A stretch of 45,108 nucleotides of DNA from Candidatus Hodarchaeota archaeon (GTDB taxonomy: Archaea > Asgardarchaeota > Lokiarchaeia > Sigyniarchaeales > SOKP01): positions 1 through 45,108 of the forward strand of contig JBHLKV010000003.1 of assembly GCA_048886305.1 (NCBI GenBank), given 5' to 3'. Positions 1 to 45,108 of the stretch are shown here, piece by piece; within the stretch, counting starts at the first letter, position 1, and the number at the start of each line of letters is the position of its first letter. The translations under genes and the position numbers were made by a program. The notes under the pieces were generated by a model. That model made no database searches. It was not told where the DNA came from and saw only the letters and a program-made list of their open reading frames with translations.

Positions 1-405
1 GTGTTTAGAAGTTATAGAGAAAGTGGATTCGGAGGAGATCCTGGACATGAACCTGTTTTAAAAAACATTTTAATTAAGGATAGGGATTCAATAGCTATAG
101 AAGTTCCTATTTGGAAGAAGGAAGAATACAAAACCATTACAGGGCATATTGATTTGATTCAAATTGAAAATGGTGTTGTTAAAGTAATTGATTATAAACC
201 AGAAGGAAAATTTTTACTCTCTTTGCCTCAAGTAGCAATGTATGGTTTTTTATTTAAATCTAGGTTGAATATTGAGACGGTAAAATGCGTTTCCTTTAAT
301 AAGGAAGAAGTTTGGGAATATGAACCAAAAATATTATTGACTGAAGTCAAAGAATATTTAATCTCTCATCGAATTGAAGAGAGACCATGGGAAAATTTTA
401 TTTAA
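1..405 (+). CDS. PD-(D/E)xK nuclease superfamily protein, C-terminal fragment (RecB/Cas4-like core; gene continues upstream of the window)
   Basis: The frame is open to the window edge, so the GTG at 1 is not a real start. GHIDLI ... VIDYK (D ... D-x-K) followed by QVAMY (QxxxY) matches the RecB-family nuclease core. There is no C-terminal Cys cluster, so this is not a canonical Fe-S Cas4. Confidence 0.5.
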   Translation: MFRSYRESGFGGDPGHEPVLKNILIKDRDSIAIEVPIWKKEEYKTITGHIDLIQIENGVVKVIDYKPEGKFLLSLPQVAMYGFLFKSRLNIETVKCVSFNKEEVWEYEPKILLTEVKEYLISHRIEERPWENFI

Positions 406-416
406 GGAGTAAGTAT

Positions 417-692
417 TTAGAGTTTTTTTCCCTTTGGTTTAGGGGATTCTGGTTTTTCCTTTGGCTTCACATACCCTTTAAACATGAAATAACATAAAAT
501 TAAGGCTATTAATTCTGTAGCAACACCAAGAGAAGAAATAATTGTGCCATTATATCCAAAATATCTTAATACTATTGCGATACCTAAACCTGAAAATGCT
601 AATATAAATAAAATAAATCCTTTTATGATTTCTAAGAAGGAATCTTTGATAAACACGAGTTCTTTTTTAATCCAAGTAAAAAGTGAAGCCAT
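417..692 (-). CDS. small membrane protein (two hydrophobic helices, Lys/Pro-rich C-terminal tail)
   Basis: 91-aa ORF with an ATG start. FILFILAFSGLGIAIVL and IISSLGVATELIALILCYFMF look transmembrane. It lies 115 nt downstream of the 808..5306 gene pair on the same strand. No family recognised. Confidence 0.4.
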   Translation of the reverse strand: MASLFTWIKKELVFIKDSFLEIIKGFILFILAFSGLGIAIVLRYFGYNGTIISSLGVATELIALILCYFMFKGYVKPKEKPESPKPKGKKL

Positions 693-807
693 AAGATAAT
701 TCTACATCCAATAAATTTTAAATAAATTAAATAAATATCATTTTAATATCTTTGTTATTTTTAAAGTATTTATATCAATATGTCAAATCAGAAAGAGTTT
801 TGGATGA

Positions 808-3003
808 TCACTCACTCCTTTGTTTACTTTTAAATTTAGAATAAAGCGCTTTATCTAACAATTTCCCTATTCTTTGGGCAATTTGTTTACCAATTTCATA
901 TCGTTCGCCATCAAGTAAATTTCTCATTGCTTCTGGAGAGGGATTATCCCCTAACCTTCTAAACAAGACATTTTTTGTAATTTCAATTACGATATCTTTA
1001 ATATTTACATAATCGGGTAATTTAATGCCGGGATTAAAGCTATTGATTTTCTCTACTGCAAATTGGAAAAATTGACTAAATAGCTCTATTGGGTCTCCTT
1101 TTAATTCACTATGAAGTTTTAAATTATCAGTAGCAATTTTTGTATCCTTTTCTTGCCAATATAACTGATTTGGATTGATACCAGGACTAGTTATTCTCAT
1201 GAGGGAACTTGTAATTCTACGTTCTATCCAATTTAAGGTACTTATTTCCTGTTTTTCACGTATTTCTTTCTTTTTTTCTTCTTCTTCTTTTTCTTTAGAT
1301 TTTATTATTTGTTCTACTTTTGATTTACGTTGTTCTTCGAACTCTTCAAACCTTTTGATTAAATCATATCCAATGCAGTAAGAAATTGGTGAGATTAGAT
1401 CTGGCTTTAACTTTAATTGCGAAATGCCGAAATATACATAGCTATTTTTCTCTCGTAATTCCATAATTCCCTGTCTTAATGGAATTCCCATCAATCGTGC
1501 CAATATAAAACCATTGACTAAAAATGGTTGATTATCCGCATTAAATACAATAACTAACTCTTCTTGTCTCTTATTTAATTTTTCTATTACTAATTCCTCT
1601 AACTTAACCTTAACCCATTCTTCAGAATCAGTAGTTCCAAATATTTTTCGTAAAGCTAGAAGAAATAAAGTTTTGTCATTTGAAATTTTAAGATATAGTT
1701 CAATAATTCGACTAAGTTGCCTTAATATTTTTGATAATATATAAAAAAAGATATCTTTCACTAACTTATCCATAATATCTTCAAATTCTAGGACAAATAA
1801 GATATGAGCATAGTTTTTTAATCCTAATTCCTTTAAAAAGATTTTATCAATAACCTGCTTTTTTCTCTGATCAGTTGGATTGATAAGATCATTCTTTGCT
1901 ATACTATATCTGACCAAATTTCTCCTTACTTCTTCAGTAACCGACTCGTCTATATTCATGAGGTAAAGGATATTATGGACTCCATATCTATTTAACGTAT
2001 AGATTAAATCATTAAAACTACATTCATTTAGACTTTGTAGAAAATAAATAAAATCATTTGGATTAATTTTTAATTGTTTAAATAACTCAGATTTTAAGAA
2101 GCTCACAATATTTTGTTCAAATTGTTCATAATTAATTTTTTCTTTAAGCGCATTTTCTATTCTTTTCAGTAGTTCTTTTTTAAGGTTGTTTGTTTCTTTA
2201 AAGATTTTTAATCCAGGAATAGAAATTGGAAACCGATCAAAGTTATAATCAAAGATTTTCCGTTTTATCATTCTAACCGGCATTGCCTGTACCTGAAGTT
2301 CTTTATATGATTTGAATTCAAAATCTTTTCGGATTTTGTCAATCATTCGTCCTAAGGTTGCTAATTCGATAAATTTATCTTCTTTCTCTTCTCTTTCTAA
2401 TTTTTTTTCAATTTCCAGTGATAAATCTTTAAAAGCTGAGCTTTCTTCTAAGATTTCTAATTTAGTTTCTTCAGTTAATCCTATCAAATCCCCTATTAAA
2501 TCATAAAAATAAAAAGGAGGGTATTTTAATATGATTTCTAATAATTCTTGTTCAACTTTTTGTTCAATTTCATTCAGCATTTGCTTCCTTTGAAAGTCTG
2601 GAAGTGTAGATTCTCTTTCTTCGATTAGGAATGATATAAATCTATTCTCTAAATCAAAAATCTTATTTAAAACCCCAATTTCTAAAATAAATGAATCTTT
2701 TAATAACGTACCGACTTCTTCTATTAAAATCTTTTTCTCAATTTGTTCTAAATTTTGTGCTGCCTCAAAGGAAAATTTATCTTGTTCTAAGGTTTCTTTA
2801 ACTCTAATACCTAAATTGTGATAAATGTGAATTACAGCTGTAGCAATTAATAGGTCTTTGAAAGTGGTTTTTTGACTTGTTAATTCGAAAATTTTTTGCT
2901 TATCAGCATCTCTCTTAAAATGGGAAATAATTAAATCTACAGTTTGAAAAAATCTAAATGTACTTTCAACGGCAGTTGTTTTTCTTTTTATCCCACTAAT
3001 CAT
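808..3003 (-). CDS. large uncharacterised all-helical protein (731 aa), translationally coupled to the upstream 768-aa gene
   Basis: Long uninterrupted ORF. I place the start at the ATG at 3003 (M6 of the track ORF), which forms an ATGA start/stop overlap with the TGA (3002..3000) of the upstream gene and follows a GGAG. The sequence is K/E-rich and helical, including KEKEEEEKKKE. No P-loop, nuclease, methylase or metal-binding motif seen. Confidence 0.6.
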   Translation of the reverse strand: MISGIKRKTTAVESTFRFFQTVDLIISHFKRDADKQKIFELTSQKTTFKDLLIATAVIHIYHNLGIRVKETLEQDKFSFEAAQNLEQIEKKILIEEVGTLLKDSFILEIGVLNKIFDLENRFISFLIEERESTLPDFQRKQMLNEIEQKVEQELLEIILKYPPFYFYDLIGDLIGLTEETKLEILEESSAFKDLSLEIEKKLEREEKEDKFIELATLGRMIDKIRKDFEFKSYKELQVQAMPVRMIKRKIFDYNFDRFPISIPGLKIFKETNNLKKELLKRIENALKEKINYEQFEQNIVSFLKSELFKQLKINPNDFIYFLQSLNECSFNDLIYTLNRYGVHNILYLMNIDESVTEEVRRNLVRYSIAKNDLINPTDQRKKQVIDKIFLKELGLKNYAHILFVLEFEDIMDKLVKDIFFYILSKILRQLSRIIELYLKISNDKTLFLLALRKIFGTTDSEEWVKVKLEELVIEKLNKRQEELVIVFNADNQPFLVNGFILARLMGIPLRQGIMELREKNSYVYFGISQLKLKPDLISPISYCIGYDLIKRFEEFEEQRKSKVEQIIKSKEKEEEEKKKEIREKQEISTLNWIERRITSSLMRITSPGINPNQLYWQEKDTKIATDNLKLHSELKGDPIELFSQFFQFAVEKINSFNPGIKLPDYVNIKDIVIEITKNVLFRRLGDNPSPEAMRNLLDGERYEIGKQIAQRIGKLLDKALYSKFKSKQRSE

Positions 3004-5306
3004 AGCTCCTTTAACCACTCCCGATATACTTCTTTAAAATTATCTGCTAATTCAAATCTAGAATTAGTATGCCAAAACTTAAAGCTTAATACGTGAAAAA
3101 GATCTCCCCCAAACAATTCTTTTTCTTCGCTTGTTAAATTGTGTTTTAAAATTAGAGTTAATGGTCTAGGAATCAATTTTGAAAAATATTTTAATTCCAT
3201 CTCTTTGATATAATCATAAAAATGGTCCTCACCATTTAGATTAAAAAAGTTAATAGGAACTTGCTCTTCAAATTGAGGGTTAAGTATGCTCATTTCTTGT
3301 TTGATTCTATTATTAACATACTTCGGAAATTCAGTACTAATATTCATGCTTAAATCATATTGCTTGTAAAAATCAATTAATAAATCCCTTTCCTCAATAT
3401 TCGATATCCGAGCAATATATGTATCCAAAAATTTTAAAAAATGCTCAAACTTCTGCTCATTTGATTCTCTTTCTTCAAAATAGCTAATAAAATCATTGTA
3501 TATCTCGTCTAAAGTCCATTCTTTTCTTTCTTCTAAATTAAAGAATTTTTTGTTATAATCACTTAACCATTCCAAAATATAAGATTTCCAGGTTAAATTT
3601 ATTCCCCCTATTCTTTTTTCTAAAAAGCGATGAAATCTCGTAGCAAAAGTAACTGGATCGGCTATTTCTTTATCAGGTTCTTCTTTGATATACCTATTAA
3701 TTGTTGTATACCTAAGAATATAGCTTAGGAGATAAGATAATTCACTCGAAAATGTCTTAAATCTATCAATATGCTCTCTTATAGTGTTAATATCTTTTTC
3801 CATTTGTATTTCCGCAAAAGACACTAAATCTCCTATCTCTAGTTTTATGTTATCAAAAAATGGCTCTAAATTTGTATTAATTAATCTCCTAAACTCTCTT
3901 ATTATATTTTCTTCATTGAATTTGAGAACTCCTGATAAAACCATTGGATTAACTTCAATTTGGCTAAGAATATGATCTTTAAACTTGTCTATTAATTTCT
4001 GACCAAGGACTTTCGCTGGTTTTTGTTCATCTTCGAATTTTTGTTTTAAATTTTTTGTTAAATCAACAATTAAGGATTTTAGCCTCCTACGCGAGAGATA
4101 TTTTGGAAGAGATGCTTTAACCAAATTCAGACTACTTGTAATAATTTCTGAAAAATAATTAAAGATCGAGCTTAAATCTATTGCTCTTAAGTTTTCTTGC
4201 GCAATTGCTGATTGCTTAATTGTTTTAATCGCTAAATTACTAATATCTTCAAAATCTTCATTTTCAAATTTTGCTTTATTTACAATAAACTGTTTATATT
4301 TTTTTGATAGTTCATCCAGATCTCCAATTTCTCCAGTTGTAAGAAAAGAGTTAGAATATTCAATGAACTTATTCAAATATCTTTCTAAATCAATTAAAAT
4401 TTTATTAATAAAGGAAATTAACGATTTTGCTGGGCAAGGATCATTTAAGTTTTGTATATTTTTTTTAGTATAGTTAATAATGAATGAGATTATTCTATCT
4501 TGAGATTCATCAATTGTACCTGTATTTGCTAAATTAATTAGATTTGTTCCTAACTTTAAGGTTTTATCCACTATAAAATTAGCACTAGGCTCTGATATAG
4601 AATATTTAATATGGTCGATGGATTGCTGCCCCTCATAAGGGCTTTTTAGTCTATCGAATTTTGAATTGAAAAGATTAATCTCATATGGTCGCTTGTGTAA
4701 TAATATATCTACATCTGATTTGACTCTTGCATATGTATTCAACATTTCTTTTTCTGTTGGAAGGGAAGCACTTATACCGATTAATTTTTTATTCCATTTA
4801 TCTTCAATTATTTCTCCAAAGAGTTTTTTGCTGAATCTAGTGGCAAATCTTTTATATACCTGTTGTTTGTCATCATTTTTTAAATCAGGTCGATCGGTAA
4901 ATTCTTCTACTTCAAAAAATAATTTACTTATCTTATTTATCGCTTCATGAGATTTATGGGCATCTAAATATCCCGTTTCAGGCTTTAATGCAAGTAATAA
5001 ACTTTCACAGTCTTTATATTTACCAGGTATGAAAATCATTGATTTTGGAAAAATATTTACTCGAGCACTTTTCTCATCGAGATTATACAATTCAAATTCG
5101 ATACTAAAAACTTCTGAACCAGTATAATCTCTTAAAATTGCATTATACATCCTTAAATATTCTATAACTCCCTGGGAAAGTTCATTAACTTTTTCTCGAG
5201 TTAATTTTCCCGGACCAATTACATCTCCTACAATGATGTCGTTTGGAGAAGAATATCCATATATTAGTGAAAATTGATAATTGATTGATTCTCGTGTAGT
5301 AATCAT
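3000..5306 (-). CDS. large uncharacterised protein (768 aa): alpha/beta N-terminal domain with a longin/roadblock-like strand-helix pattern, then about 600 aa of helical sequence
   Basis: Long ORF with an ATG start. N-terminus: YQFSLIYGY / IIVGDVIGP (two strands), TREKVNELSQGVIEYLRMYNAILRDY (helix), EVFSIEFELY / ARVNIFPKSMIFIPG (strands). The rest is helical. No enzymatic motif recognised. The fold call is pattern-based only. Confidence 0.55.
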   Translation of the reverse strand: MITTRESINYQFSLIYGYSSPNDIIVGDVIGPGKLTREKVNELSQGVIEYLRMYNAILRDYTGSEVFSIEFELYNLDEKSARVNIFPKSMIFIPGKYKDCESLLLALKPETGYLDAHKSHEAINKISKLFFEVEEFTDRPDLKNDDKQQVYKRFATRFSKKLFGEIIEDKWNKKLIGISASLPTEKEMLNTYARVKSDVDILLHKRPYEINLFNSKFDRLKSPYEGQQSIDHIKYSISEPSANFIVDKTLKLGTNLINLANTGTIDESQDRIISFIINYTKKNIQNLNDPCPAKSLISFINKILIDLERYLNKFIEYSNSFLTTGEIGDLDELSKKYKQFIVNKAKFENEDFEDISNLAIKTIKQSAIAQENLRAIDLSSIFNYFSEIITSSLNLVKASLPKYLSRRRLKSLIVDLTKNLKQKFEDEQKPAKVLGQKLIDKFKDHILSQIEVNPMVLSGVLKFNEENIIREFRRLINTNLEPFFDNIKLEIGDLVSFAEIQMEKDINTIREHIDRFKTFSSELSYLLSYILRYTTINRYIKEEPDKEIADPVTFATRFHRFLEKRIGGINLTWKSYILEWLSDYNKKFFNLEERKEWTLDEIYNDFISYFEERESNEQKFEHFLKFLDTYIARISNIEERDLLIDFYKQYDLSMNISTEFPKYVNNRIKQEMSILNPQFEEQVPINFFNLNGEDHFYDYIKEMELKYFSKLIPRPLTLILKHNLTSEEKELFGGDLFHVLSFKFWHTNSRFELADNFKEVYREWLKEL

Positions 5307-5480
5307 AACCTAATTAAACTAAAACTATTATAATTCTTGCTGAAATAGCAAATAAATTTAGGAATTATTTTTAATATTTTTAAATTTATATATTATTAAA
5401 ATTTACTTTTGAATAGTAAATAAATTAATTTTATAAAAATTTATATTTAAAATTCTAATAAATAAGTTAGATGGAAAAAA

Positions 5481-6158
5481 TTGTCAGAGATCCTTCTTAA
5501 TCAACTTATAGAGAAATTGGATGAGGTACTCTTAGGAAGAAGAGATATTGTATCTGAGATTGAAAAATTAAAAGATGCAATAGAAAAGATTCAGAAAAAG
5601 AAAAAGGATAATATAGGAAGTCAAATCATGAATACTGTAAATGAAATTAAAGTATTTATGTCGAAATCAACCAATGTTTTATATGAACTAAATAATAATA
5701 TGAAAAATTTGCAATATTTAATAAATTCCCTTAATAATGTTTTTGACACAATTATAAATTCAAAAACTATCCAAGAATCGTTTACGAATAGTAAATTTTC
5801 ACTAATCCCTCAAAAACCTGAGCCCTTACCTCGATATGAAAGTAACTTGCCTACTCAGATAATATCTCAAAGTGAATCAATAACACCACCACCACATGTA
5901 CCAGAAAAACCTATTGAAAATGTAGGGGATTCAGATTTTAATTTAATTCTTTCTGTCGCTAAATCAAATAATCCCGCAGTAGAAATCGCAACAATGCTAG
6001 AAAAAATCAGAACTAAATTAGAAAATGAAAATCCTTTAAATCCCATCTTATTTGAATTAAGCATGGAATCAAGACGACTAAAATCATTAGGAAATATACC
6101 ACTTGATCCACATAATTTACAAATTCTAATTGAGAAATTACATAAATGGATTGGATAG
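5481..6158 (+). CDS. coiled-coil protein with a Pro-rich linker and a small helical C-terminal domain (uncharacterised)
   Basis: 225-aa ORF starting at the first possible start (TTG), 15 nt after an in-frame stop. It has N-terminal heptad-like sequence (LIEKLDEVLL...IEKLKDAIEKIQKKKK), then PQKPEPLP...TPPPHVPEKP, then a helical tail. It is divergent from the 808..5306 operon and directly upstream of the Roadblock gene. Confidence 0.5.
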   Translation: MSEILLNQLIEKLDEVLLGRRDIVSEIEKLKDAIEKIQKKKKDNIGSQIMNTVNEIKVFMSKSTNVLYELNNNMKNLQYLINSLNNVFDTIINSKTIQESFTNSKFSLIPQKPEPLPRYESNLPTQIISQSESITPPPHVPEKPIENVGDSDFNLILSVAKSNNPAVEIATMLEKIRTKLENENPLNPILFELSMESRRLKSLGNIPLDPHNLQILIEKLHKWIG

Positions 6159-6288
6159 CAATTGAAAATTATGGAATTTTATTTAAAATAAATTTTTTCT
6201 TAAAGAAAATAAATAAATAAATGGATTTTAATTAATTTAATATAAGCATTATCTAAAATATTATAAATTTTCTAGAAGGTGTAGGCTT

Positions 6289-6693
6289 ATACAATTTGGA
6301 TCTGATTTAGGGATTAACCATGAAGATATAGAAAAAATAAGTCCGCAAATCACATTTATAACATCTAATGCAGATATAGAAGCAATCGCACTTGTAAGTG
6401 TAGAAGGTTATCAAATAGCCTTTTCTGCGTTGCCCCAATATCAGGTAGATGGTGATCAATTTTGTGGACTGGCCAGTGCTTTATTAATGACTGGAAGATC
6501 AACAATTCAAACTTTATTCCAAGAAGATATAACTGAAATAATTGTAAGGGCTGAGAATGGATATATTGTGGTAACAAATGCAGGACGCTTAGTCATTGTT
6601 TGTGCAGGGACAATTATTGATACTTTAATGAAAACGGTAAAAGTCATGCGAATAGCAGCAAAGAATCTTTATAAAATCTTTGAAGGGCGATAA
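6289..6693 (+). CDS. Roadblock/LC7 (MglB-like) domain protein, probably initiated at a non-canonical ATA
   Basis: Roadblock-like core: IEAIALVSVEGYQIAFS ... GLASALLMTG ... ITEIIVRAENGYIVVTNAGRLVIVC. The track ORF (TTG 6430) cuts off the first helix and strand. The frame is open back to the stop at 6238..6240 with no ATG, GTG or TTG in between. AGGTG (6277..6281) lies 7 nt upstream of the in-frame ATA at 6289, giving a normal 134-aa Roadblock. Confidence 0.6.
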   Translation: MQFGSDLGINHEDIEKISPQITFITSNADIEAIALVSVEGYQIAFSALPQYQVDGDQFCGLASALLMTGRSTIQTLFQEDITEIIVRAENGYIVVTNAGRLVIVCAGTIIDTLMKTVKVMRIAAKNLYKIFEGR

Positions 6694-6813
6694 TAAAGAG
6701 TTATCATTTTTTTACATTTCTGTATATTTTATTGCTTTAATTTTATAAAAAGTACTTTTTGAAACAATTAACTTTTTATTTACTAATATATAATTAAATC
6801 AATAATTTTTTAC

Positions 6814-6885
6814 ATGTTAATATGGTTTAGCTTTATGGCAACTGGAAATTATTTTTCTTGGCAGTGGCCTTGGTCTCGATTGTAA
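6814..6885 (+). promoter_or_regulatory. candidate Trp-rich leader peptide mini-ORF upstream of trpB2 (MLIWFSFMATGNYFSWQWPWSRL)
   Basis: Read directly: ATG 6814 (or the in-frame ATG 6835) to TAA 6883..6885. There are 4 TGG codons in 23, three of them within five codons (6859..6873). A TATA-like TAATATATAA at 6784..6793 lies about 26 nt upstream of the first ATG. The hairpin GGTCT-n8-AGACC (6872..6889) overlaps the last Trp codon and the stop. T-tracts follow at 6926..6945. Confidence 0.4.
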
Positions 6886-7038
6886 GACCCATTGTATTGG
6901 CTTAAACTATATTATACTTTCTCTCTTTTACTAATTTTTAGTTTTCTAAACTATTAGATACTTTTTATAAAAGTGCGTTAACAATATTGATTTCCAATTT
7001 AGTAATGAGACACAAAAAAGTAATTTGTAAAAAAGGTA

Positions 7039-8448
7039 ATGAAAATGGTAGATTATTACAATTCAAGAATTATATTACAACCAAATGAAGTACCGAAGGA
7101 ATGGGTTAATATTTTACCTGATTTGCCCTCTCCTATGACGCCCTTAGTAAATCCAATGGATGGGAAACCAGCTCCACCAGAACTGGCGTTGGCAATATTT
7201 CCAAAAGAATGCGTTATGCAAGAAATATCTCAAGAACCAACAATTCCTATCCCAAAAGATCTTAGGGAAATTTTTGCTAAAACTTATAGACCAACTCCTC
7301 TTCATCGGGCATTAGGATTAGAAAAAGAATTGGGAATAGAAGGTGATGATATAAGGATCTTTTATAAAAATGAATCTGTCTCTCCAACAGGATCTCATAA
7401 ACCAAATACTGCTATAACCCAAGCATATTATGCAAAACAAGATGGAATTGAAGAATTGGTTACGGAAACAGGAGCAGGGCAATGGGGATCGGGCCTCTCC
7501 TATGGATGTAATTTATTTGGCATAAAATGTACAGTTTACATGGTAAGAGTTAGCTTTTTGCAAAAACCAGGGAGAAAGATTTTAATGAGGTCCTTTAATG
7601 CAGAAGTTCATGCAAGTCCCTCAAGGCTCACTGAATCAGGCAAATCATTCTTAGAAAAAGACCCAGAACATCCTGGGAGTTTAGGAATAGCTATATCTGA
7701 AGCATTGGAACATAGTTTAAGAAGTGATACCGCCAGATATTCTCTTGGAAGTGTTGTTAATTTTGTTCTTTTACATCAGACAATTGTAGGACAAGAAACA
7801 AAACTTCAATTAGCAAAAGCTGGTATTGATAAACCAGATATAATAATTGGTTGCATGGGTGGAGGTTCTAACTTTGCTGGCTTAATGATTCCTTTTGCAA
7901 GAGATAAACTACATGGAGTTCTTCCAGACGTTGAAATTATTGGTGTTGAACCACGAGCTTGTCCTAGTGTTTGTAAAGGAGAATATCGCTGGGATTTTGG
8001 AGATACTTCTATGAAAGGACCTATTGTAAAAATGCACACGTTAGGTCATTCGTTTGTTCCAAGCCCAATTCATGCAGGAGGATTAAGATACCATGGAATA
8101 GCGCCTATAATTTCAATTTTGTATAATAGTAAAGTTATGTCCGCAGCTATGCATCATCAATCCGAAGTGATTAAATCCGGTCTTTTATTTGCAAATACAG
8201 AAGGGATCCTTCCTGCCCCCGAAACTGCACATGCCGTAAAGGAAGCAATAGATCAGGCATTAAAAGCTAAAGAAGATAATGAAAAGAAAACAATCGTCTT
8301 CAACTTTAGTGGTCATGGCTTTTTTGATTTATTAGCATATAAGCTATATATGACTGGTGAGTTAGAAGACTATGAATTACCAACTGAAGAAATCCAAAAA
8401 GCATTATCATCAGAAGAAATGCCAAAAATTGATGAAGCTCAAATTTAA
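7039..8448 (+). CDS. trpB2: tryptophan synthase beta chain, TrpB2 (long, stand-alone) class
   Basis: PLP-lysine motif PTGSHKPNTA, plus TETGAGQWGS and GGGSNFAG. The N-terminal extension VPKEWVNILPDLP...RPTPLHRA is typical of TrpB2. No other trp genes in the window. Confidence 0.85.
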   Translation: MKMVDYYNSRIILQPNEVPKEWVNILPDLPSPMTPLVNPMDGKPAPPELALAIFPKECVMQEISQEPTIPIPKDLREIFAKTYRPTPLHRALGLEKELGIEGDDIRIFYKNESVSPTGSHKPNTAITQAYYAKQDGIEELVTETGAGQWGSGLSYGCNLFGIKCTVYMVRVSFLQKPGRKILMRSFNAEVHASPSRLTESGKSFLEKDPEHPGSLGIAISEALEHSLRSDTARYSLGSVVNFVLLHQTIVGQETKLQLAKAGIDKPDIIIGCMGGGSNFAGLMIPFARDKLHGVLPDVEIIGVEPRACPSVCKGEYRWDFGDTSMKGPIVKMHTLGHSFVPSPIHAGGLRYHGIAPIISILYNSKVMSAAMHHQSEVIKSGLLFANTEGILPAPETAHAVKEAIDQALKAKEDNEKKTIVFNFSGHGFFDLLAYKLYMTGELEDYELPTEEIQKALSSEEMPKIDEAQI

Positions 8449-8557
8449 ATAATAATTTTTTATTCATTTTTTATCTAACAATGTATTTTTACATTTTAAG
8501 AAAATTTTAAAAAAGAAAGAAACCTTAACATATTCAAATTTGAGAGATTGGTAGTTT

Positions 8558-9553
8558 TTGAATGTTTTTTCAATAGTAATTTTAAGTTTTTTCTATACAT
8601 ATAGTTTAATTTTATTTTACATAGCCTTTTTAGCAAAAAGTAAAGGAGAAAAAAAAGCATTCATTAATAATTTTGTAAATGCTTTAGTTTTGGTTATATC
8701 GCTTACCATTAATATGGAAATTCATTTTTTTCTAAACACACCTTACAATGAATTCATTGTTTTTCCTTTTGATCTTTTGATGATAAGTTTTATCGGAATA
8801 TTTTTTCCGATATTTTCTTTATTTATGTTTCGTGAGAAAAACAAAAATAAAAACAGGAAAGAAACTGACATTAAACCACATATACAATTACCTCTAAAAT
8901 ATGATATTTACAGAAAGTTAACCCATCTAGTTGTTTTAGGAATAATTTTTTCTTATTTTACACTGGGTTTTAACATAAATGGAGATAAAATGTATTTTTC
9001 TCAAAATTTAGTTATTTTCTTGGTTGGAATCTCATTAATTGGATTATTAACTGCTGAATTTATTAGAATATTAAACCCTGAAATTTACCCTCTTAAACAG
9101 GTTAATCAAATATTACGAGAAAAGGAATTGCATATGAGATTCGGACCTCATATTTCTATGAGTATTGGGTGTTTTTCAATAATTCTTTTATTTGGGTTAA
9201 TTCAACCAATAGGGCCAGTTGTGATCTGTACCGCAATGACTATGGCAATTTTTGGAGATATAGCATCAAATTTAATTGGAAGATTGATAGGAAAAACTAA
9301 TATTCGCAATACAAATAAAACATATGAAGGATTATTGGCGGGTATGGCAGTATCATTTACTTCAGGGATTATTATACTAATATTGTTAAGGAGCTTTTAT
9401 GATCCAAGCATTCTAGGCTTTTTTTTAATTCCTATATTAGGGGCATTGATTATCGGGGGAATTGACTATTTAGATTTTGAAATTGATGATAATTTGACCT
9501 TTAATTTTATTTTATCAACAGTTTTATTTTTTATTTCATTTTTTTTTTTATAA
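8558..9553 (+). CDS. polytopic membrane protein, polyprenol/dolichol kinase - cytidylyltransferase superfamily (tentative)
   Basis: About 8 hydrophobic segments. The C-terminal FGDIASNLIGRLIGK resembles the D-x-x-A-x-x-x-G-x-x-x-G motif of CTP-dependent dolichol/phytol kinases and CDP-diglyceride synthases. TTG start. Confidence 0.45.
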   Translation: MNVFSIVILSFFYTYSLILFYIAFLAKSKGEKKAFINNFVNALVLVISLTINMEIHFFLNTPYNEFIVFPFDLLMISFIGIFFPIFSLFMFREKNKNKNRKETDIKPHIQLPLKYDIYRKLTHLVVLGIIFSYFTLGFNINGDKMYFSQNLVIFLVGISLIGLLTAEFIRILNPEIYPLKQVNQILREKELHMRFGPHISMSIGCFSIILLFGLIQPIGPVVICTAMTMAIFGDIASNLIGRLIGKTNIRNTNKTYEGLLAGMAVSFTSGIIILILLRSFYDPSILGFFLIPILGALIIGGIDYLDFEIDDNLTFNFILSTVLFFISFFFL

Positions 9554-9611
9554 GAGAAATTTAAGTTAATAAGAATTTACCATAAGTTTTTCAATAAGAA
9601 TATTTTAACTG

Positions 9612-10124
9612 ATGAAAATGTTAGAAGAAAAATTAAAAATTGACAAAATCTCTAAAGGAACAGTAATTGATCATATTGATGCTGGTTATGCTCTAACTAT
9701 ACTTAATCTTACCGGATTAGATGAATCTAAGAATTTAATGACTATAGGTGTCAATGTGTCTTCTAAAAAATTCCAAACAAAAGATATTATTAAAATTGAA
9801 AATGTATTTCTAAATGAAACTCAAATGCAACAAATTTCAATTCTCTCACCGAATGCAACCATTTCATTAATAGAAAATTATAAGGTAATTGAGAAGAAAA
9901 AAGTTAAAATCCCAAAAACAATTAAAAAATTAATTCTATGCGTAAATCAAACATGCATTTCCAATTCAGAAAAAGAGCCAATTTCAACCCAGTTCGCAGT
10001 CCTTGAAGAAAAACCATTAAAAATTCAATGTGTTTATTGTGAACGAATCTATAAATTAGAAGAAATTATATTTGCCTCTAAAGAAAGAAAAGAAAAGAAA
10101 GTTAAACAAAGAATTCAATTGTAA
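9612..10124 (+). CDS. pyrI: aspartate carbamoyltransferase regulatory subunit
   Basis: Colinear with E. coli PyrI as I recall it: KISKGTVIDHI, TIGVNV, KDIIKIENVFL. The zinc domain is CVNQTC (C-x4-C) ... CVYC (C-x2-C). Confidence 0.85.
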   Translation: MKMLEEKLKIDKISKGTVIDHIDAGYALTILNLTGLDESKNLMTIGVNVSSKKFQTKDIIKIENVFLNETQMQQISILSPNATISLIENYKVIEKKKVKIPKTIKKLILCVNQTCISNSEKEPISTQFAVLEEKPLKIQCVYCERIYKLEEIIFASKERKEKKVKQRIQL

Positions 10125-10140
10125 TAATCTCTAAATATAC

Positions 10141-10581
10141 TTATAAAAATAACTCAAGGACTGATGAAAAATCAGGAATAAACTTAAGCGTTGTATGAAG
10201 AACTACCCCAACTATCATAAATAAAAAGAAGAATATACCTATTCCTGGCATTAGAATATTTTTCCAAGTCCATTCTTCCTTATCGTACTCATATTTTAAT
10301 ATAATAAAGCTAACAATAAAAGGAAATAACAGCCACCAAAATAACATCCATAAGAATAGAAACCACCCTATGAATCCAAATAATAGTCTTCCTATAAACG
10401 CACTTAAAGCTCCTGTTGCTGCTCTTATCCAATATAATTTAGTTTCCTTTTCAAGTCGAAGATCAAAAGGTTTTGTTGTTGTTTTCTTGGGAATAATATC
10501 TTCTTTATCTAATTCTTTTTTTTTCTCTTTTATTAGTTTCTTCCGTCTCTTTCTAATATCGACTTTTTTATGTTTAGCCAT
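10141..10581 (-). CDS. membrane protein with a highly basic N-terminus and 3 hydrophobic helices (uncharacterised)
   Basis: I place the start at ATG 10581 (MAKHKKVDIRKRRKK...). The upstream 19 codons of the track ORF are I/F/N low complexity. Trp/Phe-rich TM segments (FIGWFLFLWMLFWWLLFPFIV). Confidence 0.5.
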   Translation of the reverse strand: MAKHKKVDIRKRRKKLIKEKKKELDKEDIIPKKTTTKPFDLRLEKETKLYWIRAATGALSAFIGRLLFGFIGWFLFLWMLFWWLLFPFIVSFIILKYEYDKEEWTWKNILMPGIGIFFFLFMIVGVVLHTTLKFIPDFSSVLELFL

Positions 10582-10653
10582 GTTATTAATATAAATAATT
10601 ATTATTATAAAAATCATTTTATATATAATGATAAACAAAAGTACAGACAGAAA

Positions 10654-12717
10654 ATGATTAGAACCATAAATAAATTTTCTAATTTTGATGTATACGCTAT
10701 TGTTAAAGAATTAGATTTAATTTTATCAAATGGTTTGATTTCTAATGTCTATGAAGTTGAAGATTTATTGGTAGTAAAAATAAATACTTCACAAGGGAAG
10801 AAAAATTTAATTGTTAAAGAGGATTCTCGCATTAATTTAACTGAATATGATTATCCGGTTCCTAAATATCCAAGTCAGTACATTATGTCCTTAAGAAAAT
10901 TCTTAAAAAATAAACGAATTTTAAGAGTTTCTCAACATAACTTTGACAGGATAGTTATTATTGAGTTAGACAATAGTGAAAAAGAACCTTGGAAGTTTAT
11001 TATTGAACTCTTTAATAAAGGTAATTTTTTGTTGGTAAATGAGAATAACATTGTAAAAATTGCTAAAAAATACAAAAGATTTAAGGATCGTGATGTTTTA
11101 GCTAATAAAGAATATATCTTCCCAAAATCGCGAGGGATTGACTTTTTAAACATAAGTAAAGATACTTTTAAAGAACTATTGAAATTAGATACAGAAGTGG
11201 AGTTAGTAAGATATTTAGCAAGAAATATAAATATTGCCGGTTTTTACAGTGAAGAAATATGTTATAGAGCAGAAATAGATAAAACAGTAGTTGGTGCGGA
11301 TTTATCTGATGGTGATGTAGAAAAATTATATAGCTCCTTTAAAAAGCTAAGAAATGAACTACTTTTCGGGAAGATCGAAAGTAAAATTATTTATGATAGT
11401 AATGGGAATGAGATTTTTGTTGTTCCTTTTGAATTAAAATTGTTTAAAGATTATAAACAAAAAAATTTCGAATCTTTTAACACTGCTGTTGATGAGTTTT
11501 TCTCAAAATTAGATTCAGAAAAATTGATAATCCCCAAAAATCAAAAAGTTGTAAATCAAATTAAATCTCATGAAAAAATCTTAAAAAATCAACAAGAATA
11601 TTTAGAAGAGCTTAAGAATAAAAAGCAAAGATATTATACTTACGGAGATTACATTTATTCCAATTTTAATAGATTAGATAAATTATTTGCCATAATCCTG
11701 AATGCAAGAAAGAAAGGCTATGGTTGGGAAGATATTAATAATGAGCTACAAAAAGCTAAGATGAAAAATTTAGAAGACATCGATATTTTCGAGAAAATAA
11801 TACCCTCGACTAAACAAGTGCTAATTAAAATCAATAACGATGTAGTTTATTTAGATTTAACGAAAAGTATTGGTGAAAACGCTAATTCAATCTATTCTAA
11901 AGGAAAAAAAGCAGAAAAAAAGATAAAAGGGACTATAAAAGCTATTGAAAAAACTACAACAGATATTGAAAAATTGAAACTCGAGAAAGAATCGATGGAA
12001 TCTGAAGTTGAATTCTTAATAAAAAAGCCAAAAAAAAAATGGTATGAAAAATTCAGATGGTTCTTTTCAACTGATGGGTTTCTTGTAATTGGAGGAAGAG
12101 ATGCATCATCTAATGAAAGTATATTCAGAAAATATATCGATCCAAATGATCTCATTTTTCATACAAATTTCCCTGGATCCCCTTTAACTGTTATTAAAAA
12201 TCCTGAAAATACGAAAATTCCTGAAACAACTATTAGTGAGGCAGCGAATTTTGTAGCAAGCTATTCACGTGCGTGGAAAGAAAATTGGGGTATGGCTGAT
12301 GTTTTCTATGTGAACCCATCACAAATTTCAAAAACTCCTCCTTCAGGTGAATTTTTAGCAAAGGGTTCTTTTATCATTTCTGGTAAAAAGAAATTTATTA
12401 AGAATGCAAAAACAGAACTCGCAATTGGATTAAATATTATAGAACTCAGTTCTGATACAGAAGATAAGGGTGAAATTTTTTATCCTAAATTAATCTGTGG
12501 ACCTCTATCAGCAATTCAATTACAAACAAATTACTATGCACTAATAATACCATCAAAATCAGGGGGTTTAACCAAAGGAAAATTAGCTCAAAAATTAAAA
12601 ACATACTTTATTAACCAAGTTGATATCAAACTAAAAAAATGGATAAAATTATTAACTGTTGATGATATATTACTTTTCTTACCAAGTGGGCTCTCAACAA
12701 TTAAATCAAGGTCATAA
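10654..12717 (+). CDS. NFACT-family protein (archaeal Rqc2/NEMF/FbpA homologue, ribosome quality control)
   Basis: NFACT-R/DUF814 signature WFFSTDGFLVIGGRDASSNESIFRKYIDPNDLIFHTNFPGSPLTVIK, with a long N-terminal NFACT-N plus coiled-coil region. The start is moved to ATG 10654 (MIRTINKF...) because the first 28 track codons are low complexity and overlap the divergent gene. Confidence 0.8.
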   Translation: MIRTINKFSNFDVYAIVKELDLILSNGLISNVYEVEDLLVVKINTSQGKKNLIVKEDSRINLTEYDYPVPKYPSQYIMSLRKFLKNKRILRVSQHNFDRIVIIELDNSEKEPWKFIIELFNKGNFLLVNENNIVKIAKKYKRFKDRDVLANKEYIFPKSRGIDFLNISKDTFKELLKLDTEVELVRYLARNINIAGFYSEEICYRAEIDKTVVGADLSDGDVEKLYSSFKKLRNELLFGKIESKIIYDSNGNEIFVVPFELKLFKDYKQKNFESFNTAVDEFFSKLDSEKLIIPKNQKVVNQIKSHEKILKNQQEYLEELKNKKQRYYTYGDYIYSNFNRLDKLFAIILNARKKGYGWEDINNELQKAKMKNLEDIDIFEKIIPSTKQVLIKINNDVVYLDLTKSIGENANSIYSKGKKAEKKIKGTIKAIEKTTTDIEKLKLEKESMESEVEFLIKKPKKKWYEKFRWFFSTDGFLVIGGRDASSNESIFRKYIDPNDLIFHTNFPGSPLTVIKNPENTKIPETTISEAANFVASYSRAWKENWGMADVFYVNPSQISKTPPSGEFLAKGSFIISGKKKFIKNAKTELAIGLNIIELSSDTEDKGEIFYPKLICGPLSAIQLQTNYYALIIPSKSGGLTKGKLAQKLKTYFINQVDIKLKKWIKLLTVDDILLFLPSGLSTIKSRS

Positions 12718-13458
12718 TTTCGATTTAACCCACTGTTTTATTTTGGAAATGTTTTTATAATTATCAAATAAGATACCATCAATCCCTATATTAATCAAGG
12801 ATTTTATGAGTTTTAATGGATTTTCACTTGCAATAAAATCCCAGGATAATGATAATATTTCATTGTCATGACAGATATCAATAAATTCAGATGAAACCAT
12901 ACTTGATCTTAAACTAATCATATCTGGCTTGAAAATTAACCTTTTTTGTACGCCTTGCTTTAAGAACTCATCTAACTTGAACTCTTGTGCTTTTGTAATA
13001 TTATAACATATTCTACATATGGGTAATTTTGCTTTTACTAGTTTTAAGATATGAATATCCCGCCCACTGATAATGTAATCTTCCATTAATTCATTTTCTT
13101 TAATTAATTTAATTATTTTATCATATAAATGTTCTTCTTTTAATTCAATCATGAATTGGATTTTTCCATTTAGCCGTTCTAAAACTTCAGACAACAATGG
13201 AATTTGCTTATGACTTTTTTTTGTTTTTATAGTCTTTAGTTCGTCATAGGTGTAGTTGTCTAATCGTCCTGTTCCATTAGTCGTTCTATCTAACGTAGAA
13301 TCATGTATAATAATTAATTGTCCATCTTTTGTTTTTCGTACATCTAATTCAATATAATTTGCTCCATATTCTATTGCTTTCTCAAACGCAATTATAGTAT
13401 TTTCATCAAAATCTGTTCTTGTTCCTCTATGACCAATAAATAAGAATTCAGATTTCAT
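12712..13458 (-). CDS. glycerophosphodiester phosphodiesterase (GDPD family)
   Basis: FIGHRGTR ... ENTIIAFEKAIEYGANYIELDVRKTKDGQLIIIHDSTLDRTTNGTG is the GDPD catalytic N-terminus. The 3' end overlaps the convergent NFACT gene by 6 nt. Confidence 0.85.
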   Translation of the reverse strand: MKSEFLFIGHRGTRTDFDENTIIAFEKAIEYGANYIELDVRKTKDGQLIIIHDSTLDRTTNGTGRLDNYTYDELKTIKTKKSHKQIPLLSEVLERLNGKIQFMIELKEEHLYDKIIKLIKENELMEDYIISGRDIHILKLVKAKLPICRICYNITKAQEFKLDEFLKQGVQKRLIFKPDMISLRSSMVSSEFIDICHDNEILSLSWDFIASENPLKLIKSLINIGIDGILFDNYKNISKIKQWVKSKL

Positions 13459-13482
13459 TATTATAAGAATATCTTAATTCTT

Positions 13483-13890
13483 TTAAAACTCTTGGATTAA
13501 ATACAAATAAATTAAAATGATAATAATTCCAATAACAGAAAATATAAAAACCCAGAGATTTAGAATAGACTGACCCAAAGATAAAATTATTAAAAATAAA
13601 AATTCTTTCCAACTTATAGGTTTCCCAACTATTTCTTTATAATTTCCTATACTAATCATCATAAAGAAGAAAAATAATAAGATAACACTAGTTTTGATAA
13701 ATATATCTATTATATCAAAAAGTACATTTTTATCCATAAAGACAGTAATGATCTCAATATTAAAGAAAATTGATATAGTCAAAAATATACCTCCAAAAAT
13801 AACTGAAATAATCACAGATCTATATGCGAATTTCTCGTTAAAAGCTTGTTTAACTTTCGAATTTGCCTTTTTATTCGGGGATTTTGACAT
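13483..13890 (-). CDS. small integral membrane protein (uncharacterised)
   Basis: 135-aa ORF with an ATG start 1 nt after the stop of the upstream gene. About 4 hydrophobic helices. It lies mid-operon between the secreted protein and GDPD. Confidence 0.5.
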   Translation of the reverse strand: MSKSPNKKANSKVKQAFNEKFAYRSVIISVIFGGIFLTISIFFNIEIITVFMDKNVLFDIIDIFIKTSVILLFFFFMMISIGNYKEIVGKPISWKEFLFLIILSLGQSILNLWVFIFSVIGIIIILIYLYLIQEF

Positions 13891-13891
13891 T

Positions 13892-14689
13892 TTATCGGCG
13901 ATACCTTTCCATAATTTCCTTTAGTTTTATAATTCTATAAATATAAAATCCATATATTATTACAGCAAGACTGAAAATTAATATAGTAAGAATAAAAATT
14001 GTGAGTTTTAAAAAGGGTAACTCACTTTTAGGAGGATGTTGGATATTAATCAAAAAAATACTGCTTTTCTTGATTCCTTGAGGATAGCTAGGAGTATCTC
14101 CATATGTTATATTAAAAGCGAAAGGCTCATCGTACTCCAAATAAACATCTTCATCAATTGTTACTTGAGGATTATTTATTGGAATAGAAAATTCATAGGT
14201 AGAAGTTTCACCTTCCAATTTCGCAGCTCCATTACCACTTGATGCAGAATCAGGAATAAAAACACTCTGATTTATAAAATAATCAAAATAGTTGAATTCA
14301 TCCTCTGTTATATTAGAAAATTGAACGATTTTTGCATCAATAAAATCTTCTCTATCTTCAGAAGAACTATTTGAAATTAGAATACCCACAAATTCAGTAG
14401 GGCTATGAATCCCCACAATTAAATCAAATTGTACTGAAATATATAATCTTGAACTACTTTGCATTACCCATAAATTAATTGGCAAATCAGTTAAGTTTGT
14501 TTGAATTTTGTATGCTTCATCCCATTCGTTGGCAAATGAACCAATCTCCCCATCAATAGTAGGAGCTTTGCCAAAATTAGGATCAATCTCTTCTAAAGCA
14601 CCATGAGACGGTACTGTGAAAAGGATTGAAATGAAAATTGTGTTAAAAATAATTAAAGATAATAGAATTTTAAGGTTTAGTTTCCTCAA
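13892..14689 (-). CDS. secreted, C-terminally membrane-anchored protein with a DOMON/CBM9-like domain (tentative)
   Basis: N-terminal signal-like LKILLSLIIFNTIFISILFTVPSHGA and C-terminal TM LTIFILTILIFSLAVIIYGFYIY. GKAPTIDGEIGSFANEWDEA resembles the P-x-IDG...W opening of DOMON/CBM9-type domains. TTG start. Confidence 0.4.
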   Translation of the reverse strand: MRKLNLKILLSLIIFNTIFISILFTVPSHGALEEIDPNFGKAPTIDGEIGSFANEWDEAYKIQTNLTDLPINLWVMQSSSRLYISVQFDLIVGIHSPTEFVGILISNSSSEDREDFIDAKIVQFSNITEDEFNYFDYFINQSVFIPDSASSGNGAAKLEGETSTYEFSIPINNPQVTIDEDVYLEYDEPFAFNITYGDTPSYPQGIKKSSIFLINIQHPPKSELPFLKLTIFILTILIFSLAVIIYGFYIYRIIKLKEIMERYRR

Positions 14690-14853
14690 GATATTATTGC
14701 CACGTAATTATAATTTAAATCATCATCCATTTAATTAAATATTAAAATTGAAAATTTAATTTAATACTTTTTCTTTGTTTTCTTCAAAAAAAAAATATTG
14801 AGTCAAAAGAATGTCTTTTACTAGATTTTAAAAAAAATTTTAAGAATTTAAGT

Positions 14854-15303
14854 CTAAATTAAATGATTTGGAAGTAGGATTATACATTTGAACTTCTTTA
14901 AGTACGTCACAATATAGTTTATTAAGCGTTTTATTTCACGTCTAGCTTCTGATGTGTTATTACTATTATAATTAGCAAATGACTCAGGTCCAATGGCAAC
15001 TAGAATCCCAGATAAATCTTTTTCTCTTTTTATAAAGAGCCAAAACGGTTTTTTCTTCTCATTTTCTTTAACCATAAGAAGCATCCATGGATTATATGTC
15101 CAATCATCATTATTGGGACCTATAACTTTCTCTATTGCTCTTCCAGTAAAATAATTTCTAGTTATTTTAATTGTTTTAGCAAGAGTATTAAAATAGCTTC
15201 TTTTTATTTTTAAGTATCCACCAAAGTAGGTTTTGGCATCAAACAATTCGATATCTTTATTTGTCTCATCAGAAAATTTTAATAAAACTTTCCATTGATT
15301 CAT
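14854..15303 (-). CDS. hypothetical protein (149 aa)
   Basis: ATG start 2 nt after the upstream stop. Last gene of the rnp3-rnp2 operon. No family recognised. Confidence 0.45.
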   Translation of the reverse strand: MNQWKVLLKFSDETNKDIELFDAKTYFGGYLKIKRSYFNTLAKTIKITRNYFTGRAIEKVIGPNNDDWTYNPWMLLMVKENEKKKPFWLFIKREKDLSGILVAIGPESFANYNSNNTSEARREIKRLINYIVTYLKKFKCIILLPNHLI

Positions 15304-15305
15304 AA

Positions 15306-15746
15306 TTAAGGTTTATTGGTTGTTTTTAAACTAATTTCTTGTAACTTTATTTCTTTAAATACATTTTTAATTTTATCTAAAGCTGTTTTTAAATCTTCAC
15401 TTTTATTTTCAGAAAAATTTATGTTTAAATAACACTCATATAATAGTTTTCCTTCTTTTAATAAAAACCCGGATGTATGAATAATTTGGAAATTTTGAAG
15501 AATTTTTGTTAGAGTTTCAAAAATCTCATTAGGTATATTTAAACCTCTTAAATTTAATTTTATAATTTTCTCCTTATTTATAGGATAGATTGTTAATTTC
15601 ATAGAATTTTCAAATTTTGATTGAATTACCAATAGAAAGGGGAAATCATCACTATTTTTAATATCATCTAAAGGTAATTTAATAAAAACTTCTGGGCTCT
15701 CTTTTATCTGCTTGATATAGGCAGTAGTTAAATTATTCTCATTCAT
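15306..15746 (-). CDS. hypothetical protein (146 aa), C-terminal half with an ACT-like beta-alpha-beta-beta-alpha-beta pattern
   Basis: ATG start 24 nt downstream of Pop5. IPNEIFETLTKILQNFQIIHTSGFLLKEGKLLYECYLNINF...DLKTALDKIKNVF suggests a small ligand-binding fold. Pattern-based only. Confidence 0.4.
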   Translation of the reverse strand: MNENNLTTAYIKQIKESPEVFIKLPLDDIKNSDDFPFLLVIQSKFENSMKLTIYPINKEKIIKLNLRGLNIPNEIFETLTKILQNFQIIHTSGFLLKEGKLLYECYLNINFSENKSEDLKTALDKIKNVFKEIKLQEISLKTTNKP

Positions 15747-15770
15747 AATTTTAATTTTACTAAAGTCTAC

Positions 15771-16118
15771 CTAAGTTTTTTTATTTTTATTCATTATTAA
15801 ATTTTTTATTCTAATTATTGACCTTATAGTTCCAGATGTTTTTAAAGGAGATAAAATTACCCTCTTTCCATTTATTTGCTGAATAAGGCTTAAAGCTGAA
15901 ATTATAATATATTTAGTTTGGTGAGAACATCTAATTATCCCATACTCTTTTTCGAAATTAAGATTAATTATCCATAATCCAATTTTATTAGCAATCTTCA
16001 TACCAAAATACCTCCAAATTGATTGCCAAATTGAATTTAAGACCTCTTTTTGTTCAAATCTTATATCTGGTTCTTTTATTATTTTGAATAGAATATATCT
16101 TTGTCTTTCTCTTGTCAC
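15771..16118 (-). CDS. rnp2: RNase P protein component 2 (Pop5/Rpp14 family)
   Basis: 115 aa, with N-terminal RERQRYILFKI typical of Pop5. The GTG start overlaps the TAG stop of the upstream gene (TAGTG), and an SD-like GGAGGAGAT lies 8 nt upstream. Confidence 0.7.
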   Translation of the reverse strand: MTRERQRYILFKIIKEPDIRFEQKEVLNSIWQSIWRYFGMKIANKIGLWIINLNFEKEYGIIRCSHQTKYIIISALSLIQQINGKRVILSPLKTSGTIRSIIRIKNLIMNKNKKT

Positions 16119-16846
16119 TAGTTCAAATCTCCTCCTTTAATTATTCGAACCCCCGATTCTATACTATTATTATTTTTTCTATTTTGGGCTTTTTCTAGTA
16201 ATAATTTTGGATTATCCATAAAAATCCTTTTAGCACTATTTAAAGGAATATCTAAGAGTGAATGACAAATACTTATAAGAGATCTAGGATGTCTCAAATC
16301 AAATAAATCATCAAAATTTCCACTAATAATAATATTTGCTTTCAACTTATATGCTAATTGTATAAATTTATACAAATATCTGAAATTTTTTGATTGAAGC
16401 GCCTTATTTCTTACCATAATCGTAGCTAAGGAAAATTCTATGAAAGAATTATTTTGTTTGGTTAATGAAATTACTCCCGAACTAAGCGTTTTTAGTATGT
16501 TTTCATCAGAAAAAGATACAATATCAACTCTAGAATCTCTTGCAGCATTAATTTGAATCTCCTTTTCTTTAGATTCAACAGAAAGAATATAAGGAAAGTT
16601 ATTATAGTTCTTTATAGCATTTTTAAACTCATTTATACTATTAGGGGTTAAGTTATATCGAAAGTAAATATTTAATTTCTTCTGATGAATTATTTTTTCT
16701 CTTAAATTAGAGGATATCGGTATAAAAGTATTTAAAGGTTCTAAAATTAGATTTCTAATGCCTAATTTCATGCAAAATTCCAATTTCTTTTCTATATCAT
16801 CAAAATCGTTGATATTTACTTTTAATCTAGATTCGAAATAAGGCAA
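16118..16846 (-). CDS. rnp3: RNase P protein component 3 (Rpp30/Rpp1 family)
   Basis: 242 aa. It sits directly upstream of, and is coupled to, Pop5, as in the conserved archaeal rnp3-rnp2 pair. The alternating strand/helix pattern fits a PHP/TIM-like fold. Motif-level recognition is weak. TTG start. Confidence 0.55.
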   Translation of the reverse strand: MPYFESRLKVNINDFDDIEKKLEFCMKLGIRNLILEPLNTFIPISSNLREKIIHQKKLNIYFRYNLTPNSINEFKNAIKNYNNFPYILSVESKEKEIQINAARDSRVDIVSFSDENILKTLSSGVISLTKQNNSFIEFSLATIMVRNKALQSKNFRYLYKFIQLAYKLKANIIISGNFDDLFDLRHPRSLISICHSLLDIPLNSAKRIFMDNPKLLLEKAQNRKNNNSIESGVRIIKGGDLN

Positions 16847-16973
16847 ATAAATAAAAAACCTCTAACATCCGTCAAGAAATTTATAAATTACTTTAAGATT
16901 TCTAATCATGAATATAATAAAAAAATTTTATTATAATTAAACATTAAAAATGCTATCTTTTTTAAAACTTTAA

Positions 16974-18272
16974 GTGTTTCTCTTGGTTAAAAAAAGGGAT
17001 CTCTCAGAAATCAAAAAAAAAATAAAAGATGGAACAGCAATTGTTATAACTGTGCAAGAGTTAATAGATCAAATAAGTGAAGGAGAAAAAGTAGAATTTG
17101 AAGATGTAGATGTTATAACAACAGCTACAAAAGGTCTTATGAGCGGAATTATGGGTGTTTTTTCTTTCAGGCTTTCACCTCCAAAAACGTTAAGAAAATT
17201 TACTGAAGTTTCCATAAACGGAATTCCAGCTTATCCGGGTCCGTGCCCAAATGAATATTTAGGAATTGTTGATTTAATTGTATATGGAACAGCACAAAGT
17301 AAAAATCAGGAAAATTATTGTGGAGGTTCTCTTTTTAGAGAATTAGTTGAAGGAAAAACTTTTGAAATTGCTGCAAAGAGTAGTGAAGGAGAAGAGATTA
17401 AAAAAGAAATGACCTTAGAGAGTATGCAATTCGCAAAATTAATAGGAACACGACAAGCTATAAAAAATTATAATGCAATGATTAATTGCGAAACGTATAA
17501 AGTGGATACTATCTTTTCTTGCCAACCATTTGAGCCAGATAAGACTCAAATTACATTTTCTGGATGTGGTGCTCTAAATCCTTTCCAAAATGACCCTAAT
17601 TTTGAGATATTTGGTGTTGGGTCTCCAATTTTAGTAAATGGGAGCATTGGATATTTAATGGGTCCGGGAACTCGGAATTATATCCAAAAACCAAACATGA
17701 TGACTATAGCCCCGTTGTTAGGGATGCGTCCAGAATATATGGGAGCATTTAAAACTTCTTACGGATTAGAACCGATTTGTAGTATCGCAGCTCCCATTCC
17801 AATTTTAAATGAACAAATATTCAATTCCATTGTTAAATCAGATAAAGACGTACAATTAACAATATTAAGCCTTGTAGGCAGAGAAAAAGTAGGTGAAATT
17901 ACTTATGGTGATGTGTGGGATAATAATTTTGTGATGAAATTCAATTCTAGCGCATGCAAGAAATGTGATAAATGTAAAATCTTAGATATTTGCCCAACAA
18001 ATGCTTTTATAATAGAAAAAGAGATTATCTCTGATATAGATAGAACACGCTGTTATAATTGTGGAACATGTGTACGATTATGTCCAGAAGCATTTAAACT
18101 AGATTTAAAGACTATTGAATTTGAGGGAAAAGAAACTCCCATCGTTTTAAGGCAATCTGATAGAAATGGAGCTATAAAACTTGCAGAACAATTAAAAACA
18201 ATGATTCTTAAAGGAAAATTTCCTTTAAAAAACCCAACAGGTGAATTAGATTTCGCTGAAAGTGTAAAATAA
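16974..18272 (+). CDS. COG1900/DUF39 sulfur-incorporation protein fused to a 2x[4Fe-4S] ferredoxin domain (homocysteine-biosynthesis / MJ1681-like)
   Basis: The N-terminal IKDGTAIVITVQEL...DVDVITTATKGLMSG resembles COG1900 proteins. C-terminal clusters are CKKCDKCKILDICP and CYNCGTCVRLCP. GTG start. Confidence 0.65.
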   Translation: MFLLVKKRDLSEIKKKIKDGTAIVITVQELIDQISEGEKVEFEDVDVITTATKGLMSGIMGVFSFRLSPPKTLRKFTEVSINGIPAYPGPCPNEYLGIVDLIVYGTAQSKNQENYCGGSLFRELVEGKTFEIAAKSSEGEEIKKEMTLESMQFAKLIGTRQAIKNYNAMINCETYKVDTIFSCQPFEPDKTQITFSGCGALNPFQNDPNFEIFGVGSPILVNGSIGYLMGPGTRNYIQKPNMMTIAPLLGMRPEYMGAFKTSYGLEPICSIAAPIPILNEQIFNSIVKSDKDVQLTILSLVGREKVGEITYGDVWDNNFVMKFNSSACKKCDKCKILDICPTNAFIIEKEIISDIDRTRCYNCGTCVRLCPEAFKLDLKTIEFEGKETPIVLRQSDRNGAIKLAEQLKTMILKGKFPLKNPTGELDFAESVK

Positions 18273-18293
18273 AAATAAGTTTGAGATCGAAAT

Positions 18294-18737
18294 ATGTCCA
18301 CTTTAAAACTCGATAAATTTGATCAAATTGGAATTGTTGTAAAAAATATTGAATCGGTAGCAAGTATACTTGGAAATCTTTTAAGTTTTAAATCTAAAAT
18401 AAATATAGTTGAACAAACATCGGAAGTAGTTTATAAAGGAAAAAAAGTATCTTATAAAATGAAAAAAATAATGCAAACCTTTGGCGGTAAGCAGTTTGAA
18501 ATTGTTGAACTAGTAGAATCGACTGGGGATCATTTATATTTAGAGTTTCTTAGAGAAGGGAACGTAGGTTTGCACCATTTAGGAGTATATACTAAAAATG
18601 CTGATGAGTTAATTGATCACTTTAAAAAAGAATATAATATAGAGGTAATCCAATCAGGAGCAGTTGGTAAGTTAAGATTTGATTACTTAAATACTAAAAA
18701 AGAGCTTGGATTTTATTTAGAGTTGATTTCTTTTTAG
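18294..18737 (+). CDS. VOC/glyoxalase-family protein (methylmalonyl-CoA epimerase-like)
   Basis: 147 aa. DQIGIVVKNIESV ... LHHLGVYTKNADE ... FYLELI follows the paired beta-alpha-beta-beta-beta module pattern with His and Glu metal ligands. Confidence 0.6.
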   Translation: MSTLKLDKFDQIGIVVKNIESVASILGNLLSFKSKINIVEQTSEVVYKGKKVSYKMKKIMQTFGGKQFEIVELVESTGDHLYLEFLREGNVGLHHLGVYTKNADELIDHFKKEYNIEVIQSGAVGKLRFDYLNTKKELGFYLELISF

Positions 18738-18802
18738 TTAGAAATTAATGTAAAAACCCATCTTTTAAAAAAATTTAATTTTCATTTTTAATACTCCTAT
18801 AT

Positions 18803-20539
18803 ATGTCAAAACAAGTTAAAGATGGCGGGGATTTGCTTGTAACTTGCCTTTTAAATGAAGGTATTAAAAAAATGTTTGGTCTTGTTGGTGGAGAATTACT
18901 ACGAATTTATGATGCGATTGAGAGATGGGCTCGTGAAGAAGGAATTGATACGGTCATGGTTCGACATGAACAAGCAGGAGGGCATATGGCTGATGCTTGG
19001 GCAAGAACAACAGGAGAAATTGGAGTATGCCTCGGTACTGCGGGACCAGGTGTATCCCATCTTATACCTGCAGTAGCAGCAGCATATGCAGATTCAATCC
19101 CAATGTTAGTTATTGGAGCCCAGGTTGCCCGAATGTTTGATGATACAGGAATTTTACAAGGGGGATTAGATCAGATGAGTTTGATGAAACCAATTACAAA
19201 ATTGCAAATATCTGTTGAAGAACCTTACGAGATACCATTTGCAGTACAACGGAGTATGAAGGCAGCTATTTCAGGAAGAAGAGGACCTGTTTTTCTCGAA
19301 CTAAGAGAAACAGCTTTAGTTAGAGAAGCTAAAGAAGAAGACTTTAAGAAGATTCTAAAACCAGAAAAATATCGCCCTTTAAATAGGCCTCTCGGCAATC
19401 CTGAATTAATAGATAACGCCTTGGATTTTTTAAAAAATGCAAAAAAACCAATCATAATTGCTGGAGGTGGAGTTATTGCTTCTGAAGCCTCAGAGGATTT
19501 AATCAAATTATCAGAAACTTATAGTATACCTGCTTTAACGACTGTTATGGGTATCGGTGCAATTAGTTGTAATCAAAAAACATATGCCGGATCCTATCCT
19601 TTATCAAATACATTTCGTAGAGCAGCTTCAGAGGCGGATGTCGTAATATCAATTGGATGTAGGTGGGACTATACTACCTTATATGGAACAGCTCCTTTAT
19701 GGAATCAAGACCAAAAACTTATTCAAGTAGAAATTGATATAAAAGAAATTGGCAAAAATAGACCCGTTGATATAGGAATTATAGCAGATGCTAAAGCTGT
19801 AATAAATCAATTACTTAAGGGAATGGAACAAAAGCTTCCCAAAGAAAAAGTAACCGAATGGACTGAGTGGAATGAATATTTGCAAACCGCTAGAGAAAAT
19901 GATAAAAATATAATTCAAAGTCTTTTAAAATCGAATAAAATACCAATGAAACCAGAAAGACTTATTGTTGAAGTATTGGGATTCATTCCACCAGAAACAG
20001 ACTTAGTAATTAATGGTGGAGATATCGCTATTTTTACATATGGTATTATATCAAATTTTCAAAGATATCCAAGAAGTACATTTACTTCGATTGGGATGGG
20101 ACATTTGGGCGTCGACATATGTTATGCTATAGCTGTAAAACTAGCTAAACCAAATAAACCTGTTATATGTATTACAGGCGATGGAAGCTTTTTGTTCAAT
20201 GTTCAGGAATTAGAGACTGCAGTGAGATTGAATTTACCAATTATAATAGTTATTGGGAATAATTGTGCTTGGGGAATGCTCAAAACCAATCAAAAAAATA
20301 ATTTAAATAAACGATATTGTGATGTTGATTTTCCACCTATTAATTATGCCGAGATTGCTAAAAGTTTTGGCTGTTATGGAGAAAAAATAGAAAAACCTGA
20401 AGATATAAAACCAGCAATAAAAAGAGCAATGGACTCAAAAAAACCAGCAGTAATCGACGTTAGCATTGCCTTTGAGTCACCACCAGCAGGAAAATTCTTA
20501 GGATTATATAAAAAGAATAAAGGTCTATTTGGAAATTAA
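18803..20539 (+). CDS. thiamine-diphosphate enzyme of the acetolactate synthase large subunit / Xsc / oxalyl-CoA decarboxylase family
   Basis: Three-domain layout: N-terminal HEQAGGHMADAWAR, a middle domain, and the C-terminal ThDP motif GDGSFLFNVQELETAVRLNLPIIIVIGNNCAWG. Substrate cannot be assigned by eye. Confidence 0.8.
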   Translation: MSKQVKDGGDLLVTCLLNEGIKKMFGLVGGELLRIYDAIERWAREEGIDTVMVRHEQAGGHMADAWARTTGEIGVCLGTAGPGVSHLIPAVAAAYADSIPMLVIGAQVARMFDDTGILQGGLDQMSLMKPITKLQISVEEPYEIPFAVQRSMKAAISGRRGPVFLELRETALVREAKEEDFKKILKPEKYRPLNRPLGNPELIDNALDFLKNAKKPIIIAGGGVIASEASEDLIKLSETYSIPALTTVMGIGAISCNQKTYAGSYPLSNTFRRAASEADVVISIGCRWDYTTLYGTAPLWNQDQKLIQVEIDIKEIGKNRPVDIGIIADAKAVINQLLKGMEQKLPKEKVTEWTEWNEYLQTARENDKNIIQSLLKSNKIPMKPERLIVEVLGFIPPETDLVINGGDIAIFTYGIISNFQRYPRSTFTSIGMGHLGVDICYAIAVKLAKPNKPVICITGDGSFLFNVQELETAVRLNLPIIIVIGNNCAWGMLKTNQKNNLNKRYCDVDFPPINYAEIAKSFGCYGEKIEKPEDIKPAIKRAMDSKKPAVIDVSIAFESPPAGKFLGLYKKNKGLFGN

Positions 20540-20573
20540 AAACCTTATTTAATGATTTAAAGATTGAATAAAA

Positions 20574-21371
20574 ATGACAGAAGAAAAATTTTTAGAGGAA
20601 AAAGTTGCCCTAGTTACTGGGGCGGGCAGTGGATTTGGCAGGGAAATGGCAATAGCGTTTGCAAGTAAGGGCGCTAATTTAGTACTGAATGATGTAAACC
20701 TTGAAATTATTGAGGAAACACGAGAAATCATCTTAAAAACTTATAATGTAGAAATTTTACTAGCTAAAGCAGATATATCAGATTTTAATCAAGTTAAAGA
20801 AATGAGAAACAGAGTTTTTGAAAAATTTGATAATTTATTTATATTAGTTAATAATGCGGGCGTTAGGGAGGGTACATTTTCACTTGTTACTAAAGAAGAC
20901 GTTTATAATAAAGTCATGGATGTAAATGTTAAAGGTGCTTGGAATGTTACAAAAGCATTTTATAGAAAAATGTGTAAGCAAAATTTCAAACCAATAGCAG
21001 GAAAGATCATTAATATTGCTTCTTGTGCAGGAACACAATGTGGCGTTAATCCATATATTGGGATATATAGTGTAAGTAAGGCAGCTCTAATTGCCTTCAC
21101 AAAGCTTTGGGCTATTGAACTCGGATCAAATAATATTGCAGTGAATGCAATATGTCCAGGTTTATTTTTAACACCCTTGTATAAGAATAATCCTGAATTT
21201 ATACGAGAATTTGCGAGAAGAAGAAATGTTAAACTTCCTTTAGACAGGATAGGGGAATCGAAACAAGTTGCTGATGTCGCTTTATTTTTAGCTTCACCTG
21301 CTTCAGATTATATAACTGGCCATAGTATTATTTTAGATGGTGGGATGACTATTTCAGTAAATTCATTGTAG
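20574..21371 (+). CDS. short-chain dehydrogenase/reductase (FabG-like SDR)
   Basis: TGAGSGFG cofactor motif, NNAG, and catalytic S ... YSVSK. Confidence 0.85.
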   Translation: MTEEKFLEEKVALVTGAGSGFGREMAIAFASKGANLVLNDVNLEIIEETREIILKTYNVEILLAKADISDFNQVKEMRNRVFEKFDNLFILVNNAGVREGTFSLVTKEDVYNKVMDVNVKGAWNVTKAFYRKMCKQNFKPIAGKIINIASCAGTQCGVNPYIGIYSVSKAALIAFTKLWAIELGSNNIAVNAICPGLFLTPLYKNNPEFIREFARRRNVKLPLDRIGESKQVADVALFLASPASDYITGHSIILDGGMTISVNSL

Positions 21372-21393
21372 AAAGTAAAACTAAATAATCTGG

Positions 21394-21978
21394 TTATTTA
21401 CCACGACCTCTATTTGCTCTAATGCTAGGTCGTGTTTTTTCAGAACCCCATCCTTTTTTGTGTAACCCTCTAGCTCTTTTCCCCGAAGAAGTTAAACCTC
21501 TCGTTACTCTATTTTTATGAGCGGGAGTACATATCCAATTTATTTTTGGATCAGATTTGATTACTGGATGGTGGGGATCAACTAAAATCACTTCATAGTA
21601 CCAATGCTTTCCATCAGAGTAAACTTTATAACTATTTAAAACTTCCATATTCGGGTATTTGCGTTGTACACGTTCTTCAGCAATCCATTGTAAATTTTTC
21701 CCTGTAGTATATTTTGAAACACCCATTGCTCGAGGTTTTCTACCTCGTTTAGGTCTAGTTTTATGCATTCCACCCTTTCTAATTCTGGCTCTAACTATTA
21801 TATATCCTTGCTTTGCTTTATAACCTAAAGTTCTAGCACGATGAATTTTAGTAGGTTTTTCTACTCTTTGTATTGATTTTCCCTTTCGATACTCAATTCC
21901 ACGATTCCAGTGTGGTGTTTTATATCCTTTTTCATGTTCCTTGAAAGTCTCTTTTACATAGTTATATCCAGACTTCAA
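21394..21978 (-). CDS. rpl15e: 50S ribosomal protein L15e
   Basis: 194 aa, extremely basic. SGYNYVKETF ... GYIIVRARIRKGG ... YEVILVDPHHP is characteristic of eL15. TTG start. Confidence 0.9.
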   Translation of the reverse strand: MKSGYNYVKETFKEHEKGYKTPHWNRGIEYRKGKSIQRVEKPTKIHRARTLGYKAKQGYIIVRARIRKGGMHKTRPKRGRKPRAMGVSKYTTGKNLQWIAEERVQRKYPNMEVLNSYKVYSDGKHWYYEVILVDPHHPVIKSDPKINWICTPAHKNRVTRGLTSSGKRARGLHKKGWGSEKTRPSIRANRGRGK

Positions 21979-22175
21979 CGTTCAAACCACTCTTGGTACA
22001 TTTTAACTTTTAAAATTTACAAAAATTAATTAATTTTATCATTTCTATAATTTTTAAAAATTTATTATCTCAATGATTAGCCTTTTTGTTTAATCTCGCT
22101 AAAATTAAATTTAATACTTTAATTAAATTATTTTAAACATATAGGTTCAAAGAATGATAAATCGTTAGAAGCTAA

Positions 22176-22688
22176 TTGCCAGATAAAGAAATAAAAAAAA
22201 AGAAACCGTTTAATAAAACAAGAATAACGGATAATAATGGATTAAAAGTATCATATGACAAAATTGAATTAGATGAATATCTTCCACATTTAATGTCAGA
22301 AGTCTCTGAAAGTAAAAAATCACTAAAGATAGATTCAGTAAAATTCAAGATTGAACAAGAATTTGAAGAAACAATCGATAATTCAAATAACTATTATCCA
22401 GAAGAATTATATAACCCAAAAGCCATTGATTTTATAAGAAGATGTACTAAAGATGAGGAAGCTATTGAGATCTTAGATTATCTATTAAGAAGAAAAGAAT
22501 TAACTAAAGAAGAATATACCTTATTTAAAAGCCAAATTTTACAAAAAGACGGTTTAAAAAAATTGATCGAAGAGTGTGGAGGGTTCAAAGAATCTGGATA
22601 TTATGAACGAAAATATAGAAATTTTACCCAACAGAGAAATAGTGAAAAAGAAAGAATTACAGGGGGAAGTAAAACTAAAAAAAAATAA
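22176..22688 (+). CDS. hypothetical protein (170 aa, charged; conserved-looking core IDFIRRCTKDEEAIEILDYLLRRKELTKEEY)
   Basis: ORF with a TTG start and coding-like composition. No family assigned with confidence. Confidence 0.45.
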   Translation: MPDKEIKKKKPFNKTRITDNNGLKVSYDKIELDEYLPHLMSEVSESKKSLKIDSVKFKIEQEFEETIDNSNNYYPEELYNPKAIDFIRRCTKDEEAIEILDYLLRRKELTKEEYTLFKSQILQKDGLKKLIEECGGFKESGYYERKYRNFTQQRNSEKERITGGSKTKKK

Positions 22689-22733
22689 ATTTTGTTTAGG
22701 ACTATTGGAATTATAGCATAAATATTAATTTAT

Positions 22734-22815
22734 GAGAAGAAAAATGATGATCTCATGACAAATAGAACTACTGCTCATAGTGATGATTCTTGTCGCCCCA
22801 ATCTGATTTTTTCTC
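22734..22815 (+). ncRNA. candidate C/D-box sRNA
   Basis: Intergenic. C box ATGATGA (22744..22750), D'-like CTGC (22771..22774), C' box GTGATGA (22780..22786), D box CTGA (22803..22806). The flanks GAGAAGAAAA (22734..22743) and TTTTTTCTC (22807..22815) can pair as a terminal stem with one bulge. Guide spacers are about 20 and 16 nt, longer than the archaeal norm of about 12 nt. Confidence 0.4.
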
Positions 22816-22847
22816 TATTATTTAGAAAAATTTTTTAATTAGTTTAT

Positions 22848-23102
22848 TTAAATATCCCCCTCTATCTCTCTCCTGAACTTAATTCCTTTTTCCGTTAAAA
22901 AGTGTTCTCCTTTAATCTTCTTAATTAATTTTAAATCACGTAAAACAGGAATTCTCCCTTTAATACAAGAAATTGGCAATCCAGAAAACAATTTAATTGT
23001 TTCGTAATTCTTTGCTCCCTTATCAATGGCAAGTAATATCTCAATTCCCATATATCCTAAGAGATATTTCAAGTCATCATACGATTCTACTTCATTAGAC
23101 AT
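22848..23102 (-). CDS. small winged-helix (wHTH) protein
   Basis: 84 aa. GIEILLAIDKGAKNYETIKLFSGLPISCIKGRIPVLRDLKLIKK follows a helix-turn-helix plus wing pattern. It starts 21 nt downstream of the NPRL2-like gene on the same strand. Confidence 0.5.
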   Translation of the reverse strand: MSNEVESYDDLKYLLGYMGIEILLAIDKGAKNYETIKLFSGLPISCIKGRIPVLRDLKLIKKIKGEHFLTEKGIKFRREIEGDI

Positions 23103-23123
23103 TCTTCATCCTGAATTAATAAA

Positions 23124-24260
23124 TTATTTTGACTTATCTTTTTTGGATTCTTTAGGTAATAATTTTCTCATCCACTCTGGAAAGGCAGTAGTTATACGTA
23201 GATTTGTTTTTAAAACAACATACCGTTCATTATTATAATTTAACTCTTCGATTACATCATATTCTTTTAAATATTCTATGTTTTCCATTAGAGAATCTAA
23301 AGTTTTCTTAGACAATAATTTAGGTAATTTATCTCTTGAAATTAAACTATTGCGTAATTCAGAAAGAACATTATACTTTTTAGAATCTGCCATTATTTGA
23401 AATAAAATATAGGAATCTTTTTTTAGCTCTGCTTCTTTCTTTTTTTCATATTCACTAAAATATTCTTGAACCTTTGGAAGTAGCAAATCTATTAACTCTG
23501 GTTTGTCATCAATATATTCTATTACACTATCGGGTGGAATTCTCTCTGCATTTACTTCTTTTAATAGAAGTACATACTTTTCTACTAAGCCAATTTGATT
23601 TATAATAAGAATTTGCTTCTCAACCAATGTATTGATTATTTCTTCGAATTCTTTATTAGGAAAATTTTCAATAAACCATTCTTTTAGTTCTTCTAGTTCT
23701 ACCGGACCTTTTGAGAGTTTTTCTAAGGTTTTAAAAATATGCTCATTATTTATTAGAATTGCTATTTTCTGTTCTTCAGTTTTTTCTCGTGTTTCTTCCA
23801 TTATTGCCCAATATAGGTTCTTTACCCATGCTTTTATTAAAGAATTGTTTTTTATTATCTTTTCAACATCTTCTTCATGATAGTCTTTCTCATTTATGTA
23901 AAAACCTGTAAAGATCTCCTCATTTGATTGTAAACTTTCTGAAAATTCTGTACACAAATTAGCAATAATTTCCTCAATCGAAGGTGCAATTTGTTGATCA
24001 AGTATTACTGAAAACATTAACATTTCCTTATTACCACGAGCCCAATCAGAGTGAATTTCAAAATAATAATTTAATGATTTTAAATTTTCAAAAGAGTGTG
24101 TAAAAAAACCTTCATTAAATTGTTGGTCCATAATATTAGCTATTTTAACTTCTAATTCCTTCTCTAACGTATCTTTGGGATAAGAATAGAATATTAAGGG
24201 CCCAATCTTCCTATGGAAATAAGAAAGCGTAACGGTTGTTTTCAAATAATGAATCTCCAT
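23124..24260 (-). CDS. longin-domain plus tandem winged-helix protein, NPRL2/Npr2-like (GATOR1-subunit-like), tentative
   Basis: 378 aa (human NPRL2 is 380 aa as I recall). The N-terminus TLSYFHRKIGPLIFYSYPKD matches remembered NPRL2 [20 protein letters not shown] at F15, H16, G20, P21, I23, Y25, P28 and D30. WARGN (R75) lines up with NPRL2 YSRN (R78, the Arg finger). Two C-terminal wH-like units follow (IFKTLEKLSKGPVELEEL...LVEKQILIINQIGLVEKYVLL and YNVLSELRNS...YLKEYDVIEELNYNNERYVVL). Confidence 0.5.
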   Translation of the reverse strand: MEIHYLKTTVTLSYFHRKIGPLIFYSYPKDTLEKELEVKIANIMDQQFNEGFFTHSFENLKSLNYYFEIHSDWARGNKEMLMFSVILDQQIAPSIEEIIANLCTEFSESLQSNEEIFTGFYINEKDYHEEDVEKIIKNNSLIKAWVKNLYWAIMEETREKTEEQKIAILINNEHIFKTLEKLSKGPVELEELKEWFIENFPNKEFEEIINTLVEKQILIINQIGLVEKYVLLLKEVNAERIPPDSVIEYIDDKPELIDLLLPKVQEYFSEYEKKKEAELKKDSYILFQIMADSKKYNVLSELRNSLISRDKLPKLLSKKTLDSLMENIEYLKEYDVIEELNYNNERYVVLKTNLRITTAFPEWMRKLLPKESKKDKSK

Positions 24261-24460
24261 GGATATTTTTTCTTTTTACAAATAATACAGTTATTTTTAG
24301 GTCTAATAACTCAAAATAAATTAAATATTAAAGATTATATATTCTTAAAGATAAATAAATTTATCTTATTTAAACATCTATTAACAATAGTTTAGTAATA
24401 AATAGAATCAATTTATTATATTGATTTTCTAAAACATAATGGAAATTTCTACTTAATAGT

Positions 24461-25204
24461 ATGAACAATAATAAAGTTAAATTAGTTGGATTTGATTTAG
24501 ATGATTGCCTATTCGATTCAACTGCCCTTTCTGAAAGAGCTAGAATAAAAGGAATAGATGCGATGATAGATTTAGGTCTAAAAATTGATAGAACGAAGGC
24601 TATTATAAAAATCCAAGATATTGTAAAAGAATACGGATCTAATTTTTCTAAACATTACAATTACTTTATTCGACGATTAAATGAATTTGAAAATTATAAA
24701 ATATCCAGTAATGATAAGTATAAATATATTGCTGCTGCGGTAATAGCTTATCATCAAGAAAAAATTGATTCTATAAAATTATATGACGATGTAAAACCAT
24801 GTTTGGAAAAATTAAGAAGTATGGGAATTAAAACTGCTATTATTAGCGATGGTATCCCCATTAAACAATATGAGAAGATATTAAGACTTAACATTGATAG
24901 CTTATTAGATTTAGTAGTAATCTCAGATGAAATCGGAATTAAGAAACCAAATCCAAAATTATTTGAATACTGTTTAAAGAAATTTGATGTTAAAGGTTCA
25001 GAGACTATTTATATAGGAGATCGAATAGATAAAGACATTATTCCAGCACGTTTAAATGGTATTTATACTATTTATATTCATCGGGGAGGTAAATATGATA
25101 CGTATGAAAAAAGGAACGAAATTTCTGACGAATTAGTACCTAACTATGAGATATCAGATTTGAATGAAATTTTTGATTTAATAATTGAAATAAATAATAA
25201 ATGA
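24461..25204 (+). CDS. HAD-superfamily hydrolase (subfamily IA-like)
   Basis: Motif I FDLDDCLFDS, motif II TAIISDG, and motif IV GDRIDKDI with an upstream K (IKKPNP). Confidence 0.8.
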   Translation: MNNNKVKLVGFDLDDCLFDSTALSERARIKGIDAMIDLGLKIDRTKAIIKIQDIVKEYGSNFSKHYNYFIRRLNEFENYKISSNDKYKYIAAAVIAYHQEKIDSIKLYDDVKPCLEKLRSMGIKTAIISDGIPIKQYEKILRLNIDSLLDLVVISDEIGIKKPNPKLFEYCLKKFDVKGSETIYIGDRIDKDIIPARLNGIYTIYIHRGGKYDTYEKRNEISDELVPNYEISDLNEIFDLIIEINNK

Positions 25205-25224
25205 AAAATTGAACAAAATCTATA

Positions 25225-26040
25225 ATGAGAGTTGCTTGCATTCAACCCGAAATATTTCAAAGTAGAAATAACTGTTATTTTGAAGTAGAAGAATTAATAA
25301 AAAGATTGTTAGAAGATGCAAATAATTGCGACATTATATGTTTGCCAGAAAGATGGGTACCTGTCTATACAAATTCGGCTAAAAATTTCCAAAAAGAAAA
25401 AGGAGATGATTATCTATTTATTAAAAATTTAGCTAATGAATATCATATAAACATTTTATCAGGAGGAATATGGGAGAAACGGGATAATTTGAAAAAACCA
25501 CATATTACCTGCTATTTTTTTAATGAAAGAGGTGAAGAAGTAGATCGCCAAGATAAAATTCATCTCTATTCTTATGAACGAGAACAATTTGAACCAGGAA
25601 ACGTTTTAAAATTATTTAAATTAAATACATATCATTTTGCTATCCTTATTTGTTTTGACATGGCTTTTTTTGAGACTCCTAGATTAGCTGCTGAGAATGG
25701 TGCTGATCTTTTACTTTCTCCCACTCAAATTAGGCTGGAAGGAATGGATAATTGGGATACTTATTTGAAAGCACGGTCTCTTGAGAATAGAATTCCTATT
25801 GCTGCTTGTAATACTTTTGGAACGTTTTTCAGAAGGAAATTTATTGGAAAAAGCAAAATAATTTCTTTCATTGAAGGAAATATTTCACCATCGAAACTTA
25901 AAATAGTTGAAGCTCCTTCTAATTTAAATGGGTATATTTTTGATGATATTGATTTAGATTTTCCAAAAAAGTTAAGGAAAATTCGATTTAAGGAAAAAAT
26001 TGAAAAAAGTAAAATTGAAGTGAAAAATGTAAATAGCTGA
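25225..26040 (+). CDS. carbon-nitrogen hydrolase (nitrilase superfamily amidase)
   Basis: E-K-C triad contexts: ICLPERW, DKIHLY and AILICFD. Confidence 0.75.
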   Translation: MRVACIQPEIFQSRNNCYFEVEELIKRLLEDANNCDIICLPERWVPVYTNSAKNFQKEKGDDYLFIKNLANEYHINILSGGIWEKRDNLKKPHITCYFFNERGEEVDRQDKIHLYSYEREQFEPGNVLKLFKLNTYHFAILICFDMAFFETPRLAAENGADLLLSPTQIRLEGMDNWDTYLKARSLENRIPIAACNTFGTFFRRKFIGKSKIISFIEGNISPSKLKIVEAPSNLNGYIFDDIDLDFPKKLRKIRFKEKIEKSKIEVKNVNS

Positions 26041-26092
26041 GATGCTTATTTTATATACAATTCTATTCTGATGTTTAAATTAAATATAAGAG

Positions 26093-27043
26093 TTGTTTTT
26101 TTTGGAATTGAAGATTTTGTTATGTGGTCTTGAAGATGCTGGAAAAACCTCAATTTTATTAGTTTTAGATAAAAAATTTAGTTTATTAACATCAGTTGCA
26201 CCTACTATCAAAGCTAAAAGAACATCACACACTAACAAGCTTTTAGGCATCTCTACCACACGTTGGGACTTAGGTGGGCAAAAAGCTTACAGAAAAATAT
26301 ACTTAGACAATAAAAGTAAATATTTTACTGAAATGCAATCAATTTTTTACATAATTGATATTCAAAATAAAGATAAATTTGATGAGGCACTAATTTATCT
26401 TAAAGATATTACAAATATTATTACAGATAATCATCCAGATAACTTTCAATTATTAATTCTATTTCATAAATATGACCCTGACATTAAAAACAAAGAAGAA
26501 ATGAAAGATAATATCCACTTTTTAGAAAATAAAATTAATTCAATAATTAAAAAACTAAAGTACTCTTTTTATAGGACTTCTATTTATGATGATTCTAGCT
26601 TAATAAAAGCATTTTCAGATGGTGTATTCTCAGCTACAGAGAAATCAAAATTATTACAATCATTATTAAGAGATTATATGAGTAAAACATACACCAGTTC
26701 TACTCTTCTCTTAGATCAAAATTGTTTCATAATTGCTAGTAGAGCTACCAACGAAGCTTATCAAGAAATTTGTGAAGCAATTGCTCCCAGATTAACAAAT
26801 GCATTAGAAAAATTAGAAGAATGGGATATTGATACGAACGATATAATAACAAATATCGAATTTCCTCAAAATAGTGTAGAGCAATCTAGAGAAGGTATCA
26901 TTTTTTTAAGAAAATTAGAGATAAATAATGATAGATTATATCTTATTGCTCTTTGTTTAAATAAAAGGATTCAAAACAAATCCTATGAGTATCTCCCAAT
27001 ATTAGCTTCAAATCTAAAGAATTTATTAGAAAGTTTTGAATAA
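26093..27043 (+). CDS. Rag/Gtr1-family small GTPase with a C-terminal roadblock domain
   Basis: G1 GLEDAGKTS, G3 WDLGGQ, and G4 as HKYD (Rag-type HKxD rather than NKxD). The family-specific YRTSIYDDSSLIKAFS matches remembered RagA FRTSIWDETLYKAWS. It is followed by about 130 aa with a roadblock-like pattern (TLLLDQNCFIIAS...GIIFLRKLEINNDRLYLIALC). The TTG start at 26093 could instead be one of the in-frame TTGs a few codons downstream (26102 or 26108). Confidence 0.75.
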   Translation: MFFLELKILLCGLEDAGKTSILLVLDKKFSLLTSVAPTIKAKRTSHTNKLLGISTTRWDLGGQKAYRKIYLDNKSKYFTEMQSIFYIIDIQNKDKFDEALIYLKDITNIITDNHPDNFQLLILFHKYDPDIKNKEEMKDNIHFLENKINSIIKKLKYSFYRTSIYDDSSLIKAFSDGVFSATEKSKLLQSLLRDYMSKTYTSSTLLLDQNCFIIASRATNEAYQEICEAIAPRLTNALEKLEEWDIDTNDIITNIEFPQNSVEQSREGIIFLRKLEINNDRLYLIALCLNKRIQNKSYEYLPILASNLKNLLESFE

Positions 27044-27110
27044 GACCAACTTGTTTGATAACAACTTTCTTATTTTCTCTCATTATTTTTTTTAATTTTA
27101 CTTTTAATCA

Positions 27111-27127
27111 CCACCCTCTGTGGGTGG
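27111..27127. promoter_or_regulatory. GC-rich hairpin/palindrome CCACCC-tctgt-GGGTGG immediately upstream of the TATA-like box of the orc1/cdc6-like gene
   Basis: Read directly. The 6-bp all-strong stem stands out in an AT-rich spacer. TTTAAATATATAA follows at 27130..27142, and the ATG is at 27181. Confidence 0.35.
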
Positions 27128-27180
27128 GGTTTAAATATATAATCCTAAATATATAGTTAAAATTCAATTAAATAGCAAAT

Positions 27181-28371
27181 ATGATTGTTGAATCAAATAA
27201 TCTTAATGGATATGTCGGACCAAAAGCGATATTTGATCCAAATTATATACCCCCTCAATTATTATATAGAGAAAAAGAAGAAAAATCATTATACTCTATT
27301 TTAAATGATTCAATTGCAGATAAATTTTATCTTAATATATTGTATCAAGGAATTCAAGGAATCGGCAAAAAAGTTATCGTTAATAAAGTTTTGAATGATC
27401 TATTAATTAAAAATAGGGAATTAACAAATATTAATAAAATTTGCATTGATTGTAAAGAAAAGACTCTTGAAGATTTAATTTTTTCAATTTTAACAGAATT
27501 AAATCATTTTTCAAATATTAACTTTAATTTTAATTCAATTTTAACATCGAAGATTTCTCATTTATGGAATATGATTAAATTAGCATGTAAAAAAATAAAT
27601 TGCAATCTTTTCTTTTTATTTTATAATATTGAATGTTTACAGCCAGAAATCTATAAGAAATTTCTGCATTTTGGAAAAGAAACAAATATAACATTGATTT
27701 CTACTGTAAATAAAATTTTAAAACCTTCTACTCTCGATTTATTAAGTGAATTTGATCTAAAAAAAAGATTAGAATTTTTTAGCTATAATGAGTTATACTC
27801 CATTCTTAAACAACGAGTGTCCCTTACATTTACTCATGAAATAGATAAAGAATTAATTAGATATATAACAGATCTAATTTGTGAACATTATGTACCTGTT
27901 CCAGGAAAAGGTATTGAAATACTAAGAGATATATATCCGTTATTAATGGATAAGAAAAATTTCAAACATTATGAATTGATTGATATATGCCAACATGAAT
28001 TCGATTCAATTCAGATTGCTGATGAATTTAGTATTCTTAATTATGTTTCTGAAGAAGATCTTTTAACAATAATATTTTTTGACAATTTATCAAACTATTT
28101 CTTGAAAAAATTGAAATATTATATTTCTTTAAATGAATTAAAGGAATTATATGATATTTCTTGTGAATCTTTAGAATACAAAAAAAGTAGTAACGAATTC
28201 AACAAATTAATTAAAAGATTACTAAGTTTTGGGATTTTAAGTGGTTCAAAGAGAAATCAGATCAAAATGAAACCTTATTTATTAAATAATGCTTCGAATT
28301 ACGATTACTTCTTCATGGCATTAAACCCAAAACACCTAAAAGCTATAGTAGATGCAATATTTAATAAATAA
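27181..28371 (+). CDS. Orc1/Cdc6-like AAA+ protein with degenerate Walker motifs and a C-terminal winged helix
   Basis: The N-terminal YIPPQLLYREKEEKSLYSIL matches the Orc1/Cdc6 opening (P..L..RE.E). Walker A is GIQGIGKK, lacking the S/T after the Lys. The expected hhhhDE Walker B position reads FFLFYNIECL. The C-terminus NEFNKLIKRLLSFGILSGSKRNQ is wH-like. Confidence 0.5.
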   Translation: MIVESNNLNGYVGPKAIFDPNYIPPQLLYREKEEKSLYSILNDSIADKFYLNILYQGIQGIGKKVIVNKVLNDLLIKNRELTNINKICIDCKEKTLEDLIFSILTELNHFSNINFNFNSILTSKISHLWNMIKLACKKINCNLFFLFYNIECLQPEIYKKFLHFGKETNITLISTVNKILKPSTLDLLSEFDLKKRLEFFSYNELYSILKQRVSLTFTHEIDKELIRYITDLICEHYVPVPGKGIEILRDIYPLLMDKKNFKHYELIDICQHEFDSIQIADEFSILNYVSEEDLLTIIFFDNLSNYFLKKLKYYISLNELKELYDISCESLEYKKSSNEFNKLIKRLLSFGILSGSKRNQIKMKPYLLNNASNYDYFFMALNPKHLKAIVDAIFNK

Positions 28372-28559
28372 AATTAATCTATTATTCTTAAAAAAATAGT
28401 ACCTTTAAATAATTAACATTTCCATTCAAATCTTTAACACCTAACTAGTGAAATGATTTGAAAGTATCAATCAGATTTTTTTTTTATAATGTCTAATACA
28501 TATATAAAGATGGAATTACTCTATCTTTTTAATAATAAACGAACAAATGGAGATCTCAT

Positions 28560-31500
28560 TTGACATATATTAAAAAAATCTCTATGACTGGTTTCAAATC
28601 ATTTGGCGAGCGGACAGTAACAATCAAATTTTCGAGTGGTTTCACATGTATTGTTGGACCAAATGGTGCAGGGAAATCTAATATTATAGATGCATTATGT
28701 TTTGCTTTAGGTAGATTAAGTAAGAAAACGATGAGAGCAAAAAGTTTGGAAGACCTTATTTTTGCTGGTGCTAAAGGAAAAAATCCTTCTACTAGAGCTT
28801 CTGTAACAATGTATTTTGATAATTCAGAAAATGTATTTCCTGGTGGTACTGATACATTCGAAATAACAAGGACTATTAAAAAGGGTGGTGGCGGGGGATA
28901 TAAAATGAATGGTCAAAAATCTACTCGTCAACAGATTCTCAATGCTTTAGCAGCAGCTAATGTAGATCCAGATGGTAGTAATCAATTCGTTCTTCAAGGT
29001 AAAATTGTTGAATTAACTCATATGAATGCTGAAGAAAGAAGATTATTCATTGAAGAATTAATTGGACTTCAGAAATACGATGAAATGAAAGATGCCACAT
29101 TAAAAGAGTTAGAAAAAGCAGAAAGAGATTTAGGACAATTTGAAGCAATTTTTAAAGAAGTTTCTGCCCAGCTTAAAAAAGTTGAAAAAGAAAAAAATGA
29201 TGCGTTAGCTTGGAAAGAATTAGATGAGCAAATTAATCTCTTAAATTCAAAATTAATTGCATTAAAAATTTCAAAATTACGAGAGGAAGAAGATGAATTA
29301 GAAAAAAAGATGGAAGAATCTTCAAAAATTATTGAAGAACTGCAAGAAAAGATCTCTCGACAAGAAGATATACTGAAACAAGAATCATTAGTTATGGAGA
29401 ATATTCAGAAAACAATTACGGATAGAGAAAAGGAAAGAGAAGAAATAAACGAAAACATAACAAATTTAAAGACACAATTATCTTCAAGTCAAACTACTTC
29501 TGATTTAGCTAGAAAATCAATAGATAAACTAACACAAGAAATAAAAAATTTAGAGAATTTACTAATGGCACTCGAGGAAGGACAAACTTATGATTCTTTA
29601 ATACAAGATGTATCTAGTCAAATTTCTGACTGTGAAAATCAACTCGAAACAGCTAAAAAAGAAATTGAAAGAAGACAACAAAACCAATCTGAGTTTGATA
29701 TAAAAATTAAAAATAATGAAGATGAAAAATCACAATTTAAAGCGGAAATATCAAAAGTACAACAAAATATCTCATCAAATAATACCCAGATAAAACTTCT
29801 TAGAGAAAGTATAAAAAAGAATGAAGAAAAGAAAATTAAATTAGAAACTGAATTGAATAAATTGAAACGAGAAGCTGATAGTATAGATGAAGCTATTGAT
29901 GAGGCAAAAAAAACTGAAAAACAAATTAGAAAGACGATTGAAGATTTAAAATCTAAAAACAATGAAGAAAATCAAAAACAAAAAGATTTAGAAGCTAACA
30001 TTAATACTCTTCAAGAAGAAAAAAATCAACTAAATGCAAAATCAGTTCTTCTACAATCTACATTATCATCTTTGAATACTGAAATTAGTATGAATAGAAA
30101 TACAATCCAAGATTTAAATGATAAAAAAGTATCTTTTGAGAATAAAATTAGAGAATTAAGTAAAGGTAAAGACACAGAAGAAGTCGTAAAAGGTTTATTG
30201 AAAGAAAATGATAATATTAATAAACAATTGAGTGAATTAAAAACAGCTTTGAAAAAAGAAAACTCCGCATTCAGGAGCAATGAACAAAATCTAGAATTAT
30301 TAAAGATGAAACGATATTCATTTGATTCAGAAATTCATGATAATAATGCGAAAATAGACAATATTAATACAGAATCAAAAATATTTAAAAAAGAATTAAC
30401 TAAATTGGAACGTGAGAAGGGAAATTCAGAAGTGCAAATCAATTCTCTAAAAAGCAATCTATCAAAAATAGAAAAGGATAATGAAAATTTTACTTCTAAA
30501 AGTCAGAACATTCAAAGACGCTTAGAGGAACTTACAAAAGAAAGAGATAATTTGTTAGAAAAAATTGAATCTTCTGAAGAAGAATATGAGAAAAATACCC
30601 GAGACATAACTGGAATTCTTCAAATTTTAAATATGCTTACTCAAAATATTAACATTTCTGTTGAATCTATTAAAAGTAACATCCAATTATCAAATGCAGA
30701 AGCAATAGAATCCTCTGCTGAAGATTTCAAAAAGTTTATTCTCGATATTGTAGATATCATGAAAAGTGTTGAGGGGATTGGTACGGATACTGATCAATCC
30801 ACTGAAATGTCAGACATGTTAAATTCTATCCTCCGAACTTTAAAATTATTTACTGACAATGCAGATTCAACAATTGATCAATTAATTAGTAGAGTCAAAG
30901 AATCTGCTGACGTAGAAGTACAAGAATCAACCTCAACATTTGATAGTTTTGTACAGGATTTAATGGAAATTCTTGAAAATGTTTATATTTCATTAAGAAA
31001 ATTAACATTATCAAAAAGTCAAGATTTATATAAGCAACTAGAAGATATCTCTGAAAATATTAAATCACAAGGTGGTGATCTTAATAGTGCGGAGAAAAAA
31101 TTGTCAGAATTAAATCTTCAAGAAGCGCATAATTCAGAAACCTTATCAACATTAACTAGAAGACTTGAAGAAATTAACAGTAGAAATAAGGAATTAAATG
31201 AAAGAATTAAAAATTCTGACATAGAAATTGAAGAAAGAAAGAAACAAGTCGATGAGAAGCAAAAAGAAACAGAAAAATTAGATATTGAGATAAATAAACT
31301 TAAAGAACTAAAAGATACTTACTGGGAAAATATTTCAAAGATTCAAGATGATATTGATAAAAAACAAAAAGATTTAGAAGATTTAAGAGAAAATCTTCAA
31401 GAATTGCACGGAATTCAAAGTCTTTTTGAAAATATTACAGAAATTGACAATGACATTGGAAAGTTAAATAACATTATAGAGGAAAAGAAAAATTTAATTA

Positions 31501-33014
31501 TCAACACAGAAGAAAACATAAATCAAATTCACGCAGAACAAGCTACCTTACAAAATAAAATTGAAGCTTTGATTTTAGAAAAAGAAAAATTCTGGGAAAA
31601 AACAGAAAATTTAAGAATACAAATTGACAAGGAAAATGAGTCACTAGAAGATACAATGGATCGCCTAAGAGCACTTGAAAATGTGATGAGAATTATTAAT
31701 TCGATTGAGGATATTAAGAAAGAAAATATAGATGCTAATGGTAAAATTGAACTTTGTCATACTAATATTGAAAAATTCAATTCTCAAGTAGACGAAATTC
31801 AAAAAAATGTTGATAAAAAACAACAGACTATAGATTCCTTGAGAAATGAAAAGACTAAAGAAGTAGAATTACAGAAAGCAGCTCAAAAAGAATTAAATAA
31901 ATTAAATAAGGATTTACAAAAATATCAGCGTCAAATTAACGAGCTAAACAAAAATAAGGAAAGAGAACAAAAAATTACAGAATTAAATCAAGAGATTAAA
32001 GATACTGAAAAACAAATAGAATCAATTTTGGAAGAGTTAGAGCAATTTAAGGAACAGCTTAATAATGAAAATGAAAAAAAGGATGAAAAACAAAAAGAAA
32101 TTGATGAATTCAATCTGAAAAAAGACGAATCATGGAAAAAGCAAAAGCAATATCAAAAAATCTTAAATGATTTAAAATCAGATCTTTCGATGGAAAATGC
32201 GAAAATAAATAATTATGAATCTAAAAAAATTATTTGTACTGATCAAATAGAGACTCTATTCCAGAGATCAAAAGAATATGGTTCACTCCCTACTGTTACC
32301 GAGGATTTAACAGAAGCAGAATTACAATCAGATATTGGGGATGTAACAACGAAGAAAAAAGCTCTTGAACCAGTCAACTTAAAAGCTATTGAACAATATG
32401 ATGCTGTAAAAGAGAGATTCGATGAGATTGATATGCGAAGACAAACTATTCAACGTGAACGCAAGTCGATCTTAGACGCAATAGATAAAATAGAACTTGA
32501 GAAGACAAGAACTTTCATGAAAGCCTACCATGAAATAAACAGAGAGTTCAGTAGAATTTTTCAGAAGCTTAGTCCTGGCGGTTCGGCTAAAATGATCCTA
32601 GATCGTCCTGATAAACCCTTTGAAGGAGGAATCAGTATCGAAGCACGACCTCGTGGAAAGAAAATATCAAGTCTAGAAATTCTTAGTGGGGGTGAAAAAA
32701 CACTTGTGGCGCTCTCATTTATTTTTGCTGTTCAAGAATTTTATCCTGCGCCCTTTTACATTATGGATGAGATTGATGCAGCCCTCGATGGTCCTAATGT
32801 GCACAGAGTTAGTATGGTAATCAAAGAATTTGCATCTCAAGCTCAATTTATGGTAATAAGTCATCGTGAGGAAAACATTGTTAATGCCGATAGAATCTAT
32901 GGAGTTTCAATGCAACAAAGCGGGATCACAGATATCTTTAGTGTTGATTTGGAAGAAGAAGCTAAAAGACTTTTAGAACTTGAAGATATTGAACCTACCA
33001 TTACAGAAAATTAA
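28560..33014 (+). CDS. smc: SMC-family chromosome segregation ATPase, unusually long (1484 aa), with no recognisable hinge
   Basis: Head motifs: FKSFG, Walker A GPNGAGKSN, QGKIVELTHMNAEERRLFIEELIG, signature LSGGEKTL, Walker B FYIMDEIDAALD, D-loop/H-loop ...VISHRE. The TTG start at 28560 has GGAGAT 6 nt upstream, and the N-terminus YIKKISMTGFKSFG requires this start. It lies directly upstream of scpA and scpB. Confidence 0.85.
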   Translation: MTYIKKISMTGFKSFGERTVTIKFSSGFTCIVGPNGAGKSNIIDALCFALGRLSKKTMRAKSLEDLIFAGAKGKNPSTRASVTMYFDNSENVFPGGTDTFEITRTIKKGGGGGYKMNGQKSTRQQILNALAAANVDPDGSNQFVLQGKIVELTHMNAEERRLFIEELIGLQKYDEMKDATLKELEKAERDLGQFEAIFKEVSAQLKKVEKEKNDALAWKELDEQINLLNSKLIALKISKLREEEDELEKKMEESSKIIEELQEKISRQEDILKQESLVMENIQKTITDREKEREEINENITNLKTQLSSSQTTSDLARKSIDKLTQEIKNLENLLMALEEGQTYDSLIQDVSSQISDCENQLETAKKEIERRQQNQSEFDIKIKNNEDEKSQFKAEISKVQQNISSNNTQIKLLRESIKKNEEKKIKLETELNKLKREADSIDEAIDEAKKTEKQIRKTIEDLKSKNNEENQKQKDLEANINTLQEEKNQLNAKSVLLQSTLSSLNTEISMNRNTIQDLNDKKVSFENKIRELSKGKDTEEVVKGLLKENDNINKQLSELKTALKKENSAFRSNEQNLELLKMKRYSFDSEIHDNNAKIDNINTESKIFKKELTKLEREKGNSEVQINSLKSNLSKIEKDNENFTSKSQNIQRRLEELTKERDNLLEKIESSEEEYEKNTRDITGILQILNMLTQNINISVESIKSNIQLSNAEAIESSAEDFKKFILDIVDIMKSVEGIGTDTDQSTEMSDMLNSILRTLKLFTDNADSTIDQLISRVKESADVEVQESTSTFDSFVQDLMEILENVYISLRKLTLSKSQDLYKQLEDISENIKSQGGDLNSAEKKLSELNLQEAHNSETLSTLTRRLEEINSRNKELNERIKNSDIEIEERKKQVDEKQKETEKLDIEINKLKELKDTYWENISKIQDDIDKKQKDLEDLRENLQELHGIQSLFENITEIDNDIGKLNNIIEEKKNLIINTEENINQIHAEQATLQNKIEALILEKEKFWEKTENLRIQIDKENESLEDTMDRLRALENVMRIINSIEDIKKENIDANGKIELCHTNIEKFNSQVDEIQKNVDKKQQTIDSLRNEKTKEVELQKAAQKELNKLNKDLQKYQRQINELNKNKEREQKITELNQEIKDTEKQIESILEELEQFKEQLNNENEKKDEKQKEIDEFNLKKDESWKKQKQYQKILNDLKSDLSMENAKINNYESKKIICTDQIETLFQRSKEYGSLPTVTEDLTEAELQSDIGDVTTKKKALEPVNLKAIEQYDAVKERFDEIDMRRQTIQRERKSILDAIDKIELEKTRTFMKAYHEINREFSRIFQKLSPGGSAKMILDRPDKPFEGGISIEARPRGKKISSLEILSGGEKTLVALSFIFAVQEFYPAPFYIMDEIDAALDGPNVHRVSMVIKEFASQAQFMVISHREENIVNADRIYGVSMQQSGITDIFSVDLEEEAKRLLELEDIEPTITEN

Positions 33015-33028
33015 ACAGGTGAAAAAAT

Positions 33029-34027
33029 ATATCAGAAAAACAAGATTTAGGGAATAAATTTAATTTTACTCAATGGACAGTAAAGGAATTAAGAGAATTC
33101 GCTAGTAAAAATAACATTAAAATATCATCAAAATCTAAAAAGAAAGATATTATCGAATTATTTGAAAAAGTTGTATCTCATCCTGAATTTGTAGATAGGT
33201 CTCAGGAACCAGAAGAACTTGAGGAAGAACTAGTTGCTGGATTTGATGAGGAAGAAGATCTTGCCTTATTAAGAAAAGAAAAGATGGAATTGAAATTTTG
33301 GCAAAAGCCACCCTTTTCAAGTTTATTAGATCCTGAGTTGGCAAAAGAATCGGAAATTGCATTTTATGATTTGGCTAGTTTAGTTGATAAATTTTTTGAC
33401 AATATGCTTCACGAGGAATTAATTAATTATAAAATCTCTGGTATTGCTCTTAAAACATCAGCAAGTTTGCATCATTATAAAATTTCAAGCATTATCAGGG
33501 AAGAAGAACAAATACAGAAAATGGAAGAGTTAAAAAAATTTAGAGAAAAACATGCTCGATCCATCCCAAAATCATTACCCCAACCTATACAGCCCAAAAT
33601 GCAAATAGCTACAAAAGAGGAATTATTCGATGCAATGAGATCAGCAATCATAGAGGTAATGCAAAACAAGGAGAAAATAAGAAGGAGACAAATGAGAAAG
33701 GAAGAATTAAAGCAACAAAGAATACAAATGAAATCAAAAGTGCAATTACCAAAAGAACTCTTAAAACACATTAGTGGAAAAGACCAAACGATAGAAGAAT
33801 TACATGAATCATGGCTCAATCGTATAAAAGCTACAGTTGATTTTAATAACAAACCAACTAGTTTTTATAACTTAACTGATATTATTAAAACTGAAGAAAA
33901 GAGTGATATTGGCAGGAAATTTTCCTTAGTAAGGATGTTTTTAGCGTTAATGTTTTTATCTACTGGAAATAAATTAACTCTGTCTCAAGACGAAGATTTT
34001 AAAGATATTTCCGTAATCACTAGATAG
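33029..34027 (+). CDS. scpA: segregation and condensation protein A (kleisin) with an N-terminal HeH/SAP-like extension, probably initiated at ATA
   Basis: It sits between smc and scpB, with a kleisin-like N-terminal region FSSLLDPELAKESEIAFYDLASLVDKF. The frame is open from 33023 with no ATG, GTG or TTG before 33284, yet it encodes TVKELREFASKNNIKISSKSKKKDIIELFEKV plus an acidic linker. AGGTGA (33017..33022) lies 6 nt upstream of the in-frame ATA at 33029. The minimal alternative is ATG 33284. Confidence 0.6.
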   Translation: MSEKQDLGNKFNFTQWTVKELREFASKNNIKISSKSKKKDIIELFEKVVSHPEFVDRSQEPEELEEELVAGFDEEEDLALLRKEKMELKFWQKPPFSSLLDPELAKESEIAFYDLASLVDKFFDNMLHEELINYKISGIALKTSASLHHYKISSIIREEEQIQKMEELKKFREKHARSIPKSLPQPIQPKMQIATKEELFDAMRSAIIEVMQNKEKIRRRQMRKEELKQQRIQMKSKVQLPKELLKHISGKDQTIEELHESWLNRIKATVDFNNKPTSFYNLTDIIKTEEKSDIGRKFSLVRMFLALMFLSTGNKLTLSQDEDFKDISVITR

Positions 34028-34054
34028 TTAAATTAAAAATTAAAAAAATGTAAT

Positions 34055-34876
34055 ATGAACAATTCTAATGAGAATTTAGATGATAATTTAAGTAGAGAGC
34101 CTGACGAAGTTATTGAAGAAATTTCTGAAGACCTTGATGAAGAATTAGATGATTCTTCTAAAATTGAAAAGAGTAATGGAGAATCTGAGGTCTTTTCTGA
34201 AGATGAAATAATTGAAGAACTAGAGGAAATCGAAACCGAACCACCGATGATAGAAAAAATAGATTCAAGTATTGAAGATGAATCTGTTGTAGTTGAAGAA
34301 CTAGATGAAGAATCATTAAAAAGGCAAGTAAGAGAATTTCATCGAAATCTAATTGAAGCTTCCCTATATGCCGCTGGTCGACCTTTGACAATTGAAGAAT
34401 TATCAACAAAATTAGAATTACCCAAAAAAGAAGTGGAAGAATTAACCAATGAAGTAGCATATGATTATTTAGATCGCTCCACTGCATTAATAATAGCACA
34501 AATTGGGGATAGGTATCAAATGCAGATAAGACCTGAATATACTGAAAAAGTTTCAAAGTTTGCTAAAGGTGGTGCTATTGCAGAACGTTATTTAAGAACT
34601 TTAACCGTAATTGCCTTAAAGCAACCAATATTGAAATCAACAGTAATTAAATTAAGAGGAACTGGAGCTTATGAACATGTAAAATATCTTTTAGATAACG
34701 GGTTCATAAATGCGGTAAAAAAAGGCAGATCTCAAGAATTAACTACTACTGATAAATATGCTGATATGTTTGGCTTACCAAAAAACATAAGTCAATTGAA
34801 AAAGGTTATGGTTACCCAGTTAGGTGTTGAGGAAGAAGGAAAAAGTGAACAACTAAGTGAAGAAAAAGAAGAATAA
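34055..34876 (+). CDS. scpB: segregation and condensation protein B with an acidic N-terminal extension
   Basis: LIEASLYAAGRPLTIEELS ... two wH units (ERYLRTLTVIALKQPILKSTVIKLRG...LLDNGFI). It is preceded by about 90 aa of D/E-rich low complexity. Confidence 0.8.
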   Translation: MNNSNENLDDNLSREPDEVIEEISEDLDEELDDSSKIEKSNGESEVFSEDEIIEELEEIETEPPMIEKIDSSIEDESVVVEELDEESLKRQVREFHRNLIEASLYAAGRPLTIEELSTKLELPKKEVEELTNEVAYDYLDRSTALIIAQIGDRYQMQIRPEYTEKVSKFAKGGAIAERYLRTLTVIALKQPILKSTVIKLRGTGAYEHVKYLLDNGFINAVKKGRSQELTTTDKYADMFGLPKNISQLKKVMVTQLGVEEEGKSEQLSEEKEE

Positions 34877-34898
34877 ATTTAACCTAAGATGGAAACCT

Positions 34899-37499
34899 TT
34901 ATTTAAAAATGTAAACCGAAATATTTAACTCTTCAATATCTTGTTTTAAATCTGGTTTTTCTTTAATAGAACCTTCCACTGATTTAGCAATTATCTCTAA
35001 ATCATCTATTCTAATCGTATTCTGAATATCTTCTTTTAAGTGTTTAAAATCTGTTATCTGATGTTCTTCAGTTAAAATAAGTACTTTCGAAATTTCTTGA
35101 TTTAAAGGTAATTGAAGTTTTGATTTATACATTCTCAGAAACTTTATTATTTCAATACCTAATTTGCCTCTCCCAGTTAATTCTTCTGAAATATTTTCAT
35201 ATGGAGTTGGCCAATTTTCTATATGAATTGACTTTAGATCTTTAAATTTTTTAAAAATAATTGAGTATATTTCTTCTGTAATAAAGGGCATGATAACTGA
35301 AGAAATGCATAGTAAATTGTAAAAAAGGTTTAAGGCATTCTTCAGAGATCTTTCTCTTGTTTGTTTGTCTTCAGAATAAAATTTATACTTTATTGCTTCA
35401 ATATAATTATCGCAAATTTCATTCCAAAAAAAAGTGCGTAAAATCATCGTGGCTTCATGCCAATTATATCCATCGAAATAATCCGTAATCAAATGTAAAT
35501 TTTTGTTAAATTCTGAAAAGAAGTAAATGTCAATTGCTGATAAATCCTTAATATTAATTTCAATATCCGTGATTTTTATCTTATTTAAATTTAAATACAA
35601 AAATCTATACGCATTCCAAATTTTGGTTATGAATTTTGAAGCACCAATCAATTGTTCAAATCTTCTCCGATATTTCTTATTAAATTTGTCTTCTGGAAAC
35701 ATTTTTCTTTTAGATAAAATAAATTCATTTGACATAGGTTGTTTTGTTTGTAGATCTATCCAAGTAAATTCAAAAGGGTAATCATCACCCAAAGAACCCA
35801 TTGCTGTCCAATATCGAATTGCATCAGTACCAAATTCTGGCATAACCTCTTCTGGATTAATGTAGTTTCCAAGACTTTTTGACATATGTCTTCCATCTGG
35901 ACCCGCAACCATTCCATTTATCATTGCTTCATAAAAAGGAGCTTTTCCAGTTAAAACTTTGCAGCGAAATATCGTATAAAATAACCATGTACGTATAATT
36001 TCATATCCTTGAGGACGATGAACTTTAGCATCCATATAAGTCCTTTTAAAAAATTTATCATCTTCATTCCACTTTGATATTTCTAAGGGCGTAATGCTTG
36101 AGTCAATCCAGCAATCACAAACATCCTTTTCGCCAACAATATTTTGACTCTTACATTTAGGACATTCTTTAACAGGGGGTAAAATCTTTACAGGATTTAA
36201 TGGTAAATCCTCCCTTATTGGTGGTATGATTTCATTACAATCTTGACAGTACCAAAATGGGATAGAAGTTCCAAATACTCGCTGACGGGAAATTACCCAA
36301 TTCCAATCTAAACCTTCTGCCCAATCTATTAGTCTTTGTTTTTGTTTTTCAGGGTACCATTTCATTGATTCTCCAGATTCGATAATTTCATCCTTAAAAT
36401 CCTTAACATTTATAAACCACTGATATACTGGAAGATATTCTATAGGTTTTCTACATGACGAACGCTCCGAATGGATAATTAAATTATGTTCATAATCTTC
36501 TATTTTTTCGATTAACCCTTCTTTGTCAAGATCTTTAACTATTTGTTCTCGAGCTTCCATAATAGTTAAACCTTGATATCTAGAATTTTCATTCATATGA
36601 CCATCTTCAGTAAAAATTGTTATCTCCTCTAGATTGTATTCAAATTTCCATTTGATATCCGTCTCATCTCCATAAGTACACACATAAACTATACCGGTAC
36701 CAAAGTTCATATCAACTGATTTATCCATATAGACTCTGACGACACGTTTCGTAAATGGAATTTCTATTTCAGCAGCAGAGAGATCATAATATCGCTCATC
36801 ATTTGGATTAACCATTACAGCAACACATGCTTCCATATATTCAGGACGAGTTGTTGCTATAGTAACAAATTCATTTTCTCTATCAACAATTGGCAATTTT
36901 ATATACCATAATTTTCCTTTTTCTTCTTTATAACCCACTTCTGCTTTTGCAACGGATGTTTCGCAATTAACGCAATAATGGATTGGAAATTTTTCTCGGT
37001 AAAGCAAACCTTTATCATAGAAATCTAAAAGTGAGAGTTGAACTCTTCGGTTATAATCATCATTCATTGTCCTATAAACATATTTCCAATCAGTAGAATA
37101 TCCTAATTGATCTAATTGTCTTGTCATATTTTCAATATTATTCTCTACCCATTCTCTACATTTCTCGAGAAATTTCTCCTTATCATCTTTAGATAAACCA
37201 TAACTCCGCTCGACAGCTAGTTCTACAGGCAGTCCATGGCAATCCCATCCTTGAGGGAAATATACATTATCTGCTCTCATCCTATGATAACGCGCTACAA
37301 AATCGATCCAGGCATAATTTAAATATTGTCCTATGTGCAATACCCCACTAACAAAAGGCGGTGGTGTATCAATAGTAAATATTTCATCCTTTCGATTTTC
37401 ATCAAATGCATATATCTTATTTTCTTTCCAATATTTCATCCATTTTCTTTGTACTTCTTTAAAGTTAAACCGTTTCGGATAAACTGTTTCTTGTGCCAT
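34899..37499 (-). CDS. valS: valyl-tRNA synthetase, archaeal type (HIGH motif reads HIGQ)
   Basis: IDTPPPFVSGVLHIGQ, FPQGWDCHGLP, ATTRPEYMEACVAV (CP1 editing domain), ISRQRVFGTSIPFWYC, RPQGYEIIRTWLFYTI, HMSKSLGN. The RPQG..IIRTW motif, the absence of the IleRS-type EG.DQ.RGWF motif and the 866-aa length argue for ValRS rather than IleRS or LeuRS. Confidence 0.75.
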   Translation of the reverse strand: MAQETVYPKRFNFKEVQRKWMKYWKENKIYAFDENRKDEIFTIDTPPPFVSGVLHIGQYLNYAWIDFVARYHRMRADNVYFPQGWDCHGLPVELAVERSYGLSKDDKEKFLEKCREWVENNIENMTRQLDQLGYSTDWKYVYRTMNDDYNRRVQLSLLDFYDKGLLYREKFPIHYCVNCETSVAKAEVGYKEEKGKLWYIKLPIVDRENEFVTIATTRPEYMEACVAVMVNPNDERYYDLSAAEIEIPFTKRVVRVYMDKSVDMNFGTGIVYVCTYGDETDIKWKFEYNLEEITIFTEDGHMNENSRYQGLTIMEAREQIVKDLDKEGLIEKIEDYEHNLIIHSERSSCRKPIEYLPVYQWFINVKDFKDEIIESGESMKWYPEKQKQRLIDWAEGLDWNWVISRQRVFGTSIPFWYCQDCNEIIPPIREDLPLNPVKILPPVKECPKCKSQNIVGEKDVCDCWIDSSITPLEISKWNEDDKFFKRTYMDAKVHRPQGYEIIRTWLFYTIFRCKVLTGKAPFYEAMINGMVAGPDGRHMSKSLGNYINPEEVMPEFGTDAIRYWTAMGSLGDDYPFEFTWIDLQTKQPMSNEFILSKRKMFPEDKFNKKYRRRFEQLIGASKFITKIWNAYRFLYLNLNKIKITDIEINIKDLSAIDIYFFSEFNKNLHLITDYFDGYNWHEATMILRTFFWNEICDNYIEAIKYKFYSEDKQTRERSLKNALNLFYNLLCISSVIMPFITEEIYSIIFKKFKDLKSIHIENWPTPYENISEELTGRGKLGIEIIKFLRMYKSKLQLPLNQEISKVLILTEEHQITDFKHLKEDIQNTIRIDDLEIIAKSVEGSIKEKPDLKQDIEELNISVYIFK

Positions 37500-37657
37500 T
37501 TTAAACTCTAAATTAGAAGATTAATAAATATAAAAATACATAATATTTGATAACTTTATAAGATTTATTCAAATCCAATCTAAAAACATTAAGAAGTTAA
37601 TTACGGATTTAAAGTGAATAGGAAAAGTCATTTTATTCAAAACTAATTTAACTGTCT

Positions 37658-40405
37658 TTAGCGTAAAATTTCAAGCTGTTCTCCGAGGATCTCCTTTCTT
37701 TTTTCTAATTGTTCTCGGTTTTCTCGCTCCCTTTGAACTATTTCTGGTTTAGCACGTAAGGCAAAAGGACCATTCAATTTCTTTTCACTTTTTTGAATTT
37801 CTTTATCAATTAATTCAATTTGCTTCGAAATACGTAGAAATTCAATTTTTATATCAATTATCTCTTCTAATGGAAGATAAACTACTATCTCTTCAAGGAA
37901 AATTCGAGCAGAATGCCTTGGTACATTGGATTCATCAATTTTAAATCTTTTTCTATCTACATGGGTTAAAGCGATAATTTCTGAAGTGAACCTTTCAATT
38001 AATTCTCTCTTATCTCCAGTTTGGATAATTAATGGTATTTTCAATCCAGGTTTTACATTAAACTCCTTTCTTGTACGTCGAATTTCATGAATTAATGTTT
38101 TGATTAAATCAAAATCCTTATCCAGCATGTCATTTATCAATGATTCATCTGGTTCAGGCCATTTTGCTACAATTAAGGCAGGTCCTTCTTTTACCAATTC
38201 TGGTAATGCCTGCCATAAAGTCTCTGTCAAAAATGGTATGATAGGATGGAGAAGGCGAAGTGATGTTTCTAAAACATATAGTAAAATAGAAATTGGTATA
38301 ACTTTATCACGCGCATTTTCATTATAAATCCGAGTTTTAGAAATTTCGACATACCAATCACAAAAATCATCCCAATAAAATGACCGTATTGATCGGGCGG
38401 CATTTAAATAATTATATTCTTTATAATGGTTGTTTACTTGTTTTATCATTTTATTTAATCGGGAAACAATCCATCGGTCTCCAATATGAAGTTTTCCCTT
38501 TAGATTTGAAGCTGAAAACATTTCGATTTTTTCTGTTTTATCTAGATTACCAAGAATATAATTTGCTGATTGCCAGATCTTATTACAAAAATTTTTTGAG
38601 GCTCTAAGAAGCCCCTCTCCAAGATTTAAGTCTTTACCGGGTACTGTGTTTGCAATAAATGTAAATCGTAATGAATCAGCCCCATATTTTCTGATAATAT
38701 TTAATGGATCATATTGCTTAATATTTTCCATGGATTTGCTTATCTTTTTGCCCTCTTCATTGCGAATAATTCCATGAAAATAACACATTTGATACGGCGA
38801 TCGTTTAGTTAATTCTAATCCTAACATGATTTCTCGAGCGACCCAGAAGAATAGAATGTCATATCCAGTTTCGCGGATATCATTGGGATAATATCTTATG
38901 AAATCTTCGCTCTCCACATCTGGCCAACCTAAGGTTGCAAATGGCCATAACCCAGAAGAAAACCATGTATCTAAAACATCCTCATCTTGCTTAAGATTTT
39001 TATCATTACATGTAGGACATTGAATAGGTTCTTCCATTTCACAGATTTCATGCCCATTTGAACAATACCACACTGGAATTTGATGTCCCCACCATAACTG
39101 ACGACTGATACACCAATCTCTTATATTTTCCATCCACTGATAGAACCGTGTTTCTTCTCTTTCTGGTATCATCATCGTGAGTCCACTTTTTACTGCATCC
39201 ATTGCCTCCTTTGCGAGTTTTCGAGTTCTTACAAACCATTGGGTTGAGATTCGTGGTTCAATTATAGTGTTACATCGTTGGCAATGAGTTATCGTGTGAG
39301 AGTAAGGTTCAATTTTTTCTAATAACCCCTCTTTCTTCAAATCTTTGATAATTTCATCTCTACATTCAAACCGATCCATATTTGCATATTTTCCTGAATA
39401 ATCTGGGACCATGTTACCAGATTCATCTATGACTGTAATAGCTTCTAAATTATATTTAAATCCAATTTCATAATCATTTGGATCATGAGCAGGAGTGATT
39501 TTTAAAGCACCAGTTCCAAATTCGGGATCTACATACGAATCTTCAAAAACAGGGATTTTACGACCGAGTACAGGCAATGCAGCAACTTTTCCTACATATT
39601 TAGAAAATTCTTGATGTTTTGGCGCAATAGCAACAGCAGTGTCCCCTAACAATGTTTCTGGACGAGTTGTAGCTAATGTTATAAACTTTGTAGCACCTTC
39701 TGCCCATTTACCAGATGCCCAGTCTGCCATTGGCCCGTTCCATTTATCTGTTATAATTGGATATTTTAAGTACCATAAATGGCTTTCATGCTCTTCAGAC
39801 TCAGCTTCCAGATTCGATATCGCAGATTCACACCTTCCAGGACACCAATTTACCATATATTTTCCTCTATAGATTAATCCTTTTTTATAAAGACGGTTAA
39901 ATGCAGTTATCACCGCTGTATAATATCTTTTATCCAAAGTAAATCTATTACGAGTCCAATCACAAGATGCTCCCATACTTCTGGATTGGTCTAATATCGT
40001 ATTTTGACGTTTGGTTGTCCAAGCCCATACTTTTTCTAGAAACTTTTTTCGTCCAATTTCCTTCCTATAAATCCCTTTTTTCGCTAAATCTCTTTCTACT
40101 ACATTTTGGGTTGCTATACCTGCGTGATCTGTTCCTGGAAGAAACAAAGTTTCTTTTTGCTTCATGCGTTCATAACGTGTCATGAGATCCTCAAGTGTAA
40201 GGACAATCGCATGGCCTAGATGAAGAACACCAGTTACATTCGGAGGTGGAAGTGTAATACAAAAACGAGGACCATTTTCTTTTACTAACCCTAATTCACG
40301 TTGTTTTTCAGGGCGAAAATATCCTCCTGATTCCCACCATTCATATATACTCTTTTCAATTTTTTGCGGATCATGCACTCTTGGTAAATTGTTGAAATCT
40401 ATCAT
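37658..40405 (-). CDS. valS: valyl-tRNA synthetase, bacterial type with a C-terminal coiled coil
   Basis: Nearly colinear with E. coli ValS as I recall it: PPPNVTGVLHLGHA, GTDHAGIATQ, ATTRPETLLGDTAVAI, KITPAHDPNDYEIG, DWCISRQLWWGHQIPVWY, DEDVLDTWFSSGLWPFATLGWP, GYDILFFWVAR, KISKS, FCDWYVE, LHPIIPFLTETLWQ. The terminal coiled coil is LNGPFALRAKPEIVQRERE... Confidence 0.9.
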   Translation of the reverse strand: MIDFNNLPRVHDPQKIEKSIYEWWESGGYFRPEKQRELGLVKENGPRFCITLPPPNVTGVLHLGHAIVLTLEDLMTRYERMKQKETLFLPGTDHAGIATQNVVERDLAKKGIYRKEIGRKKFLEKVWAWTTKRQNTILDQSRSMGASCDWTRNRFTLDKRYYTAVITAFNRLYKKGLIYRGKYMVNWCPGRCESAISNLEAESEEHESHLWYLKYPIITDKWNGPMADWASGKWAEGATKFITLATTRPETLLGDTAVAIAPKHQEFSKYVGKVAALPVLGRKIPVFEDSYVDPEFGTGALKITPAHDPNDYEIGFKYNLEAITVIDESGNMVPDYSGKYANMDRFECRDEIIKDLKKEGLLEKIEPYSHTITHCQRCNTIIEPRISTQWFVRTRKLAKEAMDAVKSGLTMMIPEREETRFYQWMENIRDWCISRQLWWGHQIPVWYCSNGHEICEMEEPIQCPTCNDKNLKQDEDVLDTWFSSGLWPFATLGWPDVESEDFIRYYPNDIRETGYDILFFWVAREIMLGLELTKRSPYQMCYFHGIIRNEEGKKISKSMENIKQYDPLNIIRKYGADSLRFTFIANTVPGKDLNLGEGLLRASKNFCNKIWQSANYILGNLDKTEKIEMFSASNLKGKLHIGDRWIVSRLNKMIKQVNNHYKEYNYLNAARSIRSFYWDDFCDWYVEISKTRIYNENARDKVIPISILLYVLETSLRLLHPIIPFLTETLWQALPELVKEGPALIVAKWPEPDESLINDMLDKDFDLIKTLIHEIRRTRKEFNVKPGLKIPLIIQTGDKRELIERFTSEIIALTHVDRKRFKIDESNVPRHSARIFLEEIVVYLPLEEIIDIKIEFLRISKQIELIDKEIQKSEKKLNGPFALRAKPEIVQRERENREQLEKRKEILGEQLEILR

Positions 40406-40491
40406 TTTAAATCAAATATATTGAAATTCTTAGTTTAAAACTAATCTGAATGATTATGAAATAATATATTGGTTGTTCTATTATCTATAAA

Positions 40492-40563
40492 TGGACCTGA
40501 CGGGAATTGAACCCGTGACCTCTTGAATGCGAGTCAAGCGATCTTCCACTGATCTACAGGCCC
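40492..40563 (-). tRNA. tRNA-Ala (anticodon CGC), no encoded CCA, no intron
   Basis: The reverse complement GGGCCTG-TA-GATC-AGTGGAA-GATC-G-CTTGA-CTCGCAT-TCAAG-AGGTC-ACGGG-TTCAATT-CCCGT-CAGGTCC-A folds as a cloverleaf. The G3:U70 alanine identity pair is present, with U33 and A37 flanking CGC. Confidence 0.9.
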
Positions 40564-40579
40564 AATTATAATTATTGTA

Positions 40580-40591
40580 TTTTTATATTTT
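40580..40591 (-). promoter_or_regulatory. TATA box of the tRNA-Ala gene
   Basis: AAAATATAAAAA on the minus strand, centred about 23 nt upstream of the tRNA 5' end. Confidence 0.4.
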
Positions 40592-40650
40592 AAAAATCAG
40601 TATACCTAAAATTTTTTATTATTTTTCTTAAATGTTAAGTGAAAATGAGA

Positions 40651-43023
40651 TTAATACTCAGTTCGAATAATTAAATCATCTTGGGCGGTTTTAGATAACT
40701 CATTGAAAAGGACAGGGTATCCGGCAATTCTTACAACTAGTCCAGGGTATTTTTCAGGATTTTCCTGGGCATCACATAGAATATCCTTACCGATTACGTT
40801 AAATTGAATATGATAACCACCATTAAGCTGAAAAAATGAACGAATAACTGAAAGAAATATTTCTGGTTCCAGTGTTTTTGGATGAAATGATAAAAGCGTT
40901 GAATTCCCATTTGTCATTAACTCATTTTCTAGTTTCATAACTGAATTAAGGATTGCTGTTGGACCATTTTTATCCATTCCATTCGTAGGACCTACACCAT
41001 TTGATAAATGGTCCCTTGATTTTCGACCATCTGCAGAAGCTGCAGTAAACACACCTAATGCTAGATGAAAAGATGTAGAGTAAATTCCAGGATTATAATT
41101 GCCTCCACGAAAATTTTTATAATTTAAGAGCTCATTACAAAATAATTTTGCTACATCATGAGTGATAGAATCAATATAATCATTATCATTGCCAAATTTA
41201 GGGACTTTATTAATAAAAATTTGTCTCCATTCTTCCCCTTTTTTACCTCGATAACTACCTCTATAGTTTTTTAATAGCATTTGAATTAATTCTTCAAAAG
41301 ATAGAAGATCATCCTCAAATACTATTTTTTTAATAACTGCTAAACTATCTGCAACAGTTGCTAAGCCAATTAGTTGAGTCGTTGTGAAATCATATATTGC
41401 TCCTCCACTTGTTATATCAAGAGCTTGATCTAAACAGTCATCTGTAGTAGCTGATAAAAATGGTTGCGGGTTAAGTTCAGCAATTGCTCTCTCAAGAGAT
41501 TTCATTGTTTCAACCATATTATCCATAAAATATCTAAGTTGAATTTGAAAATTTTCCCATAGATCTTCATATGAAACGATTTTCTTGGTATTTTCAAGCC
41601 CATATTTCTTTTTTGAAAACATATCAGTTCCATTATTAAGTGTTAGTTCTAAAACTTTTACGATGTTTAATTGACTTGCATTAGTGCTACCAAAAGATTT
41701 ATATGGATGTACAGGCTCCACACATCCAATAGGAGCATACTCTCGGGCATCTTCGAGGGAATATCCTAGTTGATGTAACCCTGGAATCATCACTAAATCA
41801 TTAAATAAAGCAATACTCGTTCCAGATTTGATTGCTTCTCCAGCAAGTTTTATTAATTTATTTGGAGTTTTTTCATGAACACGAATAGAAAAGGCTGGTT
41901 GAACCGTTTTTAAATTATTATATGAATCAAGTAAAAGATAAGATAATTCATTTGTCACATCATTTTCAAATTTATCAATCCCTCCGATGGTTAAATTTTC
42001 TGCGATTGGAGGACCTTCTCCAGCGACAATTCCCTTATGAAGAACATAATTCCATAAAGTTGAAAGTTTAAGATAAAAACATTCAATAAGAAATTGTGCC
42101 TCTTCATCAGTAATTTTACCCCTTTTTTTGTCTTTAATATAATAAGGATATAATATTTGATCTAACCTTCCAATACTTATAGCAAATCCACCATCCTCTA
42201 AACCAGCAATAATATGAGTGAAATATATTAATTGAAGTGCTTCTTTAAAGGTACTCGGAGCATTACCTGAGATGTTTGCACAAATCTGGGATATTTCATG
42301 GAGTTCTTTTTTTCTATTAGGATTTTGTTCCTTTTCTATCATTTCTTTGGCTAAATTAGAGAATCTGTTTACAAATTTTTTAGCAGCATTCAAAACTATG
42401 ATAACAGAATTAATAAAATCAACCTTCTCTTTATTATTAGAGATTTCACTTAATTTAATTTGAGCTTTTTGAATCAAACCATTAAATCCTCTTTTTAATA
42501 CATTCTCATGTCCAGGAAAAAAATGCCCCATTCCATTTGTGATATTTACATCTACGACATAAGATAACATTAACATCAAATCATATAATTTAGGACTTAA
42601 AAAGGAATCAAATCTCGATTTTACTGTAGTTTCCTCTGACTTCCAGTATGGGATAATTTCATTCTTTAAAATTTCCTTATCTTCTTCAGATAATAAGAAT
42701 CTCTGAACATTGCGAGCACTATAGAGTTCTAAATCTAATTCAATTGTATCAACTCGGACTTCAGGGTATAATGGAGTTCCTACAAATTTAGTGCATCGAT
42801 TGCCAATTATGAACTCATCTTCCCAAATTTTAATTGTCATATTTGATAATAAATAATCCATGGCTTTCGCAAATCGAATAGCTGAAGTTTCTCCTTTAGT
42901 TATTTTATAAGATTCAGTAAATAATTTAGCTCTTTCAATACATAATTCATGTGGTTGCATTACTACTCTATCTTTCATCCGGGTAATACGTTCATTATAA
43001 GGAGAAATTTGTTCTAATTGCAT
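40651..43023 (-). CDS. glycyl-radical enzyme, PFL2/glycerol-dehydratase/CutC/HypD-like clade
   Basis: C-terminal glycyl radical motif VVRIAGYPVLF and thiyl loop APIGCVEP (Cys-x-Glu, not the PFL Cys-Cys). The N-terminus ERAKLFTESYK...IRFAKAMDYLL is typical of PFL2-type enzymes. 790 aa. Confidence 0.8.
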   Translation of the reverse strand: MQLEQISPYNERITRMKDRVVMQPHELCIERAKLFTESYKITKGETSAIRFAKAMDYLLSNMTIKIWEDEFIIGNRCTKFVGTPLYPEVRVDTIELDLELYSARNVQRFLLSEEDKEILKNEIIPYWKSEETTVKSRFDSFLSPKLYDLMLMLSYVVDVNITNGMGHFFPGHENVLKRGFNGLIQKAQIKLSEISNNKEKVDFINSVIIVLNAAKKFVNRFSNLAKEMIEKEQNPNRKKELHEISQICANISGNAPSTFKEALQLIYFTHIIAGLEDGGFAISIGRLDQILYPYYIKDKKRGKITDEEAQFLIECFYLKLSTLWNYVLHKGIVAGEGPPIAENLTIGGIDKFENDVTNELSYLLLDSYNNLKTVQPAFSIRVHEKTPNKLIKLAGEAIKSGTSIALFNDLVMIPGLHQLGYSLEDAREYAPIGCVEPVHPYKSFGSTNASQLNIVKVLELTLNNGTDMFSKKKYGLENTKKIVSYEDLWENFQIQLRYFMDNMVETMKSLERAIAELNPQPFLSATTDDCLDQALDITSGGAIYDFTTTQLIGLATVADSLAVIKKIVFEDDLLSFEELIQMLLKNYRGSYRGKKGEEWRQIFINKVPKFGNDNDYIDSITHDVAKLFCNELLNYKNFRGGNYNPGIYSTSFHLALGVFTAASADGRKSRDHLSNGVGPTNGMDKNGPTAILNSVMKLENELMTNGNSTLLSFHPKTLEPEIFLSVIRSFFQLNGGYHIQFNVIGKDILCDAQENPEKYPGLVVRIAGYPVLFNELSKTAQDDLIIRTEY

Positions 43024-43141
43024 TTATATCCCTAATTTTTATCAGTCATTCAGTACAATAAGTTTAATTAAAAGTATAATTGCTTTATTTAATAAACGTT
43101 ATTATTATATATTATCACATAAAGTCTGGAATTTAAAAGAT

Positions 43142-43999
43142 TTAAATAAATTTCATTAGTTGATCTTTTTCTTTTTCAGAGGAAAATAAAAATTCTTTTT
43201 TTCGCTTGTTTTTAAATCTTTTAATTGCTAAATCGAGATATTCTTTCTTCGAATCAATTCCAATAAATTTACGATTTAAAACGTTGCACACAATTCCAGT
43301 AGTTCCAGACCCCACAAATGGATCTAAAACCCAATCCCCTTCATTTGAAGATGATGATATAATTCTATTTAGCAATTCTAATGGTTTCTGGGTAGGATGT
43401 TTACCGAATTCTTTCTCTTCCTTAGGAATCAATGGAATTGACCAAACACTCCTCATCTGTTTATCTTTATTTTTTAATTTATCTTTAGGATTATTCCAAA
43501 TTTTCATTTTTTCGTAATTAAAAGTATGAGAAGATTTTTTAGATTTACGAGCCCATAATACAATTTCATGGCTATGCGTAAAATATTTACATGATAAATT
43601 TGGTGGAGCATTGGGTTTAAACCAAATTATATCATTAATAATATCATAACCATTTTTTTCTAGCAAATATCCAACTTTATAAATAACATGCAGAGTTCCT
43701 GAAATCCAAATAGATCCATTTTCACTTAAAACTCTCTTACATGCTTTTAACCATGAATCAATAAACAATATATCTTCATCGAAACCTTTAGATTTATCCC
43801 ATTCACCTTTATTAACTGAAACCATCTTCCCAGATTTGCATGTGATCCCGTCGTTTGATAAGAAATAGGGAGGATCAGCATAAATTAAATCGAACTTTTT
43901 GTCTTCAAATTGATTAAGGATTTCTAAAGCATCTCCAAAATATAAAGTAAAATTTCTTTCCTTAAAATAAGGATCTATCATTTTGACTAAATTTATCAA
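43142..43999 (-). CDS. DNA methyltransferase, beta class (N6-adenine or N4-cytosine; PF01555-like)
   Basis: Motif IV IYADPPYFL comes before motif I VLDPFVGSGTTG, the beta-class order. The start is TTG 43999 or ATG 43981. No restriction endonuclease recognised nearby. Confidence 0.8.
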   Translation of the reverse strand: MINLVKMIDPYFKERNFTLYFGDALEILNQFEDKKFDLIYADPPYFLSNDGITCKSGKMVSVNKGEWDKSKGFDEDILFIDSWLKACKRVLSENGSIWISGTLHVIYKVGYLLEKNGYDIINDIIWFKPNAPPNLSCKYFTHSHEIVLWARKSKKSSHTFNYEKMKIWNNPKDKLKNKDKQMRSVWSIPLIPKEEKEFGKHPTQKPLELLNRIISSSSNEGDWVLDPFVGSGTTGIVCNVLNRKFIGIDSKKEYLDLAIKRFKNKRKKEFLFSSEKEKDQLMKFI

Positions 44000-44128
44000 C
44001 GATTTTTTAAAATATTCTAAGAAATTATAATAACTTTAAATTATTAACTTTAAAGTTTTAAATTATCTAACACTTAATATTCATGTAATAAAAACATCTA
44101 TGTTTTTAAAATTGGATTAAGATCTAAA

Positions 44129-45070
44129 ATGATAAATAAAGAAAGGTTCGAGGAATTATTCAATCAACGTCTTATCAAAGATATTTCTGAAGAACAAATT
44201 GATATCGTTCTTTCAGGACAATATGGCAAAGCGCTGGAATTATTAAGAGACGCAGAGGCAACAAATCTATTTCCTGCTCTTGTTGGGCCACCAGGTGTAG
44301 GAAAAACCATTTTATGTAGATATTTTGCTAGTTTAAGAGCTCAAGAAAATAAAAATAGAAGTTTTAACTGGTTGACCATGGATGAAAGCATTAAACCGTC
44401 GCATTTTATAGGATCATTTGATCCTGCTATTACATTGAAAAAAGGTTTTGTATTAGAAGCATTTAATCCCGGACCTTTATTAAATGCAATGTTAGAAGGA
44501 GGCACTTTTCTCGCAAATGAAATTAATAGAGCCACTGAATATTCACAAAATACTCTGTTAGAACCTTTAGAAGAAGCTTCAATTAGTATTCCTCATCTTG
44601 GACGAATAAAAGCCGATAACGACTTTTTCTTCATATGTGCTATGAACCCTGAAGAACTTTCAGGGACTCATCGATTATCTGAAGCTTTGAAAGATAGAAT
44701 TAAGGTTTGGATTAAATTAACTTATCCTGACAAGTCTACTGAATTAGATATTATTAGGATTAATTTACCAGAACACTTTATTATAGAAGAATCGGAATTA
44801 GAATTAATATATTCAATAATAAAAGAAACAAGACAAAACAAAATTGATATTGAGGTTCCAGCATCAATAAGGGCAGGAATTGCTATAGCAAAAATGTTAG
44901 GTAGAAAAAGGCTCCTAGAAAAAGAAAAAAAAGTAGAGGAAAAAGAATCGGTATATGTCTATCTCTCTGAAATTGCCAAACATGTATTATTAGGAAGTAT
45001 TAAACCCAAACCTGGAGTAAAAGTTGAAAATATTATAGAAAATATTATTCATAAAACCCTAGGAGGTTAA
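44129..45070 (+). CDS. MoxR/AAA_5-like AAA+ ATPase
   Basis: Walker A LVGPPGVGKT. The Walker B region is GTFLANEINRA (Asn where Asp is usual). FFFICAMNPEELSGTHRLSEALKDRI matches the MoxR sensor/Arg region (AtqNP.e..G...L.eA..DRF). Confidence 0.7.
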   Translation: MINKERFEELFNQRLIKDISEEQIDIVLSGQYGKALELLRDAEATNLFPALVGPPGVGKTILCRYFASLRAQENKNRSFNWLTMDESIKPSHFIGSFDPAITLKKGFVLEAFNPGPLLNAMLEGGTFLANEINRATEYSQNTLLEPLEEASISIPHLGRIKADNDFFFICAMNPEELSGTHRLSEALKDRIKVWIKLTYPDKSTELDIIRINLPEHFIIEESELELIYSIIKETRQNKIDIEVPASIRAGIAIAKMLGRKRLLEKEKKVEEKESVYVYLSEIAKHVLLGSIKPKPGVKVENIIENIIHKTLGG

Positions 45071-45074
45071 ATAT

Positions 45075-45108
45075 TTGGGGATTTTTCCTGAGAATCCATG
45101 TGAATTTG
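45075..45108 (+). CDS. 5' end of a downstream gene coupled to the AAA+ ATPase (partial, product unknown)
   Basis: GGAGGT (45062..45067) overlaps the end of the ATPase gene. A TTG lies 7 nt downstream at 45075, and the frame (LGIFPENPCEF...) stays open to the window end. Too short to classify. Confidence 0.3.
   Translation, partial: MGIFPENPCEF

Follow-up and report, generated by a model that had tools for sequence, protein, structure and literature searches.

The question raised by this locus is what two large, adjoining genes, here called A and B, do for the archaeon that carries them. They lie on one strand of the 45,108-nt stretch of DNA that was analysed (the window), which also holds an NPRL2-like gene; by locus tags this gene is about 5-25 genes from the pair in many related genomes. 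Against six orthologous loci, dN/dS is 0.13-0.17 for A and 0.09-0.12 for B, and by this measure both are real coding genes under strong purifying selection. Neither has a significant sequence match in Pfam, NCBIfam or the PDB, which upholds the observation of a first-pass annotation that no enzymatic motif can be recognised in them, and structure searches with Foldseek and VIA likewise gave no confident family match for either. The two are also unrelated to each other when compared at the profile level. The same annotation called them orphans, which is wrong, as hundreds of homologues of A and B exist.

A and B form one translationally coupled operon, as had been claimed. An ATGA overlap is made up of the TGA of A (3002..3000) and the ATG of B (3003..3001), and an AGGAG lies inside the 3' end of A, 3 to 7 nt upstream of the B ATG; the minus-strand junction reads ...AAAGGAGCTATGATT... 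The start taken for B is the ATG at 3003, while an alternative GTG at 3018 would give a protein of 736 aa. The orthologues in Promethearchaeum syntrophicum MK-D1 are transcribed, DSAG12_00801, 00802 and 00803 having RPKM values of 163, 200 and 150, respectively (Imachi et al., 2020, PMC7015854, Supplementary Table 3). The features of the locus and its surroundings are collected in Table 1.

Table 1. Features of the A/B locus; positions are counted along the window.
Feature	Position	Strand	Description	Basis
Two-TM hairpin protein	417..692	-	91 aa, tail rich in K/E/P; 115 nt downstream of B	Sequence and comparison of loci
Gene B	808..3003	-	731 aa, 86.6 kDa, all-alpha, soluble	ORF and translation
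B long charged helix	1195..1380	-	Residues 542-603, half E/K/R/D	DSSP H542-603 and composition
B conserved core	1375..1629	-	Residues 459-543, predicted contact surface for A	Conservation and complex prediction
A/B coupling signal	3000..3010	-	AGGAG at 3006..3010, then ATGA stop/start overlap at 3000..3003	Direct sequence reading
Gene A	3000..5306	-	768 aa, 90.8 kDa, ATG start, soluble	ORF and translation
A C-terminal strands	3042..3176	-	Residues 711-755	DSSP
A helical array	3192..4631	-	Residues 226-705, ~480 residues, about 20 helices	AF2 model
A longin-type head	4797..5279	-	Residues about 10-170	DSSP on AF2 model and VIA structural matches
A helices alpha2/alpha3	4806..4922	-	Residues 129-167, predicted B contact	Best complex-prediction run
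Divergent control region	5307..5480	.	174 nt, AT-rich, between A and the coiled-coil/Roadblock genes	Sequence
Coiled-coil gene	5481..6158	+	Divergent from A	
Roadblock/LC7 gene	6241..6693	+	Start codon uncertain	Pfam Robl_LC7 E 3.8e-7

Co-occurrence profiling and the comparison of loci show that the genes are conserved as a pair, as the first-pass annotation required. Across 400 Asgard genomes surveyed, A is found in 121 and B in 120 of the 134 genomes of family f1, both are found in every genome of f3 (14), f4 (4) and f7 (2), and both are absent from f5, f6, f8-f19 and f22-f29. About 90% of genomes in the window's own family carry the two, and so do the cultured Lokiarchaeia as well as Thor-, Frey- and Jordarchaeia (hereafter Thor, Frey and Jord). 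A profile search for B over the genomes at least 85% complete was bimodal, with 175 of 268 positive and no weak matches in other families. The order A then B, at most 20 nt apart, is kept in all lineages examined but f7, where the genes lie on different contigs and the pair is retained though unlinked; the gap or overlap is no more than 20 nt in 12 distant loci. Within Lokiarchaeia, homologues of A are 60-91% identical and nearly constant in length. The pair is usually single-copy, with a second copy in a few genomes, and occupies a fixed syntenic place with no mobile-element genes nearby. Eleven f1 genomes, two of them single-contig assemblies, have neither gene, and thus the complex that they may encode would be dispensable there. 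As far as these surveys reach, the pair is restricted to Asgard archaea, confined to some of their lineages and outside every described family.

The first-pass annotation also gave A an alpha/beta N-terminal unit resembling longin/roadblock platforms and described the remainder of both proteins as mostly helical, and the AF2 models agree with it on both points. In the model of A (pLDDT 88.9, pTM 0.87), DSSP assigns to the head strands at 13-19 and 25-30, a helix at 37-62, strands at 64-75, 89-97 and 100-108, and helices at 116-137 and 144-167. This beta-beta-alpha-beta-beta-beta-alpha-alpha order with a five-stranded sheet is that of longin domains, at a regional pLDDT of 86-95, and the head is among the best conserved parts of A. 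The top VIA match is the weakly matching longin domain of Mon1-Ccz1 (5ldd_E, Z 7.8, rmsd 3.6, 139 residues aligned), followed by 9rs6_B (Z 7.6) and 9lol_A (Z 6.8), both also Mon1-Ccz1, 8yqg_A (Z 6.5), Fuzzy-Inturned (Z 6.0-6.2), FNIP2 (Z 6.1), TRAPP, Sec22b, sedlin and NPRL (Z 4.5-5.3) and LAMTOR chains (Z 4.2-4.6). More than 20 longin entries superpose on residues about 8-175 (Z 4.1-7.8, rmsd 3.4-5.3, 115-146 aligned), all weakly and with none reaching Z 8, and common arrangements score in that range too. Profiles for longin, sedlin, sybindin, Mon1, folliculin and NPR2 are unmatched in 31 members of the A family at E up to 1. The structural matches are weak but consistently longin domains, and on the model the N-terminal unit of A is of longin type.

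Beyond the head, the helical array of A gave generic helical-bundle matches only (Z up to 7.7), and a search of A for TM segments found none. A hairpin at residues 190-219 (4650..4739) and the C-terminal strands may, in the model, come together as a second small alpha/beta lobe; P715 never varies and N756 almost never does. Both ends of A are weakly aligned by TagF chains (9t0n, Z 6.0, rmsd 6.2; 6iz8_A, Z 4.9; 2qnu_B, Z 4.7) and by two Asgard clusters from the ESM Atlas (344 and 389 aa; TM 0.50 and 0.45). These scores are too weak to tell whether A is a DENN/TagF-like module, in which an alpha/beta DENN core and a helical d-DENN come after the longin domain. The model of B (pLDDT 85.9, pTM 0.73) is helical throughout: strands of three or more residues are absent from its DSSP summary, it has no longin domain, and it has no structural match (best Foldseek E 0.13, best VIA Z 6.3). 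Residues 406-510 are its most conserved stretch. The long charged helix, with a pLDDT dip at 580-590, resembles ER/K single alpha-helices in the model and may act as a spacer.

Do the two proteins bind one another? Complex predictions with a 232-residue fragment of B and shallow alignments gave ipSAE values of 0.00, 0.67 and 0.69 in three runs, a median of 0.67 against 0.00 for the best control; 58 of 80 solved complexes attain the mark used, as do 2 of 110 mismatched pairs. The pLDDT of the partner ranged from 45 to 74 over the runs, being 45 in the run that scored 0.00, and contact agreement between runs is given only as at least 0%. The best run places helices alpha2 and alpha3 of A against B residues 462-470 and 523-543. 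On the A side, E132 is conserved in 27, R157 in 28 and G164 in 23 of 31 family members, and on the B side E470, Y524, S541 and Y542 are kept phylum-wide. From this model we infer that A and B probably form a heteromeric complex, as had been suggested from their coupling. The sheet side of the A longin domain is conserved yet lies outside the confidently predicted contacts, suggesting a further partner.

The A/B pair resembles several known longin or Roadblock complexes in part. The tri-longin RabGEFs (Mon1-Ccz1, Fuzzy-Inturned/CPLANE, BLOC-3) also consist of two large subunits made together. Each of their subunits has three longin domains, and the first longins pair to form the GTPase site. 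In contrast, the pair has a single longin domain, the head of A, which is predicted to sit on a helical bundle, and sequence similarity is nil; this combination of one longin plus helices in A with an all-helical B does not fit a complex of the Mon1-Ccz1 type. The longin GAP complexes (FLCN-FNIP, GATOR1 NPRL2-NPRL3, C9orf72-SMCR8) are likewise heterodimers of longin-headed large proteins at membranes, and structures of FNIP2, FLCN and NPRL match the A head at Z 4.6-6.1. The hallmark of catalytic GAP longins is a GP motif immediately ahead of strand 2 or at its start, beside an arginine finger (PMC12290439). This motif is absent from its defining place in 28 of 31 A-family members, and A itself has S-P-N-D before strand 2. 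A G-P-G does come after strand 2 in Lokiarchaeia, mainly in f1, with GIG, GVG, SPG or nothing outside f1, whereas G20-P21 is invariant in the NPRL2-like family, from which A is also separated by a negative hhalign comparison (probability 0.2%). The aligned first 115 residues of the A head show no conserved arginine; the only near-invariant one is R157, which belongs to helix alpha3 and to the surface predicted to meet B. Neither DENN nor winged-helix lobes were recognised. The missing GP motif speaks against the GAP type of FLCN, NPRL2 and SMCR8, and a GAP or GEF heterodimer with paired longins does not fit a B without such a domain.

In the AP and COPI half-complexes a longin domain sits on a large helical partner, as is predicted for the A head on B. 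However, B lacks the regular build of a HEAT/ARM solenoid as well as any adaptin or coatomer match, the longin of A is fused to its own 600-residue body, and a HEAT gene accompanies the pair in one class only (Jordarchaeia). The A head shares its broad longin/Roadblock structural class with the Roadblock/MglB and Ragulator proteins. It begins strand-strand-helix, the longin order, rather than helix-strand-strand as in the Roadblock order alpha-beta-beta-alpha-beta-beta-beta; this, together with the lack of a Robl_LC7 match in A and its family members, speaks against a Roadblock/LC7 identity for A.

The neighbouring genes agree with their first description, a divergent coiled-coil and Roadblock pair on one side and a small membrane protein downstream of B on the other. 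In all f1 loci that were examined the Roadblock gene lies divergently beside A and is highly conserved, with identities of 65-99% against 42-91% for A; outside f1 it is not adjacent. Behind B, both in the window and in each of the seven Lokiarchaeales loci examined (f1, f3), comes a same-strand TM protein of 86-103 aa whose tail is charged, with two predicted TM segments in six loci and three in two; AT-rich, TATA-like stretches before this gene mean that it may have its own promoter, and Thor, Frey and Jord lack it. Five Frey-type loci have an Arf/Ras-type small GTPase gene two genes downstream, and in four Jord loci a HEAT protein is coupled directly behind B (Adaptin_N, 62 bits against a cut-off of 37). 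The Loki and Thor loci have no linked or adjacent GTPase gene, the Thor neighbours being housekeeping genes. No third partner is conserved across lineages, with the Roadblock, GTPase, HEAT and two-TM genes each found in one clade only. For the GTPase regulator or tether suggested by the first-pass annotation, the Roadblock gene in f1, the GTPase gene in Frey and the HEAT gene in Jord are hints from context only.

Several other explanations must be weighed against a regulatory role. The complex could be a structural or mechanical scaffold that shapes membranes, supports protrusions or tethers, with no link to GTPase signalling, in which case the longin domain of A would serve only as a joint between the subunits. 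The use of the longin head to hold B in the prediction, the mostly helical make-up of both proteins with a charged helix typical of spacers, the lack of a linked GTPase gene in Loki and Thor, the missing GP motif and the two-TM neighbour in Lokiarchaeales all speak for such a scaffold. Nevertheless, we regard it as somewhat unlikely: the conserved sheet side points to another partner, Roadblock and GTPase genes are neighbours of the pair in f1 and Frey, respectively, and every structural match is a generic one that stays under Z 8. CATCHR or other helical tethers, BAR domains, spectrin-like rods and coat alpha-solenoids are not among the best matches of A or B, although with models of >400 residues a domain match may be missed. 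It is also conceivable that A and B are simply co-transcribed and do not bind, the predicted interface being a docking artefact of an exposed helical fragment of B; the run scoring 0.00 with a poorly folded partner and the use of a fragment with shallow alignments fit this idea. Tight coupling, a strictly shared phyletic pattern in four classes that is kept even in the unlinked f7, controls at 0.00 and the conservation of the predicted interface residues make it improbable.

That the complex acts on nucleic acids or chromatin, perhaps as a scaffold for repair or segregation together with adjoining PD-(D/E)XK nuclease-like genes, is more doubtful still. These genes are convergent to B in f1 and f3 and duplicated in f3, a Cys2-Cys-His zinc-ribbon insert is present in B of Thor, Frey and Jord, and chromosome mechanics often uses long helical proteins. 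Yet the Pfam match of the nuclease-like genes is 21-23 bits against a cut-off of 22, that is, at or close to it or below, they lie on the opposite strand and are unlinked outside Lokiarchaeales, the zinc ribbon is missing from B of Loki, and ATPase, SMC, kleisin and DNA-binding fold matches are all lacking. We give very little credence to an anti-virus defence or mobile-element module. Such modules would suit a pair of unassigned function that some close relatives lack and that adjoins nuclease-like genes, but A, B, the two-TM protein and the coiled-coil neighbour match no PADLOC or PHROGs family, which speaks against the known defence and viral protein families, and the pair is usually single-copy in a fixed place, 60-90% identical across a family and under strong purifying selection far from mobile-element genes.

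The reading that we prefer, tentatively and at somewhat less than an even chance, is that A and B together make up a conserved, soluble two-subunit complex of ~180 kDa that provides some Asgard lineages with a platform for docking or regulation. An enzymatic role is unlikely. Both subunits would be translated from one mRNA, the ribosome that ends A restarting at the overlapping B ATG, which together with the AGGAG should favour equal amounts of the two. In the predicted structure, the alpha2/alpha3 face of A (E132, R157) would grip the B core through helix 459-486 and segment 519-543 (E470, Y542), and the rest would form a large helical scaffold, built from the 480-residue array in A plus the bundles of helices in B, its long charged helix included. 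As a two-TM gene comes next in Lokiarchaeales, the probable place of action is the membrane, on its cytoplasmic face. By analogy with other longin/Roadblock platforms, its most likely job would be to dock or regulate a small GTPase or a Roadblock partner.

The A-B gene pair occupies 4.5 kb of the window, and the layout given by the first-pass annotation, an overlapping operon with a coiled-coil and a Roadblock gene divergent from it and a small membrane protein gene after it, is confirmed by the coordinates, the ATGA/AGGAG junction and the neighbouring genes (see table). The sequence across the junction of A, the protein with a predicted longin-type head, and B, its all-helical partner, is AAAGGAGCTATGATT. 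Here ATGA at 3000..3003 overlaps the TGA stop of A with the ATG start of B, and AGGAG lies 3 to 7 nt upstream of this ATG, which is a classic translational-coupling layout. Neither A nor B has a hydrophobic stretch of membrane-spanning length.

Features of the A-B operon and of other genes of the window discussed here
Feature	Position	Strand	Description
Gene A	3000..5306	-	768 aa, ATG start, 90.8 kDa
Gene B	808..3003	-	731 aa from ATG at 3003, 86.6 kDa
AT-rich region			174 nt, between A and the divergent coiled-coil gene
Coiled-coil gene	5481..6158	+	225 aa, divergent from A, between A and the Roadblock/LC7 gene
Roadblock/LC7 gene	6241..6693	+	divergent from A
91-aa gene	417..692		two predicted TM helices, tail rich in Lys, Glu and Pro, 115 nt after B
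Nuclease-like gene	1..405	+	PD-(D/E)XK nuclease-like, convergent to B
NPRL2-like gene	23124..24260	-	longin family

The two proteins had been regarded as orphans, a description that no longer holds, with 296 relatives for A and 359 for B in a collection of 5.8 billion proteins, most of the named ones labelled Lokiarchaeota or Promethearchaeota. Relatives of A are 60 to 91% identical to it and near-constant in length (764 to 768 aa), and the family is narrow, with only 88 clusters found when 1.84 billion cluster representatives were searched exhaustively. Purifying selection on the pair is strong, with dN/dS against six orthologous loci of 0.13-0.17 for A and 0.09-0.12 for B. Presence and absence were scored over 400 genomes of the phylum, and the patterns of A and B are nearly identical. 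Among the Asgard families compared, A and B were found in 121/134 and 120/134 genomes of the window's own family f1, in all genomes of f3 (14/14 for both), f4 (4/4 for both) and f7 (2/2 for both), in 5/5 and 4/5 genomes of f20 (Jordarchaeia) and in 3/6 and 5/6 of f21 (Freyarchaeota), and neither occurs in f5, f6, f8-f19 or f22-f29. Most genomes of Loki- and Thorarchaeia (Thorarchaeota being f31) carry the pair. The B profile is cleanly bimodal among the 268 genomes that are at least 85% complete, 175 of which are positive, nearly all at E < 1e-100, with zero matches in other families. In 12 loci of seven families B comes behind A, with at most 20 nt between the genes or shared by them; together with the matching pattern over 400 genomes, this bears out the co-occurrence across Asgard genomes that had been put forward as a check. 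At locus L030 (G132:C6, 7809..12524), A and B lie in one frame, an open frame of 1579 aa with one stop, and only one TAG and 12 nt stand between them.

The sole unlinked lineage is f7, in which A and B lie on separate contigs in both genomes and both genes are retained, which argues for functional dependence. The f7 genes are at C9:68240-70402 and C5:138412-140808 in genome G128 and on contigs C153 and C165 in G129. The pair is not essential everywhere, as both genes are missing from eleven f1 genomes, including two single-contig assemblies. Five genomes of the window's genus (G179, G184, G188, G189, G194) are without A, B, the orthologous Roadblock gene and trpB2, their best Roadblock match being only 31-35% identical. 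The pattern suggests the loss of a single block or a single divergent clade, and the co-loss with Roadblock is therefore not counted as evidence of a functional link.

Family f3 includes cultured species, and orthologues are present in Promethearchaeum syntrophicum MK-D1 (DSAG12_00801/00802), Lokiarchaeum ossiferum (NEF87_002840/002841) and Harpocratesius repetitus (K9W44_02310, A). In MK-D1, RPKM values of 163 (DSAG12_00801), 200 (DSAG12_00802) and 150 (the next small gene) fall in the range seen for adjacent genes, and the eukaryotic signature protein flag is given to none of them (Imachi et al., 2020; PMC7015854, Supplementary Table 3). For the window's own DNA, the sequencing runs listed as containing it are DNA metagenomes of sediment, with no RNA run among them. 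None of the papers searched names the pair; the locus tags and accessions of the orthologues have no main-text mention in them, and nothing on them was found in the supplements of PMC9834061. The A and B genes are real, expressed in relatives and long established in part of the Asgard phylum.

The AlphaFold2 model of A (31-sequence alignment; pLDDT 88.9, pTM 0.87) runs over residues ~10-170 as two strands, a long helix, three strands and two helices, followed by a beta-hairpin (190-219), ~20 helices (226-705) and three C-terminal strands (711-755). The first-pass annotation had likened the head to longin/Roadblock platforms, and in the model the order of elements is that of a longin, not of a Roadblock protein; the largely helical character that it gave to the rest of A is reproduced. 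Foldseek against the PDB gave no global match and none at E 0.001 or better, and the only rows of notable probability were longin proteins (TRAPPII 7u06_D, 0.89; the Lokiarchaeal Roadblock-Longin protein 8yqg_A, 0.69; FNIP2, 0.63). In VIA, a Foldseek-independent structure search scored by Z over 48,161 chains, the top match was the Mon1-Ccz1 longin domain 5ldd_E (Z 7.8, rmsd 3.6 A, 139/165 residues aligned), alongside 9rs6_B (Z 7.6), human MON1A-CCZ1 (Z 6.8) and FNIP2 (Z 6.0). A second look added further longin/Roadblock matches, all covering A residues ~8-175: 8yqg_A (Z 6.5), Fuzzy-Inturned (Z 6.2), FLCN (Z 5.4), CPLANE (Z 5.4), TRAPP subunits (Z 4.5-5.3), Sec22b (Z 5.0), sedlin (Z 4.9), NPRL (Z 4.6), Ykt6 (Z 4.5) and LAMTOR (Z 4.2-4.6). 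Every one of these longin scores is individually below a convincing level; on the model, a longin-type fold is accepted for the head because of the consistent class of matches and the exact topology. The helical part drew generic bundle matches only. TagF chains align weakly to both ends of A, as do two unnamed Asgard clusters of the ESM Atlas (344 and 389 aa), the only ones found there by shape, a weak hint that the helical array may be an insertion into a two-lobed unit built from head and C-terminal strands. The A proteins of Frey and Jord are 870-914 aa long due to an extra coiled-coil stretch.

B was expected to be helical, and its model (22 sequences; pLDDT 85.9, pTM 0.73) is helical end to end, including a 62-residue helix at 542-603 in which half of the residues are charged. 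Structural searches with B returned background only (best Foldseek E in the PDB 0.13, best Z in a wide VIA search 6.3), and by shape nothing was found in the ESM Atlas, with TM-scores < 0.4. Most B homologues are ~800 aa long with a ~70-residue insert at window ~1830..1870 (B residues ~380-395), which is absent from the window's sub-clade and some others (B of 724-743 aa), the length of A being unchanged. A zinc-ribbon-like insert (CxxC ... CPxH) follows the conserved W...D motif in B of Thor, Frey, Jord and f30 (seen in L021, L022, L023 and L025; alignment A3, positions 695-715); Lokiarchaeia B is without it, having lost it or never had it.

The heteromeric complex proposed for the pair was modelled with full-length A and the most conserved stretch of B, residues 395-626. 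The interface score ipSAE was 0.00, 0.67 and 0.69 over three runs (median 0.67) against 0.00 for the best of three controls, the mark being reached by 58/80 solved complexes and 2/110 mismatched pairs. The pLDDT of the partner was between 45 and 74, and contact agreement between runs was only "at least 0%". The proposal is thus favoured by the median over the control and weakened by the one run at 0.00, both concerning B 395-626 only, and the model supports, but does not show, binding of A and B. The predicted contact places the longin-head helices alpha2/alpha3 (A 129-167) against B 462-470 and 523-543. Conserved contact residues are E132 (27/31), R157 (28/31) and G164 (23/31) in A, and E470 (21/22), Y542 (21/22), S541 (20/22) and Y or F at 524 (22/22) in B.

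The first-pass annotation, which recognised no enzymatic motif in either protein, is upheld: Pfam, NCBIfam and PDB chains gave nothing significant for A or B, either as single sequences or as profiles, and Foldseek against the PDB gave nothing at E 0.001 or better for either model. Searches against PADLOC and PHROGs were negative, and tether, coat, BAR and SMC folds are not among the matches listed for A or B. Separately, A and B as paralogues were ruled out by BLASTP and hhalign profile comparison. The nearest described systems are longin-based, and the pair differs from each: tri-longin GEFs need three longin domains per subunit, which A-B does not have, and in longin GAPs a further subunit with a longin is required. 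The signature of longin GAPs is a GP motif that precedes strand 2 (PMC12290439). A, unlike these, has G-P-G after strand 2, mainly in f1, and also differs from the NPRL2-like family of the window, which has an invariant G20-P21 and no profile similarity to A. A may also have a DENN/TagF-like build, or the pair an adaptor-type one. At most, A-B functions in the manner of a longin platform, and it belongs to no described complex.

A and B are the sole genes conserved across all lineages at these loci, the companions being specific to clades. A two-TM protein of 86-103 aa directly follows B in the window and in 7/7 Lokiarchaeales loci examined. The Roadblock gene is divergent from A in every f1 locus and is 65-99% identical, compared with 42-91% for A. 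It is far more conserved than A (L002-L020, L031-L033) both within the genus and L031 (87-99% vs 62-91%) and in L032 and L033 (65-78% vs 42-48%). Its first canonical start, TTG at 6430, would remove the conserved N-terminus, and its relatives align from ~residue 12 of the open frame. The 225-aa coiled-coil gene (also in L002-L005) is confined to the window's sub-clade, the same clade that has the short 731-aa B; in f7 a 413-aa coiled-coil gene (L028:10575-11816) is divergent from A, with weak end similarity (E 3e-6 and 2e-4). PD-(D/E)XK nuclease-like genes are convergent to B in f1 and f3 (L026:13385-15030; L029:13181-14909; L027:3953-5672), forming in f3 a tandem pair (MK-D1 DSAG12_00804/00805, RPKM 190 and 197). 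Five Frey-type loci have a 4-HFC-P synthase gene and then an Arf/Ras-type GTPase gene after B, the small GTPase lying two genes past B in Freyarchaeia (L021:5942-6649). In four Jord loci a HEAT-repeat protein with an Adaptin_N match is translationally coupled to B (404 aa, L022:12812-14026, overlapping the B stop; Adaptin_N above the Pfam cut-off). Thor neighbours are housekeeping genes (CutA1, metallo-beta-lactamase, a DHDPS/Fae fusion). Roadblock, small GTPase and adaptin-like HEAT companions are of kinds typical of membrane biology under GTPase control, but as each is seen in a single clade they are taken as hints only. Going by locus-tag numbering, only ~5 to 25 genes separate the NPRL2-like longin gene from A-B in many genomes of the family (ACFE9Q_05510 vs 05535/05540; KAV01_03035 vs 03005/03010).

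The best-supported mechanism would be a co-translated A-B complex held together by the longin head of A. This complex probably lies close to the membrane in Lokiarchaeales, and it could act as a docking platform. A bolder reading, which we consider rather unlikely, is an Asgard-invented longin machine, a membrane-anchored platform of ~180 kDa, with a single longin head gripping a novel helical partner, that would recruit small GTPases of Asgard archaea or Roadblock proteins, or regulate them, without eukaryotic or bacterial counterpart. If true, A-B would be a separate, archaeal way of organising membranes under the control of GTPases.

Asgard archaea have been intensively searched for proteins shared with eukaryotes, while conserved machinery confined to Asgard has been little noticed. 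The longin fold is the platform in many eukaryotic membrane-traffic GTPase regulators, and A-B joins it to an architecture seen nowhere else. The pair is present in both model cultures, P. syntrophicum and L. ossiferum, and transcribed in the former, and the named orthologues and predicted contact residues make it directly testable. Its partners would reveal the role of a longin domain in cells without an endomembrane system.

Follow-up and report, generated by a model that had tools for sequence, protein, structure and literature searches.

The trpB2 locus

The window, which here means the whole 45,108-nt stretch that was analyzed, carries a full-length trpB2 gene (NF009057 TrpB-like PLP enzyme, 631 bits; TIGR01415, 583 bits), in agreement with its identification by the sequence-only reading that preceded this analysis. 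Relatives of the encoded TrpB2 at 66 Asgard loci are 73 to 94% identical. The conserved start codon, as judged from alignment A1, is probably ATG 7045 (MVDYY...) rather than ATG 7039, which had been proposed. The upstream gene encodes a Roadblock/LC7 protein and ends at 6693, leaving a spacer of ~345 nt.

The G+C-richer patch of this spacer contained neither a tRNA according to ARAGORN nor an Rfam family. Searches with Rfam, including Trp_leader, gave no match at E ≤ 10 in 6650-7100, and no family reached its gathering score in the window or in seven related loci. With both searches empty, a tRNA or a known noncoding RNA was rejected as the cause of the patch; likewise, there was no Rfam match to a T-box riboswitch and no tRNA-like element detected by ARAGORN. 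The comparisons described below led to the following features, in order of position:

6769..6782, + strand: promoter-like block TAACTTTTTATTTA, BRE/TATA-like, ~62 nt before the conserved leader ATG
6816..6832, + strand: 5′ strand of the closing helix H1 (GUUAAUAUGGUUUAGCU), pairing with 6899-6917 (17 bp)
6835..6885, + strand: conserved leader open reading frame (ORF) of 16 codons, MATGNYFSWQWPWSRL followed by a stop; 65 distinct homologous ORFs
6859..6873, + strand: three Trp codons at alternate positions (TGG CAG TGG CCT TGG), the proposed sensor codons
6872..6889, + strand: hairpin P1 (GGUCU/AGACC), covarying between lineages
6891..6917, + strand: B box (CAUUGG type; AUUGUAUUGGC in the window), then the 3′ strand of H1, GGCUUAAACUAUAUUAUAC, at 6899-6917
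6918..6972, + strand: spacer rich in U and poor in G, with T-runs and a weak AU hairpin; candidate region for termination or pausing
6973..7012, + strand: block 7, consisting of hairpin P3 and then the AAUGAGACAC motif; covariation in 52 sequences
7012..7028, + strand: small hairpin P4 (ACAAA/UUUGU), before an A-rich stretch and the ribosome-binding site
7035..8448, + strand: Shine-Dalgarno-like GGTAAT (7035-7040) and trpB2, with an ORF from ATG 7039

A leader ORF with clustered Trp codons is maintained in Asgard archaea

The mini-ORF reported earlier is present with the letters given, extending from ATG 6814 to TAA 6885 and encoding MLIWFSFMATGNYFSWQWPWSRL followed by a stop, with Trp codons at 6823, 6859, 6865, and 6871. 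Its description as W dense in a Trp-poor context also holds, Trp accounting for 0.97% of the residues in the long ORFs of the window. Taken alone, the window provides modest significance. The TGGNNNTGGNNNTGG pattern had a single match in 45 kb on both strands, at the leader, for an expected value of 0.06, and at least one match was obtained in 4 of 100 shuffles of the window. Fold z-scores were −0.24 locally and −1.03 for the whole leader, that is, thermodynamically unexceptional. The shuffles and the near-zero z-scores are compatible with a chance ORF in an AT-rich spacer; the weight of the case comes from conservation and not from such single-window statistics.

The sequence-only reading had made its proposal depend on the presence of W-rich upstream ORFs at orthologous loci, and these were found. 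A homologous ORF occupies the same place, at −265 to −140 from trpB2, in about 56 of the 66 Asgard trpB2 loci, and W-rich mini-ORFs precede trpB2 in 10 further contigs. A module of ~250 nt that includes the ORF also heads the nonhomologous trpD operon at 17 of 17 Asgard trpD loci; in the one operon examined (L201), the gene order is trpD-trpC-trpF-trpB-(EF-hand)-trpA. An nhmmer profile of the trpB2 leaders matched 11 trpD leaders, with E values of 1e-13 to 2.5e-39, and had no match in 63 non-Asgard trpD loci; the module was absent from the non-Asgard relatives that were compared. The trpD context had come to light in a scan of genomes with TGGCAGTGGCCNTGGNNNTGG, which was swamped by chance matches in G+C-rich bacteria and had, among the matches listed, one from an Asgard archaeon (L142). 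A small ORF located between the leader and trpD was discarded as a candidate regulator, having no Pfam match. In the related Asgard loci listed, the Trp motif matched the leader alone, apart from four stray matches. Together, these comparisons show that the module is specific to trp genes, with Trp-codon leader ORFs preceding such genes in >80 Asgard species-level genomes.

The homologous ORFs share the consensus M-x7-W-x-W-x-W(-x-W)-x-stop. Among the 65 distinct sequences, 59 start with ATG, 43 have the first W at codon 9, 47 encode 15 to 18 amino acids, and 58 have the stop codon one or two codons past the last W. Trp represents 23% of the leader-peptide residues, with 3 to 5 Trp per 15 to 18 codons. 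The distance from ATG to the W run is exactly 24 nt in 50 of 73 cases; in these 50, the frame of the ATG was always open up to the W run, whereas stop triplets interrupted the other two frames in about half (frame 0, 0; frame +1, 25; frame +2, 23). The TGG codons are invariant, with 19 different codons found between two TGGs. Where TGG bases are paired in the RNA, changes are always on the partner side, as for pair 21:30, which is GC in 14 sequences and GU in 3. The W residues of the trpD leaders recur with the same period but are separated by other triplets (WFWAWRWHA, RWHWSWRA). Across the leaders compared, a run of 3 to 5 alternate Trp codons before the stop is the sole universally conserved feature of the ORF. 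The comparative data thus show a conserved leader whose coding frame is maintained and whose Trp codons are selected as such. They also refute the reading as a chance ORF, to which we assign negligible probability, since the element persists in two gene contexts and in >80 species-level genomes, its frame being maintained and its structure covarying.

The conserved start differs from that in the sequence-only reading. The in-frame ATG 6814, which creates the 23-codon form, exists only in the window and its closest relatives, and conservation places the start at ATG 6835. Leaderless initiation at 6814, previously suggested in combination with a TATA-like box at 6784-6793, was rejected for this reason. 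The conserved promoter-like block lies instead at 6769-6782, with T6774, T6775, and A6778 invariant in 52 aligned leaders, and this position implies a predicted 5′ untranslated region (UTR) of ~30 nt. By eye, the trpD leaders have TATA-like boxes at a similar distance.

An alternative is that the element is an untranslated structured RNA, either a riboswitch or a protein site in which the UGGs contact a Trp-activated TRAP-like protein, the ORF being incidental. Much of the leader is folded into covarying helices, and pairing between its start region and the W region is possible (−9.8 kcal/mol). In addition, trpB2 leaders conserve the nucleotides of CAG and CCT between the TGGs, with 60 CAG against 2 CAA in a genome with 29% G+C. 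However, an RNA of this kind does not explain a frame open from an in-phase ATG, a stop placed so consistently behind the last UGG, or a UGG spacing of always exactly one codon, and the intervening triplets of the trpD leaders are quite different. The TRAP (G/U)AG leader of the Bacillus trp operon does resemble the Asgard leader in having periodic triplets in a trp leader RNA. TRAP sites nevertheless comprise 9 to 11 repeats with 2- to 3-nt spacers outside any maintained ORF, in contrast to 3 to 5 UGGs with exactly 3-nt spacing, in frame between ATG and stop, and without an Rfam match. We consider an untranslated RNA improbable.

Covarying helices overlap the Trp codons and the stop codon

Folding of the full 52-sequence MAFFT alignment with RNAalifold returned no structure. 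Since helix registers differ between clades, folding was performed clade by clade and complemented by arm-swap tests, in which the permutation counts overstate independence because the sequences are related. For H1, the pairing energy was −6.42 kcal/mol with the sequences' own strands and −4.22 kcal/mol with swapped strands; for P1, the values were −9.93 and −7.95 kcal/mol, respectively; for each helix, none of 5,000 permutations was as good.

The two secondary structures that had been noticed in the window were recovered as covarying elements. The stem enclosing the ORF corresponds to H1, which shows compensatory variants, among them UGGUUUAGU/ACUAAACCA, UGAUUUA/UAAAUCA, and UUUGGUUUA/UUAAGCCAAA; it is absent or different in some clades. 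Its 5′ strand contains the conserved ATATGGTTTA box directly ahead of the leader ATG; this box may double as a Shine-Dalgarno-like site. The hairpin over the last Trp codon and the stop, GGTCT/AGACC, corresponds to P1. The last Trp codon and the one after it form the 5′ arm of P1; the loop and the 3′ arm contain the stop codon. Elsewhere, the arms of P1 read GUUGGC/GCCAAC, AUUGGC/GCCAAU, AGUGGC/GCCACU, GGCGU/ACGCC, GCACGC/GCGUGC, or GCGCG/CGCGC, and pair 17:34 shows 6 double changes in the clade alignment A2. The putative regulatory codons thus overlap the helices, a Trp codon and the stop lying inside P1 and the ORF being enclosed by H1. An additional pairing, P0, can form between 6895-6899 and CAGUG at 6862-6866 and was predicted in many single sequences; the swap test gave no support for its covariation.

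The location of the stop codon at the tip of P1 bears on the possibility of an arrest peptide of the TnaC type, in which a W-rich nascent chain together with free Trp would halt translation at this codon. Such an arrested ribosome would also keep the hairpin from forming, Trp lies within the last 8 or 9 residues with the stop right after, and W-P-W is conserved in trpB2 leaders. As in the TnaC/tna leader, a Trp-related peptide and ribosome occupancy near the stop would decide downstream transcription (PMC8429421). TnaC, however, senses free Trp through a specific nascent peptide and induces a catabolic operon (PMC8429421), whereas the Asgard leaders conserve Trp codons alone and precede biosynthetic genes; for genes of biosynthesis or salvage, a response in which Trp induces expression would run in the wrong direction. 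No residue other than W is common to trpB2 and trpD leaders, P and Q being replaced by F, A, H, S, L, and V, and the W12, D16, and P24-stop signature is absent. Moreover, a frameshift variant with an altered C terminus and a shifted stop is tolerated at three loci (L017, L021, and L029). We regard arrest of this type as highly improbable.

The region between the leader ORF and trpB2

The T-tracts listed in the sequence-only reading (6926-6929, 6935-6939, and 6942-6945) are all present, and a further run occupies 6962-6966. In 71 leaders, T makes up 50% of the segment from +20 to +80 after the stop, ahead of A (30%), C (14%), and G (6%); 52 of these leaders have a run of at least 5 T, compared to 13 with a run of at least 5 A. 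The U-runs begin 15 to 55 nt past the stop and do not abut a stem. The AU hairpin P2 (6931-6957) is weak and, in the window, is a minimum-free-energy prediction alone; its homologue covaries in clade 1, and the combination of an AU-rich hairpin with a U-run was seen in one clade.

Further downstream, block 7 folds into P3, with pairs CGUUA 6976-6980/UAAUG 7003-7007 and AUAUUG 6984-6989/CAAUUU 6995-7000 and the loop AUUUC. In 52 sequences, 85.6% of the cells are paired, compared to 30 to 57% in slid controls; double changes occur in 7 of 12 pairs, and 0 of 500 shuffles reached the observed covariation score of 0.199 (0.115 ± 0.011 in shuffles). A strict pattern of block 7 had 37 matches in 185,579 genomes, 35 of them in Asgard archaea and all directly upstream of trpB2, which led us to dismiss a role of block 7 in the control of genes other than trpB2. 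The idea that it mimics the anticodon loop of tRNA-Trp (UCCAA) was also abandoned, since the covarying register places CCAA in the stem. For P4, the homologue CACAUC-UUAA-GAUGUG was predicted in clade 1 and variants ACAU/AUGU and ACACA/UGUGU were found by eye; support in the window's own clade is weak. At three loci (L007, L011, and L054), the leader ORF is lost and block 7 is kept, suggesting that block 7 may act independently.

These features have to be weighed against the possibility that the mini-ORF belongs to an independent small gene, producing a trans-acting RNA or peptide and ending at the T-tracts, with a trpB2 promoter at ~6960-6990 and block 7 as the operator of a Trp repressor. 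The rnTrpL RNA and peTrpL peptide of Sinorhizobium provide a precedent for such trans-acting products. T-rich tracts do follow the ORF, the TATA-like TTTTTATAAAA is found at 6962-6972, and block 7 is a near-palindrome kept in loci without the ORF. Archaeal trp operons are, in addition, known to be controlled by repressors such as TrpY (PMC1854888). Nonetheless, the variation of block 7 is that of an RNA, with intermediates AU→GU→GC at 273:303 and UA→UG→CG at 275:301 and an excess of G-U over A-C (25 to 15). The AU hairpin and P4, which flank block 7, covary on the sense strand, and a start site within block 7 would cut helices. The second TATA-like box, cited previously as a promoter element of trpB2, falls in a stretch that behaves as structured RNA and is poorly conserved in several clades (L043 and L050 types). 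Finally, the whole module, and not the ORF alone, is common to the trpB2 and trpD contexts. An independent gene therefore has a low probability in our assessment, and the support for P2, P3, and P4 indicates that the spacer functions over its whole length as sense-strand RNA contiguous with trpB2.

Proposed mechanism

Based on the sequence comparisons, positions 6769..7040 likely form one cis-regulatory leader of the trpB2 mRNA, in which translation of the leader ORF senses charged tRNA-Trp. We infer that the ORF is translated, that the leader responds to Trp, and that a step of trpB2 expression is controlled in consequence. The promoter located ~62 nt before the ATG would start the transcript, and a ribosome would load on the leader ORF as RNA polymerase proceeds. 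If charged tRNA-Trp is plentiful, the ribosome would complete the short ORF and depart, allowing the leader to fold into a compact domain. In the folded state, H1 would close the domain and hide the leader start region, and P1, possibly with P0, would hide the Trp codons and the stop codon. The folded domain would end right at the U-rich, G-poor tract, where polymerase would stop or expression would otherwise be shut down. If charged tRNA-Trp is scarce, the ribosome would stall on the UGG codons. A ribosome stalled at this position would cover the 5′ arm of P1, so that the domain could not fold, and transcription or expression would go on into trpB2. In genomes with the full pathway, the homologous module would control the trpD operon likewise.

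Regarding the controlled step, premature termination, probably at the U-tracts, appears to have slightly less than an even chance of being correct. Control of translation or stability via P3 and P4 is unlikely, and any other step is improbable. That Asgard archaea (Promethearchaeota) perform true ribosome-mediated transcription attenuation, a stall on the Trp codons deciding termination at the U-tracts, is somewhat less likely than not. The rules of termination in archaea differ from those in bacteria: archaeal RNA polymerases do not need a hairpin to terminate at oligo-T, which counts against a role for hairpin formation.

The sequence-only reading had compared the layout to that of a bacterial attenuator. 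The four-segment scheme of such attenuators was not matched, because an antiterminator alternative was not found: folding with the 5′ part removed, which mimics a stalled ribosome, revealed no mutually exclusive antiterminator. A classical antiterminator was rejected since this removal did not destabilize the downstream hairpin (probability of 0.72 against 0.66). A 1:2/2:3/3:4 scheme can be drawn in the window (AAACUA at 6904 and 6948 versus UAGUUU at 6939), but it is not conserved. Pairing of the B box (AUUGGA) with block 7 (UCCAAU) was also rejected: it is compatible with a few lineages (L037 and L060) but broken in many others, and the swap test was negative.

Implications

Leader-peptide attenuation is a textbook mode of regulation that requires translation of an RNA that is still being made. 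In the literature searched, it was described in bacteria only, and no description in archaea, or of the present element, was found, in line with the sequence-only reading. If the proposed mechanism is correct, the attenuation principle would extend to a second domain of life, and, if it operates by transcription attenuation, functional transcription-translation coupling together with hairpin-sensitive termination would exist in the archaea most closely related to eukaryotes. Such a device would have arisen separately from bacterial attenuators, with a one-domain architecture devoid of an antiterminator, and would show how archaeal termination can become conditional. The sequence signature can be used to annotate trp regulons in Asgard metagenome-assembled genomes, and it suggests looking in Asgard genomes for similar leaders specific for other amino acids.

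Comparison with known systems

The Asgard leaders share with the bacterial trpL attenuator a short ORF with clustered Trp codons before the stop, a location directly ahead of trp biosynthesis genes, helices that have to be opened for the ORF to be translated, a start region buried in the folded state, and a U-rich stretch behind the helices. They differ from the trpL leaders of Enterobacteria and other Proteobacteria in their archaeal hosts and in the lack of similarity in sequence or to Rfam Trp_leader. Their architecture is also distinct: the Trp codons alternate (W-x-W-x-W) instead of being in tandem, the stop codon lies in a hairpin apex, a helix encloses the ORF, and no antiterminator/terminator pair was detected. 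Furthermore, the U-runs do not adjoin a G+C-rich stem, and the distance from the ORF to the gene is ~150 nt, a segment that holds three additional conserved hairpins.

The Cys-rich small ORFs of mycobacteria, which likewise do not belong to the classic proteobacterial type, are reported to be attenuators that also rely on an amino-acid-specific codon run in a tiny upstream ORF to control operon genes (bioRxiv 10.1101/834739). Relative to these, the Asgard leader is set apart by its implied 5′ UTR of ~30 nt and by a main gene ~155 nt downstream. In archaea, TrpY of Methanothermobacter is a protein repressor that acts on promoter DNA (cited in PMC1854888). TrpY and the Asgard element have in common a Trp-responsive control of archaeal trp genes, proposed in the latter case, but the Asgard element is a structured RNA leader with a putatively translated ORF.

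The leader open reading frame and its spacer

A Trp-codon-dense mini-ORF upstream of trpB2 had been proposed by the sequence-only reading, and its course from ATG 6814 to TAA 6885 was confirmed in the window (MLIWFSFMATGNYFSWQWPWSRL, with TGG codons at 6823, 6859, 6865, and 6871). The gene located 3' of the spacer was likewise verified as encoding TrpB2 (469 codons; NF009057, 631 bits; TIGR01415, 583 bits). The following features are referred to below.

6693, end of the upstream neighbor, a Roadblock/LC7 gene, leaving a spacer of ~345 nt before trpB2
6769 to 6782, conserved block TAACTTTTTATTTA
6816 to 6832 pairing with 6899 to 6917, helix H1, enclosing the ORF
6872 to 6876 (GGUCU) pairing with 6885 to 6889 (AGACC), hairpin P1
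6976 to 7007, hairpin P3 (block 7), paired in 85.6% of cells versus 30 to 57% for slid controls

The G+C content is 28.9% for the window and 10 to 23% for the spacer, save for a 40% patch (6820 to 6919) for which no tRNA or Rfam family was found, even at E ≤ 10. Trp represents 0.97% of the residues in the long ORFs of the window. The TGGNNNTGGNNNTGG pattern matched once in 45 kb (0.06 matches expected) and at least once in each of 4 shuffles out of 100. Folding was unremarkable both locally (6856 to 6906, -11.1 kcal/mol, z = -0.24) and for the whole leader (z = -1.03). By itself, the window makes a case for a leader that is suggestive but not compelling.

ATG 6814 is present in the closest relatives only. 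The conserved start is ATG 6835 (ATGGCAACTG being common to most relatives), and MATGNYFSWQWPWSRL, a 16-residue sequence containing 3 Trp, is probably the functional peptide. The trpB2 ORF itself opens at ATG 7039, its conserved start being ATG 7045 (MVDYY…), and an SD-like GGTAAT (7035 to 7040) overlaps ATG 7039.

Conservation upstream of trpB2

Relatives of trpB2 were scanned with one genome per species. TrpB2 is 73 to 94% identical in 66 Asgard (Promethearchaeota) loci and ~55% identical in distant relatives from other archaea and bacteria. The search for W-rich upstream ORFs in related Asgard genomes, suggested as a check by the sequence-only reading, revealed them upstream of both trpB2 and trpD. 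A W-rich mini-ORF was present in ~56 of the 66 Asgard trpB2 loci, ending 110 to 187 nt before the gene (e.g., MATVRKTSWQWPWHWQ, MTLAKNLAWCWQWPWRWR, MATDKNSFWRWQWPWRF, and MFTEKMAFWRWQWQWRS), and in 0 of 14 distant, non-Asgard-type loci, including that of Lokiarchaeum ossiferum (TrpB2 homologue, 56% identity). The TGG-periodic motif was confined to the leader position in nearly every Asgard locus. A strict block 7 pattern detected 37 sites in 185,579 genomes, 35 of them Asgard and each of these directly upstream of trpB2; 34 of the 35 also had a W-rich ORF, and the scan extended the set by 10 contigs and by further variants of the peptide. The comparative data exclude a chance ORF.

Two of the loci compared, L004 and L047, are trpB2 paralogues ~16 kb apart on one contig (JAEOTP010000068.1). 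Their products are 91% and 76% identical to TrpB2 of the window, and a separate W-rich leader precedes each gene (…MATGNYYFWQWPWSWL and MATEKNTFWRWQWPWRF).

Selection on in-frame Trp codons

Comparison of 65 distinct leader ORFs revealed an ATG start in 59, a length of 15 to 18 codons in 47, and 3 to 5 Trp in 61, Trp accounting for 23% of the residues. The run of Trp begins at codon 9 in 43 of these ORFs, and the stop follows the last Trp by 1 or 2 codons in 58. For a frame test, 73 W-runs were located by pattern alone, the reading frame not being presupposed. An ATG was found exactly 24 nt before the run in 50 of the 73, and the intervening 21 nt contained stop triplets in 0 of these 50 in frame 0 versus 25 and 23 in the other frames. 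Between two TGGs, 19 different codons were found while TGG was constant, and the pairs formed by the paired G of TGG varied on the partner side only (GC, 14; GU, 3). The fixed TGG, the partner-side changes, and the frame test together indicate selection on in-frame Trp codons and not only on RNA pairing. The frame test and the placement of the stop disfavor an untranslated RNA acting as a riboswitch or protein-binding site.

In three relatives' loci (L017, L021, and L029), loss of 1 nt following W-R changes the frame, and the ORF reads through P1 to a TAG stop within the B box, the conserved CAUUGG-type stretch 3' of P1 (…WRGDTALSLE, …WRGDNAFA, and …WRGENALA). The P1 sequence is kept.

Structured RNA between the ORF and trpB2

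The hairpin GGTCT/AGACC of the sequence-only reading was recovered as P1, in which the last Trp codon and the next codon pair with bases that directly follow the stop codon or overlap it. The arms differ by lineage (GUUGGC/GCCAAC, AUUGGC/GCCAAU, AGUGGC/GCCACU, GGCGU/ACGCC, GCGUU/AACGC, GGUGC/GCAC, GCACGC/GCGUGC, and GCGCG/CGCGC), and each leader's own arms paired better than arms swapped between leaders (-9.93 versus -7.95 kcal/mol; 0 of 5,000 permutations as good). The 7-bp enclosing stem proposed at the same time was also found, extending to 17 bp in the window (H1). Its 5' strand lies in the 5' UTR before the ATG and contains the conserved ATATGGTTTA box; its 3' strand directly follows the B box. 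H1 displays compensatory pairs (UGGUUUAGU/ACUAAACCA, UGAUUUA/UAAAUCA, and UUUGGUUUA/UUAAGCCAAA) and responded similarly to the swap (own, -6.42 kcal/mol, versus -4.22 swapped; 0 of 5,000 permutations as good). In some clades, H1 is missing or the B box pairs with a different upstream segment.

P3 showed double changes in 7 of 12 pairs, with AU-GU-GC intermediates. In clade 1 (17 sequences; RNAalifold), six helices were obtained, namely, a small GGC/GCC stem, P1, P2 (AU-rich, inside the U-rich spacer), two P3 stems, and P4, with 96.4% pairing versus 26 to 51% for slid controls and 8 double-change pairs versus 1.6 ± 1.1 in shuffles. Less certain are the pairing of the start region GGCAACUG (6837 to 6844) with the W region CAGUGGCC (6862 to 6869) and P0, an alternative pairing of CAGUG with the B box; since both sides are conserved, these pairings show weak covariation or none.

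By these comparisons, the sequence extending from the ORF as far as the ribosome-binding site of trpB2 behaves as sense-strand structured RNA, which most likely places the ORF and trpB2 on one transcript. This sense-strand covariation through the spacer disfavors an independent small gene followed by a separate trpB2 promoter and operator. In loci L007, L011, and L054, the ORF has decayed to a remnant without Trp codons (CTGCGTGTTGATATAA). P3 (the block 7 hairpin), P4, and the ribosome-binding region are kept there, which suggests an independent role for block 7. P3 and P4 may add a second layer of control, acting at translation or stability, or may serve as a protein-binding site.

Candidate promoter and U-rich tract

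The sole invariant positions upstream of the ORF among 52 sequences (T6774, T6775, and A6778) fall in the TAACTTTTTATTTA block. Because this block lies ~62 nt before ATG 6835, the transcript would have a 5' UTR of ~30 nt containing the 5' strand of H1 and would not be leaderless, as had been supposed from a TATA-like box at 6784 to 6793 that turned out to be less conserved. A second proposed TATA box (6962 to 6972) lies between P2 and P3, in the transcribed structured region, and is unconserved in several clades. As judged by eye, the trpD leaders also have TATA-like boxes, about as far upstream of their ORFs as the TAACTTTTTATTTA block is in the window.

Past the leader domain, positions +20 to +80 consist of 50% T, 30% A, 14% C, and 6% G; a run of 5 or more T is present in 52 of 71 leaders, versus 13 of 71 for 5 or more A. 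Archaeal polymerases and the factor aCPSF1/FttA terminate at sense-strand U-rich, G-poor tracts, and the tract 3' of the leader domain is, by its composition, a candidate of this kind.

The same module upstream of trpD

Among the motif-scan matches listed, the Asgard locus L142 has the module before trpD and not near trpB2; the same MAG also has a trpB2, that one without a leader. A homologous leader was present in 17 of 17 Asgard trpD loci, adjoining trpD in some and separated from it by a small ORF in others, and in 0 of 63 non-Asgard trpD loci. The peptides include MTISFANHFGWQWPWRWQ, MANEKIIPFRWHWFWRA, MTTAKNFVWRWQWSWWRWQ, and …TWFWAWRWHA, together with partly decayed forms (STWFCICCWHA and GWQMPWRY). 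In the Asgard locus L201, the operon order is trpD-trpC-trpF-trpB-(EF-hand protein)-trpA.

A profile HMM made from trpB2 leaders, the window being left out, matched window positions 6761 to 7054 (E = 6e-49) and, among the 17 trpD leaders, 11 (E values of 1e-13 to 2.5e-39), with no match among non-Asgard loci. These shared matches indicate that a unit of ~250 to 300 nt is homologous in the contexts of trpB2 and trpD, which are non-homologous genes; both modules sometimes occur in one genome. By sequence comparison, the element is robustly conserved and confined to trp genes, the distribution to be expected of a Trp regulon signal. Only Trp is conserved between trpB2 and trpD leaders, and frameshifted C termini are tolerated, two observations that disfavor a TnaC-like sensor of free Trp.

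The small ORF that separates the leader from trpD in several Asgard genomes (75 to 99 aa; L202, ~2370 to 2660; L206, ~4730 to 4990; L209 and L217, ~4650 to 4990) has a shared motif, …LIN.R…GPEK..TA(K/R)FI…Y..VY.IL, and no Pfam match; it could encode a co-regulated factor or a regulator. The EF-hand protein of L201 (8783 to 9232; 149 aa), found between trpB and trpA in this one Asgard MAG, has four EF-hands.

Proposed mechanism and relation to known systems

The best-supported reading is that of a putative translated reporter of charged tRNA-Trp supply. Every Trp codon would be a possible stall site for the ribosome. A stalled ribosome would cover the 5' arm of P1, inside H1, thereby preventing folding of the leader domain, and a ribosome finishing and leaving would allow H1 and P1 to form, also burying the start of the leader. 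The folded domain, ending at the U-rich tract, would favor premature termination, and a stall would allow read-through to trpB2. The reading is weak at this last step, because no antiterminator alternative was found (P2 was as probable without the 5' part as before, 0.72 versus 0.66), B box-block 7 pairing showed no covariation, and archaeal termination is not known to require hairpins.

The layout had been described as mirroring bacterial attenuation. In its proposed function, the leader resembles the bacterial trpL attenuator, but it does not belong with it by sequence or model, and the architecture differs. Its Trp codons alternate, whereas those of trpL are in tandem; its stop codon is in a hairpin apex, with a helix around the ORF; and no antiterminator was found, with ~150 nt of additional hairpins before the gene. 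A full-text literature search of incomplete coverage returned no description of leader peptides or attenuation in archaea, including Asgard archaea. In the literature covered, archaeal trp regulation is presented only through DNA-binding regulators (PMC1854888), and a paper on haloarchaeal coupling treats attenuation as a bacterial phenomenon only (PMC8576121). The element is found in the lineage nearest to eukaryotes and makes transcription-translation coupling there a testable question.

Other loci in the window

Two long overlapping ORFs occupy the minus strand from 808 to 5306, coding for 736 aa (808 to 3018) and 768 aa (3000 to 5306), the latter with no Pfam match. In the region 8558 to 10124, the gene before pyrI, which encodes the aspartate carbamoyltransferase regulatory chain (9612 to 10124), is not pyrB but an ORF of 331 aa that matched neither Pfam nor NCBIfam.

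Follow-up and report, generated by a model that had tools for sequence, protein, structure and literature searches.

A conserved Lokiarchaeial neighbourhood places an NPRL2-like longin gene beside HAD, Nit-type amidase and Rag-family GTPase genes across a probable shared promoter

NPRL2/Npr2 is the catalytic longin subunit of GATOR1/SEACIT and the GTPase-activating protein (GAP) for RagA/Gtr1, while FLCN-FNIP and C9orf72-SMCR8 are longin-DENN GAP complexes. Among prokaryotes, the tight MglA-MglB operon encodes a Ras-like GTPase together with its Roadblock-domain GAP; MglB consists of one roadblock domain and uses no arginine finger. Both NPRL2-like longins and Rag GTPases have already been published for Asgard archaea (10.1101/2020.10.19.343400; PMC12290439; PMC9834061), and the first of these sources describes these organisms as having no TOR kinase, which differs from the setting of NPRL2. 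Asgard longins with a GP motif and an arginine finger are described in PMC12290439, which asks which GTPase they serve.

The window, i.e. the whole 45,108-nt stretch of archaeal DNA analysed here, contains a divergent locus with the following features:

22848-23102, minus strand: ORF of the 84-aa protein wH84 (ORF list)
23124-24260, minus strand: ORF of the 378-aa NPRL2-like protein X378 (ORF list)
24261-24460: divergent spacer of 200 nt, 15% G+C, between the X378 and HAD genes
24311-24380, no strand: conserved core of the probable shared divergent promoter (column identity across 42 loci)
24406-24426, no strand: second palindrome, AATCAAT-n7-ATTGATT
24461-25204, plus strand: ORF of a HAD-superfamily phosphatase (ORF list; Pfam and NCBIfam)
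25225-26040, plus strand: ORF of a Nit-type CN hydrolase, the amidase (ORF list; Pfam)
26050-26057, plus strand: TATA-like TTTATATA in the CN hydrolase/Rag spacer (read off the sequence)
26093-27043, plus strand: ORF of a 316-aa Rag/Gtr1-family GTPase (TTG start; Pfam)
27086-27093: T8 run 3' of the Rag gene

The gene order, the five ORFs, their spacers, the 200-nt control region and both palindromes were all verified as initially annotated. The X378 gene ends 21 nt upstream of the wH84 ORF, with a ribosome-binding-like AGGATGA in the spacer, and the two genes are probably co-transcribed. On the other arm, 20 nt separate the HAD and CN hydrolase genes and 52 nt the CN hydrolase and Rag genes; the TATA-like TTTATATA stands about 36-43 nt ahead of the Rag TTG start and may be an internal promoter for this gene.

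The description of X378 as NPRL2-like had been an inference, which is now borne out by fold, architecture, GP motif and Arg75, but not by membership of the NPR2 family at the sequence level. The protein has an N-terminal longin domain (about residues 1-157) followed by two winged helices (about 162-241 and 276-359), a longin-then-winged-helix order shared with NPRL2/Npr2 (378 versus 380 aa). Its AF2 model (pLDDT 92.8, pTM 0.80) has a bb-a-bbb-aa longin and the two winged helices, and the best Foldseek matches in the PDB were NPRL2/Npr2 chains (E 7e-6 to 1e-4, 291-319 aligned columns), with alignments extending past the longin domain, followed by NPRL3 and FNIP2/FLCN (6ulg, 8dhb). Seven of the ten best PDB matches resemble NPRL2/Npr2 chains and the other three NPRL3 or FLCN-FNIP2, chain identities being judged from entry and modelled length, with 8adl_S and 6ces_N confirmed by sequence. 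Searched by sequence, X378 had no match in Pfam (NPR2 included), NCBIfam or the PDB, and hhalign against the NPR2 family was not significant; the X378 family profile gave 16.6 bits (E 3e-7 at Z=1) against human NPRL2, with the GP region in register with NPRL2 residues 9-40. As judged from the model, X378 is thus NPRL2-like at the level of fold and architecture, i.e. a longin followed by two winged helices.

X378 combines both hallmarks of longin-type GAPs: the GP motif in the beta1-beta2 loop, within the invariant FHRKIGP (15-21), and an invariant arginine in the beta4-beta5 loop, Arg75, within WARGNKE (73-79). For F15, G20, P21, R75 and G76, conservation reaches at least 90% in 61 diverse relatives, and all five residues are invariant in 100 orthologous loci. 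G20-P21 have identical residue numbers in NPRL2, and Arg75 presumably has its counterpart in NPRL2 Arg78, the two being equated by loop position rather than by residue-level superposition. FLCN-FNIP and C9orf72-SMCR8 share this GP-motif/Arg-finger type of longin, but X378 has winged helices after the longin instead of DENN. Ras/Arf GTPase domains are present in 12 of the 61 relatives, longin-plus-Ras-like fusions make up 10 of the top 150 representatives, and other Asgard proteins carry the X378-type longin joined to Ras-like GTPase domains in one chain; P0165, a more distant homologue, lies in an unrelated genomic context. X378 almost certainly belongs to one of the Asgard NPRL2-like/GP-motif longin families, being the same kind of domain as the 'NPRL2-like longin domain' asCOGs (Liu et al., 10.1101/2020.10.19.343400; PMC9834061) and the longins of PMC12290439, as described in the parts of these sources considered, and its relatives are likewise fused to PAS/histidine-kinase modules and GTPases.

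The 316-aa GTPase (Pfam Gtr1_RagA, 94.9 bits) contains the motifs G1 GLEDAGKTS (12-20), G3 DLGGQ (59-63) and G4 HKYD (125-128; HKxD type), a roadblock-type domain is predicted for its last roughly 130 aa, and its best PDB sequence matches are the Asgard Rag-like 8yl2 and 8zla, followed by Gtr1/RagA. On these sequence features it is a true member of the Rag/Gtr family; the supplement of PMC10933270 lists its MK-D1 orthologue, WP_147661882.1, as GTPase-roadblock. Locus-linked Rags align end to end (34-45% identity, 181-221 bits), whereas the solved Loki Rag paralogues score 112 bits and are less close to them than they are to each other. The solved Asgard Rag-like GTPases (8yl2; 8zla/9m28 'LokiRagM') share the family and the GTPase-plus-C-terminal-domain layout, but are paralogues (112-127 bits), not orthologues.

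The initial HAD and nitrilase-superfamily calls also held. The HAD protein (Pfam 86.6 bits; TIGR02253 193 bits) is of the TIGR02253/PH1655 type, with PH1655 (2hoq) as its closest solved structure (E 9e-46) and intact motifs (D12/D14, S129, K161/K162, GDRIDKD 186-192). The CN hydrolase (Pfam CN_hydrolase, 99.7 bits) has the catalytic triad E42/K111/C143 and reached no NCBIfam equivalog; its nearest PDB entries are 3p8k, PH0642 and yeast Nit3 and Nit2, and by sequence it is an uncharacterised Nit-type enzyme. For wH84, the winged-helix call finds an HTH_45 match, but at 23.7 bits this is below the cut-off of 25.5. The protein is basic (pI 8.7), and its gene lies directly downstream of that of X378 in the window's clade; a wH84-like ORF (39-48% identical) occurs within about 0.7-3 kb in most of those deep lineages whose flanks are long enough.

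We compared 117 distinct Lokiarchaeial loci, 100 of which could be judged for amidase and Rag. The HAD gene adjoins the X378 gene in 110 of the 117, i.e. wherever this could be judged; of the 100, 90 have the amidase and 52 have Rag. Rag is found in loci of deep lineages and of both cultured species, MK-D1 and L. ossiferum, the latter two with rearranged flanks, and the linkage persists in lineages that are only ~40% identical and have other flanking genes. The order is Rag-CN-HAD <-> X378-wH84-DUF2095-L15e in CR_4 (L169; 37-41% identity), Rag-PPIase-HAD <-> X378 in MK-D1 (L140), flanked by TFIIB and inositol-1-P synthase, HAD-Rag in L133, and HAD-PPIase-CN-Rag-PyrI in L134; L. ossiferum (L161), judged by ORF layout, has the same order as MK-D1, with a 119-aa ORF in the place between HAD and Rag. 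The X378 and Rag genes are DSAG12_00773 and DSAG12_00770 in MK-D1, and NEF87_002819 and NEF87_002816 in L. ossiferum. The linkage of the Rag gene to the locus is older than the divergence of the MK-D1, L. ossiferum, CR_4 and window lineages, and its absence from 48 of the 100 judgeable loci points to several independent losses.

Upstream of both arms, a block of ~70 nt (24311-24380) has a per-column identity of 0.78-1.00 across 42 loci, compared with 0.45-0.6 in the flanks, and peaks at 24331-24360. It contains the TATA-like ATTATATAT (24334-24342) and the first of the two annotated palindromes, AAGATAAAT-aa-ATTTATCTT (24348-24367), with an inner invariant core ATAAATAAATTTAT (24351-24364); the second palindrome is retained in the four nearest relatives only. 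The exact 20-mer of the first was found in 37 of 80 loci, its position being the same in each. Variants in a Rag-less sister clade retain the inner core, one of them (L159) co-varying symmetrically (AAAAT..ATTTT), and the MK-D1 clade retains just AAATTATATATTAT. Judging from this alignment, the block is probably a bidirectional core promoter with an operator, for which wH84 would be the best candidate DNA binder.

Considering these data, our best explanation, which we put forward tentatively, is an ancestral Lokiarchaeial neighbourhood, [wH84 <- X378] divergent from [HAD -> Nit-type amidase -> Rag-like GTPase], in which both arms would share a strongly conserved bidirectional promoter. X378, probably as a longin-mediated dimer, would dock on small GTPases at the G domain, with Arg75 as arginine finger, and hence be a GAP-type regulator, with the Rag of the locus as one client where present. 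Since Rag-less species keep X378 unchanged, with Arg75 and the GP motif equally conserved and no relaxation, Rag cannot be its sole client and X378 is not a dedicated GAP of the locus Rag. The basic wH84, rather than the acidic X378 (pI 5.1), would bind the palindrome overlapping the core promoter and so set the expression of both arms. Like MglA-MglB, the locus holds a small GTPase and a candidate longin/roadblock-fold GAP, but X378 has Arg75 and the two genes are divergent with enzyme genes between. A Rag-family GTPase, the kind on which NPRL2 acts, is encoded 2 kb away; unlike in GATOR1, no NPRL3 or DEPDC5 partner was seen, and a second Rag and an NPRL3-like gene were sought in the 45-kb window and not found. 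A Roadblock/LC7 ORF does exist at 6430-6693 (30.2 bits, frame open from 6289), but it is 17 kb away and adds nothing, since these genomes hold dozens of Roadblock genes. The nitrogen-metabolism framing is thin, the amidase being uncharacterised and several deep lineages, MK-D1 among them, having a parvulin PPIase and no amidase. Overall, the initial interpretation is partly supported, the GAP function of X378 and the nutrient/nitrogen link being hypothetical. As for the suggested new functional context, the parts of 10.1101/2020.10.19.343400, PMC9834061 and PMC12290439 considered do not cover this longin-wH-wH orthologue family or its surroundings of HAD, Nit-type amidase and Rag, and the conserved neighbourhood seems unreported; since the proteins are already published, the novelty lies in the neighbourhood. 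It offers a candidate pre-eukaryotic GTPase/regulator pair, present also in two cultured species and thus now testable.

It is rather unlikely, in our view, that the synteny is conserved without functional coupling, i.e. that X378 and HAD are a housekeeping pair, Rag a dispensable, vertically inherited passenger in a slowly rearranging region, and X378 either serves a GTPase encoded elsewhere or regulates none. The Rag-less loci with unchanged X378 agree with this, and in the window's clade synteny is just as strong for unrelated genes (L15e, DUF2095, an Orc1/Cdc6-like gene, SMC), which makes adjacency alone weak evidence of coupling. GTPase genes of MK-D1 are, moreover, generally not organised with regulators (Tran et al., PMC10933270), and with about 90 small GTPases per genome (PMC10933270 counts) we estimate the chance that a particular longin gene has a Rag no more than 3 kb away at roughly 0.1. 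Against it, Rag remains on the HAD-led strand beside X378 despite replaced flanks, i.e. TFIIB in MK-D1, PyrI in L134 and Cdc6-like/SMC in the window, no member of its orthogroup was seen outside the locus, with the possible exception of two partial second copies (L123, L124), and X378-type longins are physically fused to GTPases elsewhere.

Divergent genes around a highly conserved palindromic operator are a classic regulator/target architecture, and X378 might itself be a transcription factor, a ligand- or GTPase-sensing longin with wHTH domains (CodY-like logic) that binds the palindrome to regulate its own gene as well as the HAD-amidase-Rag operon. Its winged helices resemble the ArsR-type wHTH regulators SrnR, HlyU and SqrR (Foldseek, probability 1.0), the whole model matches CodY weakly (E about 1e-2) and two orthologues are annotated 'ArsR family regulator' in public databases. 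We nevertheless consider this improbable, as wH1 (pI 4.8, net -6) and wH2 (pI 6.6) are unlike DNA-binding wHTH domains, NPRL2, which has winged helices that do not bind DNA, is the better full-length match, the palindrome is limited to the window's clade whereas X378 is conserved in all lineages, and the adjacent basic wH84 is a simpler candidate. That the genes are co-located by chance and that the base composition of an AT-rich spacer accounts for the palindromes is hardly credible. By composition alone neither palindrome is remarkable, i.e. sizes such as these are common at 15% G+C, a perfect 9+9 palindrome arises in 16% of shuffles of the spacer, 110 7+7 palindromes occur in the window, and with up to one mismatch allowed, about 1.5 copies of the 14-nt core would be expected in the window. 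It is conservation that tells the two apart: the first, with about 50 nt around it, is near-invariant in species whose proteins are 61-98% identical, which together with a gene linkage conserved across 117 loci rules out chance for this palindrome and for the gene order, and for the second, chance is the likeliest origin in such a spacer.

The gene order around X378, an NPRL2-like protein of 378 aa, is best read as an ancestral Lokiarchaeial module, in which X378 with its GAP-type longin domain and a small winged-helix regulator would be transcribed divergently from a HAD phosphatase, a second enzyme that would vary between a Nit-type amidase and a parvulin, and a Rag/Gtr1-family GTPase (Rag). 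The five ORFs were found at the coordinates given by the initial annotation, with spacers of 21, 20 and 52 nt and a divergent spacer of 200 nt, i.e.:

22848-23102, minus strand: ORF, winged-helix-like protein of 84 aa (wH84)
23124-24260, minus strand: ORF, X378 (378 aa)
24461-25204, plus strand: ORF, HAD phosphatase; Pfam 86.6 bits, TIGR02253 193 bits
25225-26040, plus strand: ORF, Nit-type CN hydrolase (amidase); CN_hydrolase 99.7 bits
26093-27043, plus strand, TTG start: ORF, Rag GTPase; Gtr1_RagA (PF04670) 94.9 bits, cut-off 22

The HAD, CN hydrolase and Rag families were borne out by Pfam and NCBIfam, and the active-site residues of both enzymes are intact (D12/D14 in the HAD phosphatase and E42/K111/C143 in the amidase). 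The closest solved relative of the former is the uncharacterised PH1655, those of the latter are 3p8k, PH0642, yeast Nit3 and Nit2. The winged-helix call for wH84 stands on an HTH_45 match of 23.7 bits, but this falls under the cut-off of 25.5; a PDB search with this protein gave no informative match, and it does not resemble the winged helices of X378. The G+C content of the window ranges from 23 to 37 %, and its nearest relatives are Lokiarchaeial (NCBI: Promethearchaeota) MAGs. Nothing beyond the single, uncharacterised Nit-type enzyme spoke for the nitrogen-metabolism setting initially proposed. The Roadblock protein annotated at 6289 does exist (Roadblock/LC7, 30.2 bits) but is located 17 kb from the locus; its frame is open from 6289 and the earliest canonical start gives an ORF at 6430-6693 on the plus strand, so that the 6289-6693 stretch may hold a non-canonical true start or the protein may have a short N-terminus. 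Within the 52 nt amidase-Rag spacer, a TATA-like TTTATATA at 26050-26057 suggests that the Rag gene may also possess its own promoter.

As a single sequence, X378 had no match in Pfam, NCBIfam or the PDB, nor did its profile match any PDB entry, and public records label its orthologues as 'hypothetical', with two listed as 'ArsR family regulator'. An AF2 model from a shallow alignment (sequences at least 74 % identical) had a pLDDT of 45, and a model from an alignment with distant representatives added reached a pLDDT of 92.8 and a pTM of 0.80. The latter shows a longin domain of bb-a-bbb-aa topology (residues 1-157), a winged helix (162-241), a helical linker and a second winged helix (276-359). 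In a Foldseek search against the PDB, GATOR1 NPRL2/Npr2 chains ranked first (9o5a_H, 9o5d_D, 9v0j_A, 8adl_S, 7t3b_B and 6ces_N; E 7e-6 to 3e-3), the best of them over 291-319 aligned columns with E-values of 7e-6 to 1e-4, followed by NPRL3 and FNIP2/FLCN and then DENND1A; 6ces_N and 8adl_S were verified from their sequences, and the identities of some other chains were taken from entry membership and modelled length.

Residues F15, G20, P21, R75 and G76 of X378 are nearly invariant among relatives, and G20-P21 is invariant in 100 loci and reaches 90 % conservation or more among 61 diverse relatives. The GP motif sits in the beta1-beta2 loop, as in the longin-type GAPs NPRL2, FLCN and SMCR8, and its surrounding stretch matches NPRL2 residues 9-40 in register, placing G20-P21 on G20-P21 of NPRL2; against human NPRL2 as one sequence, the X378 family profile scored 16.6 bits over residues 9-40 (E 3e-7 at Z=1). 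NPRL2 carries its catalytic arginine finger, Arg78, in the beta4-beta5 loop of the longin domain. Arg75 of X378 is invariant and in the AF2 model is predicted in the same loop, topologically the place of Arg78, and may be its counterpart. The NPR2 family profile, on the other hand, did not recognise the protein: with the threshold relaxed to E<=10, PF06218 still matched neither X378 nor its N-terminal domain, and it was absent from all 61 diverse relatives. Profile-profile comparison by hhalign with a vertebrate and yeast NPRL2 profile, which is shallow since the NPRL2 homologue search gave vertebrates only, was not significant (probability 1.4 %), nor was hhalign against human NPRL2 alone. 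Therefore, what holds of the NPRL2-like designation is a relationship at the level of structure and motif, i.e. the fold, the order of longin domain and winged helices and the GP motif, and not membership in Pfam NPR2.

An exhaustive profile search gave 462 relatives of X378, a few of them full-length; most match only the N-terminal ~150 residues, amid many architectures. Among 61 diverse relatives, 12 carry GTPase domains (Ras/Arf), 9 PAS domains and 3 a histidine-kinase ATPase, and a local phmmer search identified fusions of an N-terminal longin with a C-terminal Ras-like domain in no fewer than 10 of the 150 top relatives. Single representatives fuse the NPRL2-like longin to a TIR domain (P0152) or a TBP domain (P0168), and others to V4R, GAF or HerA-type domains. 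Metagenome look-ups supplied the contexts of distant homologues; those of the more distant longin relatives were short contigs or unrelated genes.

Conservation of the locus was followed in two genome scans, which gave 131 and 177 loci, all of them in Asgard records and with at most 80 kept from each; together with the metagenome contexts, these reduce to 117 distinct loci; a single-sequence locus search with Rag had recovered only four near-identical loci, and an alignment-based search was used instead. X378 and HAD are adjacent in 110 of the 117, the exceptions being contig ends or insertions. Among 100 loci with sufficient flank, the amidase is present in 90 and Rag in 52 (both in 45, amidase only in 45, Rag only in 7 and neither in 3). 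The arrangement of the window, i.e. L15e, DUF2095, and wH84 behind X378, divergent from HAD, amidase and Rag, also occurs at 37-41 % protein identity in the CR_4 lineage (L169), and is therefore probably ancestral. Other lineages show variants:

MK-D1 (L140): X378 divergent from HAD, then parvulin PPIase and Rag; flanks TFIIB and inositol-1-phosphate synthase
L. ossiferum (L161): X378 divergent from HAD, then an unscanned 119-aa ORF and Rag; ORF layout like that of MK-D1
L133: HAD followed by Rag
L134: HAD, PPIase, CN hydrolase, Rag and PyrI
Harpocratesius (L146): X378 inverted, co-directional with HAD and PPIase; Rag lost

The linkage thus persists in lineages with rearranged flanks, Rag being kept in CR_4, MK-D1, L. 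ossiferum, L133, L134, L137 and L141, but strict co-occurrence does not, given that X378 stands without Rag in 48 of the 100 loci. On a neighbour-joining tree of one protein, loci without Rag are split among several groups, so that Rag was apparently lost repeatedly.

The GTPase itself belongs to the Rag/Gtr family. Its GLEDAGKTS, DLGGQ and Rag-type HKYD motifs (G1, G3 and G4) are invariant among orthologues, and its PDB matches are two Asgard Rag-like structures followed by Gtr1 and RagA. As to a putative C-terminal roadblock domain, the alignment to the Asgard structures extends to about residue 245, the C-terminal 131 aa have no Pfam match, and the supplement of PMC10933270 lists the MK-D1 orthologue (WP_147661882.1) as a GTPase-roadblock protein. 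Over their full length, the Rags linked to the locus align with 34-45 % identity and 181-221 bits, whereas the solved Loki Rag paralogues, one of which is monomeric according to the title of PDB 8zla, score 112 bits against the window Rag and are thus more distant. When two conserved peptide patterns of this Rag were scanned for, no orthologues came up outside the genomes that carry Rag at the locus. Of the partners expected from the eukaryotic complexes, a RagC-like second paralogue was not found in the window or related loci, with one small GTPase ORF in the window and one in every related locus; neither a second NPRL2-like longin ORF as an NPRL3-like partner nor a DEPDC5-like subunit was found in the 45-kb window or the conserved neighbourhood. 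Partial second Rag copies occur in L123 and L124.

Both palindromes reported for the X378/HAD spacer are present and, judged by composition, unremarkable. Alignment of 42 orthologous spacers sets the first of them apart, revealing a block at 24311-24380 with 0.78-1.00 identity (peak at 24331-24360) between flanks of 0.45-0.6. The block includes two elements, about 22 nt from each other:

24334-24342: TATA-like ATTATATAT
24348-24367: first palindrome, whose inner core ATAAATAAATTTAT is invariant

In 37 of 80 loci the first palindrome is kept as the identical 20-mer, always ~90-105 nt from the X378 start codon. In L159, from a Rag-less sister clade, both arms are changed symmetrically (AAAAT...ATTTT), and the MK-D1 clade has kept the TATA-like element alone from the block. 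A regulon search revealed no further copy of the first palindrome in the window or the loci. Should one element serve as TATA box in one direction, the other would overlap the likely start site, where archaeal operators usually lie. That the co-location of the genes and the palindromes reflect chance is very improbable, and this explanation survives for the second palindrome only (24406-24426, AATCAAT-n7-ATTGATT), which is kept in just the four nearest relatives and was dropped as a conserved element.

The initial annotation had proposed a Rag/GATOR1-type nutrient-signalling module. In its fullest form, this would be a minimal pre-eukaryotic switch that Lokiarchaea, the two cultured species among them, encode at a single locus, in which a single-chain NPRL2-like protein would shut off a Rag-like GTPase through Arg75, the GTPase would be co-expressed with metabolite-processing enzymes (HAD phosphatase and Nit-type amidase or parvulin), and a small winged-helix repressor would act on a deeply conserved palindromic operator for the whole locus. 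We consider this complete scheme unlikely; if true, it would represent a nutrient- or metabolite-responsive GTPase circuit older than TOR and lysosomes. That Rag is a local client of X378 is plausible. The key negative result is that Arg75, the GP motif and the overall conservation of X378 are equal in Rag-bearing and Rag-less loci; with half of the species lacking Rag and X378 unchanged, Rag cannot be its sole client. The same equality would be compatible with a synteny that involves no functional coupling, an explanation that appears somewhat doubtful beside the persistence of the linkage where the flanks have been exchanged. It would also be conceivable that X378 is a transcription factor with a longin sensor, considering that its winged helices match ArsR-type wHTH proteins in Foldseek, but X378 is acidic (pI 5.1; wH1, pI 4.8) and wH84 basic (pI 8.7), so that DNA binding is, going by sequence, more probably a task of wH84, and we regard this role for X378 as quite unlikely.

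Asgard genomes encode dozens of small GTPases together with longin and roadblock proteins, and to our knowledge nobody knows which of these proteins regulates which GTPase. The locus offers a specific and evolutionarily old candidate regulator/GTPase pair, present in both cultured Lokiarchaea (DSAG12_00773 and DSAG12_00770 in MK-D1, NEF87_002819 and NEF87_002816 in L. ossiferum, for X378 and Rag, respectively), so that the client question becomes addressable at the bench. If the pair works, Rag/GATOR1 logic would be older than eukaryotes and TOR; if it fails, the repeated loss of Rag already shows another, more essential role of X378. The near-invariant promoter/operator block is, in addition, a rare concrete handle on Lokiarchaeal gene regulation. 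NPRL2-like longin domains and Gtr/Rag GTPases are established for Asgard archaea (10.1101/2020.10.19.343400; PMC9834061), and GP-motif/Arg-finger longins are described together with the question of whether Rag or Arf-related GTPases are their clients (PMC12290439). According to Tran et al. (PMC10933270), GTPase genes are in general not grouped with those of longin or roadblock proteins, the layout rarely being of help. The X378-Rag locus is a variation on a known theme and not a novel type of system. In the literature available to us, we found no mention of the MK-D1 and L. ossiferum accessions of the pair; the conserved neighbourhood thus appears to be unreported, as do the orthologue family of longin-wH-wH build and the promoter block.

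Several further features of the loci were recorded. Inserts between the X378 and HAD genes, which may be mobile elements, split this otherwise invariant pair in Rag-less loci, measuring ~2.4 kb in L043 and L049 and ~1.2-1.3 kb in L048, L051, L058, L052, L187 and L205. Several MAGs carry taxon labels that cannot be relied upon: the locus occurs on contigs under the bacterial names 'Nanopelagicaceae bacterium' and 'Anoxychlamydiales bacterium' (L078/L175, DATKTW010000128.1; L130, JAAKFN010000035.1), and several near-identical loci are labelled Thor-, Odin-, Hod- or Hermodarchaeota, probably owing to mis-binning or mislabelling.

Elsewhere in the window, two ORFs of 736 and 768 aa (808-3018 and 3000-5306, minus strand) overlap by 19 nt and have no Pfam match, and the adjoining 225-aa ORF (5481-6158) gave no meaningful match. 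PyrI, the aspartate carbamoyltransferase regulatory chain (9612-10124, plus strand), lies 16 kb from Rag; in L134 its gene (1299-1811) directly follows that of Rag. Downstream of Rag, a degenerate Orc1/Cdc6-like protein of 396 aa (27181-28371, plus strand; TIGR02928 at 39 bits, cut-off 181, Cdc6_C weak) is encoded directly upstream of a 1484-aa ORF (28560-33014), unscanned, whose Walker-A N-terminus and coiled-coil sequence suggest SMC, and of ScpB (34055-34876; TIGR00281, 97 bits). Nearly all loci of the window clade have these three genes after Rag or the amidase. In the Rag-less clade of L144, L145, L163 and L166, the amidase is separated from the Orc1/Cdc6-like gene by another gene, identified as Endonuclease V in L145 (4353-5096, minus strand), the one locus of this clade that was scanned. 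Finally, the ~25 % G+C spacer 3' of Rag contains a G+C-rich hairpin, CCACCC-tctgt-GGGTGG (27111-27127), which is common to one near-identical relative only and was not retained as a conserved element; the window has no second such hairpin (0 of 100 shuffles), and this one is located just upstream of the TATA-like TTTAAATATATAA of the Orc1/Cdc6-like gene.

Follow-up and report, generated by a model that had tools for sequence, protein, structure and literature searches.

The eukaryotic complex GATOR1 inactivates the Rag GTPases, which signal the supply of amino acids to TORC1. A gene in the genome of Candidatus Hodarchaeota archaeon raises the question whether the Asgard archaea possess a relative of NPRL2, the catalytic subunit of that complex, and what such a protein would do there. 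The gene lies in a stretch of 45,108 nt (contig JBHLKV010000003.1 of assembly GCA_048886305.1, positions 1 to 45,108), referred to here as the window. An initial annotation had proposed that its product is an archaeal homologue of an NPRL2-type subunit. The results below support this homology by the ranking of structural matches, the conservation of a Gly-Pro motif and of R75, and the domain order, with the GAP role standing as a prediction. The protein is likely a regulator of small GTPases and a putative GAP. The more specific reading, that it is a Lokiarchaeial (Promethearchaeota) NPRL2-like protein regulating a small GTPase with R75 as its putative catalytic arginine, is the one we prefer, at about even confidence.

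Reading frame, predicted fold and comparison with NPRL2

As shown in Table 1, the open reading frame of 378 aa claimed for this locus is present on the reverse strand. Comparison of orthologues showed that most of them carry a TAA stop among the five leading codons, and that a conserved GGAG precedes the TTG corresponding to L6 of the window protein (nt 24245), which is the probable start, five codons in. The listed frame is therefore probably too long by five codons and the true protein one of 373 aa. With the TTG start, the residue numbering shared with NPRL2 is a coincidence.

Table 1 Features of the locus (positions in the window; residues numbered on the 378-aa frame).
Feature	Positions	Strand	Basis or remark
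Target open reading frame	23124..24260	-	378 aa as listed
N-terminal longin domain, residues 1-125	23886..24260	-	AlphaFold2 (pLDDT ~90) and Foldseek
G20-P21 (GP motif), loop before strand 2	24198..24203	-	conservation; motif defined in PMC12290439
Loop S71-D-W-A-R75-G-N77, strands 4-5	24030..24050	-	R75 codon 24036..24038, candidate arginine finger
Linker with long helix, residues 129-157	23781..23885	-	AlphaFold2
Winged-helix unit 1 (wH1), residues 161-243	23532..23780	-	four helices, then beta-hairpin/sheet; net charge -6
Winged-helix unit 2 (wH2), residues 244-360	23181..23531	-	AlphaFold2; local Foldseek matches to ArsR/SmtB/HlyU
C-terminal tail	23127..23180	-	conserved F-P-x-x-x-R-K-L-x-P-x-E, then basic low-confidence end
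Small winged-HTH (wHTH) protein, 84 aa	22848..23102	-	21 nt downstream of target, same strand
Conserved palindrome AAGATAAAT-TT-ATTTATCTT	24348..24367	.	followed by AATATATAATC on target side
HAD-family hydrolase gene	24461..25204	+	divergent neighbour in 75/75 loci with enough flank
Carbon-nitrogen hydrolase gene	25225..26040	+	between HAD and Rag-like genes
Rag/Gtr1-like GTPase gene (G domain and C-terminal extension)	26093..27043	+	candidate client

The fold was predicted by AlphaFold2 from an alignment of 46 sequences including divergent relatives (mean pLDDT 87.4, pTM 0.73); an earlier run with 20 close orthologues gave a pLDDT of 50 and was discarded, a usable model having needed the 46-sequence alignment. 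The model bore out the proposed architecture, in which a long helix connects the longin domain to the two winged-helix units. The N-terminal domain contains strands at residues 8-16, 20-27, 51-57, 60-70 and 78-87 and helices at 34-45 and 93-112, and thus has the strand-strand-helix-strand-strand-strand-helix order of the longin fold in the NPRL2/Npr2 family; in Foldseek this region matched the longins of NPRL2/Npr2, FLCN, Lst4, VAMP7 and SRX. Both C-terminal units are winged helices of four helices and two strands, and the repeated C-terminal units of NPRL2 and NPRL3 are of the same four-helix/two-strand type (PMC3747258, PMC5681675), following the longin as winged helices of four helices and a beta-hairpin (PMC3747258).

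Foldseek returned significant matches to the whole model, and the best were NPRL2/Npr2 rather than another longin family. The four best PDB matches were 9v0j_A (E 4.9e-6, 297 columns), 9o5a_H (324 columns), 9o5d_D and 7t3b_B, which are chains of the length expected of NPRL2 from GATOR1 entries containing NPRL2. They were followed by yeast Npr2 (8adl_S, 9h4q_T) and 6ces_N (NPRL2), while NPRL3, FLCN/FNIP2, DENN, Lst4 and other longins ranked below. Full-length NPRL2 beat the FLCN/FNIP2 chains by one to three orders of magnitude, with alignments spanning about 300 columns across both halves. The global TM-scores against NPRL2 were low (0.34-0.36, rmsd >12 A), indicating that the single domains match NPRL2 and their arrangement does not.

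At the sequence level, the human NPRL2 sequence used for comparison matched PDB chain 6ces_N identically over all 380 residues. The ungapped N-terminal match suggested earlier was confirmed, with F15, H16, G20, P21, I23, Y25, P28 and D30 common to both proteins and target residues 14-30 (YFHRKIGPLIFYSYPKD) aligning gap-free with NPRL2 14-30. In a single BLASTP comparison, 11/28 residues were identical between positions 9-36 of the two proteins (E 6e-4). When the profile of 80 family domains was compared with a vertebrate NPRL2 profile by hhalign, residues 3-38 aligned on 3-38 with a score of 34 (probability 52%), against 13.3 +/- 2.4 and a maximum of 20.2 for 150 column-shuffled NPRL2 profiles, so the N-terminal match exceeds chance. 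These hhalign tests are limited by the shallowness of the NPRL2 profile, which holds only vertebrate homologues of at least 75% identity (Neff ~1.5). Against the same shallow profile the C-terminal half scored 14.8, a value reached by 25/80 shuffles, and its resemblance to the NPRL2 C-terminal domain is therefore one of fold and architecture only. The sequence similarity to NPRL2 is confined to about 36 N-terminal residues.

The Pfam NPR2 family did not support the assignment. PF06218, which is present in all vertebrate NPRL2 sequences, gave no match to the target at E <= 1, and NPR2 was absent among the top 25 Pfam families listed for 88 relatives (E <= 0.01) and among the top 25 listed for 80 isolated domains (E <= 10). 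Single-sequence searches with the target in Pfam, NCBIfam and PDB sequences gave nothing useful, and no solved structure was found among PDB sequences with either a single sequence or a profile of close orthologues.

These comparisons also bear on a different reading, which we regard as possible at a tentative level. The target would then be a general Asgard longin with Gly-Pro and arginine motifs, equally near FLCN, SMCR8 and NPRL2 and no specific orthologue of NPRL2, whose winged helices were gained independently from archaeal ArsR/TrmB-type regulators, so that the common architecture would be convergent. The weak Pfam matches of the isolated family domains are consistent with it, being to Folliculin and Afi1 (DENN-type) and not to NPR2, as is the lack of C-terminal sequence similarity to NPRL2. 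The wH2 equivalent of distant homologues is recognisably ArsR/TrmB-like, exceeding the Pfam cut-offs for HTH_20, HTH_5 (ArsR), TrmB and TFIIE_alpha. Both halves of the protein moreover occur in other company: the same longin domain is combined among relatives with G domains, PAS, GAF, HATPase_c (kinase ATPase) and TPR, and, in Jord-, Frey-, Odin- and Helarchaeia, the same C-terminal module is attached to another longin, one of non-GP type. What argues for the NPRL2-like reading instead is that Foldseek placed full-length NPRL2 first over about 300 columns of both halves, and that the N-terminal segment lies in register with NPRL2, in a profile test run against NPRL2 alone.

The Gly-Pro motif and the candidate arginine finger

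In the AlphaFold2 model, G20-P21 sits between the first two strands of the longin domain, and it aligns with G20-P21 of NPRL2. Gly-Pro at this position is reported for the GAP-type longins SMCR8, C9orf72, FLCN and NPRL2, and FNIP2, NPRL3 and the GEF-type longins are reported to lack it (PMC12290439); by its position at the loop and start of strand 2, the target motif is of the GAP type. Conservation was examined in the orthologues and in 94 family domains, representatives clustered at 50% identity. The pair is invariant in the orthologues, and across the family domains G was found in 93/94 and P in 92/94.

R75, proposed as the arginine finger, was invariant in 18-20 orthologues and kept in 88/94 of the diverse family domains, along with S71 (91/94), G76 (85/94) and E79 (89/94). 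Its placement opposite R78 of NPRL2 has low confidence. A forced-extended hhalign put SDWARGN on KKYSRNA and also aligned the following helix with NPRL2, but the posterior confidence at both places was near zero. R75 is thus a candidate equivalent of R78, on the strength of a low-confidence alignment and of loop topology. Judged by the topology of the model, the loop joining strands 1 and 2 and the one joining strands 4 and 5 would share one edge of the longin sheet; in GAP longins the Gly-Pro and arginine loops are arranged likewise (PMC12290439), and R78 of NPRL2 is located on a longin loop (PMC8534245). Npr2 and NPRL2 use an Arg-Asn pair (PMC12999518), which reads Arg-Gly-Asn in the target.

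Relatives in which the domain is fused to other domains were also found. The domain is joined to an Arf/Ras-type G domain in 15/88 relatives, and both the Gly-Pro and the arginine are kept in all 15; some relatives are tandem longin-longin proteins.

The same motifs could serve a non-catalytic platform for GTPases, in which a longin dimer has the role of exchange factor, scaffold or effector and the arginine and Gly-Pro matter for structure or binding. Longin/roadblock dimers serve chiefly as GEF platforms and in rarer cases as GAPs (PMC10933270, PMC3747258). In addition, the loop W-A-R-G-x-K-E, as conserved in the family, lacks a counterpart of the Arg-Asn pair of Npr2 (PMC12999518), and a switch in which the GAP is part of the same chain as the G domain it acts on, as in the 15 relatives, would be unusual. 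We nevertheless judge this role unlikely, given that the GP motif is reported for GAP-type longins (PMC12290439) and is near-invariant here together with the arginine, and that the best structural matches in Foldseek are GAP subunits.

Gene neighbourhood and the intergenic palindrome

The small wHTH gene was found downstream of the target in 73/74 loci, and in two species (L057, L068) the two form a single fused ORF. Its product matched Pfam HTH_45 just below the cut-off (E 4.9e-5). No terminator-like site was found between the two genes in a sigma-70 promoter scan, a method inapplicable to archaeal promoters. The small wHTH gene is likely co-transcribed with the target and its product a likely partner. 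In GATOR1, NPRL2 pairs with its non-catalytic paralogue NPRL3 alongside a DEPDC5/Iml1 subunit. A search of the 45-kb window yielded neither a paralogue nor an NPRL3-like protein, and a DEPDC5-like partner was not identified there. P0251-type proteins were considered as an NPRL3-like partner; they come from other Asgard classes and are more likely counterparts than partners.

The GTPase gene at 26093..27043 was recognised correctly as Rag-like: its product matched Pfam Gtr1_RagA with an E of 6.4e-27, and its matches among PDB sequences were Asgard Rag-like GTPases, Gtr1 and RagA. Crystal structures exist of related Lokiarchaeial proteins of its class (8zla, 9m28, 8yl2). The gene lies 1.8 kb from the target in the window, and in the clade of the window (at least 74% identity) a Rag-like gene is found less than 4 kb away in 34/34 species. 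In the sister clade (62-71% identity) it is within 10 kb in 1/26 species with enough flank. More distantly, a Rag-like gene is also present at the P0127 (43% identical) and P0128 (40%) loci, with different genes between, and is missing within 10 kb at the P0125 locus (47%). Linkage to a Rag-like gene was accordingly rejected as a family-wide feature and is limited to some clades.

Halfway between the two divergent genes lies a palindrome of 20 nt with 9-nt arms, which is conserved where the sequence on either side of it drifts. The palindrome core was found upstream in 66/86 loci, compared with 6 occurrences in 1.41 Mb elsewhere. In a metagenome scan, 41/120 matches to the palindrome were this locus and the other 79 had unrelated flanks and composition, suggesting chance matches of an AT-rich 20-mer. 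Extended matches comprising the palindrome and the adjacent TATA-like run (exact, with one mismatch, or cut by a contig end) were all at this locus. A wider regulon was rejected, since the window holds one site only and the scan gave no further true sites. The palindrome would serve either as an operator or, equally well, as a bidirectional core promoter of the archaeal type (TATA/BRE).

If it is an operator, the target might be mainly a transcription regulator, with the longin as a sensor or partner module and the likeness to NPRL2 reflecting common building blocks and not function. The wH2 unit and the small wHTH protein would bind the palindrome and control their own operon and that of the HAD and carbon-nitrogen hydrolases (and perhaps of the Rag-like GTPase). 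The constant pairing of target and wHTH gene, their divergence from the HAD operon in 75/75 loci, the conserved palindrome and the HTH-type Pfam matches of wH2 in distant homologues all fit such a role. The winged-helix part superposed on ArsR/SmtB/HlyU in Foldseek and the whole target weakly on CodY, a sensor with a wHTH, and an orthologue is named an ArsR-family regulator in one source. Electrostatics argue against it: the target is acidic overall (net -17, pI 5.1), wH1 is acidic too, and the wH2 core (residues 293-360) and the small wHTH protein are only mildly basic at +2 each. The winged-helix units of the target itself have no HTH family match in Pfam. The palindrome, AT-rich, flanked by a TATA-like run and midway between two genes, may be a mere core promoter; it has a single site in the window, and its extended metagenome matches do not leave the locus. 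The near-invariant Gly-Pro and arginine motifs and the G-domain fusions are also left unexplained by a regulator, and we consider this role improbable.

Proposed mechanism, known systems and significance

For the preferred reading, that of an NPRL2-like regulator of a small GTPase, we infer the following course of events. The longin domain would dock on the G domain of the GTPase and probably dimerise with a second longin domain. The face with G20-P21 and R75 would meet the nucleotide pocket, where R75 may stimulate GTP hydrolysis as do R78 of NPRL2, R84 of Npr2, R164 of FLCN and R147 of SMCR8. The winged-helix array and the downstream small wHTH protein could form an assembly like that of the NPRL2-NPRL3 C-terminal domains, and the array perhaps also binds DNA. 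In the clade of the window, the most likely client would be the nearby Rag-like GTPase.

Among known systems, the target shares with human NPRL2 and yeast Npr2, the catalytic subunits of GATOR1 and SEACIT, a similar size, a longin followed by repeated winged helices, the Gly-Pro before strand 2, an arginine in a longin loop, the best Foldseek match and the N-terminal residues in register. It differs from them in having neither a Pfam NPR2 match nor C-terminal sequence similarity, in its domain arrangement, in the Arg-Gly-Asn of its loop, in that neither a DEPDC5/Iml1 nor an NPRL3 partner was identified, and in the extra small wHTH partner and the conserved upstream palindrome. FLCN-FNIP2 and C9orf72-SMCR8 are GAP longin heterodimers that combine a GP motif with an arginine finger, and they gave significant Foldseek matches (6ulg, 8dhb); their C-terminal halves are DENN domains, whereas that of the target consists of winged helices. 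ArsR/TrmB-type wHTH regulators and CodY resemble it in their winged-helix units and in a palindrome between divergent genes; unlike them, the target is acidic, is without an HTH family match and carries at its N-terminus a longin of the GAP type in place of a GAF or metal-sensing domain.

Within the Asgard archaea, 'NPRL2-like' proteins have been described as the asCOG class 'NPRL2-like longin domain' (10.1101/2020.10.19.343400; used in PMC9834061), including NPRL2-like longins fused to two-component domains (Liu et al., 10.1101/2020.10.19.343400). The target almost certainly belongs to this class, with which it shares the Asgard origin, the NPRL2-type longin and relatives bearing two-component domains (PAS, GAF, HATPase_c). 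The full NPRL2-like organisation was reported from the majority of Thor genomes and from a few of Loki (10.1101/2020.10.19.343400). Unlike that distribution, the present family was found in 197 genomes at species level, among the best 80 of which nearly all are titled Promethearchaeota/Promethearchaeia or 'uncultured archaeon', and it is strongly conserved, with 75-80% identity across many species. Asgard FLCN/SMCR8-type longins carry both motifs in the same elements and have a proposed GAP-like role on Arf-related/Rag GTPases; they are mainly from Heimdallarchaeia and annotated as Folliculin/SMCR8-like (PMC12290439), while the target has a double winged-helix C-terminus and NPRL2 as its best match. 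NPRL2-like Asgard proteins (2020/21) and the Gly-Pro and arginine motifs in Asgard longins (2025) are thus already published, and the present case contributes a specific testable system, not a new concept.

A bolder combination, which we think quite improbable, is that the target and the small wHTH protein form a DNA-binding regulator whose longin reads or sets the state of a Rag- or Arf-like GTPase and couples it to transcription via the palindrome. If true, the winged helices of NPRL2/NPRL3 would be what remains of a transcription factor of archaea, and signalling of the Rag/GATOR1 type would go back to a gene-control circuit of a single step that predates TOR. Whatever their function, the constant wHTH partner and the palindrome raise the question of the original role of the NPRL2/NPRL3 winged helices. 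For the time of origin of the Rag/GATOR1 machinery, the family provides a compact test case that unites the NPRL2 fold and GAP-type motifs in one polypeptide. With a Rag-like neighbour in one clade, the existence of longin-type Rag GAPs before eukaryotes becomes testable in vitro.

Gene start and N-terminal likeness to NPRL2

The window is AT-rich (GC 24-35%). Metagenome-assembled genomes titled Promethearchaeota (Lokiarchaeia) are closest to it, and in them the protein under study (the target, a longin plus double winged-helix (wH) protein) is at most 96% identical. The initial annotation gave this protein 378 aa; the open reading frame was found, but the true protein probably has 373 aa, starting at a TTG at 24245, because most orthologues begin at the residue matching L6, the five leading codons of their DNA mostly hold a TAA stop, and a conserved GGAG lies 5' of the TTG. 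The listed ATG start, in the stretch 24243..24260 of the minus strand, is thus probably not used. Residue numbers below follow the 378-aa listing.

Human NPRL2, the catalytic subunit of GATOR1, was represented by a sequence identical over 380 residues to PDB chain 6ces_N. The ungapped N-terminal match that had been proposed was confirmed, with eight identities within residues 14-30. BLASTP, run as one comparison, aligned residues 9-36 of both proteins with 11/28 identical (E 6e-4), and a profile built from 80 diverse domains of the family placed 3-38 on 3-38 of a vertebrate NPRL2 profile with a score of 34 (probability 52%), against 13.3 ± 2.4 (maximum 20.2) for column-shuffled NPRL2 profiles (n = 150). 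These results indicated that the N-terminal likeness is real, yet short. R75 had further been placed opposite the catalytic R78 of NPRL2, followed by an alignable helix; a forced extension does pair SDWARGN with KKYSRNA and aligns the following helices, but with essentially nil posterior confidence. Npr2/NPRL2 use an Arg-Asn pair (PMC12999518), whereas the target loop is Arg-Gly-Asn and its family consensus W-A-R-G-x-K-E. The suggested check against Pfam NPR2 gave no match for the target at E <= 1, and NPR2 was absent from the top 25 families listed for 88 relatives (E <= 0.01) and for 80 isolated domains (E <= 10); among the latter, the weak matches were to Afi1 and Folliculin.

Predicted fold and distribution of the family

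The structure was modelled from an alignment of 46 sequences including divergent relatives (pLDDT 87.4, pTM 0.73); 20 close orthologues alone gave pLDDT 50. As anticipated from the sequence, a longin followed by two wH-like units is present in the model. The turn joining strands 1 and 2 carries G20-P21, the one joining strands 4 and 5 carries R75, and the topology suggests that both turns occupy one edge of the longin sheet.

Features of the window and of the target model (residue ranges refer to the model)
Feature	Position	Strand	Description
Target ORF	23124..24260	-	378 aa as listed
Longin fold	strands 8-16, 20-27, 51-57, 60-70, 78-87; helices 34-45, 93-112		model
Long helix	residues 129-157		model
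Two wH units	residues 161-243, 244-360		model; each four helices, then beta-hairpin/sheet
Small wHTH protein	22848..23102	-	84 aa, HTH_45-like; 21 nt 3' of target
Palindrome	24348..24367, then to about 24330		20 nt, AAGATAAAT-TT-ATTTATCTT, then AATATATAATC; middle of the 215-nt intergenic region between divergent target and HAD starts
Rag-like GTPase	26093..27043
Orc1/Cdc6-like protein	27181..28371		divergent; weak NCBIfam and Pfam matches only
SMC protein	28560..33014		1484 aa
Two large overlapping ORFs	808..3018 and 3000..5306	-	736 and 768 aa; no Pfam match

A Foldseek search of the PDB with this model returned eight matches at E <= 1e-3, and the best were NPRL2-type chains of GATOR1 entries, as the earlier reading had expected. 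The top four (9v0j_A, 9o5a_H, 9o5d_D and 7t3b_B; E 5e-6 to 8e-5, 297-412 aligned columns) have 362-370 residues and come from GATOR1 entries holding NPRL2; they are taken to be NPRL2 because of their length, a sequence check of 6ces_N and 8adl_S, and the chain order of 7T3B, where chain E is RagC. Next came yeast Npr2 (8adl_S, sequence-confirmed; 9h4q_T), the FLCN-FNIP2 chain 6ulg_N and 7t3a_B, then NPRL3-sized chains, FLCN, 6ces_N (NPRL2) and DENN proteins, and later Lst4, SRX and VAMP7 longins. TM-scores against NPRL2 were low (0.34-0.36), so the match holds domain by domain and not as a rigid body.

In a 90%-clustered collection 558 relatives were found, all unnamed or 'hypothetical', the best 120 being at least 75% identical to the target; a profile search of a 50%-clustered library found 469 proteins. 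The N-terminal longin domain (~150 residues) is a mobile module: it can stand by itself, form a tandem with another, divergent longin, or carry the target-type C-terminal module. Its further fusion partners are PAS, GAF, histidine-kinase ATPase and TPR domains and, in 15 of 88 relatives, Arf/Ras-type G domains. In several of these proteins (P0207, P0218, P0230 and others) the GP/Arg longin precedes an Arf-like G domain, in some followed by PAS, GAF and histidine-kinase ATPase domains. Rag GTPases carry their roadblock domain at the C terminus, and compared with them the longin-G-domain fusions run in reverse order. In the tandem proteins P0219, P0179, P0216, P0236 and P0239 the first copy is divergent and lacks GP and Arg, while the second has both; compared with eukaryotic GAP complexes, they look like a fused catalytic/non-catalytic longin pair. 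The C-terminal half of the target showed no profile similarity to NPRL2, and beside this mobility and the NPRL2-first structural ranking stands the reading that the target is a general GP/Arg longin with independently gained winged helices, not specifically NPRL2 kin, which we consider plausible though less likely than the main reading.

Conservation of R75, the candidate arginine finger, was borne out in 88 of 94 domain copies, along with F15 (93), G20 (93), P21 (92), S71 (91), G76 (85) and E79 (89), and GP and R were present in all 15 G-domain-fused copies. With GP and the arginine almost invariant, a target serving as a non-catalytic GTPase platform is a less likely alternative. In Jord-, Frey-, Odin- and Helarchaeial proteins (P0251, P0238, P0402-P0408), the double wH module stands behind a longin-like domain without GP or Arg. 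The second wH of those proteins scored above the Pfam cut-offs for HTH_20, HTH_5, TrmB and TFIIE_alpha, which makes the C-terminal module recognisable as an archaeal wHTH of the DNA-binding type.

Conserved neighbours and the intergenic palindrome

Gene context was profile-scanned in the best 80 of 197 species-level loci (62-96% identity) plus six more distant orthologue loci. A divergently transcribed HAD hydrolase gene was found in 75/75 loci and the small wHTH gene, directly downstream on the target's strand, in 73/74. In two loci, L057 (9962-11428) and L068 (1396-2886), target and wHTH form a single ORF, which argues that they function together, the wHTH acting as a third winged helix. The target is acidic (net charge -17), as is wH1, while wH2 and the small partner are only slightly basic; the wH part alone matches ArsR/SmtB/HlyU in Foldseek. 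A role chiefly as a transcription regulator is a less likely alternative, which accounts neither for the nearly constant GP and Arg motifs nor for the G-domain fusions.

The palindrome occurs once in the window and is kept across species (62-96% protein identity) while its flanks drift. Its exact 18-mer was found once per locus in 40 loci, and the relaxed core lay upstream in 66/86 loci versus 6 matches in 1.41 Mb elsewhere. In a metagenome scan all matches with a TATA-like run (exact, one mismatch, or cut by a contig end) were at the target locus; other matches, considered as further sites, were unrelated chance matches. The palindrome may function as an operator, or it may be an archaeal core promoter of the bidirectional kind.

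The Rag-like GTPase near the target was verified (Pfam Gtr1_RagA, E 6e-27; in PDB sequences it matched Rag-like proteins of Asgard archaea as well as Gtr1 and RagA). Its gene lies within 4 kb of the target in 34/34 species of the window's clade versus 1/26 sister-clade species with enough flank; the sister-clade locus L080, slightly under the flank cut-off, also has it. It recurs near orthologues 43% (P0127) and 40% (P0128) identical to the target, with different intervening genes and GTPases 34-35% identical over their full length to the window's, and was not found at the P0125 locus (orthologue 47% identical). The linkage is therefore suggestive but patchy, and inseparable from ordinary synteny. 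Asgard GTPase genes generally lie outside operons with longin genes (Tran et al.), so even partial linkage helps to pick a client to test.

Elsewhere, the Orc1/Cdc6-like gene lies directly upstream of the SMC gene, a pair syntenic in close relatives, and locus L002 holds unannotated ORFs of 795 and 768 aa near the target, similar in size to the window's overlapping ORFs. The contig of locus L079 (DATKTW010000128.1) bears the Asgard gene cluster but is assigned to a MAG named 'Candidatus Nanopelagicaceae bacterium', probably through a binning error.

A predicted small-GTPase regulator

Asgard NPRL2-like proteins and longin domains were reported in 2020/21 (10.1101/2020.10.19.343400), 'NPRL2-like' is in use as an annotation class (PMC9834061), and the GP motif, together with the arginine finger, of Asgard longins was described in 2025 (PMC12290439). 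Our literature search found no experimental work on Asgard NPRL2-like proteins or GP-Arg longins. The full-length NPRL2-like fold, as modelled for a widespread Lokiarchaeial family, appears to be new, as do the wHTH partner with its natural fusions, the conserved palindrome and the clade-limited Rag linkage.

By analogy with NPRL2, FLCN and SMCR8 (PMC12290439, PMC8534245), the target is proposed to bind a GTPase, to catalyse through R75 and to dimerise; its client is likewise proposed on these precedents. The best-supported reading is that the target is an Asgard NPRL2-like protein, a predicted regulator of a small GTPase, on which its GAP-type longin face would act, while the wH array would serve assembly and possibly DNA binding.
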